A stretch of 64,000 nucleotides of DNA from Pristiophorus japonicus (lineage: Eukaryota), in assembly GCF_044704955.1 (NCBI RefSeq), contig NC_091983.1:58962001-59026000 (forward strand), given 5' to 3'. Shown one piece after another: positions 1 to 64,000 of the stretch; position 1 is the stretch's first letter; every line of letters starts with the position of its first letter. The translations under genes and the position numbers were made by a program. The notes beneath the pieces were generated by a model. It was not told the origin of the DNA and did no database searches. It was given only the letters and a program-made list of their open reading frames with translations.

Positions 1-1320
1 ACACCACATCCACTGGTTCTCCCTTGTCCACTCTACTAGTTACATTCTCAAAAAATTCTAGAAGATTAGTCAAGCATGATTTCCCTTTCATAAATCCATG
101 CTGACTTGGACCGATCCTGTCACTGCTTTCCAAATGCGCTGCTATTTAATCTTTAATAATTGATTCCAACATTTTCCCCACTACTGATCTCAGGCTAACC
201 GGTCTATAATGACCCGTTTTCTCTCTCCCTCCTTTTTTTTTAAAAAGTGGTGTTACATTAGCTACCCTCCAGTCCATAGGAACTGATCCAGAGTCGATAG
301 ACTGTTGGAAAATGATCACCAATGCATCCACTATTTCTAGGGCCACTTCCTTAAGTACTCTGGGATGCAGACTATCAGGCCCCTGCGATTTATCGGCCTT
401 CAATTCCATCAATTTCCCTAACACAATTTCCAGCCTAATAAGGATTTCCTTCAGTACCTCCTTCTCATTAGACCCTCGGTCCCCGAGTATTTCCGGACGG
501 TTATTTGTGTCTTCCTTCATGAAGACAGAACCAAAGTATTTGTTCAATTGGTCTGCCATTTCTTTGTTCCCCATTATAAATTTACCTGATTCTGACTGCA
601 AGGGACCTACATTTGTCTTCACTAATCTTTTTCTCTTCACATATCTATAGAAGCTTTTGCAGTCAGTTTTTATGTTCCCTGCAAGCTTACTCTCATACTC
701 TATTTTCCCCATCCTAATTAAACCCTTTGTCTTTGTCTGCTCAATTCTAAATTTCTCCCAGGTTAGCGAGCGAGATGCGCTCAGGGGAATCCTGCCCTAC
801 CTGCCTACTCCTCGTCTGTCTGGCGGTTACCCATTCCCTCTCTGCCTGCATACTCTAAAGCTGCAGGGTGACCACCTCTAGAAACGTGCTATGCATAAAG
901 TTCGCAGCCTCGCAGATGTTGTGCAGTGACTCCAGCCGCCGCTTATGCTCTGAAACCTGGAGCTCGAGCTACTGTAGCTGGCAACACTTCCTGTACATGT
1001 TATCGTCCAGGCCATGAGAAGCGTCCAGGACTTCCCACATGCCACAGGATGTACATTCCATGGGACTAAGCTGCCTTGCCATGCCTCTATTTATTAGATT
1101 ATTAACTAAAGTTTTTTGTATAGTTTCCCGATCCTAGTTCAAACCACTGACCGATAAAACCTTAATACTCACCATGTCCTGTGATGTCACCTTGAGTTTC
1201 TGCCTGTGTTTAACCGAACCCCAAACTCTTGGACTCGCTTTCTCGATCTCTCTCTCACTCTCTCCTGAACTCTCGGACTCACTCTCCCCCGAACTCTCTC
1301 TCTCCCCTCCCGAACTCACT
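1..1320 (-). mobile_element. CR1 LINE with internal deletion: ORF2 fragment (1-760) joined to ORF1 N-terminal zinc-finger/coiled-coil (761-1082) and 5' region
   Basis: ORF 146..712 (GPDSLHPRVLKE, DWRVANVTPLFKK, YRPVSL) is CR1 ORF2. 761-1082 reads MARQLSPMECTSCGMWEV... with stops, like CR1 ORF1. Confidence 0.85.
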
Positions 1321-2052
1321 CATTCTGAACATCTAAATGAAGATCGATGCTGCTTCTCAACTGACCCACCAGGAGGCCCTTTTGAAGCAACAGATTTTTA
1401 TTTCTTTAAAAGAAAACTATTTTGTACATAATACACTAACAGCTAAATCTCCTACTGAAATTGTCAAACAAGACCTGCTAAATCCCAGAAGTAAACACTT
1501 TAATAAATGCTGTAGTTCAGCACTTTCACTTATCACGATTTTTGGCTGAACCACATTAAAAGCCTCTGCACTCAACATTTGTCTAAAATGCATTATGCGT
1601 AGGCTTGCTAGAGAAGTCTGTCATAAAATGTTAGTCATAAAGAGCAGCTATAAATGCTTCCAGAAATTGGGTCCCTAGAGGAGTCAATGTCCTTTGTTAG
1701 TTTTGGTTTTAACAGAATGGATGCACAGGAAACACAAAAGGTTAGTCTGATTATTTCTTAGGGGAAGATGAGATTGGAGGCTCATGTGTGACAATGGCAA
1801 AAACCTAAGAGAAAGTTACATTCCGGCAACCACCGGTGAAAGCTATGTAGCACAGAGAGACGGGGAATTTTTTTAGGAGTGTGAGGGATGGAGACTTTTT
1901 AACATTAAAAGGGCTTTAAATATTATTCTCGGAGAATCTACTTAGTCTTCCTACTGTTCACCCATCTGTTGACACATTTTCATTTTGTCTTCCTTCTGTA
2001 GTCTCAACTCCTCGGTCTTCCTTATTCCTCATGGATCTGTTTACATTACTCT

Positions 2053-4080
2053 AATAATAATAATTTTTATTTATATAGCGCCTTTAACATAGTAAAATGT
2101 CCCAAGGTGTTTCGCAACAGTGCTACAGGAAAAAACAGATAAATTTGACAGCAAGCGACAAAAGAAATTAAGGCATATGACAAAAAGCTTGGTTAAAAAG
2201 GTAGGTTTTAAGGAGCATCTTAAAGGAGGGTAGAGAGGCAGAGAGGTTTGGGAGGAAGTTACAGAGCTTAGGACCCAAACAGCTGAAGGCACGGCCACCG
2301 ATAGTTGAGCAGTTATAATGAGGGATGTTCAAGAGGGCATAATTTGAGGAGCGCAGACATCTTGTAGGGTTGTGAGGCTGAAAATGATTACAGAGATAGG
2401 AAAGGGCAAGTCCATGGAGTGATTTGTAAACAATGATGAGAATTTTGAAATCGAGGCCAATATAGGTCAGAAAATACAGGGGTGATGGGTGATCGTGACT
2501 TGGTGCGCGTGATGACACGGGCTACTGAGTTTTGGATGACCTCAAGTTTACCTAGTGTAGAATGTGGGAGGCCAGCCAGAAGTGAGTTGAAGTAGTCAAG
2601 TCTAGAGGTAACAAAGGCAAGATTGAGCGTTTCAGCAGCAGAAGAGCTGAGGCAGGGCTGGAGGCAGGCAATGTTACAGAGGTGGAAAAAGGTGGTTTAG
2701 TTATGCCGCGGATATGTGGCTGGAAACTCATTTCAAGGTCAAATATGACACCTAGGCTGTGAGCAGTCTTGTTCACCCTCAGATTGATACTAGGGAGAGG
2801 GATGGAGTCAGTGGTTAGGTAATGCAGTTTGTGATGGGGACCAAAGATAATGGCTTCGGTCTTCCCAATGTTTAATTGGAGAAATTTCTGTTCATCCAGT
2901 ACTGGATATATGACAAGCAATCTGACAATTTAATTACCAAACAGGGGTCGAGAGAAGTGGAGGAGAGGTACATCTGGGTGTCGTCAGTGTACATGTGGAA
3001 ACTGACTCTGTGTTTTCGGATGATATCGCCAAGGGGCAGTATGTAGATAAGAAATGAGGGGGCCAAGGACAGATCCTTGGGGGGACAGCAGAGGTAACAA
3101 TGCGGGAGCGGGAAGAGAAGCCATTGCAGGAGATTTTCTGGCTACGATTAGATAGATAAGAATGGAACCAGGCGAGTGCAGTCCCACCTAGCTGGACATT
3201 GGTGGAGAGGTGTTGGAGGAGGATGGAGTGGTCAACTGTGTCAAAGGCTGCAGACAGGTCCAGGAGGACGAGGAGGGATAGTTTACCTTTGTCACACTCA
3301 CAAAGGATGTAATTTGTGACTTTGATGAGAGCCATTTCGGTACTGTGGTAGGGATGAGAACCAGATTGAAGGGATTTGGGAGGTGACAACACTTTGGACT
3401 GGAAAGGGAGGTTGGAGATGGGGCGACAGCGAGCAAGCAAAGTGGGGTCAAGGGTTGTTTTTTTGAGAGGGGTGATGACAGCAGATTTAAAGGAGAGGGG
3501 AACAGTACCCGAGGAGAGAGAACCGTTAACAATATCAGCTAACACGGGAGACAAAAAAGGAAATTAGGTGGTCAGCAGTTTATTGGGAAGTAGATCAAAG
3601 GAACAGGAAGTGGGTCTCATAGACAAGTTGAGTTTGGAGAGACCAAGAGGAGAGATCACAGAGAAACTAGAGAAAGATGTGAGTTTAGGGCTAGGGCAGG
3701 CGGGAGGCTCAGGTGAAGTTTGGCCCTAGGGGAAGAAAGAGAACTCGGAGGCAGCTGATCGGATGGTCTCAATGTTTGAGACTTTCACACTTGTTGTTGG
3801 AGGTGAGTGTGGTGGAGACAGGGGAGAGCGGTTTAAGGAGACCGTTAGAAATAGAGAATAGTACCCGGGGGTTATTTTTGCAATCCAGAATGATCCTGGA
3901 ATAGTGAACAGTTTTTGTAGACAATAGTAGTAACCGGTAATGTTTTATGTGTTCGAGCCAGATCTGGCAGTGAATGGTTAAACCAGTTGTCTGCCACACC
4001 TGTTCAAGTCTGTGCCCTTTTGACTTGAGGGAGCGAAGATGTGGGCTGTTCCAGGGGGACCGGCCAGCGTGGGAGAGAGT
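2053..4080 (-). mobile_element. Degenerate L2-clade LINE (RT and 3' end)
   Basis: [39 protein letters not shown] motifs across frameshifted ORFs. L2-type 3' tail (tttatatagcgccttt) near 2070. Confidence 0.85.
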
Positions 4081-4678
4081 AATCGTTTTAATAATTTTTT
4101 TAAATCTTTCTAATGGTGAAGTCAGCTAAAAAATTCTCCTGAATGAAACTTGTCCCAACTTTCTGTTTCCAGCAGGTTCACTAGCTATTTGGAATGGGTA
4201 CCCTGATCCATTTCCCCCTCAATAACCTGGATATGGAGGTCAATTGTAGCAGCAACAACCCGCCCCCGCAAAAATTGCCCAACTTAGCACAGAACTAGAA
4301 TAGGATGTGGGATCTTTCTATTCCACATGGCTTAGAGTCACATAACTTGGTGCATTTACCTGCTGATTAATCAGTGTGAGACTGTACCAGCAAATTATCT
4401 GCTTAAATTATGAGACATCAAGAGTTTTGCAACAATCTAAATGGTATCTTCGTAGCAACACGTTGCTATGGTGTTGACAATTTTTAAGTCACAAATAGAA
4501 CATTTGTAGCAAAATGATGGGAATCTTGATCTGTCACCTGCTATTTTGACTATTATTAAAAAAGCTAGCAGCCCGAGTCTGAGAACAGAAGGGGGTTTTC
4601 AATATTACACATATTACAGTATATCAGAACTGTCATTTACAGTATAATTAAAGATTGAAGAATTTTGCAGTACAATAC

Positions 4679-4757
4679 CTGAGCTCTTTGTGGAGTCTGT
4701 ATCAAGACTAGCCACTGTACTAGACCTAGAAAGACCACCCAAACTGGAATCTACTGA
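4679..4757 (-). CDS. ITGB1BP1: ITGB1BP1 (ICAP-1) second coding exon
   Basis: Translates [26 protein letters not shown](G), matching ICAP-1. cag acceptor, gt donor, 79 nt. Later exons presumably lie left of the window. Confidence 0.95.
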
Positions 4758-5389
4758 CTGGATAAAGAAAACACACAACAGACGTTAAGAGGTTTAAACT
4801 TATAAATCCACAAATGGTACATTTACTACCTGGGTAGTGTTTTGCACATCCACACAAGCATCTTAAGGGTTACCCTTTTTGTTCACAGCATTGTCTATAC
4901 ATGGTATTTAGGAAGACATGCGTGACAGGAGAATATGAAGATTGTACTGTGGAAACACTTTGTATCCCACTTTTAAATAATTCATCTGACACTTGCATTA
5001 GGGCTAGATTATAAAAAGAATCAAAATGGATATCTGATTGAACTGAATTACCAGGTTCAACAGCACAGGCAGAAAATGACAATTCTCAGTGTCTTAAAGA
5101 TCAAGTAGAAAAATGAGCAATGGCTATTAGCATACCCCTCAAAAACCCCTCTAGAAAAACAATGACCGAGAGTTGGAAATTGTTCAAGCAACTCCAGCTG
5201 TGGCACGATGATACTGCAACTTAAAAATGTAGGAGGTGCAAATTTTACTAAATTCTGTTAACTTAAATGAAAAGTTAATTTTTCAGTTATAATCTTTTAC
5301 TCCCTGTCTGAGCTACTGCGCTGCTTTTCTGAGATCTCCTGTTGCAGTTTCGATGGGTCACAAAAATTATTCCTAATTTGTAACACGTC

Positions 5390-6108
5390 GGGGCTAAAAT
5401 TCCGGCCTCGCTGGGTCCGTACGGAATACAGTGAGGCCCTGCAAAAGTCGTTTTTTATGCGCATGCGTCGAAAACCAGCTTTTCCGATCTGTCAAGTTTT
5501 GGCTTGACAGATCGAACGCACTCCCGCAGCCAGGACATTCGCGCGGGCGAAATTGGGCTATTGGCCTAACTCTTGCCCAGCGAATGTCCTTAAAACTCTT
5601 GCGCCTGGTAAAAGCAGGTGCAGCCTACTTTTACCAGCGTAAGAGTTTTAAAACATATAAAAATTACATTTAAATACACATTTTTATGTTTAAAAACCCT
5701 GTCCACTAAGGTAAGTTTATTTTAAACCCTATTAAAACACTTTAAAAAAAAATACCCAAAATATATATTTTTTTCTAAAACATTTAATTAGCTTTAATTT
5801 CAATTAATTTTAATTATGTGAGGTGTTCGTTTTATTTTATGTTGTGTTTAATGTGTTTTGTTTTTTTTCTCATTGATAGCAATAAGAACTCAGAGATACG
5901 GAGTTCCCAATGCTATCAGTGAGAATACTGTACCGTGAATGGTTGGCTAGTCACACTTGACTCCACCTTCTTCCTGCGAACCTCAAGGACAGGGACGCGC
6001 TCCGGAGTGCAGGAAGAATCGCCTCCGGCACCACCAGGTAATTTCGTAAAACATTCTCGGGTCAGAGGCGTTCGTCCGAAGGGAGCCTCCGACCCGAATT
6101 TCAGGCCC
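5390..6108. mobile_element. Non-autonomous PIF/Harbinger-like DNA transposon (MITE)
   Basis: 13-bp TIRs ggggctaaaattc / gaatttcaggccc (2 mismatches), flanked by 3-bp direct repeat GTC (5387-5389, 6109-6111). Confidence 0.75.
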
Positions 6109-6554
6109 GTCCTAACTGTCATTTCCTCCTCAGAACAACAGAAATCAAAACAAAGTTACAGGCTAATATTTGCCCAGAATATCTTATTTATTGTGGCTTC
6201 ATTTTCAATCAGGACTCAGCAACCTTCAGGTACCAACAGGTACAGTGTCCTTTTACCATGAGAGGGCCAATCCTCCACCCCTAAGACTGAAACTAATCAT
6301 CATCTGCACTCTCAGTATTCTCTTGCTGTATAACAGTTGATAATTGATCACAGAAATAAGACCAACCAGATTTGGCTTGTTTCTGCTTAAATTTCTTGTT
6401 AAGGACTGGCCTTCTCGTCCCCCTGCTACTGATAGGTAGAAAGCAATGGACCATTCCTGATTGCCACTAGCAACAACAACAACAATCTGTATTCATATAG
6501 AATAGAAACAGAAAATGCTGGAAATACTCAGCCGGTCTGTGGAAAGAGAAACTG

Positions 6555-6591
6555 AGTTAATGTTTCAGGTCGATGACCTTTCGTCAGAACT
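6555..6591 (-). ncRNA. Minimal type I hammerhead ribozyme motif in Penelope pseudo-LTR
   Basis: Reverse complement reads agtt CTGACGA a aggtc atc gacct GAAA catt aact: core, stem II and stem I are all present. Confidence 0.6.
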
Positions 6592-6644
6592 GGAAAATGT
6601 TAGAGAGGTAACAGATTTTAAGCAAGTAAAGAGGTGGGGAAGAA

Positions 6645-7790
6645 GAACATAAGAAATAGGAGCAGGAGTAGGCCATTTGGCCCTTCGAGCCTGCTCCGCC
6701 ATTTAATAAGACCATGGCTGATGTGATCCTGGCCTCAACTCCATGTCCCCACCCACTCCCCATAACTCTTGACTCCCTTATCATTCAAAAATCTGTCTAT
6801 CTCCACCTTAAATATATTCAAAACCCCAGCCTCCACAGCTCTCTGGGGTAGAGAATTCCAAAGATTCACAATCCTCAGAGAAAAAATTCCTCCTCATTTT
6901 TATTTTAAACTATGCCCCCTAGTACTAGATTTCCCCCATGAGGGGAAACATCCTCTCTGCATCTACCCTGTCGAGCCCCCTCAGAATCTTATACATTTCA
7001 ATAAGATCACCTCTCATTCTTCTAAACTCCAATGAGTATAGGCCCAACCTTTCTTCATATGACAACCCCTTCATCTCAGGAACCAACCTAGTGAACCTTC
7101 TCTGAACAGCCTCCAATGCAAGTATATCCTTCCTTAAATAAGGAGACCAAAACTACGCAGTACTCCAGGTGTGGTCTTACCAACGCCCTGTACAGTTGTA
7201 GCAGGACTTCCCTACTTTTATATTCCATCCTCTTTGCAATAAAAACCAGCATTCCATTTGCCTTCCTGATTACTTGATGTACCTGCATGCTAACCTTTTG
7301 CGTTTCATGCACAAGAACCCCCAGATCCCTCTGTACTACAACATTTTGTAATCGCTCCCCATTTAATAATTTGCTTTTTTATTTTTCCTACCAAAGTGGA
7401 TAACCTCACATTTTCCCACATTATAGTCCATCTGCAAAAGTTTTGCCCATTCACTGAGCCTATCTCTATCCCTTTGTAGATTGTTTGCGTTCTCCTCACA
7501 ACATGCTATCTTTGTATCATCAGCAAATTTGGCTACGTTACAATCGGTCCCTTCATCCAAGTCATTAATATAAATTGTAAATAGTTGAGGCCCCAGCTCT
7601 GATCCCTGTGGCACCCCACTAGTTACAGTTTGCCAACCTGAAAATTAACCATTTATCCCGACTCTCTGTTTTCTGTTAGTCAGCCCATCCTCTATCCATG
7701 CTAATATATTACCGCCAACCTCGTGAGCTCTTATCTTGTGCAGTAATCTTTTGTGTGGCACCTTATCGAATGCTTTCTGGAAATCCAAAT
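6645..7790 (-). mobile_element. 5'-truncated CR1 LINE nested in the Penelope element
   Basis: PQGSELGP, KFADDTK, LVRPHLEYC, RRMRGDLIE. CR1 3' end at ~6645. Confidence 0.9.
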
Positions 7791-8787
7791 TTTCCAGAAA
7801 AGGAAAGGTCTGTGCTAGGGTGCAAGGCCGGAGTGATTAAATGACAAAAGGGATGATTGTACAATGCAAAAGGAGATGGTAATGAGACAAGTAATGAAAC
7901 AAAAGATGAGACTAGAAGAGATGGAAATGAGAATAGCAGAATCATCAACACCTGGCGTATGAAAAAATAGGGGCAGAGGTTATGATCTGAAATTGTTGAA
8001 CTCGATGTTGAGTCCAGAAGGCTATAAAGTGCCTAATCGAAAGATGAGGTGCTGTTCCTCAAGCTTACGTTGAGCTTCGTTGGAACAGTGCAAGAAACCG
8101 AGGGCAGAAAGGTCAGAGTGGGAGTGTAGCGGAAAATTAAAGTGACAGGTGACGGAAGCTCGGGTTTACGCTTGCGAATTGAACAGAGGTGGTCCGCAAA
8201 GCGGTCACCAAATGTACATTTTGTCTCCCCAATGTAGAGGAGACTGCATCGTGAGCAGCGAATACAATATGCTAAATTGCAAGGAAGAGTGTTTGGGGCC
8301 CTGGACGGTGGGAAGGGAGCAGGTAAAAGGGCAGGTGTTGCATCTCCTACGCTTGCACGGGAAGGGGAGGGGGTGAATGAGCCGTGGACCAGGGTGTCAC
8401 GGATGTTGAGCGTGGATGTTGGTCGAAGCCTATCCCCAGAAAAGGAGACAGAGATGTCGAGGAAGGGAAGAGTTCAAGATGGACCATGTAAAGGTGAGGG
8501 AAGGGTGGAAATTGGAAGCAAAGTGAATGAAATTTTCCATTGCGAGGCAAGAGCAGGAAATGGCACCGATAGTTATCAATGTACCGGAGGAGATGACGGA
8601 GGGAACCTGAGCAGGACTGGAACAAAGAATGTTCTACATATCCCACAAAAAGGCAAACATAGCTAGGACCCATGCAGTTTCCCATAGCAACACCTTTTAT
8701 TTGGAGAAAGTGAGTGGAGTCAAAAGAGTTGTTGTTCAATGTCAGAACAAGTTCAGCCAGGCAGAGGAGGGTGATGGTGGATGAGGA

Positions 8788-9055
8788 CTGTATTTATATA
8801 GCGTCCTTAACGTAGTAAAATGTTCCAAGCCACTTCACAGGAGGGCTACCAAACAAAATTTGACACCAAGCCATGCAAGAAGATATTAGGACAGATGATC
8901 AAAAGCTTGGTCAAAGAGGTAGGTTTTAAGGACCATCTTAAAGGATGAAAAAGAAGTGGAGAGGCATAGGGAGGGAATCCAGAGCTTAGGGTCTTGGCAA
9001 CTGAATGGCGGAGCAATTAAAATCGGGGATGCTCAAGAGGCCAGAATTGGAGGTG
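8788..9055 (-). mobile_element. L2 3'-end fragment (host of the Penelope insertion; its tail continues at 6470-6500)
   Basis: Similar to 2070-2350. (caa)n tail at 6470-6485. Confidence 0.65.
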
Positions 9056-10023
9056 CCACGAAGGGCTGTGCTCATCTGGAACCCACACACATGCATTTTC
9101 CGCAAGGATCACTAGATGATGCACAGGAGTGGAATTCCAAGCTGACTTATCTCCCTTGTTCAGGAGTGCAGAGGTTAATTGTAGCACCCCAACTGATCTC
9201 AGCTAATTTAGTACAGACCCTTTCTGCATGAGTCAATGCCACATCGACCAGTGCATCTACCCACAAAGGCAGTGAGGTCACAATGCATATGGGACTTCCA
9301 GTAAACTCAATTTCGAAAATTGAGAAGAGATGGTCACTTAGCAAGTTTTGTGATAATTAGAGAATCCTTTTTGAATAAAACATTAGGGCTGATGAATATT
9401 ATGAGGGTGAAACAGGAATTGGAACTTCCTGTATAGTCAACAGGGGAACAAAACTGTATAGTCAACCGGTATTACAGAGGCCATGAAAAGATAAATTACA
9501 ATACAATTACAACGCATAATTTACATGTAAGCAAGGAACACCAACAAAGATTTGGTGTTAAACTACTGACTGGAGATCTTTGAAAAGGTTATAACAACAA
9601 CTACTTGTATTTATATAGCACCTTTAACATAGTGAAACGTCACAAGGTGCTTCACAGGAGTATTATGAGATAGAAAATTTGACATCGAGCTGCATAAGTA
9701 GAAATTATAGGTTATAGGTTAATTAATAAGTAATATTCTTGAACCACAGAAACACTGGGTAGAGGGCTGTGACTCAACGTTTTACCATGTTTTGAGCAAA
9801 TGGCCTTCACAGCATTTCTCCACGTGTGTATTGAACATTTATATAAAGCAGTCCGTTTTACTCACAGACATTATCAACAGATGAGAAACACATCTTTAAA
9901 GCCTATAATTTTGCACCTTTTTTAATTATGTAGTAACAACTTATAAACTAAAGCAAATGGTTTTGTATCTTTGGTAACATTAGTCAAAGCCTGATGGGGT
10001 ATACGTTGGCAATGAAAGCCTAC

Positions 10024-10095
10024 CTTGCTTTTAGTGCTGATTTCACTGCCTTGAGAACTGCTACTGCTGTGCCGTTTCTTTCCTTTCCGAAACAT
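10024..10095 (-). CDS. ITGB1BP1: ITGB1BP1 first coding exon (exon 10024-10127 including 5'UTR)
   Basis: Translates MFRKGKKRHSSSSSQGSEISTKSK, the ICAP-1 N-terminus. Acceptor tttcacag, donor aag|gta, phase 0 fits the next exon. Confidence 0.95.
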
Positions 10096-11974
10096 TTCTC
10101 ACCATTTTTTTTTTAAACCAGATAAACCTGTGAAACAGACAAAACATTCTTTATATATCATGAAAATCATTTGGACACTACTGATGATATCCAACTTATA
10201 CCAAGTTTTTATCAACATGTAGAAGGCGGACAACTCTGGCAGTGAGACCTCAATGAGGAGTGGGAGAAGGTGCAGGAAGACAGCCTACTCCGTCTCCATT
10301 TATACAAACAATATGCAAATACAAATCCTGCAGAAAATTGCATTGAATTCTCTCTATAATGTTCCCGTAAGTATTCACAAACTGCAGGAGAGAACATGGT
10401 GATATAGTATACATCTCATATTATTTTCAGGCTGTCCCAAACTATGAGCTCTCTGGGCACAGGTCCTATTGTGCATCAGGATGGAGATTCCCAAATACTT
10501 TATAGAGCATATGCTGGGATTTCTACATTAACCAAGCTTAATTAGGTACCAGCTCGCTGCCACAGTTGCATCACAAATGTGTGCTGGTTGGATGAAGGTT
10601 CAACATTTGCACTTGGGTCAGTCTATTACTGAACATTCTAATTTACTATATCTGTGGTATAACCTGTATCTGAATGTCTGCCTTTCTTAAAAATATCAGC
10701 CAAGTGCCCATTGCTCTCTGAACCACAGGGAAACTTCTCTCAGCGGCACAAAGCCGTTCCGTAACTGAGGACAGCTGTGGTGCCCCAAGCTAGTCACAAT
10801 ATTAAAGCAATCATGTACCACAGTATATACACAATATGCTGCAGATACATGTCCCCTCGAACATCTTGTGTTTCAGTTGTAACTTCCATTTTTATAAATC
10901 CTTTCTCAAACAAAGTTTTTTTTTTAAACTGCAATAAATGTTTGAAGTTTTCAATAAAAAAGATGCCTGGTTGCAACATTGAGAGTAAGTATGCGGGATA
11001 GATGATCGATGATAGATCACTGTGGGTCTAGCCCATTCAAAATGCCATCTGTGGAATGCAGACAGGTTCCATTAAATTATCTGGACTATTAGTTTATATT
11101 CCAGTAAACATCTATCATATTCTTAGTGTTGATTGATATCCTTTGCAGTCCTGAATGCCAGTGGTATGTATAGAAGTTAGTAATAGGCATTCGCACTTTT
11201 CCACTGCTGATGGGTGTCGGATTGGAAACCAGATGCAGCTTTTCTTTCTCTTCCCCCTCCCCCATATCCTGAAAATCCATCCAAATGTACAGTGACAAAA
11301 TAGTCACTTTTCTTTGGTTTTAATGACTGAAAAAGGGCCGGTTTTTCCATCACCATAACTCCTCTGGAGTGTGAGCAATCAGGGCATGAGGATCAGAAAC
11401 ATGGGTAGAGATCAGTTACAGTGGAAATATTAACAGTGCAGGAAGCTCCCACCAAAATGTTTTATTTTAACATAGTAATGCTGAATAAGTAGTATTATTG
11501 AAACACCAACACTATTTTCCAGGCTCTTTGTGTCAGGAATACACTGCTTTGCAACTGCCCTTATAAATTGGCCATTGAAAAAACAACTGTAAGTTACAGC
11601 CAAAGTGTCTTTTGGGAATTCCTCTTTACTTGTGGTATTTGCCAGGAGGAGGAGGAGTAACATAGGGATGTTAGGCAAGTCAGATTATGATAGGAATGCA
11701 CCTACCTGCCATTGCCCTCTCAAATATATAGGTATCAGAGTTAACCTGAATGTGTTGGAGAAACAATGTATGTGCAGGCTAAATTCCACCAGAGAGGCTG
11801 TGACAGCTGTTTTGCATGTTGCAAGCTGACCTGTAGCTACTCCAGGGCAGGCACTGCACAGCAGTTAGCAGCTGTCAAAGTCACTTTGATTCTGTGATAG
11901 TACGGACTGTAACATACAGTATAGTAGCATGGTGATTAAAGTTTGTTTCATTACACATATCCTGTGTGTGTCCA

Positions 11975-12812
11975 AACAGCTCTACCTCACCACCACCTCT
12001 ATTGACCCCGCCACTGTCTGATGTTTAACGCTGTATATCCAACATCCAGTATTGGATGAATAGAAATTTCCTCCAACTAATTACTGGGAAGACCGAAGCC
12101 ATTGTCTTTGGTCTGCGTCACAAACTCCATTCCTTAGCCACCGACTTCATCCCTCTTCCTGGTTACTGTCTGAGGCTGAACCAGACTATTCGCAATCTTG
12201 GTATCATATTTGACCCTGAGATGAACTTCCAACCACATATCCGCTCCATCACCAAGATCGTCTACTTCCACCTCCGTAACATCACGTGTCGTTGCCCCTG
12301 CCTCAGCTCTAGACTGGACTAGTCCAATGCTCCCATGGCTAGCCTCCCATCTTCCACCCTACTTAAACTCATCCGAAACGCTACTGTCCTAATTCGCAGC
12401 AAGTCCCATTCACCCATCACCCATGTGCTCGCTGACCTACATTGGATCCCAGTCCGGCAACAACTCGATTTTGAAATTCTCATCCTTGTTTTCAAATCCC
12501 TCTATGACCTCACCCCTCCCTATCTCTGTACCCCCTCCAGCCCTACAACCCTCCAAGATATCTGGCCTCTTCCACATCCCCGATATTTTAGTCGCTGTGC
12601 CTTCAGCTGCCTGAACCATAGGCTCTGGAATTCCCTGCCTAAGCCTCTCTCTCCTCCTTTAAGTCACTCCTTTAAAATCTACCTCTTTGATCAAGCTTTT
12701 AGCCTCATATCCCATGTGGCTCAGTGTCAAATTTTGTCCGATAACACTCCTGTGAAGAGCCTCAAGACATTTTGCTACGTTAAAGGTGTTATATAAATGC
12801 AAGTTGTTGTTG
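11975..12812 (+). mobile_element. L2 LINE 3' fragment
   Basis: NFLQL..GKTEAIVFG and ADLHWIPV motifs. Ends tatataaatgcaagttgttgttgt. Confidence 0.8.
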
Positions 12813-14559
12813 TGTCACTGCAGGTTTTCTGGTAGCCACTCACCAACCATATGTCTACAGACTTAACAATTCTCTGGCATTCAGTAGGAGATCACACTCT
12901 CCCATTCTTCTAATTAAAAACTGCAATCTTACACTTGTACGGACTGATGGTAAATTTCAGGATTCCTCTTGTTTTCTTTTGCTGGAGAGCAAGACAAAGA
13001 AGCAGAATGTAGGAGAAAACATTTGTAAATCCCACAGCCAAACAGGCTATGAAGAGAGAAAGAAAAAAAACAAAGAATAAGGAAGACAAACAGACAGACA
13101 ATCACATTTACTGCCTTTGCCGTTGCCAGCTGCCAATGTGATGGATGCATCTATGTTTTGGTATAAGTGAACACCTCAAAAATAAGGCTTTTAATTGAAA
13201 ATGTCACACCTAGAATTTGCCCAACATTATATGCAACACATGTTCTGCAGTTGGGTATCACTATATCATAAAGTCTTACTCTGTCTGGACATCCTCTCAA
13301 ATCTACCAGTCATCGATGATTCTTCTCACTCATCCAACAGCTTTTTAATAGACTTATCTATTTGATTTTTAATCTCAATTTTCTCCTCTCAAGGAGCCAA
13401 TCGTTGCTCAGGTACAGTTCCGCAGGTCCTAGCAGCCTTTGGTATCTCACTAAAGTGGCCATACTTAATTGTGAAGCCACAAAGTTAGTATGGTACTGGT
13501 AACATATTGGACACCAGGGATATCATAGCCAAACATGATGCCATCCTCACTCAATGTCCATATGTGCATTTTCTCACTCGGGCACTGAACAGACAAAAAG
13601 GACAGGCTGCTCCATCAAGCCTGTCCCATACTCAAGATGGCTGGAACATCATGACTAGACACTTCCTACCCTTCACATTGCCCCAACCTCCATCACCCCT
13701 CCCCCCAATCATCTAAGCTCCTGGGAGAGGGGGAAAAAAAGAGAAAACCCTTGGGTCAATAACGGGAAAAAAAACTCTGAAAAATTCCTGTCTGACGCCC
13801 TGAAGCAATCAAAATTAGTCCAGATGATCACATAGACCATCCGTTCGTTATCTGTCAATCCACTTACCTTCTATTCAATGCAATAATGTCAACCCCATCG
13901 TCTCATAAATCATGAGACAAATTCTTAAAAATCATGAGATTTGGCATAGCAATCTGAGTTTCTATTATTTTTCAAACATAAACCAGTATCAATTTAACAA
14001 TTGGTTTATAAACCTCATTAGTGGCTTTATTTAATCTCTAACAGGTCACAGCTCTTTATAAAAGCTCTATTACTTCATCTAAAAATGCTTTACAAAAAAC
14101 GTTTTCAAAATTCTACCTGTTATCACCACATTGCTACGTTTGGGTCATCCTCAACTCCGAGGGACTGCGTAAGAGAAAAGAGAGCTATGTTTGGGTACTC
14201 CTCTTGAGTTTCGGGTGGATGATATTTCACTATATCAGTTAAGTGCAAAATTGCTGTATTCTACACAAAAAATTGCCAATGCTGTACACAGTCTGTTATA
14301 GACATCCCTCCACATTCATATTGGTGTTGTACCTTAGGGACGGGATATGGACAGCACATGGAGTGTATATTCAAGACGCTTGGCAAACAGGATCTGCAGT
14401 GTTTAAGAGGCCACCTTGACTTGTACTTTACCACCTTTGGGCTGGTTTTGCTAACTGTTTTCAGGGTTTTACTTTTCTATTTTTTTGCATCCAGGGATCC
14501 TTGAGATCTCCTAAATTTTAAATGTAACCTTGGTCTTTTCCCTCTATCAATAGCATTAA

Positions 14560-14885
14560 CCAAGACGACTGGAGAACAGCTCTATTGCACGGACCTAGTG
14601 CGCACACATATCGCAGTGTGGGCTGGCCCGTGCTGCCTCTCGGCCCTCGCCTTTGCTGGGCCCCGAACCCATGCCTCTCCTTGGCCCCGATCACGTCTCT
14701 TGCCACTCCTGCTGTACCTGTCCACGCTCCAATCAGCGACCTGGATCTTGGTGACGTCCAATCCAGTCGCCTTGTTCGCTGCCGTTGCTCTCCTACTCCA
14801 GCACGTGCTGCTCCCTGGAGTGGTATGCCGCCATGCTGCTCCTTCCGCTCCCCGGCCTGCTCCGATGGTGCTCGCAGGCTGGAGG
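14560..14885. repeat. GC-rich interspersed repeat fragment (possibly LINE/RTE 5' region)
   Basis: Abrupt CpG-rich block in AT-rich intron, abutting a CR1 end. Family assignment is tentative. Confidence 0.3.
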
Positions 14886-14894
14886 CCGTGTAGA

Positions 14895-15463
14895 TAAGGT
14901 GGTTACTTGCCTTTATTAGCCGAGGCATAGAATACATGAGCAGGGAGGTTATGCTTGAACTGTGTAAAACACCAGTTAGGCCATAGCTAGCAGTTCTGGT
15001 CACCACATTACAGGAAAGATGTGATTGCACTAGAGAGGGTACAGAGGAGATTTACGAGGATGTTGCCTTGACTGGAGAATTTTAGCTATGAGGAAAGATT
15101 GGATAGGCTGAGTTTGTATTCTTTGGACCAGAGAAGGCTGAGGAGAGACCTTATTGAGATGTATAAAATTATGAGGGGCCTAGATAAGAGTGGATAGGAA
15201 AGACCCAATTTCCTTAGTAGAGGGGTCAACAACCAGAGGCCATAGATTTAAAGTAATTGGTAGGAGGTTTCGAAAGGATTTGAGGTGAAATGTTTTCATC
15301 CAGAAGGTAGTAGGGGCCTGGAACTCACTGCCTGAAAGTGTGGTAGAGACAGAAATCTTCACCACATTTAAAAAGTATTTGGGATATGCACTTGAAGTGC
15401 CGTAGTGGACACGATGGGCCGAAATGGCCTCCTTCCGTGCTGCAAATTTCTATGATTCTATGA
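14895..15463 (+). mobile_element. CR1 3' fragment
   Basis: C-terminal RT remnants and gatgggccgaaatggcct...ttctatgattctatga tail. Confidence 0.85.
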
Positions 15464-15538
15464 AAAGCACATCTCTAATTTAGTTTGTGCAAAACTCAAA
15501 TCTAATTGACTGTTCTCACCCCGCAGTGCTTCCTTTAC

Positions 15539-15960
15539 CTTGAAAGCAGCGACCACGGTGGTCGGAATGCATGATTGATTGGCTGGTGCCAATCGGTTTT
15601 AAGGGCTCAGCGGAGCTGCCTGCAAAGTAGAAAATGAGCACCATCAAGGGGCAGAACCTGGTAACGGACTGTTCGACAAGGTGTATTGCGATCACGGAGT
15701 ACCTCTACATGTACAATGGGCAGCCCAGTGTTAGCGGATGGCAGCGCTAACCTGCGCACACAAGACAAGGCAAGTCTGATCTTTCCCAGCAACACTGTTC
15801 ACCTATCGTCTTTTACAATAATAAAGCACGTGCCCCCAGGGACCATTCTAATCTCCGTGGCCAATGCGGAACGGCGCTTCCATGCACTGACCAATCGGAG
15901 TACTGCCGTACTTTTCAACTCCCGCCCAGCATCATTGCACCACTCCCTGACGTAAAAAAC
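15539..15960 (-). promoter_or_regulatory. Candidate ITGB1BP1 promoter / non-coding first exon
   Basis: CCAAT boxes at 15578 (rev), 15589, 15861, 15891. GC box 15921, CRE-like tgacgtaa 15948. Minus-strand donor aag|gtaaag at 15539/15538. Confidence 0.4.
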
Positions 15961-16859
15961 ATGAGACTGCACTGTTGAATCGTGAGATCACAAGTTGGGT
16001 TAAATTTTCATTAAAAATTGCGTGTCGTATGATTGATTCGCAAGAGTTGCCATTAATGATGATGTGATCTCATCCCCAGGCCAACAACCAGTCCAGTTCC
16101 CCTGAGAAGGCATGGACAAGAGATCAGAATTTTGCATGATTTTTGCCTGTCCTAACCCAGGGTTACTCAGCTCAACTGAGCACACCTTGCACTACCCCAG
16201 TTGACATTGGCTAACTAACTAAGCTGGGCTATTCTGGTCTGTATGGTGCTGTTCCACGCCAGGTAGTGTGGGTATGACAACCAACAAGGAAGCTTTGATC
16301 ATCTCAATATTAATGTTCAATTAATCTGAACATTTATCCTTAATGCTCTTCCTTGAAACACCTTGATTTTGTGATTGCAATTATAGTCCACCAGCCTCAC
16401 GGGTAGTACTAAACTAAATTTCAAAGAAAGAGTTAAGTAAACAAATATTTCTAACTGAAACACAACAATGATTACACAGATTCTAACTTTTGACTATTGT
16501 GTCAAATTTTAACGTTGTAAGAAACACTGAAGATCAACCATAAATCCATTTCATGCAATGTCTACTTTACATCGAGCCTCCATCAAATAAATAAGGTGTG
16601 TTGGAAGATGCCAAAACATTCATTTTTCTTAAAGTCAGGAGTGAAATGCAAACATTTTCTACAAGCTGAATTCAAAAGAAACTGCATTTGTTGCTTTTAG
16701 TTGAAGAACAATTGACTAGCGAGTGGTCAGCACGAAAGGGTGAAGTAGAGCAGAGTTTGAGTAAAACACTGTTTCACAGCTGGCGGGCAGCAATACCCCA
16801 CAGGCCCAGCAACACATAGACACAAGTTGTGCCCAGAACCTGCTTCCAAACCTCGCTCC

Positions 16860-17320
16860 TCTCACTCACCCAACACACTATACAACTCTTGCAACATTTA
16901 GAGGACTCGAAAACTATTTAAAAATCGAATTACCTAATGATTTAATGGTTTTTTACAAAAATACTGAACCCATGCTGCTCAAGGCTGAGCTCTTTGCTCT
17001 GAAGGATTCCTGCTGCAGCTGCGGGTGTCTCACTCTCTCTGTCCCGAGGCCGCGGGGAGACAGTTTCCCGGCGGGGACATTTCGCGGTGGGACCGGAAGT
17101 GTCGCCGTGCCGAAGCGCATCATGTCCGCGAAACGGAAAGCAGAGAGTTTCATCCCGGCTGAGGAGAGCGACCAGCTGCTGATCCGGCCGCTGTGAGTAC
17201 CCGTCCGCGTCCGCCCGGCCCCGAGTGAAGCATCACCGGCCCACCGGGAAAACTCACTGCGGCCCCGACTGTCAGCACCGACCCCCGCGGGGAGCAGCTC
17301 CAGGAGAGCGGCCCTCCCCG
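16860..17320. promoter_or_regulatory. CpG-island, probably bidirectional promoter of CPSF3/ITGB1BP1
   Basis: CpG-rich. ETS/GABP motif accggaagt at 17092-17100 just upstream of the CPSF3 ATG. Minus-strand donor-like sites at 16870 (gg|gtgagt) and 16934 (ag|gtaatt). Confidence 0.65.
17122..17192 (+). CDS. CPSF3: CPSF3 exon 1
   Basis: MSAKRKAESFIPAEESDQLLIRP(L), donor gtgagt. Confidence 0.95.
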
Positions 17321-17326
17321 GTCAGG

Positions 17327-19260
17327 GATCATCTCCCCCCCCCCCCCATCTCTCATCCCCTCCCCATCTCTCATCCCCCCCCCTCCCCATCTCTCATCCC
17401 CCCCCCTCCCCATCTCTCATCCCCCCCCCTCCCCATCTCTCATCCCCATCTCTCATCCCCCCCCTCTCCCCATCTCTCATCCCCCCCCCTCCCCATCTCT
17501 CATCCCCCCCCCTCCCCATCTCTCATCCCCCCCCCCTCCCCATCTCTCATCCCCCCCCCCTCCCCATCTCTCATCCCCATCTCTCATCCCCCCCCCCACC
17601 CCATCTCTCATCCCCCCCCCTCCCCATCTCTCATCCCCCCCCCCTCCCNNNNNNNNNNNNNNNNNNNNNNNNNNNNNNNNNNNNNNNNNNNNNNNNNNNN
17701 NNNNNNNNNNNNNNNNNNNNNNNNNNNNNNNNNNNNNNNNNNNNNNNNNNNNNNNNNNNNNNNNNNNNNNNNNNNNNNNNNNNNNNNNNNNNNNNNNNNN
17801 NNNNNNNNNNNNNNNNNNNNNNNNNNNNNNNNNNNNNNNNNNNNNNNNTCTCCCCTCCCCCCATCTCTCATCCCCCTCCCCCCATCTCTCATCCCCCTCC
17901 CCCCAATCTCTCATCCCCCTCCCCCCCATCTCTCCCCCTTCCCCCCATCCCCCATCCTCCATCCCCCTCCCCCCATCTCTCATCCCCCTCCCCCCATCTC
18001 TCATCCCCCTCCCCCCATCTCTCATCCCCCTCCCCCCATCTCTCATCCCCCTCCCCCCATCTCTCATCCCCCTCCCCCCATCTCTCATCCCCCTCCCCCC
18101 ATTCTCATCCCCCTCCCCCCATCTCTCATCCCACTCCCCCCATCTCTCATCCCCCTCCCCCCATCTCTCATCCCCCTCCCCCCATCTCTCATCCCCCTCC
18201 CCCCATCTCTCATCCCCCTCCCCCCCATCTCTCATCCCCCTCCCCCCATCTCTCATCCCCCTCCCCCCATCTCTCATCCCCCTCCTCCCATCTCTCATCC
18301 CCTCCCCCCATCTCTCATCCCCCTCCCCCATCTCTCATCCCCCCTCCCCCCATCTCTCATCCCCCTCCCCCCATCTCTCATCCCCCTCCCCCCATCTCTC
18401 ATCCCCCTCCCCCCATCTCTCATCCCCCTCCCCCCATCTCTCATCCCCCTCCCCCCATCTCTCATCCCCCTCCCCCCATCTCTCATCCCCCTCCCCCCAT
18501 CTCTCATCCCCCTCCCCCCATCTCTCATCCCCCTCCCCCCATCTCTCATCCCCCCTCCCCCCATCTCTCATCCCCCTCCCCCCATCTCTCATCCCCTCCC
18601 CCATCTCTCATCCCCCCCTCCCCCTCCCTCATCCCCCCTCCCCCTCCCCATCTCTCATCCCCCCTCCCCTCCCCATCTCTCATCCCCCCCTCCCCCTCCC
18701 CATCTCTCATCCCCCCCTCCCCCCTCCCCATCTCTCATCCTCCCCCTCCCCATCTCTCATCCCCCCCTCCCCATCTCTCATCCCCCCCTCCCCATCTCTC
18801 ATCCCCCCCCTCCCCATCTCTCATCCCCCCCCTCCCCATCTCTCATCCCCCCCCTCCCCATCTCTCATCCCCCCCCTCCCCATCTCTCATCCCCCCCCTC
18901 CCCATCTCTCATCCCCCCCCTCCCCATCTCTCATCCCCCCCTCCCCATCTCTCATCCCCCCCCTCCCCATCTCTCATCCCCCCCCTCCCCATCTCTCATC
19001 CCCCCCCTCCCCATCTCTCATCCCCCCCCTCCCCATCTCTCATCCCCCCCTCCCCATCTCTCATCCCCCCCCTCCCCATCTCTCATCCCCCCCCTCCCCA
19101 TCTCTCATCCCCCCCCTCCCCATCTCTCATCCCCCCCCTCCCCATCTCTCATCCCCCCCCTCCCCATCTCTCATCCCCCCCCTCCCCATCTCTCTTACCC
19201 CCCCCCCTTCACATCCCCCCCTTCTCACATCTTCCCCCCCGCCCCCCCCATCTCTCATAT
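17327..19260. repeat. C-rich minisatellite, ~17-20 bp unit (cccc)atctctcatcccc(ctc)
   Basis: Tandem ATCTCTCAT cores separated by C-runs. Contains an assembly gap. Confidence 0.95.
17649..17848. other. Assembly gap (200 N)
   Basis: Run of n. Confidence 1.
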
Positions 19261-19636
19261 CCCCACCATCCCTCATCTCTTTTCCCACCCACCCACCACC
19301 ACCATATCACCTCCCTCAATTCCATTCCTCCCCAGTCCCACTGCCTTTTCAGGAGCAGCCTCCTCTGTTTGCCACCTCTCCGTGAGGGCACATCTGAGAC
19401 CTCCAATCCCCTGTTTGGGGAAGCTACAGGTTGGACGCACAATCCATCACTCAGTCGCCTCGAACATTGGAGTCACCCTACAGCAGCACTTTTTTTCTTT
19501 CTCTTCTCTTTTAGAACAAAACACCGTGCTGGTGATGGAAAATCTCAAGCTTCAATTTTGACTGAGTGACCTGTAAAGTTATCCGAAAATGTTTCTTATA
19601 GTTACTTAAATTTATACAGTAGAAAGTATTGCTTGA

Positions 19637-19753
<117 letters not shown>

Positions 19754-20229
19754 TGATTTTATAACTGTAAAAGCTTCAGGATCACTAGTTGACTTAAGTC
19801 ATTGGTCTTCAATAAAAACCATTGATCTGCTATCACAAAGTAGAAATGAAACATTTATTGCAACTTTTACATAAACATCTTTGAACTGATTATGTAAAGA
19901 ACTTATACAAGCAAATTCCTGCAAGCCTACTCTGCATGTTTGTGATGTGGAACGTATTGATTGAAAGATTTGGCTTGCAGACTTGTTTCTCTCATCAGTA
20001 GGTTAGTAGGGGGTTGGAGCAAGAACAGTTTGGCTGCCAATGAATACTTCAGTCTGACATGATGGTTTAATCAGACACCAGCCAGTGGAACCGTAGCCCT
20101 AGATGAACATGAACAACTAAAGACAAACTTAAAATGGTGGCAATGTGGTCAAATTAGAGATTTGTTTCATATAAGGTTGCAGTTTGCCTAATGTGTATCT
20201 GCTTACACATTAATAGCATGCTCAAATAG

Positions 20230-20370
<141 letters not shown>

Positions 20371-21132
20371 TAAGTAAAATTGCTTCCACTCTCAAAGTTT
20401 AGAAATTACAAAATTGATTCGGTGAACTCTAGCACATTTTTTTTGTTTTCCCTGACCTAATCATGATGCTCAATTGAGTAACTTTAGATGCAGTTGAATA
20501 ACAGGTGATTACATAGACTGAGATACAAATACTGTACATAATCAATTTGTTAAATGGGTCATTCAAGTACAGTGCTTTTGAGAGCTAGTTTTAAGTTTTG
20601 TTGGGATTCAATTATAACAAAATCTAATTGATCTTTTAATACATTTTAAACAAGCCTTGTGGCTGTTATTCACTGGAACAAAGGAACATGAGTAGGCCAT
20701 TCAGCCCCTTGAGGCTATTCCGCCATTCAATTAGATCATGGCTGATCTGTAACTCAACTCCATTTACACGTCTTTGTCCCATATCCCTTGATATCCTTAC
20801 CTAACAAAAATCTATTGATCTCAGTCTTGAAAATTTAAATTGACCCAGCACCCATAGTTTTCGGGGGGAGCAAGTTCCCAATTTCTACTACCCTTTGTGC
20901 GGAAAAAGTGGTTCTTGATTTCACTCCAAAATGGCCTAATTTTAAGATTATGCCCTCTTGTTCTGGATTCCTCCACCAGAGGAAATCATTTCTCTGTATA
21001 TACCCTATTGATTCACTTTATATTAAAAAAAGGAAGACTTGTTTTTTAAACACCTCGATTAGATTACCCCTCAACTCTTTTAACTCTTGAAATAGAAACC
21101 AAGTTTATGCAACCTGTCTTCATAATCTAAGC

Positions 21133-21692
21133 TTTAAAGCTCTGTTTAGGCCACAACTGGAGTATTGCGTCCAGTTCTAAACCACACCTTAGGAAGGATG
21201 TGAAGGTCCTTGAGAAGGTGCAGAGGAGATTCGCCAGAATGGTTCCAGGGATGAGGGATTTTAGCTACAAGGTTAGATTGAAGAAGCTGGGGCTGTTCTC
21301 CTTGGGGCAAAGGAGGTTGAGGGGAGATTTGATAGAGGTATACAAGATTATGACAGGTTTAGATAAGAAAGACAAAGACAAGTTGTTCCCATAGTTGAAG
21401 ACCGGGGACACGCATTTAAGGTTTTGGGCAAGATATGTGGGGTGGGGGGGGCGGTGAGGAAGAACGTTTTTATGCAGTGAGTGGTAATGACCTGGAACTC
21501 GCTGTCTATGAAGGTGGTGGAAGCGGAGACGATCAATGATTTCAAAAGGAAATTGGATAGGCACTTGAGGGAAATAAACTTGCAGGGCTACGGGGATAGA
21601 GCAGGGGAATGGGACTGACTAGATTGCTTTACAGAGACCAGGTATGGACTCGATGGGTCGAATGGCCTTCTGTGGCGTAATGACTCTATGAT
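21133..21692 (+). mobile_element. CR1 3' fragment nested in opposite-strand CR1
   Basis: LEKVQRRFARMVPG...RRLRGDLIEVYK. TSD tctaagc at 21126-21132 and 21693-21699. Confidence 0.85.
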
Positions 21693-21761
21693 TCTAAGCC
21701 CTGGTATCATTCTGGTGAATATGCGCTGTTCCCCCTCCAAGGCCAATATAACTTTCTTGAG

Positions 21762-22570
21762 TTAAAAACAGAAAATGCTGGAAATCTCAGCGGGTCAGGC
21801 AGCATCTGTGGAGAGGGAAACAGCACAAGTTAGGAAACAAGAGGTTTCTTCTTTCAATTTAGTATTCGTTGCTCATGATGTCATCTCCTCTACATTGGGG
21901 AGACCAAACATGGATTGAGTGACCGCTTTGCGGACCACCTCCGTTCAGTCCACAAGGGTGACCCCGAGCTTCTGGTCACCTGTCACTTTAATTCTCCACT
22001 CCACTCCCACTCTGACCTCTCCATCCTTGGCCTCCTACACTATTCCATTGAAGTCCAACGCAAGCTCGAGGAACAGCACCCCATCTTTCGTTTAGGTACT
22101 TTGCAGCCTTCCGGACTCAACATCGAGTTCAACAATTTCAGACCATAACCTCTGCCCACATTTTGTTCCCTTTCCTCGCTTTTTATTTTTTACAAACCCC
22201 CCCCCCCCCCCCTTTAATTTTTATTTTCATTCTTTCTGTTTTCCGTGGCAGCTGGTATTTATTCTGGCATTCACACCCTATCTAGACTCACCTTTTGTTT
22301 CCTAACGTGCTATCACCATCTCACATCTCTTCTGCCTTCCACACTGTCACAGACCTTCCCTTTTGTTCTTTCCTCCCCTCCCCCTTTCAGGGCCCCAGCA
22401 CTTCCTTAAGAATCTGTTACATTTCAAACTATTGCCAGTTCTGACGAAGGGTCATCGACCTGAAACGTTAACTTTGTTTCTCTCCGCAGATGCTGCCTGA
22501 CCTGCTGAGATTTCCAGCATTTTCTGCTTTTATTTCAGATTCCAGCATCTGCAGTATTTTGCTTTGTATA
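21762..22570 (+). mobile_element. Truncated Penelope-like element (GIY-YIG C-terminus, pseudo-LTR, inverted 5' copy)
   Basis: LLYIGETK...DRFADHLRSV...LEEQH.IFRLGTLQPSGLNIEF. 21763-21823 is the inverted copy of 22475-22531. TSD tcttgag at 21755-21761 and 22571-22577. Confidence 0.85.
22437..22473 (+). ncRNA. Minimal type I hammerhead ribozyme motif in Penelope pseudo-LTR
   Basis: agtt CTGACGA a gggtc atc gacct GAAA cgtt aact: CUGANGA and GAAA boxes, stem II, palindromic AACGTT stem III, GUU triplet, 4-bp stem I. Confidence 0.7.
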
Positions 22571-23409
22571 TCTTGAGGTTCGGTGCCCAAAACTGAGCAC
22601 AGTACTCCAGATGGGGATAGACGAAAGCTCTGTACAACTGAAGCATCGTTTGCTCACTTTTGTATTCCAACCCTTTGAGATAAAGACCAACATTCCATTG
22701 GCCTTTCTGATTACTTTTTGTACCTGTGTACTAGCTTTTAGCAATTTGTGTACATGGAGATCGAAATCACTTCGTTCCTCTGCAGTTCCTAGTATCTCAC
22801 CATTAAGAACATTTTCCAATTTGTTTGTCTCGGATCCAAAGTGGATGACCTCGCACTTCCCCACATTGAACTCTGCCATAGTTTTGCCCGCTTACTTCGT
22901 ATGTTTATGTCCCTTTGCAACTTCCTCCTCCCATCCACACAACTTAATGTGCCTCTTAGTATCGTCTGCAAAATTGGATATGCAACTCTCCATTCCTTAA
23001 TCCAAGTCATTAACATATATGGTGAAAAGCAGAGGCACCAGTACAGATCCCTGGGAGCCACCACTTGTCACATCCCGCCAATCAAAAAACGTTCCCTTTA
23101 ACCCTACTCTCTGTCTCCTACCTCCCCACCAATTATTGAACCGAGTCACAAGGTTACCTCCAATTCCATGCATTCTGATTTTTGCTAATAATCCCTTGTC
23201 AAATCGCCAACTGGAAGTGTTACCGTAGCTATCCAAATAGACTTAAAGAGCTGGATTTGTATACTTTCGAGAAGTGTAGACTTGGGGGCGATCTGATCGA
23301 AGTTTATAAAATAATTAATGGACTAGATTGTGTTTACATGGATAAATGATTTCAACTGGATAGGTTGTTAGTGTGACCAGGAGTAAGAGCAGAATTATGT
23401 CAGATGTGA

Positions 23410-23840
23410 GTGTCAGCTGTGGCTCAGTGGGTAGTACTCTCGCCCCACTCCAGGGACGTGAGCACAAAAAAATCTAGGTTGACACTCCAGTTGAGGGAGT
23501 GCTGCACTGTCGGAGGTGCCGCCTTTCGGATGAGACGTTCAGCTGAGGTCCCATCTGCTCTCTCAAGTGGACATAAAAGATCCCATGGCACTATTTTGAA
23601 GAAGAGCAGGGGAGTTCTCCCCGGTGTCCTGGCCAATATTTATCCCTCAATTAACATAACAAAAACAGATGATCTGGTCATTATGACATTGATGTTTGTG
23701 GGAGCTTGCTTGTGCTCAAATTGGCTGCTGCTTTTCCCACATTGCAACAATGACTACACTTCAAAAAAGTACTTCATTGGCTGTAAAACGCTTTGAGACG
23801 TCCGGTGGTCGTGAAAGGCGCTATATAAATACAAGTCTTT
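23410..23840 (+). mobile_element. tRNA-derived SINE with L2-like tail (DeuSINE/SacSINE1-like)
   Basis: Head gtgtcagctgtggctcagtgggtag, core aaagatcccatggcactatttt...tcctggccaatatt, tail aaaggcgctatataaat. Other copies at 45581 and 58565. Confidence 0.75.
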
Positions 23841-24444
23841 GTTTAGGCGATTCTTTGAATAGTGGGTCTGGGAACAGGTTGTTAGCTTATGTGGTGAAGG
23901 CTGATTTGTTGTATTACTTTCGGAGCGGGATGGGTGGAGATCACACTGTACAAGAGATAGATGTACAGTGTGTGACCTGGATTAGTTTTGATCGCCTGAA
24001 GGGGTCAGAGAGGATTTCCCCCCCCTTAATTGCCCATGGTTTTTATCTGTTTTTTCACTTCTCAAGAGATTGTGGCTTCGGGTGTGTATTGTGATGCACA
24101 AGGTATTACAACTGTATGGGACAGGATAGGTGCATCATTTGGTCTATTCCTGACTGACGTTTTAGTATGTGTGTTCATACCTTAAGCTGTGTTGGTCTGA
24201 CAGCTCCACTTCACTGGAAATATTTTAGCATCTATATTCTAAACATTTTAGAAAAAGTTTTAGTGATGTAAGTCATCGAAGAAGTCAGCTTTATCTTTTG
24301 TTAAACTAAATAAATATATAGCTTGATTCATGATTTGCAACAATAGCTTTTTTTTGCAAGCAAATGCTATATATATATATATATATATATGACTGTGTTT
24401 AAACATGTATAATTGTTCTGCTTTAATGCAATCTTCTTTACCAG

Positions 24445-24573
24445 TTTCCATTTAGATCACTGTGGTGCACTTCCATGGTTTCTGCAAAAGACTAGTTTTA
24501 AAGGCAGAACATTTATGACTCATGCTACAAAAGCTATATATCGCTGGTTGTTGTCTGATTACGTCAAGGTCAG
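24445..24573 (+). CDS. CPSF3: CPSF3 exon 4
   Basis: [42 protein letters not shown](S). Confidence 0.96.
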
Positions 24574-25282
24574 GTGAGTGGAAGCTTCTGTATTTCAGAT
24601 TTAACTTTTATCTTCATGCTAAATGAATTGTACTCTTAAATGTTCCCCTTAATTTTTCAGCTGCCGTTGCTGACAGTTAACACACAATTCCTGAAACAAA
24701 GAGTACTTCTTTACATCACCACATCCCCAAATGTCCTGTATAAAATACTGAAAATTGACACACACAATGTACACGCACCATCTCCTTCCTTCCTCCTTTC
24801 CCAGTTGCATTTCTGTAGAAATTAATTACTCCATTCTTACCTTCCAGAGCACCTTGTGCTTTTTAGCACTTTACATAAAAGAGGAGATTTTTGAACTTCG
24901 ATGCCAAATCCTTAAGAGTCAGATATTTTTAATTTGATCATTTTAGCACCATTTCAAGTGTGTATTTAGTTCTTGATTTGCGTGCATGAGTGTGTGTAGG
25001 TCTACAGTTCCACGGGCTTATTTGGACATCGGGGGCAAAAGTCAATCCCAGTTCCATCCTTGGCTGATGTCCAAAAATGCCTTTTCCAGCGTGGCTGCTG
25101 AGGATGATTGTATTACCCTAAACGTTGCTCCAACTGAGATCAGCTAACTCTGCACAAACTGGCTATCTGACCTGGAACCTCTTGGGAGTGTATAGCTCAA
25201 TAGTGCAAAATCATGCATCCACTTCTGGAGCTTAGAATTTATGAAACTGTTTTGTTTTCAAGTATTGTTTTGATTCATGTGA

Positions 25283-25579
<297 letters not shown>

Positions 25580-26120
25580 TGATGGCCTAGCATTTCTGAT
25601 GTAACCTTTCATCAGAAATTCTGCCTTATATTGTGTTTTTAAATAATAATCGATTTTCTGTGGTTTTGCACATAGATTGTCAAAACCAAGTGCTCTCTTC
25701 GGGCCAAGGTGGATTAGAGGGTGGGAGGATAATTGTACACGGCAGAAGAGGCCCAAGTGAAGGAGAATGGGAGGGGTAGTGGGGGTCGAAATAGTTCCTC
25801 GGTGAGGTGGGGGTACGGCTAATTTTGGTGTTGCTAACATTAGCAAATGCTTGACGTGGAAAACACCTAACACAGCACCAGATGAAACATGTATTGCAGA
25901 TTAATGTGATTGTTTCTATAAGGGGATTTTCCATTGGACCAGGTTGACATGGGAGTTTTCAGTGTATCTTGAAAAGAATATTGTAACCCATCTACTATTT
26001 TTAATATAATAGAGTTAGCTCATAATACAATGGACAGAAATGTTTGCATTGTTTCAATGCCTGCAAATCTAAGTAGCTTTCAATATTATCTTGTGTTTAT
26101 TACTAATTGCTCCTATGCAG

Positions 26121-26210
26121 ATTTTGTACACTGGAGATTTTTCACGGCAAGAGGATAGACACTTAATGGCAGCTGAGATTCCCAGTGTCAGACCTGATAT
26201 TCTTATAATA
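26121..26210 (+). CDS. CPSF3: CPSF3 exon 6
   Basis: [30 protein letters not shown]. Confidence 0.96.
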
Positions 26211-26390
26211 GTAAGTTGCTTTTTGTTCTTCAGGCAGATCGTAATATCACTAACCGTGAAGTGAGTGTTAACGTGTGTATGCTGGATAATATGGTGAATG
26301 ATTACTCCATGTTTTTACCCAAACTAGCAGAATGTACGGAAAATAGAATATAACATCAATAAATTTGCATCTAATTTCTGGTGCACTGAA

Positions 26391-26414
26391 GTGTGTGTGT
26401 GTGTGTGTGTGTGT
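26391..26414. repeat. (GT)n microsatellite
   Basis: Direct reading. Confidence 0.9.
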
Positions 26415-27149
26415 TTAGAAGAGAAAGGAAATTACTAAATTACAATGCATAGAAATCATTAAAATTGTTAAATTTAAGTTGTGAAGGATTTGTTCTTCAG
26501 GAAAACATTTTTTGTCACTGATACCGCTCATTGCCACAAGGTACTACATGAACAATTCCATCAGCATTTTCCCTGTCTTTCCTGGAAGAACAGTAATACT
26601 GTAGGATTTTAAAAATTCAGGCCTCAAGATTTGACCGTAAAACATTGGGCCAAATCTTGCTGGAACAAGGCATCTTTCCACGTGTGCCGTTAGACTTTTT
26701 CCTGCAGCTTGAAGCTATTTTGCACTGTAACTTGCTGAATGTGCAATGTGGCATTTAGGACTTTGCACATTCAGACTTTAGTGAACAGTGAGACCAACAG
26801 TGTATCTCCTTAACCAATGATATATAAGGATTGAGAATGAAACACAGGAGGGACTGAGAAAGATGGTGAATTAGAGTCAAGTCAAGTGAGAAAGAAAAAT
26901 AAAGAGAGAAAAGAAAGATTGGATTATGGGAGAGATTTAAAAAAAAGGCAAAAATGAAAATTAAATTTGAAATTTTTAATATCTCTAACAACAATTTACC
27001 ACATGTAGGAATGAGACTCAACAGTTTAAACTATATCCCTTTCTGGGCTGGAGTGATTATTGACATTGCATTAACAATTATCACATCATGAAAAGGATAC
27101 TTGAGCTATTAATTATGAGCCGTAACTTTCTGCGGTGAGTTTAATGTGA

Positions 27150-27602
<453 letters not shown>

Positions 27603-28029
27603 TAGTAATTTAAGATAAGCATTTCAGGGTGGAGCTGAGCCCATCTGTAGTAAGGGCAGATGTTTCATGAAATTAATGTTGATGATTTCTGGGAGCACAA
27701 AGATTTGAGAAATATTACAGCAGGTTTCAGAAACCCTGTTGAACAAATGATGGTTAACTGCATTTGTTGACTAACCAAAGACAATCCTGGAAGAGAAACC
27801 AATTAAAAAATAAGGTATGAAGATATTTAGATATTATTGAGGCACTTCTGTTGATCAGTATTCCAATCTAACAAAAATTGTTTAAAATTGTTGACTGGGA
27901 TTTGAAAGGATAGGGAGAGGTCACCAGTAAAATAAAATATTTCAACTTCATACCCAACAGCAAAACATTGTGATGCAAGAGCAAGATGCTGTCTTAGGAA
28001 GTACAATGGAACAGTGAGGCTGTACTACA

Positions 28030-29100
28030 ACAGCCCTAATTAAAGTCACAAATCACATCCATATGACTGACCTTGGTTCATTTTTTCTCCTCTTCCTACC
28101 TGACCTCTCTGCAGCCTTTTGCTTAATTGGCCACAGAATCGTCTTCTATGCCCCTCCTGCACTGTCCAGCTCAGTAGGACAGCTCTCACTTGGTTCTACT
28201 CTTATTAATCCAGTAGTAGCCAAAGAATCTCCAGCAATGGTTTCTCTTCCTGGTCCTGCAGTGTTACCCCTGGAGTCCTCCAAAGATCCAAAGACATGGG
28301 GGTCAGCTTTCATTTGTACATTGACAATAGCCTGCTCTACCTCTCACGACCCCGCCACTGCCTTTGTGTTTTCAGATGGCTTGTCCAGCATCCTGCCTTG
28401 GATGAGCCACAGTTTCCTCCAGTTAAATATTGGGAAGACCGAAGCCATCATCGTTGGTCCTCTGACACAAACTCCATACCCTTGACGCCGATTCAGCCCC
28501 CTCCCAGTCTACCGTTTCAGGTTGAACCAGGCTGTTTGCAATCTTGACATCCTTTTTCGACTCCGAGCTGAGCATCTGACCCTGTATCTTCTCTGTCACA
28601 GATTGCCTATTTTTAACTCCATAACTTTGCCTGCCTCCACTCCTGCCATTGTCACCTCTAGACTTGACTATTCCAATGTTCTCCTGGCCGGGCTCCCATT
28701 CTCCACACGATGTAAACTTCAGCTCATCCAATTGTATCGTATCCTGTCCGGCTCACCAATCACTCCTGTCCTTCCTGACCTATATTGGCTCTCTGTCTCC
28801 CTAAAGCCTCCAATCTAAAATTGTCATCCTTGTGTTAAATCTCTTCAGGGCCTTGCCCCATCCTATTTCTGTAACCTCTAGCTCTGTAACTCTACCAGAA
28901 CTCTTATTCTTTTAACTCTGGTCTCTTGTGCAGTCCTTCTTCCCACCATTGGTGCCTGTCTGTGCCTTTGGACATCTGGGCCTTGCACACACTGGAATTC
29001 TCTCCCTAAATCTCTCAGTTCTCTCTCTACTTTTAAGATCCTTCTTAAAACCCAGCGATTTGACCAAGCTTTTAGTCACCTCTTTTAATATCTGGCTTGA
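28030..29100 (+). mobile_element. Old L2 LINE fragment
   Basis: [25 protein letters not shown] remnants. Confidence 0.75.
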
Positions 29101-29400
29101 TGTTCAGTTTTTTCCTTACGCCACTGAATTGTTTGTGGAGGATTCTTTCAAAGAATGTGGAAGACCATATCTGCAACAGATAACCTGACTTGTTCGAATG
29201 TCTCGCACAGGAAGTGAAGGGATGTCCCACTCATCTAAGTATGGGTATACGTACAGGAAACTTCAGTGATGTTGGGGTTTAAAAGGATACTGCATTTGGC
29301 TTGATCATACCCAGCAGGTGCTTAGTTGCTTTGAAATAAAAAATAAGATACAGGGGAAATGAAAGATGCAACAAAACGGTAAAGATAGAACACTTATTGA

Positions 29401-29673
<273 letters not shown>

Positions 29674-30070
29674 TAATTGCAATTGAGTATTTCCAAAGCA
29701 AGGTTAATGGAGACTGTGATGTGATGGGTTTAGAACAACTAGTTTCAAACCAGTCCAGACTGATTCTGGGTGAAATGTGTTTGGGCAATCTCAGCCCAAT
29801 TCCTAATCTTTTCAAGTGTACCTCACAAAACCACCCATAGTATAATATGAGTTGGTACTAAATAAGCAATCTCAATCGGAGAAGGAATAACAGAGGCTGG
29901 TGAGAGAAATGGAAATGACATTAATTCAGTGATATGTTAACTGTTCTGATAACATTCTGTAAAATTCTAATATTTCATTAGAATAGTGCTGAACTATAGT
30001 TTTTAAAAAAACAAAGGTATACTGATAAATTACAATTTCCATAGAGATTATTGAAAAATAACTTGGGTAG

Positions 30071-30301
<231 letters not shown>

Positions 30302-31235
30302 TAAAACTTTTCAAAATGTATTCTTCAGTTTGATTTTAGTTAAATGCATGAGTATTTTAACCCATTTTTTATGATTTAAACACCAACTGCCCAGTGTTTA
30401 CCAATGTTGTCACAGACCAGTTTAACTGTAAGCTTTAGTGAAAAAACACTGTTTAAAATTACTGTTTGATATTTATTCAAATTTTAAAATAAATGTAAAG
30501 TCATATTGGTACAAAACCTTGAGGCAAAATGGCACAACACATTAGTGTTCTGCCACACTGTTATAGAACAGTTAGAGACCAGCTAGTCCCCACGTCAAGT
30601 TACCAGTATTGACAATGCTTGCACGAAGTGCCAAGTGAAGGCTAAGCATTTCCTGCTACAGAAGGAAAATCATTTGGGAATCGGCTTGAGTTACTGTGGT
30701 CATAGAGAGGTATTGGCACAGCCTCGGATGCAGGTTGTCCACCAGCCCTCTCAGCTGTTTCACAGGAAAATTGCCAACCCTGGTTGTGATCTTTGTGTTG
30801 CAATGACACAGTAGCCGCCCTAGTTACTCATCACTGGTTGGTACCGAGCAGTAAAGGATACAAGTATGATATTGCGATGTCTCCATCTTGTGCACCTACA
30901 TGGCTGGATTTGCATTCTACAGTGATTCATGACCCCTCAAAGGGAGGCCCTTCAAGTGTACCTAACTAAAGGGTCATGGTGGTTATTTCAGTGAGGTTGT
31001 TAAAATAATCATGAGGAAAAAAATAACAGTACCGAATAAGACTTTGGTGATATGTACTTTCCAGGGCGAAAGGATCATTTTTGATTCTTGCATAAAATAA
31101 GTATATTTTATTTTTTTAAAGTATGTGTATTTTTTAAGGAAGCATCTATTTATCACAGTGAAGAAGCACACGAGGTGCTGGTTCTTTTTTGTGTAAATGC
31201 AAAGTTCATGCTTAACAATTGCTTGGCAAGTTTGA

Positions 31236-31439
<204 letters not shown>

Positions 31440-31964
31440 TAAAATTATTTTAATACTTTTGTAGATTTCCCCCCCACCCCCAAAAAATTTTTTTTTTTCT
31501 TCCTTCCTCTCGCAAAGGTACTGACTCCTACTAGAGCACTGTTCCACAAATGAAGACAGCGCTGCTGTCATAGAGTTGGATATACTTCATTTGTGAGCCC
31601 GGAACACTGGATATTTGAGGGTGTTAGGCAGACAGCGAATCACAGTTGAGCACTATCTGTCACTCAGCTTTCATCCACACATGTGCTCTTTCTAGCAAAG
31701 GTCACTGGATAGTGATCGGGATTAGAAATCATGGCTGATTTTCTTCTCGTACTACTGAGTCAAGTACTCTGTCTCTGCTGTCTTTCTCTAAGGGATGACC
31801 AGATTGGGAACTTACCATGCTAGAATTGTACACTATGTTGTCTTATTTTTCTTAAATATTTAAGAGATGGGTGTTCTGGTTTAATCTTTTAATATTTGCT
31901 TGTTTTTGTAAAATGCAGTGCATTGATTACATTCTCTTTGTGACCATCTGGGATTTCCTTGTAG

Positions 31965-32180
<216 letters not shown>

Positions 32181-33060
32181 TAACCTAGAGCATTTCTTTT
32201 TTTATATTGCTGATTTCCTCTTTTATTTTCTCCTCTTGCAATTTTGACTTGTTTCTGATTTGCATTTGCTAAGTTGTCAGACTTATTACCTCTTTGAAAT
32301 GAGTATTAGGGACCTTCCTGGTCTGCTTAGCTCAGATGCTTGCAGGATAAGCTCTCTGAGCGAACCAGAGTAACCTTGGGCACTTTAATAAATATCATAA
32401 ATCCAGAGCCAATTACAAAAGTGCTTCCGCCAGATGAAACGACACCTGGAATTGATCCTGTAATGCTTTTGTTATACTGAGATTTTGGCTCTAATTTCAT
32501 GTTAGTGGTTACGTAACTTTGGTGTGGAAATCTTAGTATAAGGTAGCTGATTCACGCACCAAGACTATCGAAATAGGTAGTCTAATAGCAGAGTTGTGCT
32601 GTATCTCAGAATTTCAGTCATATCACCATGTGTATTGAAACTATCCTATTAACTGCTAAGGTCCCTTTCACATATGAATGCTATGTGCTACAGATGAAGC
32701 TGGCCATGTATACCAGTACTCAGAAACTTGGAGCAGCGCTGTACGTGCGTAGTCATGTATGTGTGATGCATGATGCCACATGTGCCTGCATGAACATTCT
32801 CGCACTTTGTGTTTAACCAAATCAGCGTGTCACTGACTGGGTATTGTAATCCTGCCAGATTAAATGAGTGTTTTTTTAACATTTTCTTTATTTGTGCTGA
32901 CACCCAGAGAATACTAAGGGCCTACGTTAGGCGCCCTTTGATAATTTTTTTAATTCTTAACTTTGTTCTCAAGTCACACACACAGCTTACTGACTACTAA
33001 GTCTTGTTTTTCCATACACGGTAAAGTTTCCAATTGAATTGCTATTACTAGGGAAATAAT

Positions 33061-34172
33061 GGAACCAAGTTTCCACCCACCCTTGGAACAGCACACCTCC
33101 ATGAGGTCCGCCGATTTTCTGGAACAAAAAGCGCGCATAATTCTTATCGTGGTATTCTCCACGCTCATCAGGCCTCCTTCGGACTCGGCCGAGCGCAGCA
33201 GAACCAGCGGGGGGGGCGGAGCCAGGTCCCATGCTGAGAACACAGTGCCGGGACCTCTGCACATGCGCGCTAGAGTGTGCGCGCATGTGCAGTAGCTCCT
33301 CGCCCCCAGATTCTATGTGCATGTGCTGCAGGCTGTGTGGGAGAGGCCCGAAGCACGCCGCCCCTAGCCCTGGCTGAATGGGCACACCGCCATGACCTGC
33401 GAGGGAACAGATGGCAATATCCGTCATCGGAGACAGGAGATCCCGGGAACAGAAAGCCAAACAAGAAAGGGAGAAGGAGCTGGCAGAAGTGACCATCAAG
33501 AAGGAAGATGACTGAGGCCATTGAGTGTTCCTTGGGACTGTCTCGGAGATGTTCGGGAGGTGGGGGTAGCAGGAAAGCAGAGATTGGGGGCAAGATGTGA
33601 GTAGGATGGGATCTGGGCAGGCTCGTATGTTTAATGTTGCCGCCCCCTCCTCCACCATCGGCAGCCCGCTGCCTTCCCTTCACATAAAGGTAGGACTTCT
33701 AATTTTTATTTGTTATTGATTGATTGCTTATTACTTTGGTCTTGGTGCTTTACGTGCAGGATTCCTTCTATTTTTTATTTGTTAATTAATTGCTTATTAC
33801 TTTTTGTGCTTTGTTTAGTGCTTAGTGCTTTAAATGTACTTATGCTTCTTTAATGTTGTTGTGAAAGTGTTTAGTGCTTTGGAAAATCCTCTAACTTCCC
33901 CCCGCCTCCCCCCCCCCCCCCCCATCTCTGGCTACCTGCGCCTGATTTCTAAAGTGACCAAGGTTTTTCTGAGCGTACAAAAGCGGACACATACGTTGGC
34001 CTAAGTTAGTTTGGAGTAACTATTGGCTGTCTAAACTTGCTTAAATGGCCAAAACAGGTGTAAGTGGCTGGTAATGCTCCCTTTTGGGGAAAAAAAACTG
34101 AACTAAAAAGAACACCAAAAAAAACTAGTTGCTCCAAAAAAATAGGAGCAAGTCCTGTGGAAATTTGGCCCC
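33061..34172. mobile_element. Non-autonomous PIF/Harbinger-like element
   Basis: 16-bp imperfect TIRs ggaaccaagtttccac / gtggaaatttggcccc, resembling the end at 59454. Its 3' subterminal part recurs inverted at ~60664-60750. Confidence 0.7.
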
Positions 34173-34977
34173 ATTGTGTGTACATTTTTTATTTTTCACT
34201 TTGTTTTGTTGTTGCTTCAATGTAATCTCTTGAATTATGCATTTTTCATAATTCAGTACTTCTGTACTTTGTGGAGTGCGGTGTATAAAAGTTTTCATTT
34301 TTAGATTTATTAATTTCTATCTAAACCACGTTAATTTTGCTTTGCATTTGGATTGTAAAACTTTATTGCTAAGTAGTGTTAAGAGATCCAGAATAATGTG
34401 AACAGCATAGAACAAACATTTCCTAACTAGTATAGAGTGCACAATCCCTTTTGTGTCTCAATTCTATATACAGATCAATTAAAAGGTACATCTGGCTATC
34501 TATTCATATTAAATGTTTAGACAGGATAGAACACTTTCAGCTGTAAAGGGTAGTTTAGGAAGGGGTATAGGTGACAAGTATTCAAAATATACTAGATGAA
34601 AATTGAACTTGCAGATAAATAGAAGCTGGTTTCAAGTAATCTTTCTAGACCCAAGCAGAGATAGCGCCAACAAGTGTTCAGTAGGAACATCATTTCAAAA
34701 AAGGCAAAATGGTTTGTGGAGTTTTTTTTCCTTGGATATGATTTGGCTCTTTAACTTCTCCTTTCAAATTCCTTAATTATACAATTTCTGTTTACTTTGT
34801 TAAATTGTTCCAGATTTGTCCCTGTTCTATATTTGCTGAAGTTTAGAGTATTGACTGACTGACATGTGGATTGAAAGGCAGATGGTTAGAGGGAGTTCCA
34901 TCCTTCTGACTGTTTAACCTCAGGTTGAAGCAAGAAAAATCTAATTTTGATCTTAATTATTTTAATATTTTTGAAAG

Positions 34978-35086
34978 GTGATGGGCTCCTTGGCAGATAG
35001 AAAGGCTGATCAAGGTCAAAGGATCTCAGGAATACTTGTAAAAAGAAACTTCAACTATCACATACTTATTCCTTCTGACCTATCCA
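34978..35086 (+). CDS. CPSF3: CPSF3 exon 12
   Basis: [36 protein letters not shown]. Confidence 0.95.
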
Positions 35087-36756
35087 GTAAGTAAATCTGT
35101 TCTCCACATATTTCCCTCTTCACTGGTGCATTTTTGGGTTTAAGGAAAGTCAAAGGGAGGAAAATGTTGTTATAAGTTGTGACTTTGGAGAGAGTTGTCC
35201 CAACTTTTCTGGAAATAGTTTGACGATTTGCTAAATCTGTGAATAGCATGCAGCCAGCACCTAGCTGAGGCTAAGTCAGAGATGAGACCACTTTTTTCAG
35301 AATTCTAATCTGTTTTAATCCAGTAGTTTGGCCACATGTTGGAAGATTTTATTCTATTTATTTAAAACTAGTTGCCTGACTGTTGCTTTAGAGAAATTTG
35401 GACACTACAAACCAAAAAAAGTCTACTCTCTGAAAATAAAAGCAATTTTTAAATGACTTGCACCATCCCTACTAGAAATTAATGGGGATACTGGGAACTG
35501 TGAAACCACAAGTTAATTTGCATCAATTTATTTAAATGTTATCGCATCCTGTATGCATAGTGTTGATATATTTACAGTGGATTATCTTTGGGCAAATTTC
35601 TCTGCTGTCCTGAAAGCATTGACTGCCTGCTGGGTGTGGTTTGCAGGCACTGGCCACCTTCTGCAACCTTACCCCAGTGGCTGATATTCACCTCCGACCT
35701 TTAGTGTGTGTCAGGAGGTATTGCGGCTGTGCCCTGTCCTGTCCTGCCTTGACATTCACACTTCCAGTAGAGATAATGACCAGGAACAGGAACCCTGATC
35801 ATTTTTTTTAAGTAATTTAACGTGTACTTCCTTTTTCTCGTTTTCCAAAAATGTATTATATAAATTTTTTTTTACATTGAACTGCATCTGCTACTGATCT
35901 TCCCACTTCACTAATTTACTTATATTCCTCTGGCACTCTTCCTCAAGTCCACTAGGCTCCCTAATTTTGGTGTCCTCGGCAAATTTCAATATCCTTCCTC
36001 TCGTGCCTATGTCCAAAACACTTGTAGAGAGGTGTGATAGCTTAATGGTTATGGTACTGGATGTCCAACTCAGAAGTCACTAGTTCCACCATGGCAATTT
36101 GCAAAACTGAATTCAAATAAATCTAGTAATTTGTGAGCTAGCACCAGAAAATGACTATGGAAGCTGCCAGATCCCACAGGTTTACTGATGTCCTTCAGGA
36201 AAGGGAACACTCTACCTGGTCTGGCCTGATGTGATTCTGGTCCCACACTGTGGTTGACTCCTATGCTCTCGGGGCAACTACACATGGGGTTGCCAGTGTC
36301 ACCCACATCCTGAGAACAAACAATTAAAAGAAAATGGAAAACAAGAGGTCGGAGTGTGGATCGCTGATGGGCACCACAATCCACATCTCACTAATCTGGA
36401 AAACATCCATTTAGCCTTACTATTGGTATATGGACTCAACGTCCTAATGAAATGCTACATTAGATAGTGCTGCTCAGACAGTAGGTTGCGTTGAAGAACA
36501 ATGTGAAAAAAAGCCATAGAAAGGAAGGGGCGGGGAAGCGGGAATGGAATTTGCCCCATTTAGAAATCCCCTGAGAACAGCACTGCTTTGAACTAGCAGT
36601 GTGGCTAAATACGTATTTGTTCAAACTCTAAAATGAGACTTGATCTGTAAACCAACTGTTTTTAGTTTTATATAGTTGATCCTTCTGTGTTTCCGGAAAC
36701 ATAATGTTTGAACTGTGCAGTCAAAATATAAAATGTTGTCTCTCCCTTTTTAATAG

Positions 36757-36855
36757 ATTATACTGAGTTGGCAATGAGCACGGTGACACAGACCCAAGCC
36801 ATTCAGTACTCAGGACCTTTCATGCTATTGGCACATCACCTCCAAACTCTTGCAG
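36757..36855 (+). CDS. CPSF3: CPSF3 exon 13
   Basis: (N)[32 protein letters not shown]. Confidence 0.95.
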
Positions 36856-37564
36856 GTTTGTAAATTACTTTGCTTCTTTCTCCCCCCCCCCCCCCCCCCA
36901 CTCTTCTGCCCTGAAGCTACTAATTCTTGGGATAAGATTCCCTAGGCATTGGCCACCTTCACTTACCTTGCCTAACTGGCCCAGGGTGAGCCATTCAATT
37001 GTTAGGAGATATTGCAGCCAAGCTTGATGTTGGTATTGGATGTGGGTAGTGGTGTGCACTGAAAACTTATACTGGGCCGCCTTTTATTTTCCATCTTTTG
37101 AAAAATGATTTGTTCTCAGGATGTGGGCGATACTGGCAAGCCCATTCATAATTGCCCCGAGAGCATTCACGTGACTACTTTTCAACAGGATCACTAGGTT
37201 CAGAGGCAGGAACCCCCATTCATTTTATTTTTGCTTCCGTAGGTCAGAAGTGCTGTGGCCAAATGTAGCTACTCCGTTGCTGCTGTGCTTAGATAACCTA
37301 CCATAACAAGATGGGGGGATCTAACCTGGGACTGTTTGGCTCCATACCAGGCAGTGCATTTTACCCACTCAGAAACAAGGGAGAAAATGGCTCTATTTCA
37401 AGGACACTTACTTCTGTCAGAGTTGACTCCGTTGTGTCATTGTATCTTGATAGATGGATAAATATTCATTTACAGTATCATAGAATTTTAAATATTGTGT
37501 ATATAAAGATCAGTTATAATTGCTTTTGAAAGCATTCTAATTAAATAATTTTTTTATCTTTCAG

Positions 37565-37659
37565 ATGATGTGGAAGAAATAGAAGTTCAGGAAAAGCCAG
37601 CACTGAGAGTCTTCAAAGCTATCACAGTGGTTCAGGAGCCAGGCATGGTTGTGCTGGAG
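37565..37659 (+). CDS. CPSF3: CPSF3 exon 14
   Basis: [31 protein letters not shown]. Confidence 0.95.
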
Positions 37660-38061
37660 GTGAGTTTATTGCATGTGTATCTTCAATTTCCCCCCCTATT
37701 TTCACATAATTAAAGTGTGGTCAAGTAAGTTGCAGACTTACCCATAAAGGAAAGAACAAACTTTCATAGTGCCATTTGTGTCACTGCGATGTTCCAAAGT
37801 GCTTCACAGCCAATAAACTGTTTTTGAAGTGTAGTCACTATTGCTATGTAAGCAAATGTGGCAGCACAATTGTACAAGGCAAGATTCCACAAACAAGATT
37901 CTTGTCTTTTTCTATGTAACGGCATATGTTTTTCCAACTTTATTTTGTTCAGTAATCTTTGACTGGTGGGACCAAGATAGAAATCCACAGAATGATCAAA
38001 TGAAAAGGATTTGATATTTCAGTAAACCAATCTATAAAAAAATATGTTTTCTTCTTCACAG

Positions 38062-38149
38062 TGGGTGGCAAATCCATTAAATGACATGTATGCAGATGCA
38101 GTGATGACGGTGATTCTGGAAGTGCAGTCAAATCCTAAAGCACAGAAAG
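38062..38149 (+). CDS. CPSF3: CPSF3 exon 15
   Basis: [29 protein letters not shown]. Confidence 0.95.
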
Positions 38150-38219
38150 GTGTGTCCATTTTCATAGCTTCAGTTTATGCCCCTTCATGTATTATCTTGT
38201 TGTTTTTTTTAAACCAATT

Positions 38220-38610
38220 ATCTTCCCTCTGCTGCTGAAAGCACTAACTGTACTGGGGTACGAGTCCGTGGATGCGAGTACCCCTCCAGTACCTTGCCCA
38301 GGTAGTCATTCTTCATCTGTGAGCCTGAACAGTAAGCTTTGGCAGGTTATTCAACCATGAAACATATTATAAGCTAAGCCTGATCCTATCCTCACTGAAC
38401 ATCAATATGCACACTTTTCAACAGGGTTACTGGATGGCAATCAGGAGCGGGAAACCTGATGATTTCTTTTTCATTTCTAGGTCACTGAGGTCTGTTGTGG
38501 TCTCCCAAATGGCTGACCTAGCTGAAATCAGCAGACTCAACAGACCAGGAGTTAAATTTGGGACCTTTAGGTCTGCATGGCTTACTATAACACAGGCCAG
38601 TCTCCTTGCC
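38220..38610 (-). mobile_element. Old tRNA-type SINE (AmnSINE2/MamSINE1-like, tentative); best-preserved of many copies
   Basis: Shared blocks (ctgatcctgtcctcac, tggat..gatcaggagc.ggaa, agctgagatcagctaactc, gggacct..ggtctg) recur at ~4150, 9060, 13390, 16060, 25030, 31500, 35600, 36900 and, in the opposite orientation, 49640 and 60600. Confidence 0.55.
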
Positions 38611-39116
38611 CCCTGGCCAAGACGGAAGCAATGGTGTTTTGTTGTATTGACAAATTTAAGCCTATTGCTGATTATATTTTGCTATGTTATGACCGGGTCC
38701 TATAAGGAACCCATTCATTGCATTGCAATATTCAAGCAGGCAGTTTATCAAACTAAAAAACATAAAACAGACTGATATCTGCATTCTAAAGTATGCAACA
38801 GGAAGAATAAATGGATTATTCTATTGAACTCAGCAATGCTCAGCCAAGTATTTCATTCTGCAGAATTGAATCGTTGCAGCCTCTCAGTCCTCTCTAAATA
38901 GAAGCAGGTATTTTTGAACACTTGTTTTCTGGTAACAGAATTGTTTTGTATTTTTTAAACCTGGATTGTAGATGCTTTTTAATTGCAATGTGTACCATAT
39001 AAACCAAAATTAGAAAATTGATTCCCAGCTAACATTTGTGATGCGCACCTTATTTTATTGAGTATTTTATTTAATAAATGGATTGTTAAATACCAAAATA
39101 TTTCTATTTTCTCTAG

Positions 39117-39186
39117 TTGTGCAGCTAAGTACAAACAAAAAAGTTGACAAGGAAACTTACACAAGGAGGCTGGAGATTATGCTCGA
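39117..39186 (+). CDS. CPSF3: CPSF3 exon 16
   Basis: VQLSTNKKVDKETYTRRLEIML(E), ag/gt, phases fit. Confidence 0.93.
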
Positions 39187-40531
39187 GTAAGTTGCTTCAT
39201 TTTGTTTACTTTTTTTTAATGCTCTAAAATTCAATGTTCCTAGTTTAATCAGTCTTTTTAAACTGAGAATAAACGTTTATTTTTTTCTCGCTATCGTTGG
39301 GTCCCTTCTTCCCTGCCCCCCACCCAATGCCATGCATTACTCCACAGGGTCACATACCTCTCCCAATGCTACCATTAAGAGCAAGAGTGGCTCAGGATGA
39401 CTTGGCCTCAGAATTCCCTGCTTTTGGAGAAGTTTGCCTCTCTGAAAAGATGTCTGAAATCAAATTTGTTCAGGGAATAACTGGGTAGACCTAAACCTTC
39501 CACATCATAAGAACAAACAATGTCACTAAATCCAGTAAATGGTAGGGACTTGTGGATGTATTAGTAATTAAACTAGTAATTTATTTGAATTGATGATTAT
39601 CAAAAAACATTGATTGGATCCTAAGTCATCCTAACCGATCCAAAATAATCCATCACACACCTAGAGTAAATGGCCATTTGATAATTGTTCAACCTTTTCT
39701 TCCGATGTGATCATTTCCTACACTTCTATTGCTTCATTCCCCTCAGCCAGGATGTGATATGTTATTGTACAAGACAGAATTTTTCACACTGTGCATGCTG
39801 TCATGTAGAATTTTTAATGTGGAAAGTAAGTAAGCATTAGACCAATAAACTTTTAATATAAAGCACTCACTGGTTAGGTAACGTTAAAAAGTCCCCTACT
39901 TTCAATCATGTACTTGCAGCTTCAATGGGCAATGTCAACTACAGGGCCATCAACAAGCAGCTCCAGTAGGAATCTCTACAGTCAGCACACTTTCTTGTCC
40001 TGAAAAATGCCAGTAAGCTTCCAAGCTGTGTGGAATTCTCTAGCAAAAGTAACCTTGCTTCCATTGTCACTCTTAAACCAGGCGCCCAATATTATGCAAC
40101 TGACAAATGTTTTTCCATTCTATGCAGGAGAAAGTATTTCCTGTTTCTCTCCCACCTCCACTCTTCCCGGGGTGATGGTTTGCGTTTACCATGTGTGAAA
40201 CGACGGGTGTGAATTTTTCTTGCTTTAGTCCCATTACATTCACCATTCTGATAAATGCAATCTTGCGTGAGTGCAAAAAAAGTACATAGGAAACAGAAAG
40301 TAATATCATTTTTTTTTAACTGAAAGGAATGCATATCATCAGTACTGCTGTTGAATTCAACATTATCGTTGTTTGAACTGTGGTATAAATGTTCCTTTGT
40401 GACAGATTTAACAGGTACAAATGGGATTGGGAACAATGAAAGGAGACAAATTGTGATGTGTCTTGTATTTTTCTTTACAATCTTTTTGAAAATGTCATTT
40501 ACCTGCAAAATTGACTCTCTTCCCCTTTCAG

Positions 40532-40631
40532 AGATATGTTTGGACAGGAATGTGTGACCAAATCTAAAACTGGCAATACTCTCTCTGTAACAGTTGATGG
40601 AAAGGCAGCAAATATTTCTCTGGATACAAGG
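40532..40631 (+). CDS. CPSF3: CPSF3 exon 17 (GC donor)
   Basis: DMFGQECVTKSKTGNTLSVTVDGKAANISLDTR followed by gcaagt. Confidence 0.9.
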
Positions 40632-40889
40632 GCAAGTATTCACCACTTCCTGACCAGATAAGGCGGTTACTAATGAACAAGATGGGACGAATTCTTTTGC
40701 CTCTTTTCATGTTACTAAAACCTTGCCCCACCCTCCTGTTCCCTTCCAATGTATTGGTTCTGGCATGTCAGTGATTACATAAGCAGGAGGGTGAAGCTGC
40801 AGATTCTTACTGTGCTTCTCTATCATCTACCTGTAGGAAATATGTAGTCAGCAGCACAAAGTTGTATACAACCACATCCTCATGGGATC

Positions 40890-43800
40890 CCTAGCCTGTC
40901 GGACCGCATTGCGGCACTGGAGCTGCGCATGGATTCACTCTCGAGCATCCGTGTTGCTGAGGATGTCGTGAATAGCACGTTTAGTGAGTTGGTCACACCA
41001 CAGATAAAGGTTACTCAGGCAGATAGGGGATGGGTGACCATCAGGTAGAGCAGGAGTAGGAAGATAGTGCAGGAGTCCCCTGTGGTCATCTCCCTCCAAA
41101 GCAGATATACCACTTTGGATACAGTTGGGGGAGATGGCTCATCAGGGGAAGGCAGCAGCAGCAGCCAAGTTCATGGCATCATGGGTGTCTCTGCTGTACA
41201 GGAGGGCAGGAAAAAGAGTGGGAGAGCTATAGTGGTAGGGGATTCTATTGTAAGGGGAAGAGATAGCCGTTTCTGCGGCTGCAATCGAGACGCCAGGATG
41301 GTATGTTGCTTCCCTGGTGCAAGGGTTAAGGATGTCTCAGAGCGGCTGCAGGGCATTCTGGAGGGGGAGGGTGAACAGCCAGTTGTCGTGGTGCCTATAG
41401 GTACCAACGATATAGGAAAAAACGGGATGAGGTCCTACAAGCTGAATTTAGGGAGCTAGGAGTTAAATTTAAAAAGTAGGACCTCAAAGGTAATAATCTC
41501 AGGATTGCTACCAGTGCCACATGCTAGTCAGAGTAGAAATAGCAGGATAGTTAAGATGAATACATGGCTTGAGGAATGGTGCAAGAGGGATGGATTCAAA
41601 TTCCTGGGACATTGGAACCGGTTCTGGGGGAGGTGGGACCAGTACAAACCGGACGGTCTGCACCTGGGCAGGACCGGAACCGATGTCCAAGGGGGAGTGT
41701 TCGCTAGTGCTGTTGGGGAGGGTTTAAACTAATATGGTAGGGGGATGGGAATCTATGCAGGGAGACTAAGGGAAGTAAAATGGGGGCAGAAGTAAAAAGG
41801 AGATAAGGAAAAGTGGATGGCAGAGGCAAAGGCAAAAATCAAAAAAGGGCCACATTACAACATAATTCTAAAAGGACAAAGAGTGTTAAAAAAAACAAGC
41901 CTGAGGGCCCTGTGTCTCAATGCGGGGAGCATTCATAATAAGGTGGATGAATTAACTGCGCAGATAGCTGTTAACGGATATGATGTAATTGGGATTACGG
42001 AGACATGGCTCCAGGGTGACCAAGGCTGAGAACTCAACATCCAGGGGTATTCAATATTCAGGAAGGATAGGCAGAAAGGAAAAAGAGGTGGGGTAGCATT
42101 GCTGGTTAAAGAGGAGATTAAAGCAATAGTAAGGAAGGACATTAGCTTGGATAATGTGGAATCTGTATGAGTAGAGCTGCGGAACAGCAAAGGGCATAAA
42201 ACGCTAGTGGGAGTTGTGTACACACCACCAAACGGTAGTAGTGAGGTCGGAGATGGCATCAAACAGGAAATTAGGGATGCGTGCAATAAAGGTACAGCAG
42301 TTATCATGGGTGACTTTAATCTACGTATAGATTGGATTAACTAAACTGGTAGCAATACGGTGGAGGAGGATTTCCTGGAACGTATAAGGGATGATTTTCT
42401 AGACCAATATGTCGAGGAACCAACTAGAGAGCTGGCCATCCTAGACTGGGTGTTGTGTAATGAGAGGATTAATTAGCAATCTTGTTGTGCAAGGCATCTT
42501 TGGGGAGAGTGACCATAATATGGTAGAATTCTTCATTAAGATGGAGAGTGACACAGTTAATTCAGAGACTAGGGTCCTGAACTTAAAGAAAGGTAACTTC
42601 GATGGTATGAGACGTGAATTGGCTAGGATAGACTGGCGAATGATACTTAAAGGGTTGATGGTGGATAGGCAATGGGAGACAGTTAAAGATCACATGGATG
42701 AACATCAACAATTGTACATCCCTGTCTGGCATAAAAATAAAACTGGGAAGGTGGCTCAACCGTGGCTAACAAGGGAAATTAGGGATAGTGTTCAATCCAA
42801 CGAAGTGGCATATAAATTGGCCAGAAAAAGCAGAAAACCTGAGGACTGGGAGAAATTTAGAAATCAGTAGAGGAGGACAAAGGGTTTAATTAGAAGGGGG
42901 AAAATAGAGTATGAGAGGAAGCTTGCTGGGAACATAAAAACTGACTACAAAAGCTTCTATAGATATGTGAAGAGAAAAAGATTAGTGAAGACAAATGTAG
43001 GTCCTTTGCAGTCAGAATCAGGTGAATTTATAATGGGGAACAAAGAAATGGCAGACCAATTGAACAAATACTTTATTTCTGTCTTCACTAAGGAAGACAC
43101 AAATAAAGTTCCAGAAATACTGGGGGACCGAGGGTCTTGCGAGAAGGAGGAACTGAAGGAAATCCTTATTGGTGAGGATATTGTTTTCGGGAAATGGATG
43201 GGATTGAAGGCCGATAAATCCCCAGGGACTGATAGTCTGCATCCCAGAGTACTTAAGGAAGTGGCCCTAGAAATAGTGGATGCATTAATGATCATTTTCC
43301 AACATTCTATAGATTCTGGATTAGTTCCTATGGATTGGAACGTAGCTAATGTAACCCCACTTTTATTTTTAAAAGGAGGGAGAGAGAAAACGGGGAATTA
43401 TAGAGCGGTTAGCCTGACATCGGTAGTGGGGAAAATATTGGAATGAATTATTAAAGATGTAATAGCAGCGCATTTGGAAAGCAGTGACGGGATCGGTCCA
43501 AGTCAGCATGGATTTATGAAAGGGAAATCATGCTTGACAAATCTTCTAGAATTTTTTGAGGATGTAACTAGTAGAGTGGACAAGGAAGAGCCGGTGGATG
43601 TGGTGCATTTGGACTTTCGAAAGGCTTTTGACAAGGTCCCACACAAGAGATTGGTATTGGGGTAATGCATTGATGTGGATGGAGAACTGGTTGGCAGACA
43701 GGAAGCAGAGAGTCGGAATAAATGGGTCCTTTTCAGAATGGCAGGCAGTGACTAGTGGAGTGCTGCAAGGTTCCATGCTGGGACCCCAGTTATTTACAAT

Positions 43801-44770
43801 ATACATTAATGATTTAGATGAAGGAATTGAATGTAATATCTCCAAGTTTGCAGATGACACTAAGCTGGGTGGCAGTGTGAGCTGTGAGGAGGATGCTAAG
43901 AGGCTGCAGGGTGACTTGGACAGGTTAGGTGAGTGGGCAAATGCATGGCAGATGCAGTATAATGTGGATAAATGTGAGGTTATCCACTTTGGTGGCAAAA
44001 AAAGGAAGACAGAATATTATCTGAATGGTGACAGATTAGGAAAAGGGGAGGTGCAACAAGACCTGGGTGTCATGGTACATCAGTCATTGAAAGTTGGAAT
44101 GCATGTACAGCAGGCGGTGAAGAAGGCAAATGGCATGTTGACCTTCATAGCGAGAGGATTTGAGTATAGGAGCAGGGAGGTCTTGCTGCAGTTGTATAGG
44201 GCCTTGGTGAGGTCACACCTTGAATATTGTGTACAGTTTTGGTCTCCTAATCTGAGGAAGGACATTCTTGCTATTGAGGGAGTGCAGCGAATGTTCACCA
44301 GACTGATTCCTGGGATGGCAGGACTTGCATATGAAGAAAGATTGGATCGACTAGGCTTATATTCACTGGAATTGAGAAGAATGAGAGGGGATCTCATTGA
44401 AACATATGAAATTCTGACGGGATTGGACAGGTTAGATGCAGGAAGAATGTTCCCGATGTTGGGGAAGTCCAGAACCAGGGGTCACAGTCTAAGGAGAAGA
44501 GGTAGGCCATTTAGGACCGAGATGAGGAGAAACTGCTTCACTCAGAGAATTGTGAACCTGTGGAATTCTCTGCCACAGAACATTGTTGAGGCCAGTTCGT
44601 TAGATATATTCAAAAGGGAGTTAGATGTGGCCCTTACCGCTAAAGGGATCAAGGGGTATGGAGAGAAAACAGGGATGGGGTACTGAAGTTGCATGATCAT
44701 ATTGAAATGTGTTGCAGGCTCGAAGGGCCGAATGGCCTACTCCTGCACCTATTTTCTATGTTTCTATGTT
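40890..44770 (+). mobile_element. Near full-length CR1 LINE (ORF1 SGNH esterase, ORF2 APE endonuclease + RT), inactivated, in CPSF3 intron 17
   Basis: ORF1 VVGDSIVRG/GTNDI/DGLHL; APE IGITETW; RT QHGF, QGSMLGP, KFADDTK. Tail ttctatgtttctatg. Several stops and frameshifts. Confidence 0.93.
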
Positions 44771-45580
44771 CAGACTGCCTTTTCTGGGCTGGTTTAAGAC
44801 CTGAATTGGCTTGCTACAATCAGCTCACTTCACTGAGTCGAGGATCAATTAACTGAAAGCAGCCCAAGCAAAGAGCTCGGAGGACTACAGTGATGAACAA
44901 CTGTAATTTTCAGTAGAATGAATAAAGTTTGAAGTGCTTTACACTGGATCTATTTCGGGGTTAAAATTCCTGTCTTTCCTAATTGTAGTGAGAAAGTAGA
45001 AATACCACTTTTGACTTATACCCATATTTTTGCTACAATTAGTGAAAATAGAAATGTTAGCACTTTAATTTCTAAACAGGATGTGTGTGTCTTAGTAAGC
45101 TAGTATTGGTCTTTTCTGTACATTACAAGTCTATGAACACCTCTCCAGTGACTCGGACATCATAGAGAGGACTAGAACTTTTATGCAGCTGGTCTGGATG
45201 ATGGCTGCATGGAGAACTATGCACTCTGATAAGTAGGTTGAAACTTCGACCTCTGCTGGACTTTAAGCCCACATCTACAAAGGTGCTGGGCAGAACATCC
45301 TCATGTTAAATCAATTTGGCCAGTTGTGTCTTTTTAAAGCATTTCTAATTTATTATTTCTTACCTTGATCTGGCTGAATGTTGTAATTCTTCTGGGTGTT
45401 TTAAAATGTTCAGTTTTATAATCGTGTTACATTCGGAAGTCATAACTGTTCAGTTTTAAAGGTGCTTACCATTAATTTTAAACTGGTTTTAAAAAAGAAA
45501 AAGTGCCTCAAATCCAGAGATTTGTCTGGCATGGGGTCATTGTGTGTATAATAGTACAATATCCTGTACTGGTGTCAATG

Positions 45581-46020
45581 GTGTCAACCATGGCTCAGTG
45601 GTGGCACTCTCGGCCCTGAGCCGGAAGATCGTGGGTTCAAACCCCACTCAAGATTTGAGCACATTATCTAAGCTGACACCTCAGTGCCATACAGAGGAAA
45701 TGCTGCACTGTCGGAATTACTGTTCTTCGGATGAGGCATTAAATCGAGGTCCTATCTGTCCTCTCAGGTGGACGTAAAAAGATCCCATGACACTATTTAA
45801 AGCATAGCAGAGGAGTCCTGGCCAATATGTATCACTCAACCAACATCACTAAAACAGATTATCAGCTCATTATCTCATTGCTGTTTTCTGTGCGCGTGTT
45901 GACTACTGTGTTTCCCTACATTACAACAGTGGCTACACTTCAAAAGTACTTAATTGGCTGTAAAAGCACTTTGGGACATTTGAGGTGGTAAAAGACGCTA
46001 TATAAGTACATCTTTCTTTG
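45581..46020 (+). mobile_element. tRNA-derived SINE with L2-like tail
   Basis: Colinear with 23410-23840. A-box tggctcagtggtgg, B-box gggttcaaaccc. Confidence 0.75.
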
Positions 46021-46829
46021 TTTTCCTTTTCTTTCTTTGATAATTCTGACTTCAAATGAATAGAAGCAGACTGTGTTGTCGTGTTGGGAATGTATTTTTC
46101 ATAGTATCACAAAGGCTGCAATCCTGTGCCAAGAGTGTTTGAAACACGGAGACAAACACTTGGAGGTTTATTAAGGGTTAATTGAACAAACATGCTCGCA
46201 CTCGCAGCCAACACAGATCAAAGAAGATGCTGCCGCAGAAGAAGGCATGTTATTGCCAGTTGAGCTCAACTTTCTCTTTCTTCCTCCTTCCTAGTTGTTC
46301 TAACCTCACGGTTACAGTGGCTTCGCTTTTACATTCAGTTAAAAGGCCATTACACCAGCTTATCCATGACCTTCACTCTTGGTTTTACTTTCGGTATTAT
46401 TGGCATAACATACCAAAGACTCAAAAAGGCTCCACCACACAGTCTCAAGACATAACATAAACCACCTTATCTACTTACACATAAAGAAAAGAAACGTATA
46501 GATGTAACCATGAGAAGATTAGAACTACCCAAGGCTATTTTATATGATGACAGTTACAGTTTTGCAGATTTGTTGACATTCTACAGATATTGCCTGTCAG
46601 CTACATTTTCAATTATTTAATTCTAAGCTTTGCAATATAAAACTAATGTAAAATAGAATGCAGTATAAATGATTCTTTGTGTAAAATGGAATCCATTACT
46701 TTTTTTCTCAATCTTGCAGTAGTGTAAAATTATACTTTAACTACTGTTTGTACACCACCCAGATTTAATAAGATTGTATCACTCTAGTTATATGCAGATG
46801 TTTAATTGAAGAATTGAAATAGTTTATAT

Positions 46830-47052
46830 GGCTCCGGTTGGGGTGGAGTGTAGAATGTTTCAGTATAAGGGGTGTCGCAGTTGTGGTGAGGCGGATTGGT
46901 TGGGCTGGGTGTTCTTTGCCTTTCCGTCATTGTTCATAGGTTTATATGTAATCTTTGGGGTTGCTGACCAAGGGCCGTGTGGCTCTTTGTCAGCCGGCGC
47001 GGACACGATGGGCCGGAATGGCCTCCTTCTGCGCTGTAAATTTCTATGTTTC
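46830..47052 (+). mobile_element. CR1-type 3' end fragment
   Basis: gatgggccggaatggcctccttctgcgctgtaaatttctatgtttct tail. Confidence 0.6.
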
Positions 47053-47905
47053 TCTGAGCACTAATAGCCTAAAGTGTCCTCTGTGTGTGCTGAGTAAATT
47101 GAGCTCAGTCAGTCTAAAATCATTTCCAGTGAATATAAAATCAACAACACAAAATTGCCCATAATTCGGCATTAATTGGAGAGCCATGCTGGGCCAGGGA
47201 CAGACTGGTGGATGAATAATGCAGCTTTCATTAAATGTGTAGCAGCGTATCTGTTCTGAGGTTGAGATTAAAGCACATTGAACACTGCTGAGGAACTTTA
47301 TTGTGGCCTTAGCTCATGATATATTTGACCTGTGAGTGTTTGGCGCTGACAGTGATAAAAATGTTTTGATTTCCATTCCTGTTATTAATTACCTTGATGG
47401 GCACAAACATTTAAAAGGAAGAGAGAACTATTTTTCCAAGATTAATGAGGATTTATTTTTTTAATTCAAAAGCTTCCTAATTTTTGCCTGCCCTTTGTTC
47501 AGTTTGGAGTCTTTTAATTTAAAATAGAGTGAGGCTTAACTTAGGAAGAAATTCTTCCAACCATGTTAAGTGTTAACTTCGGTGGAATTCTTTCAATGTG
47601 AAGTATTCCCATCGAGGCAGATAATTTTTTTTTTAACTTTGTAGATGTTAAAGTTTATTGACCTCACCTGTGGCACCCAAACGTAGCAGGATGTCTCTTA
47701 ACTGAAACCAGCTGCAGGATCCATCAGAGAGTGGTTCTGTAGGATACAACACTTCCAGATTGACATGAGAAGAAATAAATTTAAATATTTACATTAAAGT
47801 ATGAATTTTTGTTACGCTTTGGAGTATGTGGAGCAGTTTTGTTAAAAGTAGCAGTCTACTTGCCTTTTAAAGGTTTCCTAATTCTATTCATATTTTTCCC
47901 CGCAG

Positions 47906-48010
47906 ATGGTTGTGTGTGAAGAGGGCAGTGTGGAGGATGAACCACTTCGAGAAATGGTTGAGGTGGCTGTACAACGGCTCTATGAAACAATACACCCAGC
48001 ACTATCTTAA
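47906..48010 (+). CDS. CPSF3: CPSF3 exon 18 (last coding exon)
   Basis: MVVCEEGSVEDEPLREMVEVAVQRLYETIHPALS*, acceptor ttttccccgcag. Confidence 0.95.
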   Translation: MVVCEEGSVEDEPLREMVEVAVQRLYETIHPALS

Positions 48011-48499
48011 AATTGTGAAAATCAGTATTAAATGTGACCTGTGATTTGTTTCAGATTGTAGGATGTAGTGTTTTAATCACATCCTCTGCTTTTGTTATGC
48101 TAAACCCATGCTGCAAATGATCTGATCTAGTCTGGACAAACTTAAAAATATGGATTTTGTTTCAACTTTAAAATAACTGACAACTTAGAAATACAAATAC
48201 ACCAGTAGCTGTTTTAACGAAAAAAATAGTTAATTACATCTTTTAGGCGACAATTAGAGACTGAGACTGCACTATTGTTGACTTTGCAGTCATGCTATAA
48301 TTATTTTCCTGTAAAAACAATGTATTTGCTGTCAATCTTGAACGAGTAGAAAGAAGATGGTCTGATTTGCTTATTTGATTCTTTAGTTCGTAAAATAAGT
48401 GGTGACACAGTCTTAACAAATGCGTTCTATGGTGTCTGCGTCAGGTGCATAGTAAGATGGAAGTAGTCCTGTTTAAAAACAAACTTAAATTTCTACAAA

Positions 48500-48505
48500 A
48501 ATAAA
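48500..48505 (+). terminator. Candidate CPSF3 polyadenylation signal AATAAA
   Basis: First AATAAA after the stop, followed by a T/GT-rich tract. Alternatives near 48834 and 49087. Confidence 0.55.
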
Positions 48506-49309
48506 TATTTTTTACAAAGATTTTTTTTTGTCATGCACTATACTTTGTGATTGCAGGAAACATTTGTACAAACTACACATTTTATTTATTTTGAATACAA
48601 AATATGGCTGTCAGGCATTACATTGTCATACAGTCTGGTTCGTACAGGATTGGCCATTTTTTTCAAAATGACTTATTAGGGGGATGGTGTTCACTGCTGT
48701 AGTAGTGTTTTTCTTCATTAAATGAAATATTCAGAGCAGATAACAATGGAGAATCTTGTGTGGTCTTAGATAGTTGTTACATTAACAGAAACATACAACA
48801 TTAATTGCAAACAGGAAATATAGGAACTGCTAAAATAAAAAAAGACCATGGTCCAATTAGTTCGTCTTCTAGCATTCTGGTAGTCACATGATGTGATGAG
48901 AATGCAATTATTGACTAATTATGACCATCAATTAATCTACACTAGACATGCAGTGAGGAAAGCCCATGGTGGAAAGTTTAGGTCCAAAGTCACCTCATCC
49001 CAAACCTGTTATACTTACCCAGGTCATGTTTCAAATTACTCTGGTGCTGTAGTCCAAAATATTCTCTGAAAGAAATGCAATGGAAAAATAAACTTTTGCA
49101 TTGTATTCTATACTAGGTCCTGCAATTTAAAAAGTAACTATCTTGGCCCAAAAACATTTTAAATAGGAGGATCAACTGTGTTTTGATGTACACTTTGCCA
49201 GACCTTAAGGGTTTTTAATACTGACACAAGGTAGGTAAGAAATATCCACTTTTATTACTTTTTAAATTTAAAATAAAACAAATGACAGACAAAAGCCCAA
49301 GGATAGGAA

Positions 49310-49620
49310 AAGCGCATTTGGCCTTTGCGAGCTCACCTGTGCTCTCACTGAGCCGCTGCCTCTCTGCTCCGCCCGGAACAGACGGGGACAGGGTGTGACA
49401 GTCCGGCCCTGCGGGCGGCGGCCAGCGTTCTCCCGACGTGGGACTGGCAGGGTCTGGGGCGCCGGGTTCAGTCGGTGCGATGTTGGGCTGTGGGCCTGAG
49501 TCATTTATTCGGAGACTCCATCGCTCAGATAGGAGCGGGCTGGGCTGGGCTTTCTAACCCGCACTGTCACTGGGAGCTCACCGGGCCCTGGGCCCTGCCC
49601 CGGCTGATTGTCTCCATTCT
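49310..49620 (+). promoter_or_regulatory. CpG island at the IAH1 5' end
   Basis: Sharp GC/CpG-rich block with a ccgccc box and ccggaa, surrounding the IAH1 exon-1 remnant. Confidence 0.6.
49488..49528 (+). pseudogene. IAH1: IAH1 exon 1 remnant (SGNH block I)
   Basis: ctg tgg gcc TGA gtc att ta ttc gga gac tcc atc gct cag|AT = LWA*VI(fs)FGDSIAQ versus IAH1 LWPRLLLFGDSITQ. Syntenic position downstream of CPSF3. Confidence 0.75.
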
Positions 49621-50808
49621 TTCCCGGGGATTGGGATCACTGGTAGCTCAGGAGGATCCCAGATTTGACACCCGGCCTGTGCTGAGTTGGTTAGCTCATC
49701 TCTGGAGAAGGGACGACATCCAAAAACCCTGCTCCTGGTCACCATTTGCTGGAAAGTGCCCCTGTGTGGGTGGCGAGGCAAAGATTGGGCTTTGGTACTG
49801 AACACCCCGCAATTGAATAGCTTTTAGTACAACCAGGAGCGCAAAACCCAGACCAGCAGACACATGGATTCTGTATTCTCGGTATGCTCCCCACCACTTA
49901 CAGCGGGTGCATTGCTGCTAACGCAATTTGCCCACTATACACGTTGGATGGTTTTAAGGGAATCGCTATGCCACCAAGTCATGAGTGATGCCTGAGCCTT
50001 GAGAATGAGTATTGGAGTGTGGGGATATCCGAGTGGTCACCTGAGGTCCATGCACCTGTACATTGCTGCAGCAGCACTGCACAGACCTGACAAAGACCTC
50101 ATGGTGCCTGGCAGCTGAGATCCCACATGTGTCTGAGGAGCACAGGCATTTGGACCCCAGAGGAAGAATTGGCATGGGAAGTGAAGAGAAATGGCATCTA
50201 GAGATGAGGAACGTCTTCTGGGGGCGTAGGTGTGATTGAACCAGTTGATGAGGATTCAGAGCCAGGACAAGGGTAAGAGATCTGAGAGGTGAGAAACTGA
50301 TCATTATCAAACAGAAACTGGATGAATTCATCAAAGAATATTGTTAATTAATCACAAGCAACACTTCATTGATTTGTATCATTTATTCAAGAAGCTGTCA
50401 ACTATTGAGTAAACACCTATTTTTGCCCGGAATACACAGAGCATAAGGTGTAAGCAGCAACTTTGTAATTGAGAGTTTGGGATGAGCTGAAGTTTATATA
50501 GCATGGAGGATGAGAAGACGGCCAGAACAACATTGGAAGAGTCGAGGCTGGAGATGACAAAGGCATGGATAAGGGTCAGCAGCAGATGAGCTGAGATAGG
50601 GGCAGAGGCAGGTGATGTTCTGGAGCTGGAAAGGATATCGGAGCAGAATCTCAGCTCAGGATTGAATAGCATGCCAAGGTTGCAAACAGTCTGTTTCAGT
50701 CTGAGCCAGTGGGATGATAGGATCGATGGCAAGGGTCGATCCTTGGAGGACTCAGGACATAAAGGTGCAGGGTCTGCAAGAAAAGTCGTTATGTAGATAC
50801 TTTGGCTG

Positions 50809-52860
50809 GAAACATAGAAAAATAGGTTGCAGGAGTAGGCCATACGGCCCTTTGAGACTGCACCACCATTCAATACGATCATGGCTGATCATTCCCTCAG
50901 TACCCCTTTCCTGCTTTCTCTCCGTACCCCTTTCCTGCTTTCTCTCCATACCGCTTGATACCTTTAGCTGTAAGGGCCATATCTAACTCCCTCTTGAATA
51001 TATCCAATGAACTGGCATCAACAACTCTCTGCGACAGGGAATTCCACAGGTTAACAACTCTGAGTGAAGAAGTTTCTCCTCATCTCAGTACTAAATGGCC
51101 TACCCCTTATCCAAAGACTGTGTCCCCTGGTTCTGGACTTCCCCAACATCGGGAACATTCTTCCTGCATCTAACCTGACCAGTCCCGTCAGAATCTTATA
51201 TGTTTTTATGAGATCCCCTCTCATCCTTCTAAACTCCAGTGTATAAAGGCCCAGTCGATCCAGTCTCTCCTCATATGTCAGTCCAGCCATCCCGGGGATC
51301 AGACTAGTGAACCTTCGCTGCATTCCCTCAATAGCAAGAATGTCCTTCCTCATTAGGAGACCAAAACTGAACACAATAGTCCAGGTGAGGCCTCACTAAG
51401 GCCCTGTACAACTGCAGTAAGACCTCCCTGCTCCTATTCTCAAATCCCCTAGCTATGAAGGCCAACATACTATTTGCCTTCTTAACTGCCTGCTCTATCT
51501 GTATGCCAACTTTCAATGACTGATGAACCATGACACCCAGGTCTCGTTGCACCTCCCCTTTTCCTAATCTGCCGCAATTCAGATAATATTCTGTCTTCGT
51601 GTTTTTGCCCCCAAAGTGGATAACCTCACATTTATCCACATTATACTGCATCTGCCATGCATTTGTCCACTCACCTAACCTATCCAAGTCAGCCTGCAGC
51701 CTCTTGGCGTCCTCCTCACAGCTCACACCACCACTCAGTTTAGTGTCATCTGCAAACTTGAAGATATTACACTCAATTCCTTCATCTAAATCATTAATGT
51801 ATTTTGTAAAGAGCTTGGGTCCCAGCACTGAGCCCTGCGGCACCCCACTAGTCACTGCCTGCCATTCTGAAAAGGACCCGTTTATCCCGACTCTCTGCTT
51901 CCTGTCTGCCAACCAGTTCTCTACCCACGTCAATACATTACCCCCAATGCCATGTGCTTTGATTTTGCACACCAATCTCTTGTGTGGGACCTTGTCAAAA
52001 GCCTTTTGAAAGTCCAAATACACCACATCCACTGGTTCTCCCTCGTCCTCAAAAAATTCTAGAAGATTAGTCAAGCATGATTTCCCCTCCATAAATCCAT
52101 GCTGACTTGGACCGATTCTGTCACTGCTTTCCAAATATGCTGCTATTTCATCTTTAATAATTGATTTCAACATTTTCCCCACTACTGATGTCAGGCTAAC
52201 CAGTCTATAATTACCCGTTTTCTCTCCCTCCTTTTTTGAAAAGTGGTGTTACATTAGCTATCCTCCAGTCCATAGGAACTGATCCAGAGTTGAAAGACTG
52301 TTGGAAAATGATCACCAATGCATCCACTATTTCTAGGGCCACTTCCTTAAGTACTCTGGGGTGCAGACTATCAGGCCCCGGCGATTTATTGGCCTTCAAT
52401 CCCATCAATTTTCCTAACACAATTTCCCGCCTAATAAGGATATCCTTCAGTTCCTCCTTCTCATTAGACCCTCGGTCTCCTAGTACTTGGGGAAGGTTAT
52501 TTGTGTCTTCCTTCGTGAGGACAGAACCAAAGTATTTGTTCAACTGGTCTGCCATTTCTTTGTTCCCCATTATAAATTCACCTGAATCTGACTGCAAGGG
52601 ATCTACGTTTGTCTTCATTAATCTTTTTCTCTTCACGTATCTATAGAAGCTTTTGCAGTCAGTTTTTATGTTCCCAACAAGCTTCCTCTCATACTCTATT
52701 TTCACCCTTCTAATTAAACCCTTTGTCCTCCTCTGCTGAATTCTAAATTTCTCCCAGTCCTCAGGTTTGCTGCTTTTTCTGGCCAATTTATATGCCTCTT
52801 CCTTGGTTTTAACACTATCCCTAATTTCCCTTGTTAGCCACGGTTGAGCTACCTTCCCCG
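50809..52860 (-). mobile_element. CR1 LINE, 5'-truncated (~2 kb), same young subfamily as 40890-44770
   Basis: ORFs 52211..52909, 51328..52182 and 51051..51374 carry [26 protein letters not shown]. 24-bp tandem duplication at ~50900-50950. Confidence 0.93.
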
Positions 52861-53189
52861 GATATGTAAAAGTGGAAACAAGTGAGGACAGTCTTGCTAA
52901 GCTGGACAATGGAGGAAGATGGTGTGGTTAACTATGTCAAAGGCTGTACAACGAGGTCGAGGAAGGATAATCACTGTCACAGATACAAAAGATATAATTT
53001 GTAGCTGTGGTTAGGGCCATTTTATTGCTGTGACAGGGGCAGAAACCAGATTGGAGAGATTCAATCAAAAAATTGTTGGCAAGATGGGTAAGGATTTTAG
53101 AGGCATGTTCAAGGACCTTGGAGAGAAATGGGAGGTTTGAAATGGAGCAGTAATTTTCAAGGACAAAGGGGTCTATGGTCGGTTTTCTG

Positions 53190-53600
53190 ATCATCATCAT
53201 AGGCAGTCCCTCGGAATCGAGGAAGACTTGCTTCCACTCTAAAAATGAGTCTTTAGGTGGCTGAACAGTCCAATACAAGAACCACAGTCCCTGTCACGGG
53301 TGGGACAGATAGTCGTTGAGGGAAAGGGTGGGTGGGACTGGTTTGCCACACGCTCTTTCCGCTGCCTGCGCTTGATTTCTGCATCCTCTCGGCGATGAGA
53401 CTCAAGGTGCTCAGCGCCCTCCCAGATGCACTTCCTCCACTTAGGGCTGTCTTTGGCCAGGGACTCCCAGGTGTCAGTGGGGATGTTGCACTTTATCAGG
53501 GAGGCTTTGAGCGTGTCCTTGTAATGTTTCCTCTGCCCACCTTTGGCTCGTTTGAAGGAGTTCCGAGTAGAGCGCTTGCTTTGGCAGTCTCGTGTCCGCA
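53190..53600 (-). mobile_element. RTE-clade LINE 3' end
   Basis: GGQRKHYKDTLKASL...W...CPT.DRDCGSCIGLFSHLKTH (C-terminal zinc finger), (tga)n tail at ~53190. Confidence 0.8.
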
Positions 53601-54859
53601 GACAATGTGAGGATGGGTGATGACGGCAGCTTTGAAAGGAAAGGGAACAGTACTTGGGAGGAAAGTGAAGCACTTACAATGTTAACTGGAATGGGGGACG
53701 TTAGATGGCCAGCAGTTTAATGGGAATGTGATCAAGGGAACAGGAGGTGTGTCTTATGGACAAAAGGAGCTCGGAGAGGGTATGACAGTAAATAGGAGAG
53801 GAACTAGAGAAGGATGAGGGTTAGGGCAAGGAGAACATGGGGGAATTTGGTTTGCTGGGATGGAGGATGAGGGGGAGGAAGCAGAGCCGGCTGAATGGAT
53901 GGTTTCAGTGACAAAGAAATCCATGAGCTCCTTGCATTTGTTGTTGGTGATGAGGGTGCAACGGCAGGGAGAAGGGTTTGAAGAGATGGTTGGTTTGGTC
54001 GGCAGAGGAAAAAGAGAACCAATGGCAGCACCGAGAGGCTCTGCACAGTCACAAGGCAGAAGAGTAGAAGCAGTATCCACGTGTACTTGGTCTGGCAGGC
54101 CATACTCAGAATGTATTTTACAGAACAGAAAGAGGCCATTTGGTCCATCACACTTGTGCCAGCTCTCTGAAAGAGAGGTCCACAGTCCCAGTTCCCTATT
54201 TCTGTTTAAGTTTTACTTTTTCAAATATTTACTCACTGCCCTTTGAATATTTGGTATGGATTCTGCTTCCGCCATTGTTTGTGATCTTCTAACAACCCTC
54301 TGTAAAAAAAATTAATTAAAAAAATAACAACACACGTTTATATTGTGCATATCACCTAGAAACACATTCCAAGGCACTACACCAAGAGATAAAGGGGAGA
54401 AGTCAATCCCAAGTCAAAGAAGAGGGGCGAGTGAAAACTATATTAAATAAGTGAGTTTTAAGATCTTAAAGGAGGTGTCAAGGCCGAGGGATCTAGGTAG
54501 AGAATTCTGCAGAATAGGACCCCAAGGTGTGAATCCAGGGATCTAAAGTGCAAATGCTGGCCATACAGATTGGAGGGATATGGCTCAATCTGAAAGACAT
54601 AGTCCAGTTATGAGGCATTATACCACTGGGTGTGTAATGACCCGGGATGGGCAAGGAATATGGCATTCATCCTTCGAGGTAAATGGGCAGCCACCAAATG
54701 CTTGCATGATGCAAGGCGTACCTTGACACTAGTACATACACCTCTGGTGCAGAGTGGCCAGTATATAAAGGATAGGGTAGCCTGAATTCCTGGTTTTTCA
54801 GATTTCGTTTACATTCCTTTGGCTGAGGTACAGCTAGTACATCACTCGGAAGTTCATAT

Positions 54860-55440
54860 ATACATCATCTTTAGACACTCCCTTATCCACTATTAGTGCT
54901 AGTGACCTCCTCAAAAATGTCAACTAAGTTAGTCAGGGGTGACCTATCCTTCACAACTGCATGCTGACTCTCTTTGATCAGCTCATACTGGTCCAAATGC
55001 TCAGTCAATCTGTCTCTGATGATAGACTCCACTAATTCCCCACAATTGATGTTAAACTGATAGGTCTGTGGTTACCTGATTTCAAACCTCCCTTCTTAAC
55101 TAATGCAGTGACATTTGCAATTTTACAATCCAAAGGCTTGATTCCTGAATCTAGAAATAGTGAACCAAAGCTGTAGAAAATTATGACTAATGTATCTGCA
55201 ATTCCTCCAGCAGTGTATTTTAATGCACTAGGGTGGTAACCATCAGGTTCTGAAAATCTATATATCTTAAATCCCATTATTTTCTCCCCTAGCATTTTTC
55301 TTACTTATGTAAATCCATTAAGTTCCTCCCCTTGACTTATTTTTAGGTTCCCTTGTATCACCAGTGGTCGTGCCCGCTTCCTCTACTGTGAAAATGGATA
55401 CAAAATATTAATGGAACAAGTCTACCATTTCCTTATTGTC
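54860..55440 (-). mobile_element. Older CR1 ORF2 fragment
   Basis: PDGYHP, KIANVT, HRPISLTSIVG. Confidence 0.7.
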
Positions 55441-55943
55441 CATTATAATCTAGTCTATGGCCAATATAATGAAGGGACAAGAAACGTGTGTGGTTACTCT
55501 GAGTCAGGGAAAGGTTCTGGGCTGAACCAGACCAAAGCAGCAGCAGCGTCTCACCTGCAGCAGTGACCCTGCCCACATGGCAGCAGACGCAGAGGCCAGG
55601 CTGCAGGGTTAGGAGTCACATGCTACTGCAGTGAGCTCAGCTGCATTGAAGCATGCGAGGGAGCTGATGCCATCCCACGTAATAAATCGCTGGATGCAAT
55701 CAACCTTGGTTAGGTTGAGCTGCACTAAGTTAGTTGAGGCTCTGCAGATCGATCCAACACAAGAGGTTAAGCAAGTTCAGACGACAGAAGGCATCACTGA
55801 CTGCAGGCCAGCCTGCAGAATGGTACAGTTGTGCAGATGGGTTTTTGATCTAACAGTGCAGTTTAGCATCAGTTGAGGGATAGGAATCAGAAGTGTTCCA
55901 ACTGATAAGGCACTACAGGTATACCACCAAGATTTATTAAAGG

Positions 55944-57025
55944 AACATAAGAATATAAGAAATAGGAGCAGGAGTAGGTCACCTGGCCCCTCTAGCCTGC
56001 TCCACCATTTAATAAGATCATGGCTGATCTGACCATGGACTCAGTTTCACTTCCCTACCCGTTCCCCATAATCCTTTATTCCCTTTCGCTCAAAAATCTG
56101 TCTCTCCGACTTAAAAATATTCGATGACCTAGCCTCCACAGCTCTCTGGGGCAGAGAATTCCACAGATTTACAACACTCTGAGAGAAGAAATTCCTCCTC
56201 ATCTCTGTTTTAAATAGGCAGCCCTTATTCTGAAACTATGTCCCCTAGTTTTAGTTTCCCCTATGAGTGGAAACATCCTCTCTGCATCCACCTTGTCGAG
56301 CACCCTCATTATCTTATACGTTTCGATAAGAACATCTCTCATTCTTCTGAACTCCGATGTGTATAGACCCAACCTACTCAACCTATCTTCATAAGTCAAC
56401 CCCCTCATCTCCGGAATCAACCTAGTGAACCTTCTCTGAACCGCCTCCAATGCAAGAATATCCTTCCTTAACTACAAAGACCAAAACTGTATGCAGAACT
56501 CTAGGTGTGACCTCACCAATACCCTGTACAGTTGTAGCAGGACTTCTCTGTGTTTATACTCTATCCCCCTTGCAATAAAGGCCTGCATTCCATTTGTCTT
56601 CCTGATTACTTGCTGTACCTGCATACTAACTTTTTGTGTTTCATGCACAAGGACCTCCAGGTCCCTCTGTACTGCAACACTTTGCAATTTTTCTTCTTTT
56701 CTGCCAAAGTGGATAACCTCACATTTTCCCACATTATACTCCATCTGCCAATTTTTTGCCCACTCACTTAGCCTGTCTATATCCCTTTGCAGATTTTTTG
56801 TGTCCTCCTCACAATTTGCTTTCCCACCCATCTTTGTATCATCAGCAAACTTGGCTACATTACACTCTGTTCCTTCAAGTCATTAATATAGATTGTAAAT
56901 AGTTGAGGCCCCAGCACCGATCCCTGCAGCATCCCATTAGTTACTGTTTGCCAACTGGAAAATGACCAATTTATCCCAACACTCTGATTTCTGTTAGTTA
57001 GCCAATCCTCTGTCCAGACTAATAT
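55944..57025 (-). mobile_element. CR1 LINE 3' fragment
   Basis: QGSVLGPQLF, GKCEVIHFG, LVRSHLEFC, and CR1 tail. Confidence 0.9.
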
Positions 57026-57559
57026 AAAGGGAGCCCATAACATCTGACTTGGAGGAAATCAGGGCGGGGGGGGCAGGGTGGTGGAAACGCAAAAAGAACA
57101 AATTATGGTAGCACTTTTACTGGACCACTATTTCTAATGACGTAGGAATTTTTTCGGATGTGTGATCAGTGTCAGTAAATGGATAAACCAGGGATCACAA
57201 CAAAGCACCTTTGCAACCCCTATCCATTATGAACAAACCTAAAGCAGGTGTGCCTCGATGTCTTAGGCTCAATGCCTGTCGGGAATCACTGAAGGGAATG
57301 CTACATGTTGAACATGGTAAATTATGTGTCCTAGTATTCAAGTGCTTCAGTGGAAATGGACATTCAGGTCAATGTGCTGTTATGAATAGTTATTTTCCAG
57401 AGGGATATTGTTCAATTAGATTCCCATTAGTGATTCACTTGTGGCAGTATGGTCAAATAAAGCCTCTTTAATCATCTCATACCAAGGTTTGATGTCATAC
57501 TGACTAGAGTGTTGCGTGCATCATTGAACAGAACCCAGAGCGCTGAAGGCACGGAAGTA

Positions 57560-57884
57560 CAGGTTGAACCTTCCTTATCCAGAGCTCCCTTATCCGGAAC
57601 CACCCCTCATCCGGAACCATTCCTGGCCACCAGGTGGCGCATGCGCAGAACTCCAACATGAACAAATTGAAGTCCTTCCTCGTTGCGGACTCCCGTAATC
57701 GCTGGCCTGACCCCGCGATCCACCCCCCCTCCCCCCCATGATCTCTCTGCCGCACACGCAGCCCCAAGCCTGCCAGCCCCGATATTCAGTACCTGAACCA
57801 TCCAATTTAATGTGACCTCCCCTCGTCCGGAAAAATCCCTTATCCAGAACAGGCCAGAGTTCTGGATAAATGAGGTTCAACCTG
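57560..57884. mobile_element. Tc1/mariner-pogo(Tigger)-like MITE
   Basis: ~28-bp TIRs caggttgaaccttccttatccagagctc / gagttctggataaatgaggttcaacctg. Left flank TA, right flank TC. Confidence 0.75.
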
Positions 57885-58343
57885 TCCTGCAAGAATCTAC
57901 AAGGTTCTTTCTATTGGAATTCCTATCGGGGCAGAGAACCCTTTCCTTTAATGCTAATCAGAGAGATTTGGTCAGGGAAGACCATTGATGAGAACAGGAA
58001 TGTTATAACCGGCTGAGTGTTTCGGCATTTTCTGCTTTTGTTTTACACAGTTGTACAGTTCAACTCTCACCACAAAGCTGCAAATTTGAGCCTCAGCTCC
58101 AACTCCTTAATGGGGCGTTTCAGCCATTGTCAAATGCTCCTACAGAATAACAGACCTCCTCATAGAATGTGGGATTCCCATTTCACAAGGGTGGTGGGTT
58201 AGAGGAAGAGAAGAAAACTTGACTTAAAAGCCACTTGTGTCACCTGAGTTCTCTGTGAGATGGTCTGTGATGTGATGTGTGGCAGAAAAGTGGCAGCAAA
58301 ACCTAAATTGTTTTTGATTATGTAATTGTGTAACTATTCTTAT

Positions 58344-58396
58344 TGTTCCTCAGAGAAAAGAGGGTGGGGTGCTGCAATTGCAAACAGACTTGATAG
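58344..58396 (+). pseudogene. IAH1: IAH1 exon 2 remnant
   Basis: 53 nt CSSEKRGWGAAIANRLD(R)|gtaagt versus IAH1 FSFQQGGWGASLADRLVR. The expected acceptor reads ttcttAT instead of AG. Confidence 0.75.
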
Positions 58397-58564
58397 GTAA
58401 GTTAAAATATCTGTATATGACGTGATGTCTGTAAAGGAGCTGTCCACCTTAATCAGTTGGCAATAGAATTGTTAATACAATACTGCAGTTCTACCAAACT
58501 GCAACTTTAAAAAATCAAAAGTAAACAATAAAAAGAGAACAGCACTTCGTTGCAACTATTAGAA

Positions 58565-58790
58565 CTCTCCTACTCGTCTTCAAAATAGTGCCATGGAATC
58601 TTTTACATCCACTTGAACAGGCATACAGTGCCTTGGTCTCATCTGAAAGACAGCACAGTACTCGAGTGCCTGCCTAGAATAACACTGGAGTGCCGGTCTA
58701 GAATTTTGCACTTAAGTCTTCAGTGGGACTTGAACCCACAACCTTCTAACGCCAAGGCGAGAGTGCTACTACTGAGCCATGGCCAACACC
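58565..58790 (-). mobile_element. Partial tRNA-SINE (same family as 23410)
   Basis: Reverse complement of the head and core (aaaatagtgccatggaatctttt; actgagccatggccaacac). Confidence 0.7.
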
Positions 58791-58924
58791 TAAGAACAAA
58801 ACAACATCATAGAACAAAATGAACACAGAGCAGAAGCTAACAGCTGGGGCAGAAAAAGCTGATGAAGGGAAAATTCTTTTGTAAATCTTTGCAAACAGGG
58901 AGGGAAATGGTAAGGTAGAAGGAC

Positions 58925-59290
58925 TTTCAGAGGGGAGGGGCACAGTAGCACAAAGGATGGCCATCTATGGTGGAGCAAAGATCACAAGGAATGGGGAATA
59001 CAGCAGTATCAAAGGAGTGAAGGATGTGAGCATGGGTATAGAGGACTGAATGAAATCGAGGTAGGATGAGACTTGGCTGTGGAGGCACTTGATGGGGATG
59101 AGGATCTTGAAATTGCTTCGTAAGGGTATGGAGATCAGTGAATCCTAGCATGGTTATAGGTAACGGAAGTAGGTCAGAATGAGGGCTGTGACATTCTAAA
59201 TCAGGTTTGTGGAGGGTGGAAGCAGGAAGGTCGGGTAGTAGAGCATTAGAGCAGTCAAACCTCAAGGTAATAAAGGTGTCATTTTGACAG
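58925..59290 (-). mobile_element. L2 fragment
   Basis: TFITLRFDCSNALL remnant. Confidence 0.55.
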
Positions 59291-59348
59291 TTGCTCTCAA
59301 CAAAATTGCACAGTTTCTGAGTACGAGTATACAAGCAGAATAGATCAT

Positions 59349-59453
59349 ACAAAAGCAAAATACTGCAGATGCTGGAAATCTGAAATAAAAACAGAAAATG
59401 CTGGAAATACTCAGCAGGTCTGGCATGATCTATGGAGAGAGCAACAGAGATAA
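59349..59453 (-). mobile_element. Penelope pseudo-LTR end, cut by the Harbinger insertion
   Basis: Reverse complement of ~22470-22566. Confidence 0.75.
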
Positions 59454-60540
59454 GGGGCCCAAATTTCCCCAGCCGCCTAGAGCGGCATAGTTAGGGGCGG
59501 CACACCGACTTTGTGAGACAAAAAATGCGCCAAAAATGTACCTGGTAATTTGGCTGCTCCCTCATCCTCCAGATCCATCGACATGGCACTGCAGAGCCTG
59601 TGGGGGGGGGGGGGGGGGGGCGGAGCTTTGGCTGGACTTCCTCAGCGCAGCTGGCAGGGGGGGAGGGGCTTGGGCCCAGCATCTCATGGAGTGCCGGTAG
59701 GAGGACGCATGTCAGTTTGAGCGTGCGCGCATGTACAATGCGCGTTTCAGCATGCGAAGTGGAACAGAAAGCTTGGCAATTGGGCAATTAAAGGGAGAGC
59801 ATCCTCAATATCATTGGTAATGGAGCATATATAAAGGTGAGGTCTGAATATTGATTTTTGTGTGGCTGAGGGAGTGGAAAGGAGTGCTGGAGAAAGGTGG
59901 AAGAGAGGTGTAAGTGTGATTTTTGAACATTACCTGAGTGAGTCCAATAGACGAATGGCGCAAGAGCATGCAACAAGAACAAAGAATTTCCTCCATGAGG
60001 AAGTGGAGAAACTAGTGACTGTCATTGAGAAGAAATGGCTGGAGTTGGATATCAGCAAGAGTGGTCCCACAAAAGTTTCACCCAAGGAAATGAGAAGAAG
60101 ATGGAACCTAGTTGCAGAAGAATACTCCGCAGGAGTGAATACCGCAAGATCTGGAAGCCAGTGCAAAAAGAAATGGCAGGACCTTAGTTCAAGTAGTGAG
60201 TGTAAGTAATACCTTCATCTTTAAATTGAATTGCAGTTGAAAATGTGATTATCTGTATGTGCCCCACCCATCAGAAGCGCATCATGTGTGAAAATTAAGA
60301 TTTTCATCTTTGCAGAATAAATTGGCCCACAACAAAAGGGAAAGACTTTGAACAAGAGGAGGTCCGCCAAATCTGCACCAACTGTCACCCCTGGAAAAGA
60401 GGGTTGCTGCCTTGCAGAGTCGCACTGGCAGAAAAAGAATCAGCTCTGCACAAGCTAAACCCACACGCGAGGGTGAGGGCGAGTCATTCAAATGCATAGT
60501 CGCCCTTCAAATTAACCTGCTGACTGGCCTGCTACGATCA
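59454..60540 (+). mobile_element. PIF/Harbinger transposon left arm with a decayed intron-containing Myb/SANT DNA-binding gene (59955-~60202, 60316-~60472)
   Basis: Starts taa|ggggcccaaatttcccc. Protein RTKNFLHEEVEKLV...RRWNLVAE...RSGSQCKKKWQDL. gtaagt...ttgcag intron, then NKLAHNKRERL*TRGGP. Confidence 0.8.
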
Positions 60541-60938
60541 GACTACTCATGCCACCCATCCTGCACCCTCCTGTGCTGCTAACCATTTGACTGTTGAAAT
60601 GAGCCATAAGCAAGGTCCTGAGTTTGATTCCCAGGCTATGCAGTTAGCTGATCTCTGCCAACTAACTTAGGCCAGTGTATGTGGCCACTTTTGTAGGCAC
60701 CGAAAAACCTGACCTACATTTAAAAAATCAGCGCAGGTAGCCAGAGATAGTGGGGGTGGAGGGGGACGGGGGGGTGGGGAAGGCGAGTTAAATTCCCTGC
60801 AGTGCCTACCTTCTGTAAGAGATAACATGTAGGAAGATACAGTACTACAAACTAGTGCTATGTTAGTAATATGCACGTGTTCACAAGAAATTGCTTTAAA
60901 ATGAAGCGGAGATAAACTTGTCTTGAAAAATAGAATAA

Positions 60939-61369
60939 TGGAGTTAATTGCTTCAGGAGCAGTTTTGAGAGCTTCGTTATATAGCTTGTACTCTGCAGGT
61001 TTATCATCTGTCATACCACATTGTGTAACTTGTCCTCACGGTTTGTGACTAGATGTGAACCCAGTGCAGCACATTCCTCTCGCTGAGTGTGCTGAAAATC
61101 TGAAACATATAATCCAATAGCTGAAATCTATAGGTGCTTGTGAAGAAAAGATGATCTTGATAATACCACCTCCTCTGGGTGAGTCAGCCTGGAAAAAGAC
61201 ATGCATTGCCATTGGTAATAGAAACATATTCATATACACAATTAAAAAACACTTCAGATTTTTGGAGTTAATTGCTTCAAGAGCAGTTTTGAGAGCTTCG
61301 TTACATAGCTTGTACTCTGCAGGTTTATCATCTGTCATACCACATTGTGTAACTTGTCCTCACGGTTTG
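60939..61369. repeat. 107-bp direct repeat (60939-61045 and 61263-61369)
   Basis: Two copies differ at 2 positions. Confidence 0.9.
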
Positions 61370-64000
61370 CGGTCAGAAAATCTATGGACTCATAAAGAAT
61401 CTCCTCTCACCCTTAAGTCCAATGGACAAGGACTATGAAACATTGTGTGCTCTGGTATATGACCATCTCAAACCAGATGAAGGCATCATCATTTCAAGAT
61501 ATCAATTCTATACGCACGTTCATTCTGAGGGCCAGGATCTATCGGAATTCGTTGTCGACCTAAGATGTCTAGCTGGACCGTGTAAGTTCAAAACTGCGTT
61601 GGCAGACATGCTGCGGGACTTCTTTGTAATCGGCATCAATCACGAGGTGATCCTGCATAAGCTACTGGCGGCGGAGACGCTGGATTTGAGCATGGCCATC
61701 ACGATTGCCCAATCATGCATGAGGACGGACAAAAGCTTAAAGCAGATATCATTGAAAAATCGGAACTCGGCAAGTACTGTAAACAAGATAGTACCGTCAT
61801 TTGGTAGAACTGCATATGGCAGGGCCTACCCGACTGCGTACGCAAAACCTGTGTCTGCTCAAAGTCCGCCAACGGGAAAGAATCCGATATCATCGTGTTG
61901 GTGTTGTGGGGGAAATCATCGACATCATCAGTGTCGGTTTAAACAGTACATTAGTAAAGGCTGTTCGAGAGTGGGGCATCTCCAGCGCATGTGTCCGCAA
62001 CTGAGCAAGCGTGCTGCGAAACAGCACGTGGAGGATGATGACCAGTCTAGCGCAGATCCGGATATGCAATCCGAGATACCAGAGGAGGAAGTGTATGGAC
62101 TGTATTCATTCCTAACAAAGAGCCAACCGATAATGATTAATGTGAAACTTAATGGTGTGCCGGTATCGATGGAATTGGACACAGGTGCAAGTCAATCAAT
62201 AATGAGCCAGAGGACATTTGACAGGCTGTGGGATACTAAGGCTGTGAGACCTAAGCTGAGTCCAGTCAATACCAAGTTGCGTACGTACACTAAAGAACTC
62301 ATAACGATGATTGGCAGTGCAGTAATCAAGGTGTCGTATGATGGTGCGGTTCACCATTTACCGTTGTTATGGATTGTTCCAGGCAATGTTCCAACGCTGT
62401 TCAGCAGGAACTGGTTAGAAAAAATCAAATGGAACTGGAACGAGATCAAAGCAATGTCATCGGAGGAGGATACTCCATGAGCTCAAGTGCTGAGCAAGTT
62501 CCCCTCGCTGTTTGAACTAGGCATCGGCAATTTCACAGGAGCCAAGGTGCAGATTCAAGTGGACTCGGATGCAAGACCTGGCACTGAGAATTGTGCCGAT
62601 GCATTGAGCCGTCTGCCATTGTCCACACCGGAGGTGGAAATGCCACAACCGGAAGATCTCCTGTTAGTCATGGATGCTTTTGAAAGTGAAGGAACCTCTG
62701 TCAAGGCCCAACAAGTTAAGATCTGGATCAGCCAGGACCCGATATTATCAGTTGTGAAACTTTGTATCCTTAGTGGTGATTGGTCTGCCATACCCAAGCA
62801 AATGTGTGAGGAGACCAAACCTTACATCTGTCGCAAAGACGAAGTATCCATTCAATCAGATTGTATACTGTGGGGTAATCGTGTTGTTATGCCCAAGAAA
62901 GGCAGAGAGAAATTTGTGCATGATCTACATAGCACGCATTCTGGTATTGCCATGATGAAAGCCATTGCCAGGTCTCATGTATGGTGACCTAGAATTGACT
63001 GTGCTCTGGAATCATGTGTGCATCAGTGGAACACTTGCACGCAGCTTAGTAAAGCACCAGCGGAATCGCCGCTGAGTCTGTGGTCGTGGCCATCTAAACC
63101 ATGGTCCAGGATCCACATCAACTTTGCAGGTTCCTTCCTGGGAAAGATGTTCTTAATTGTGGTAGATGCTTATTCCAAGTGGATAGAGTATATAATCATG
63201 TCATCCAGCACATCCACAGCTACCATTGAGAGCCTTCGTGTCATGTTTGCTACGCGTGGTCTGCCTGACAGTGTTGTAAGCGACAACAGATCTTGCTTCA
63301 CCAGTATGGAGTTTCAAGAGTTCATGAAACTCAATGGTATCAAACATGTAAGGTCAGCACCATTCAAACCAGCATCCAATGGACAAGCAGAGCGTGCAGT
63401 CCAAACCGTCAAGCAGAGTATGAAACGTGTAACTCAAGGTTCACTGCAAACTCGCTTGTCACGCATATTGCTTAGTTACAGGACAAGACTCCATATGCTT
63501 ACCGGGGTCTCCCCTGCTGAACTATTGATGAAGAGAGGTCTCAAGACCAGACTCTCTCTTGTCCACCCTGACTTGAATAATCGTGTCGAATACAGACATC
63601 AAAGTCAGCAAGGGTATCATGATCACGCTACTGTGTCATGCGACATTTCTATCAATGATCCTGTGTATGTACTGAATTATGGTCAAGGTCCCAAATGGAT
63701 TGCCGGTACTGTTATGGCCAAGGAGGGTAACAGAGTGTTTATCGTTAAGCTCAAGAATGGGCAGACATGCAGCAAATATGTCGATCAGATAAAGCTGCGT
63801 CACACGGATGAACCGGAACAGTCTGAGGAAGACATAATCAGTGACCAACCAACCTACCCTCAGTCATCAGAGGACTCCGCTGTCATCTGGACTTTCAATC
63901 ACTGACATGGTCAATGATTCTGGACTTTCAATCCCTGACGTGGTCATTGCCACTCCCATCAGATTGGCTACCCAGCCTCCAGTCATAACAGATTCAGAAC
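61358..64000 (+). mobile_element. Ty3/Gypsy LTR retrotransposon internal region: gag, zinc knuckles, protease, integrase; RT/RNaseH missing
   Basis: Gag LRDFFVIGI, knuckles CWCCGGNH...CSRVGHLQRMC, protease ELDTGAS, ADALSRLP, integrase HSTHSG, RIHINFAG, VSDN, SNGQAERAV. Premature stops present. Confidence 0.92.

Follow-up and report, generated by a model that had tools for sequence, protein, structure and literature searches.

A decayed and probably unitary IAH1 pseudogene behind CPSF3 in the elasmobranch Pristiophorus japonicus

We analyzed a window of 64,000 nucleotides, the whole stretch of Pristiophorus japonicus DNA given above, and found the gene order ITGB1BP1(-), CPSF3(+), IAH1(+), with IAH1 just downstream of CPSF3. 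The upstream anchor of this synteny was ITGB1BP1 (ICAP-1; 4659-10095, minus strand), whose coding exons 1 (10024-10095) and 2 (4659-4760) matched Pfam PF10480 with E-values of 3.5e-06 and 3.2e-10 at profile positions 1-24 and 24-57. A fused CPSF3-IAH1 model from a bird (P0068) matched CPSF3 (17122-48010, plus strand, as are all features described below) in 15 tblastn segments; the gene looked intact, with 0 stops in 642 codons, and served as a control for the error rate. Its last exon starts at 47906 and its 3' UTR extends to at least 48743. Runs X5, X6 and X7 have contigs whose match to the window starts at 47905 and whose preceding letters differ, like spliced RNA, indicating that CPSF3 is transcribed and that these runs are RNA-like. 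ITGB1BP1-CPSF3-IAH1 is the order to be expected in vertebrates, and the fused bird model agrees with it; ADAM17, expected on the downstream side, would lie past the end of the window. Behind CPSF3, remnants of IAH1 exons 1, 2 and 4 follow in order over 11.7 kb, the first two being 8.8 kb apart and exons 2 and 4 being 2.7 kb apart. A processed pseudogene or retrocopy was rejected, since the exons are not joined and introns of these two lengths remain. Exons 5 and 6 of IAH1, the latter with block V (DxxH), are not in the 64-kb window. We regarded a match at 13692-13730 (E 0.014-0.88) as fortuitous.

The exon 1 remnant (49480-49528) sits within a CpG-rich patch that covers the 5' end of IAH1 (49351-49650; GC 0.66, CpG o/e 0.68), where similarity of the leader to whale-shark IAH1 is still present; tblastn with a whale-shark isoform (P0126) aligned over 49399-49530 with an E-value of 2e-4. 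The remnant has an ATG at 49480, which is out of frame, and a TGA (49497-49499) in the IAH1 frame, at a site that encodes W-P-K/Q or S-P-R in all three relatives with exon 1 in frame. A 1-nt loss follows inside GTCATTTATTC (49500-49510), where the reading changes from LWA*VI in one frame to LFGDSIAQ (49505-49528) in another. The distance from the ATG to the exon end was 49 nt, as against 60 nt in 3/3 relatives. The splice donor is dead, with AT at 49529-49530 in place of the expected GT (CAG followed by AT at 49526-49530), and the nearest donor-like GT downstream, in a scan of 370 nt, is at 49766. A sequence-only reading of this DNA had seen no in-frame ATG nearby, and 0 of the 3 ATGs in 49101-49540 indeed fall in either IAH1 frame; however, translation probably once began at the ATG at 49480, which is now out of frame. 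The GDS codons, which carry the block I Ser, lie at 49511-49519 with no upstream ATG in their frame. We scanned 48600-64000 with a frameshift-aware profile, using 30 shuffles as the chance control and leaving out one teleost row, whose exon 4 did not fit the pattern. Exon 1 scored 34.0 against a shuffle maximum of 33.0, which is marginal alone, although it was the best match and ended exactly at 49528.

The same scan gave exon 2 a score of 60.0 against a shuffle maximum of 33.5, in support of the earlier placing of this remnant at 58344-58396. The exon is 53 nt long, CSSEKRGWGAAIANRLDR, and is followed by an intact GTAAGT donor, while its acceptor reads AT (58342-58343). All four lesions first described, namely the TGA, the 1-nt deletion, the AT donor and the AT acceptor, were thus read where they had been placed. 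The exon 2 remnant contains no ATG. A possible cryptic AG was noted within it at 58352-58353. As a query on its own, exon 2 returned 1 candidate and 0 matches in the homologue search, and IAH1 remnants of 24-35 residues alone had no match in PDB or Pfam.

Exon 3 was not detected in its expected interval (58397-61052) between exons 2 and 4, which instead holds SINE- and LINE-like pieces and a Harbinger-type element. The best score was 32.7 against a maximum of 38.7 in 50 shuffles, whereas a planted copy of exon 3, altered at 20% of its bases and carrying a deletion, scored at least 62.0 in 30/30 trials. Exon 3 is present in the isoforms of three of five related species and is skipped in those of the other two; of the four catalytic motifs of SGNH enzymes it carries two in relatives, NRG and GAND, the former of which we assign to block II. 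Hence the exon that bears both the block II Gly and the block III GxND Asn in relatives was undetectable in 48600-64000. A signal resembling exon 5 that ended at 58714 (score 40.8 against a shuffle maximum of 33.5, and 37.8 against 36.2) was rejected, being in the wrong order and within a high-copy SINE-like repeat. The Harbinger-type DNA transposon remnant (59454-60773; Pfam PF13873 and PF13837) has a Myb/SANT ORF at 59841-60206 and an end-like motif at 59454, and it is high-copy in the reads. We take the label from the Myb domain and the end motif.

Exons 3 to 6 had been expected in the next window; exon 4 proved to lie inside this one, at 61053-61214, and exon 3 is missing from its place. 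The exon 4 remnant (162 nt) scored 207.0 against a shuffle maximum of 46.2 and has intact AG and GT. It carries an in-frame TAG (61118-61120) at a site that is Y in 5/5 relatives, is altered at further conserved residues, and is closed in all three frames. Exon 4 was identical to Pristis IAH1 at 44/55 residues and to another relative at 41/55; alone it had no Pfam match. In a tree of only 55 columns it fell within the five-row elasmobranch clade (support 100/99) on a branch of 0.22, which is 4-9 times longer than those of four relatives (0.024-0.057), as expected after constraint is lost. Among the 40-41 positions that do not vary in three relatives it had 7-9 changes, compared with 2-3 per relative, an excess that is borderline alone (Fisher p 0.03-0.06, sites non-independent).

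A local duplication surrounds exon 4 (60932-61369), in which ~114 nt at 60932-61045 recur at 61256-61369 with 96% identity. The second copy passes without a break into a Gypsy gag ORF at a point midway along it, and a read-derived contig of run X3 spans the junction at 61255/61256. Intron 4 contains a decayed piece of a Gypsy-type LTR retrotransposon (61370-63902; Pfam PF13650, PF00077 and PF00665) with protease and integrase domains and several stops; no reverse transcriptase domain was detected in it with Pfam. Harbinger and Gypsy elements had both been assigned to intron 2. The Harbinger-type Myb element does lie between exons 2 and 4, but the Gypsy-type piece lies after exon 4.

Reads of runs X1-X4 come from the same sample as the probable source, and are therefore a check on the assembly and not on the species. 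Among the output listed, the lesions were covered by one sample (S1) only, and contigs drop rarer variants. All 143 words sampled over 48500-49900 were found in X1 and X2, with a share of 0.96 in X3 and X4, and no RNA run was listed among those that carry them. An X3 DNA contig over 57829-58595 differed from the window only at 58385 and retained the AT acceptor 42 nt away, so that the contigs agree with the window at exons 1 and 2. Exon 4 was covered by an X3 contig (60981-61334) with one differing letter. The depth of the exon 4 contig was 19, compared with 9-13 on most neighbours, and was not taken as copy number. The absence of exon 3 is read from the assembly; none of the contigs listed spans exon 2 to exon 4. 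A gap of 200 Ns also interrupts a low-complexity tract of the window. Among the RNA-like runs, a word share of 0.13 in X5 was considered as a signal of IAH1 exon 1 and was explained by the CPSF3 3' UTR (47905-48743). The exon 1 bin had depths of 0, 2.49 and 0, and no piece or joint of exon 1, 2 or 4 was found among those listed. With a further 307,331 pieces and 2,010 joints beyond the listing, a likeness floor of 92% and reads swamped by repeats, these figures say nothing about IAH1 expression or the presence of a second copy.

In five other elasmobranchs, the IAH1 frames were open in the exons covered by annotated isoforms. No retrieved isoform is complete singly; Mobula X2 has all four motifs and lacks half of exon 4, and Pristis X2 and Rhincodon X3 are annotated as exon-skipping. 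Exon breaks match the isoform junctions in Pristis and other relatives, whereas here there is no ORF, exon 3 is absent and the splice sites of intron 1 are dead at both ends. Loss in all elasmobranchs had come under consideration from a single homologue match, a named IAH1, and the open exons of the five relatives indicate that no such clade-wide loss took place. The SGNH/GDSL hydrolase blocks were used as defined in PMC4757993.

These observations make it fairly probable that the locus holds the orthologous elasmobranch IAH1, broken and likely a unitary pseudogene that has long been decaying without selection in its lineage. The pseudogene at the orthologous locus is real, and it is probably unitary and old. 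The original claim of a decayed pseudogene at its syntenic place thus holds, and the case is stronger than first reported because of the second stop in exon 4 and the undetectable exon 3. The proposal that the loss is lineage-specific, rather than a sequencing error, is likewise borne out by the intact CPSF3, the read-derived contigs and the open exons of the relatives. In the sequence of events we propose, some first inactivating hit would have freed IAH1 from selection, after which point changes and small deletions would have accumulated. Exon 3 may have gone in a deletion, and inserted transposons together with a local event of duplication and deletion downstream of exon 4 would have added to the decay. 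A ribosome starting at ATG 49480 would read 25 wrong-frame codons and stop in intron 1. Judged from the DNA, no esterase-active protein could come from this allele, since the start is in the wrong frame, exon 2 offers no ATG, blocks II and III have disappeared with their exon and none of the three frames of exon 4 is open. That the loss was tolerated is probably owed to other esterases covering the function of IAH1.

The main rival is a duplicated pseudogene: IAH1 would have been copied or moved, an intact version would work at another genomic site, and the one left in the original position would have decayed. Structural activity is visible at the locus in the duplicated stretch flanking exon 4 and the numerous transposons, and IAH1 is kept from yeast (3MIL) to mammals. 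Against this, the dead copy is the one at the conserved position with the CpG-rich 5' end, relocated gene copies are the rarer outcome, and no intact protein closer than Pristis (80%) was found among the cluster representatives searched; we consider this rival unlikely. That exons 5-6, for example, still yield a functional shortened product, or that the kept CpG-rich promoter yields a non-coding RNA, is in keeping with the retained leader, the intact splice sites of exon 4 and the exon-skipping isoforms of relatives. Those isoforms need an open exon 4, however, and here it is closed; the nucleophile Ser exon has also left its frame and blocks II-III are missing. We give such a product hardly any weight.

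An artefact of assembly or sequencing that conceals an intact IAH1 would draw on the N gap and on the unbridged absence of exon 3 among the contigs listed. It seems extremely improbable, given the CPSF3 control, the agreement of contigs at exons 1 and 2, and the fact that homopolymers are not involved in most lesions, which are base substitutions. A null allele or haplotype confined to the animal sequenced, or a loss so recent that an intact allele persists in the population, would fit lesions covered by the DNA of one sample in contigs that drop rarer variants. Yet at least 6 separate lesions over 12 kb and a 4-9-fold longer branch need a long time without selection, the X3 contig differs at 58385 and still keeps the dead acceptor, and PMC10587355 gives sharks a slow mutation rate of 7e-10 per base per generation; this reading is very unlikely. 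At that epaulette-shark rate, ~5% decay would correspond to about 7e7 generations by hand arithmetic, which is implausibly old, and the date was dropped.

GULO and UOX in primates are vertebrate unitary pseudogenes. Like them, the present locus is an intron-containing gene dead at its orthologous place, with several independent lesions and intact counterparts in relatives. It differs in that animal IAH1 has no known physiological substrate through which a trait could be tied to the loss, and in that the absence of a working copy elsewhere is here only probable. Such gene loss is common, and IAH1 loss is an ordinary kind of event; IAH1 is conserved across eukaryotes and has no known animal role, which makes the finding of modest importance. 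Iah1 knockout mice are healthy, being viable with no added liver fat according to PMC7224509, and full loss is therefore compatible with life, although that loss is engineered and short-term while the present one is natural and probably long-standing. We found no report of vertebrate IAH1 loss in the literature searched. A tentative extension is that the loss is ancient and common to a whole shark or ray family or order, which would be the first vertebrate lineage without this yeast-to-human esterase. If so, it would be a natural long-term knockout beside IAH1-keeping relatives and a comparative route to the animal substrate. Elasmobranchs evolve slowly, and any lesions that they share, the exon 3 deletion for example, would mark their phylogeny cleanly. 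The Heterodontus isoforms were observed to be without the catalytic last exon, a hint of a second, independent erosion.

We identified a genuine, well-decayed pseudogene of the esterase gene IAH1 at its ancestral locus. The order begins with ITGB1BP1 on the minus strand, followed on the plus strand by CPSF3, which tblastn placed between ITGB1BP1 and IAH1, and downstream of it by remnants of IAH1 exons 1 (49480-49528), 2 (58344-58396) and 4 (61053-61214), in that order. The exon numbering was adopted from an earlier sequence-only reading and from what we take to be the human gene structure, and the exon breaks agreed with the splice flanks in the window and the junctions of relatives' isoforms. 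The lesions proposed in that reading were recovered: an in-frame TGA was read directly at 49497-49499 in exon 1, the frame change before FGDS was placed in 49500-49510, and both splice sites of intron 1 are dead, reading AT at the donor of exon 1 (49529-49530) and at the acceptor of exon 2 (58342-58343). A profile scan of 48600-64000 that allowed for frameshifts scored exon 2 at 60.0, against a maximum of 33.5 in 30 shuffles, and exon 1 at 34.0 against 33.0, a putative identification that is marginal by score alone. We accepted exon 1 because it was the best match, ended at 49528, lay in a CpG-rich patch in the correct order, and belonged to a stretch (49399-49530) that aligned with a whale shark IAH1 isoform (tblastn, E 2e-4).

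The absence of a nearby in-frame ATG, also claimed earlier, held in part: none of the three ATGs in 49101-49540 shared a reading frame with either half of exon 1, but the one at 49480 may be the original start. A Met lies 39 nt upstream of the FGDS Phe in all three relatives with exon 1 in frame, whereas ATG 49480 lies only 28 nt upstream. It opens with MLGCG where Heterodontus has MSSCG, and the frame downstream of it is the same shifted frame used by the whale shark isoform. On the simplest reading, ATG 49480 would be the original start, with 10 nt and 1 nt deleted; alternatively, a start codon at about 49470 was destroyed. Translation from ATG 49480 ran for 25 codons to a stop inside intron 1, and the exon 2 remnant contained no ATG.

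Exons 3-6 had been assumed to lie past the window's end, and exon 4 was overlooked. Tblastn of the retrieved IAH1 proteins against the window found it at 61053-61214 with 64.0 bits, where 10 shuffles gave at most 1.4. Its flanking AG and GT were intact, but it carried an in-frame TAG (61118-61120) and was closed in all three reading frames. Exon 3 was undetectable both in 58397-61052 (best score 32.7, with 50 shuffles reaching up to 38.7) and over 48600-64000 (38.3, with shuffles up to 46.3), and a broader profile likewise detected none there. By contrast, when a copy of exon 3 with 20% of its bases changed and a deletion was planted, its score never fell below 62.0 across 30 trials. In relatives, exon 3 holds the NRG and GAND motifs, and SGNH enzymes, according to PMC4757993, require Ser, Gly, Asn and His in blocks I, II, III and V. 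Exons 5 and 6 were absent from the 64 kb of the window.

Sequencing error had been discounted as the source of the lesions, and our controls agreed. CPSF3 segments had no stops in 642 codons, and a contig from sequencing run X3 (57829-58595) differed from the window solely at 58385, a synonymous change; since it was otherwise identical, it retained the AT acceptor of exon 2. All 143 words sampled from 48500-49900 occurred in runs X1 and X2, and a fraction of 0.96 in X3 and X4, although these four runs come from one sample, maybe the assembly source, and their agreement validates the assembly only. A second X3 contig (60981-61334) bridged the duplication junction downstream of exon 4 with one differing letter, at a position not displayed, and no contig among those listed spanned exon 2 to exon 4. 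The read-contig variants (48577, 55782, 57484, 58385 and 58837) came from two runs: X5, which is RNA-like, had 12 nt inserted into the 3' UTR of CPSF3, and X3 showed single-nucleotide differences as well as an insertion of 15 nt.

Scanning metagenome contigs for motifs yielded 26 loci, and the one that held an animal-type IAH1 exon retrieved 261 proteins; the 120 listed were mostly named IAH1. A search with window exon 4 brought up IAH1 X2 of Pristis pectinata (80%), which as a query led to isoforms of Rhincodon, Mobula, Heterodontus and Chiloscyllium. Although these were odd isoforms surfacing as cluster representatives, none complete, and those of Pristis and Rhincodon skipped exon 3, relatives had sense codons at both window stop sites (TGA and TAG), exon 3 was present in the isoforms of Mobula, Heterodontus and Chiloscyllium, and Mobula X2 carried all four motifs. 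A loss common to all elasmobranchs was therefore ruled out, in line with the lineage-specific loss proposed earlier. That the locus is a pseudogene is nearly certain, and the loss is probably unitary, meaning that no intact copy would exist elsewhere in the genome. Exon-skipping isoforms are annotated in Pristis, Rhincodon and Latimeria (P0121, P0126 and P0123); the Pristis (exon 2 to 4) and Rhincodon (exon 1 to 4) forms are both frame-shifted, in frames matching those of the remnants of exons 1 and 2 in the window. Heterodontus francisci X2, X4 and X1 (P0134, P0272 and P0273) continued beyond exon 5 into an unrelated tail and lacked the DGLH catalytic exon. This may reflect the annotation, a gap in the assembly or a second episode of IAH1 erosion; X3 may be the complete form.

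In a tree of 12 rows and 55 columns, window exon 4 fell among elasmobranchs (support 100/99) on a branch of 0.22 versus 0.024-0.057 for relatives; it lay beside Pristis (85/80), a placement that is not firm. It had 7-9 changes at 40-41 sites invariant in three relatives, versus 2-3 per relative (Fisher p 0.03-0.06). Sharks have a low mutation rate, as stated in PMC10587355, and together with the extent of decay this points to an old loss, likely common to related species. Among the largely open-access papers found on IAH1 and on shark gene loss, titles and abstract openings showed no report of it, though gene-loss tables in genome papers could list IAH1. The loss is a new example of an ordinary type of event, affecting a gene that is conserved yet dispensable. 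PMC7224509 describes Iah1-knockout mice as viable without excess fat in the liver, and calls the mouse protein's function unknown.

Invasion of intron 2 by Harbinger and Gypsy elements, as claimed earlier, was upheld for a Harbinger-type element with a Myb domain between exons 2 and 4; the Gypsy-type piece lies instead after exon 4, and a domain search of it gave protease and integrase matches and no RT match. The 114 nt ending the intron before exon 4 were repeated after the exon with 96% identity, and the second copy enters a Gypsy-type gag ORF midway, which suggests a duplication followed by a deletion. At 61256-61400 the letters that join the duplicated piece to the gag frame fit either side, a pattern expected from a microhomology-mediated deletion; a second copy of exon 4 may have been lost or may lie further downstream. 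The bird gene model P0068 joins CPSF3 to IAH1 exons 2-6, with the same adjacency, and is probably an annotation read-through. Within CPSF3, intron 1 holds a long C-rich low-complexity tract (17300-19560) containing the window's 200 N letters. A LINE ORF1 remnant at 41049-41729, in a CPSF3 intron, gave a weak tblastn match to IAH1 (E 0.42); its own SGNH-like motifs (GDS, GTND and DGLH) likely represent the esterase domain of CR1/L2-type ORF1 proteins and not an IAH1 exon. Another CPSF3 intron segment (33151-34170) is CpG-rich and matches the end of the Harbinger-type element at 80% over 116 nt.
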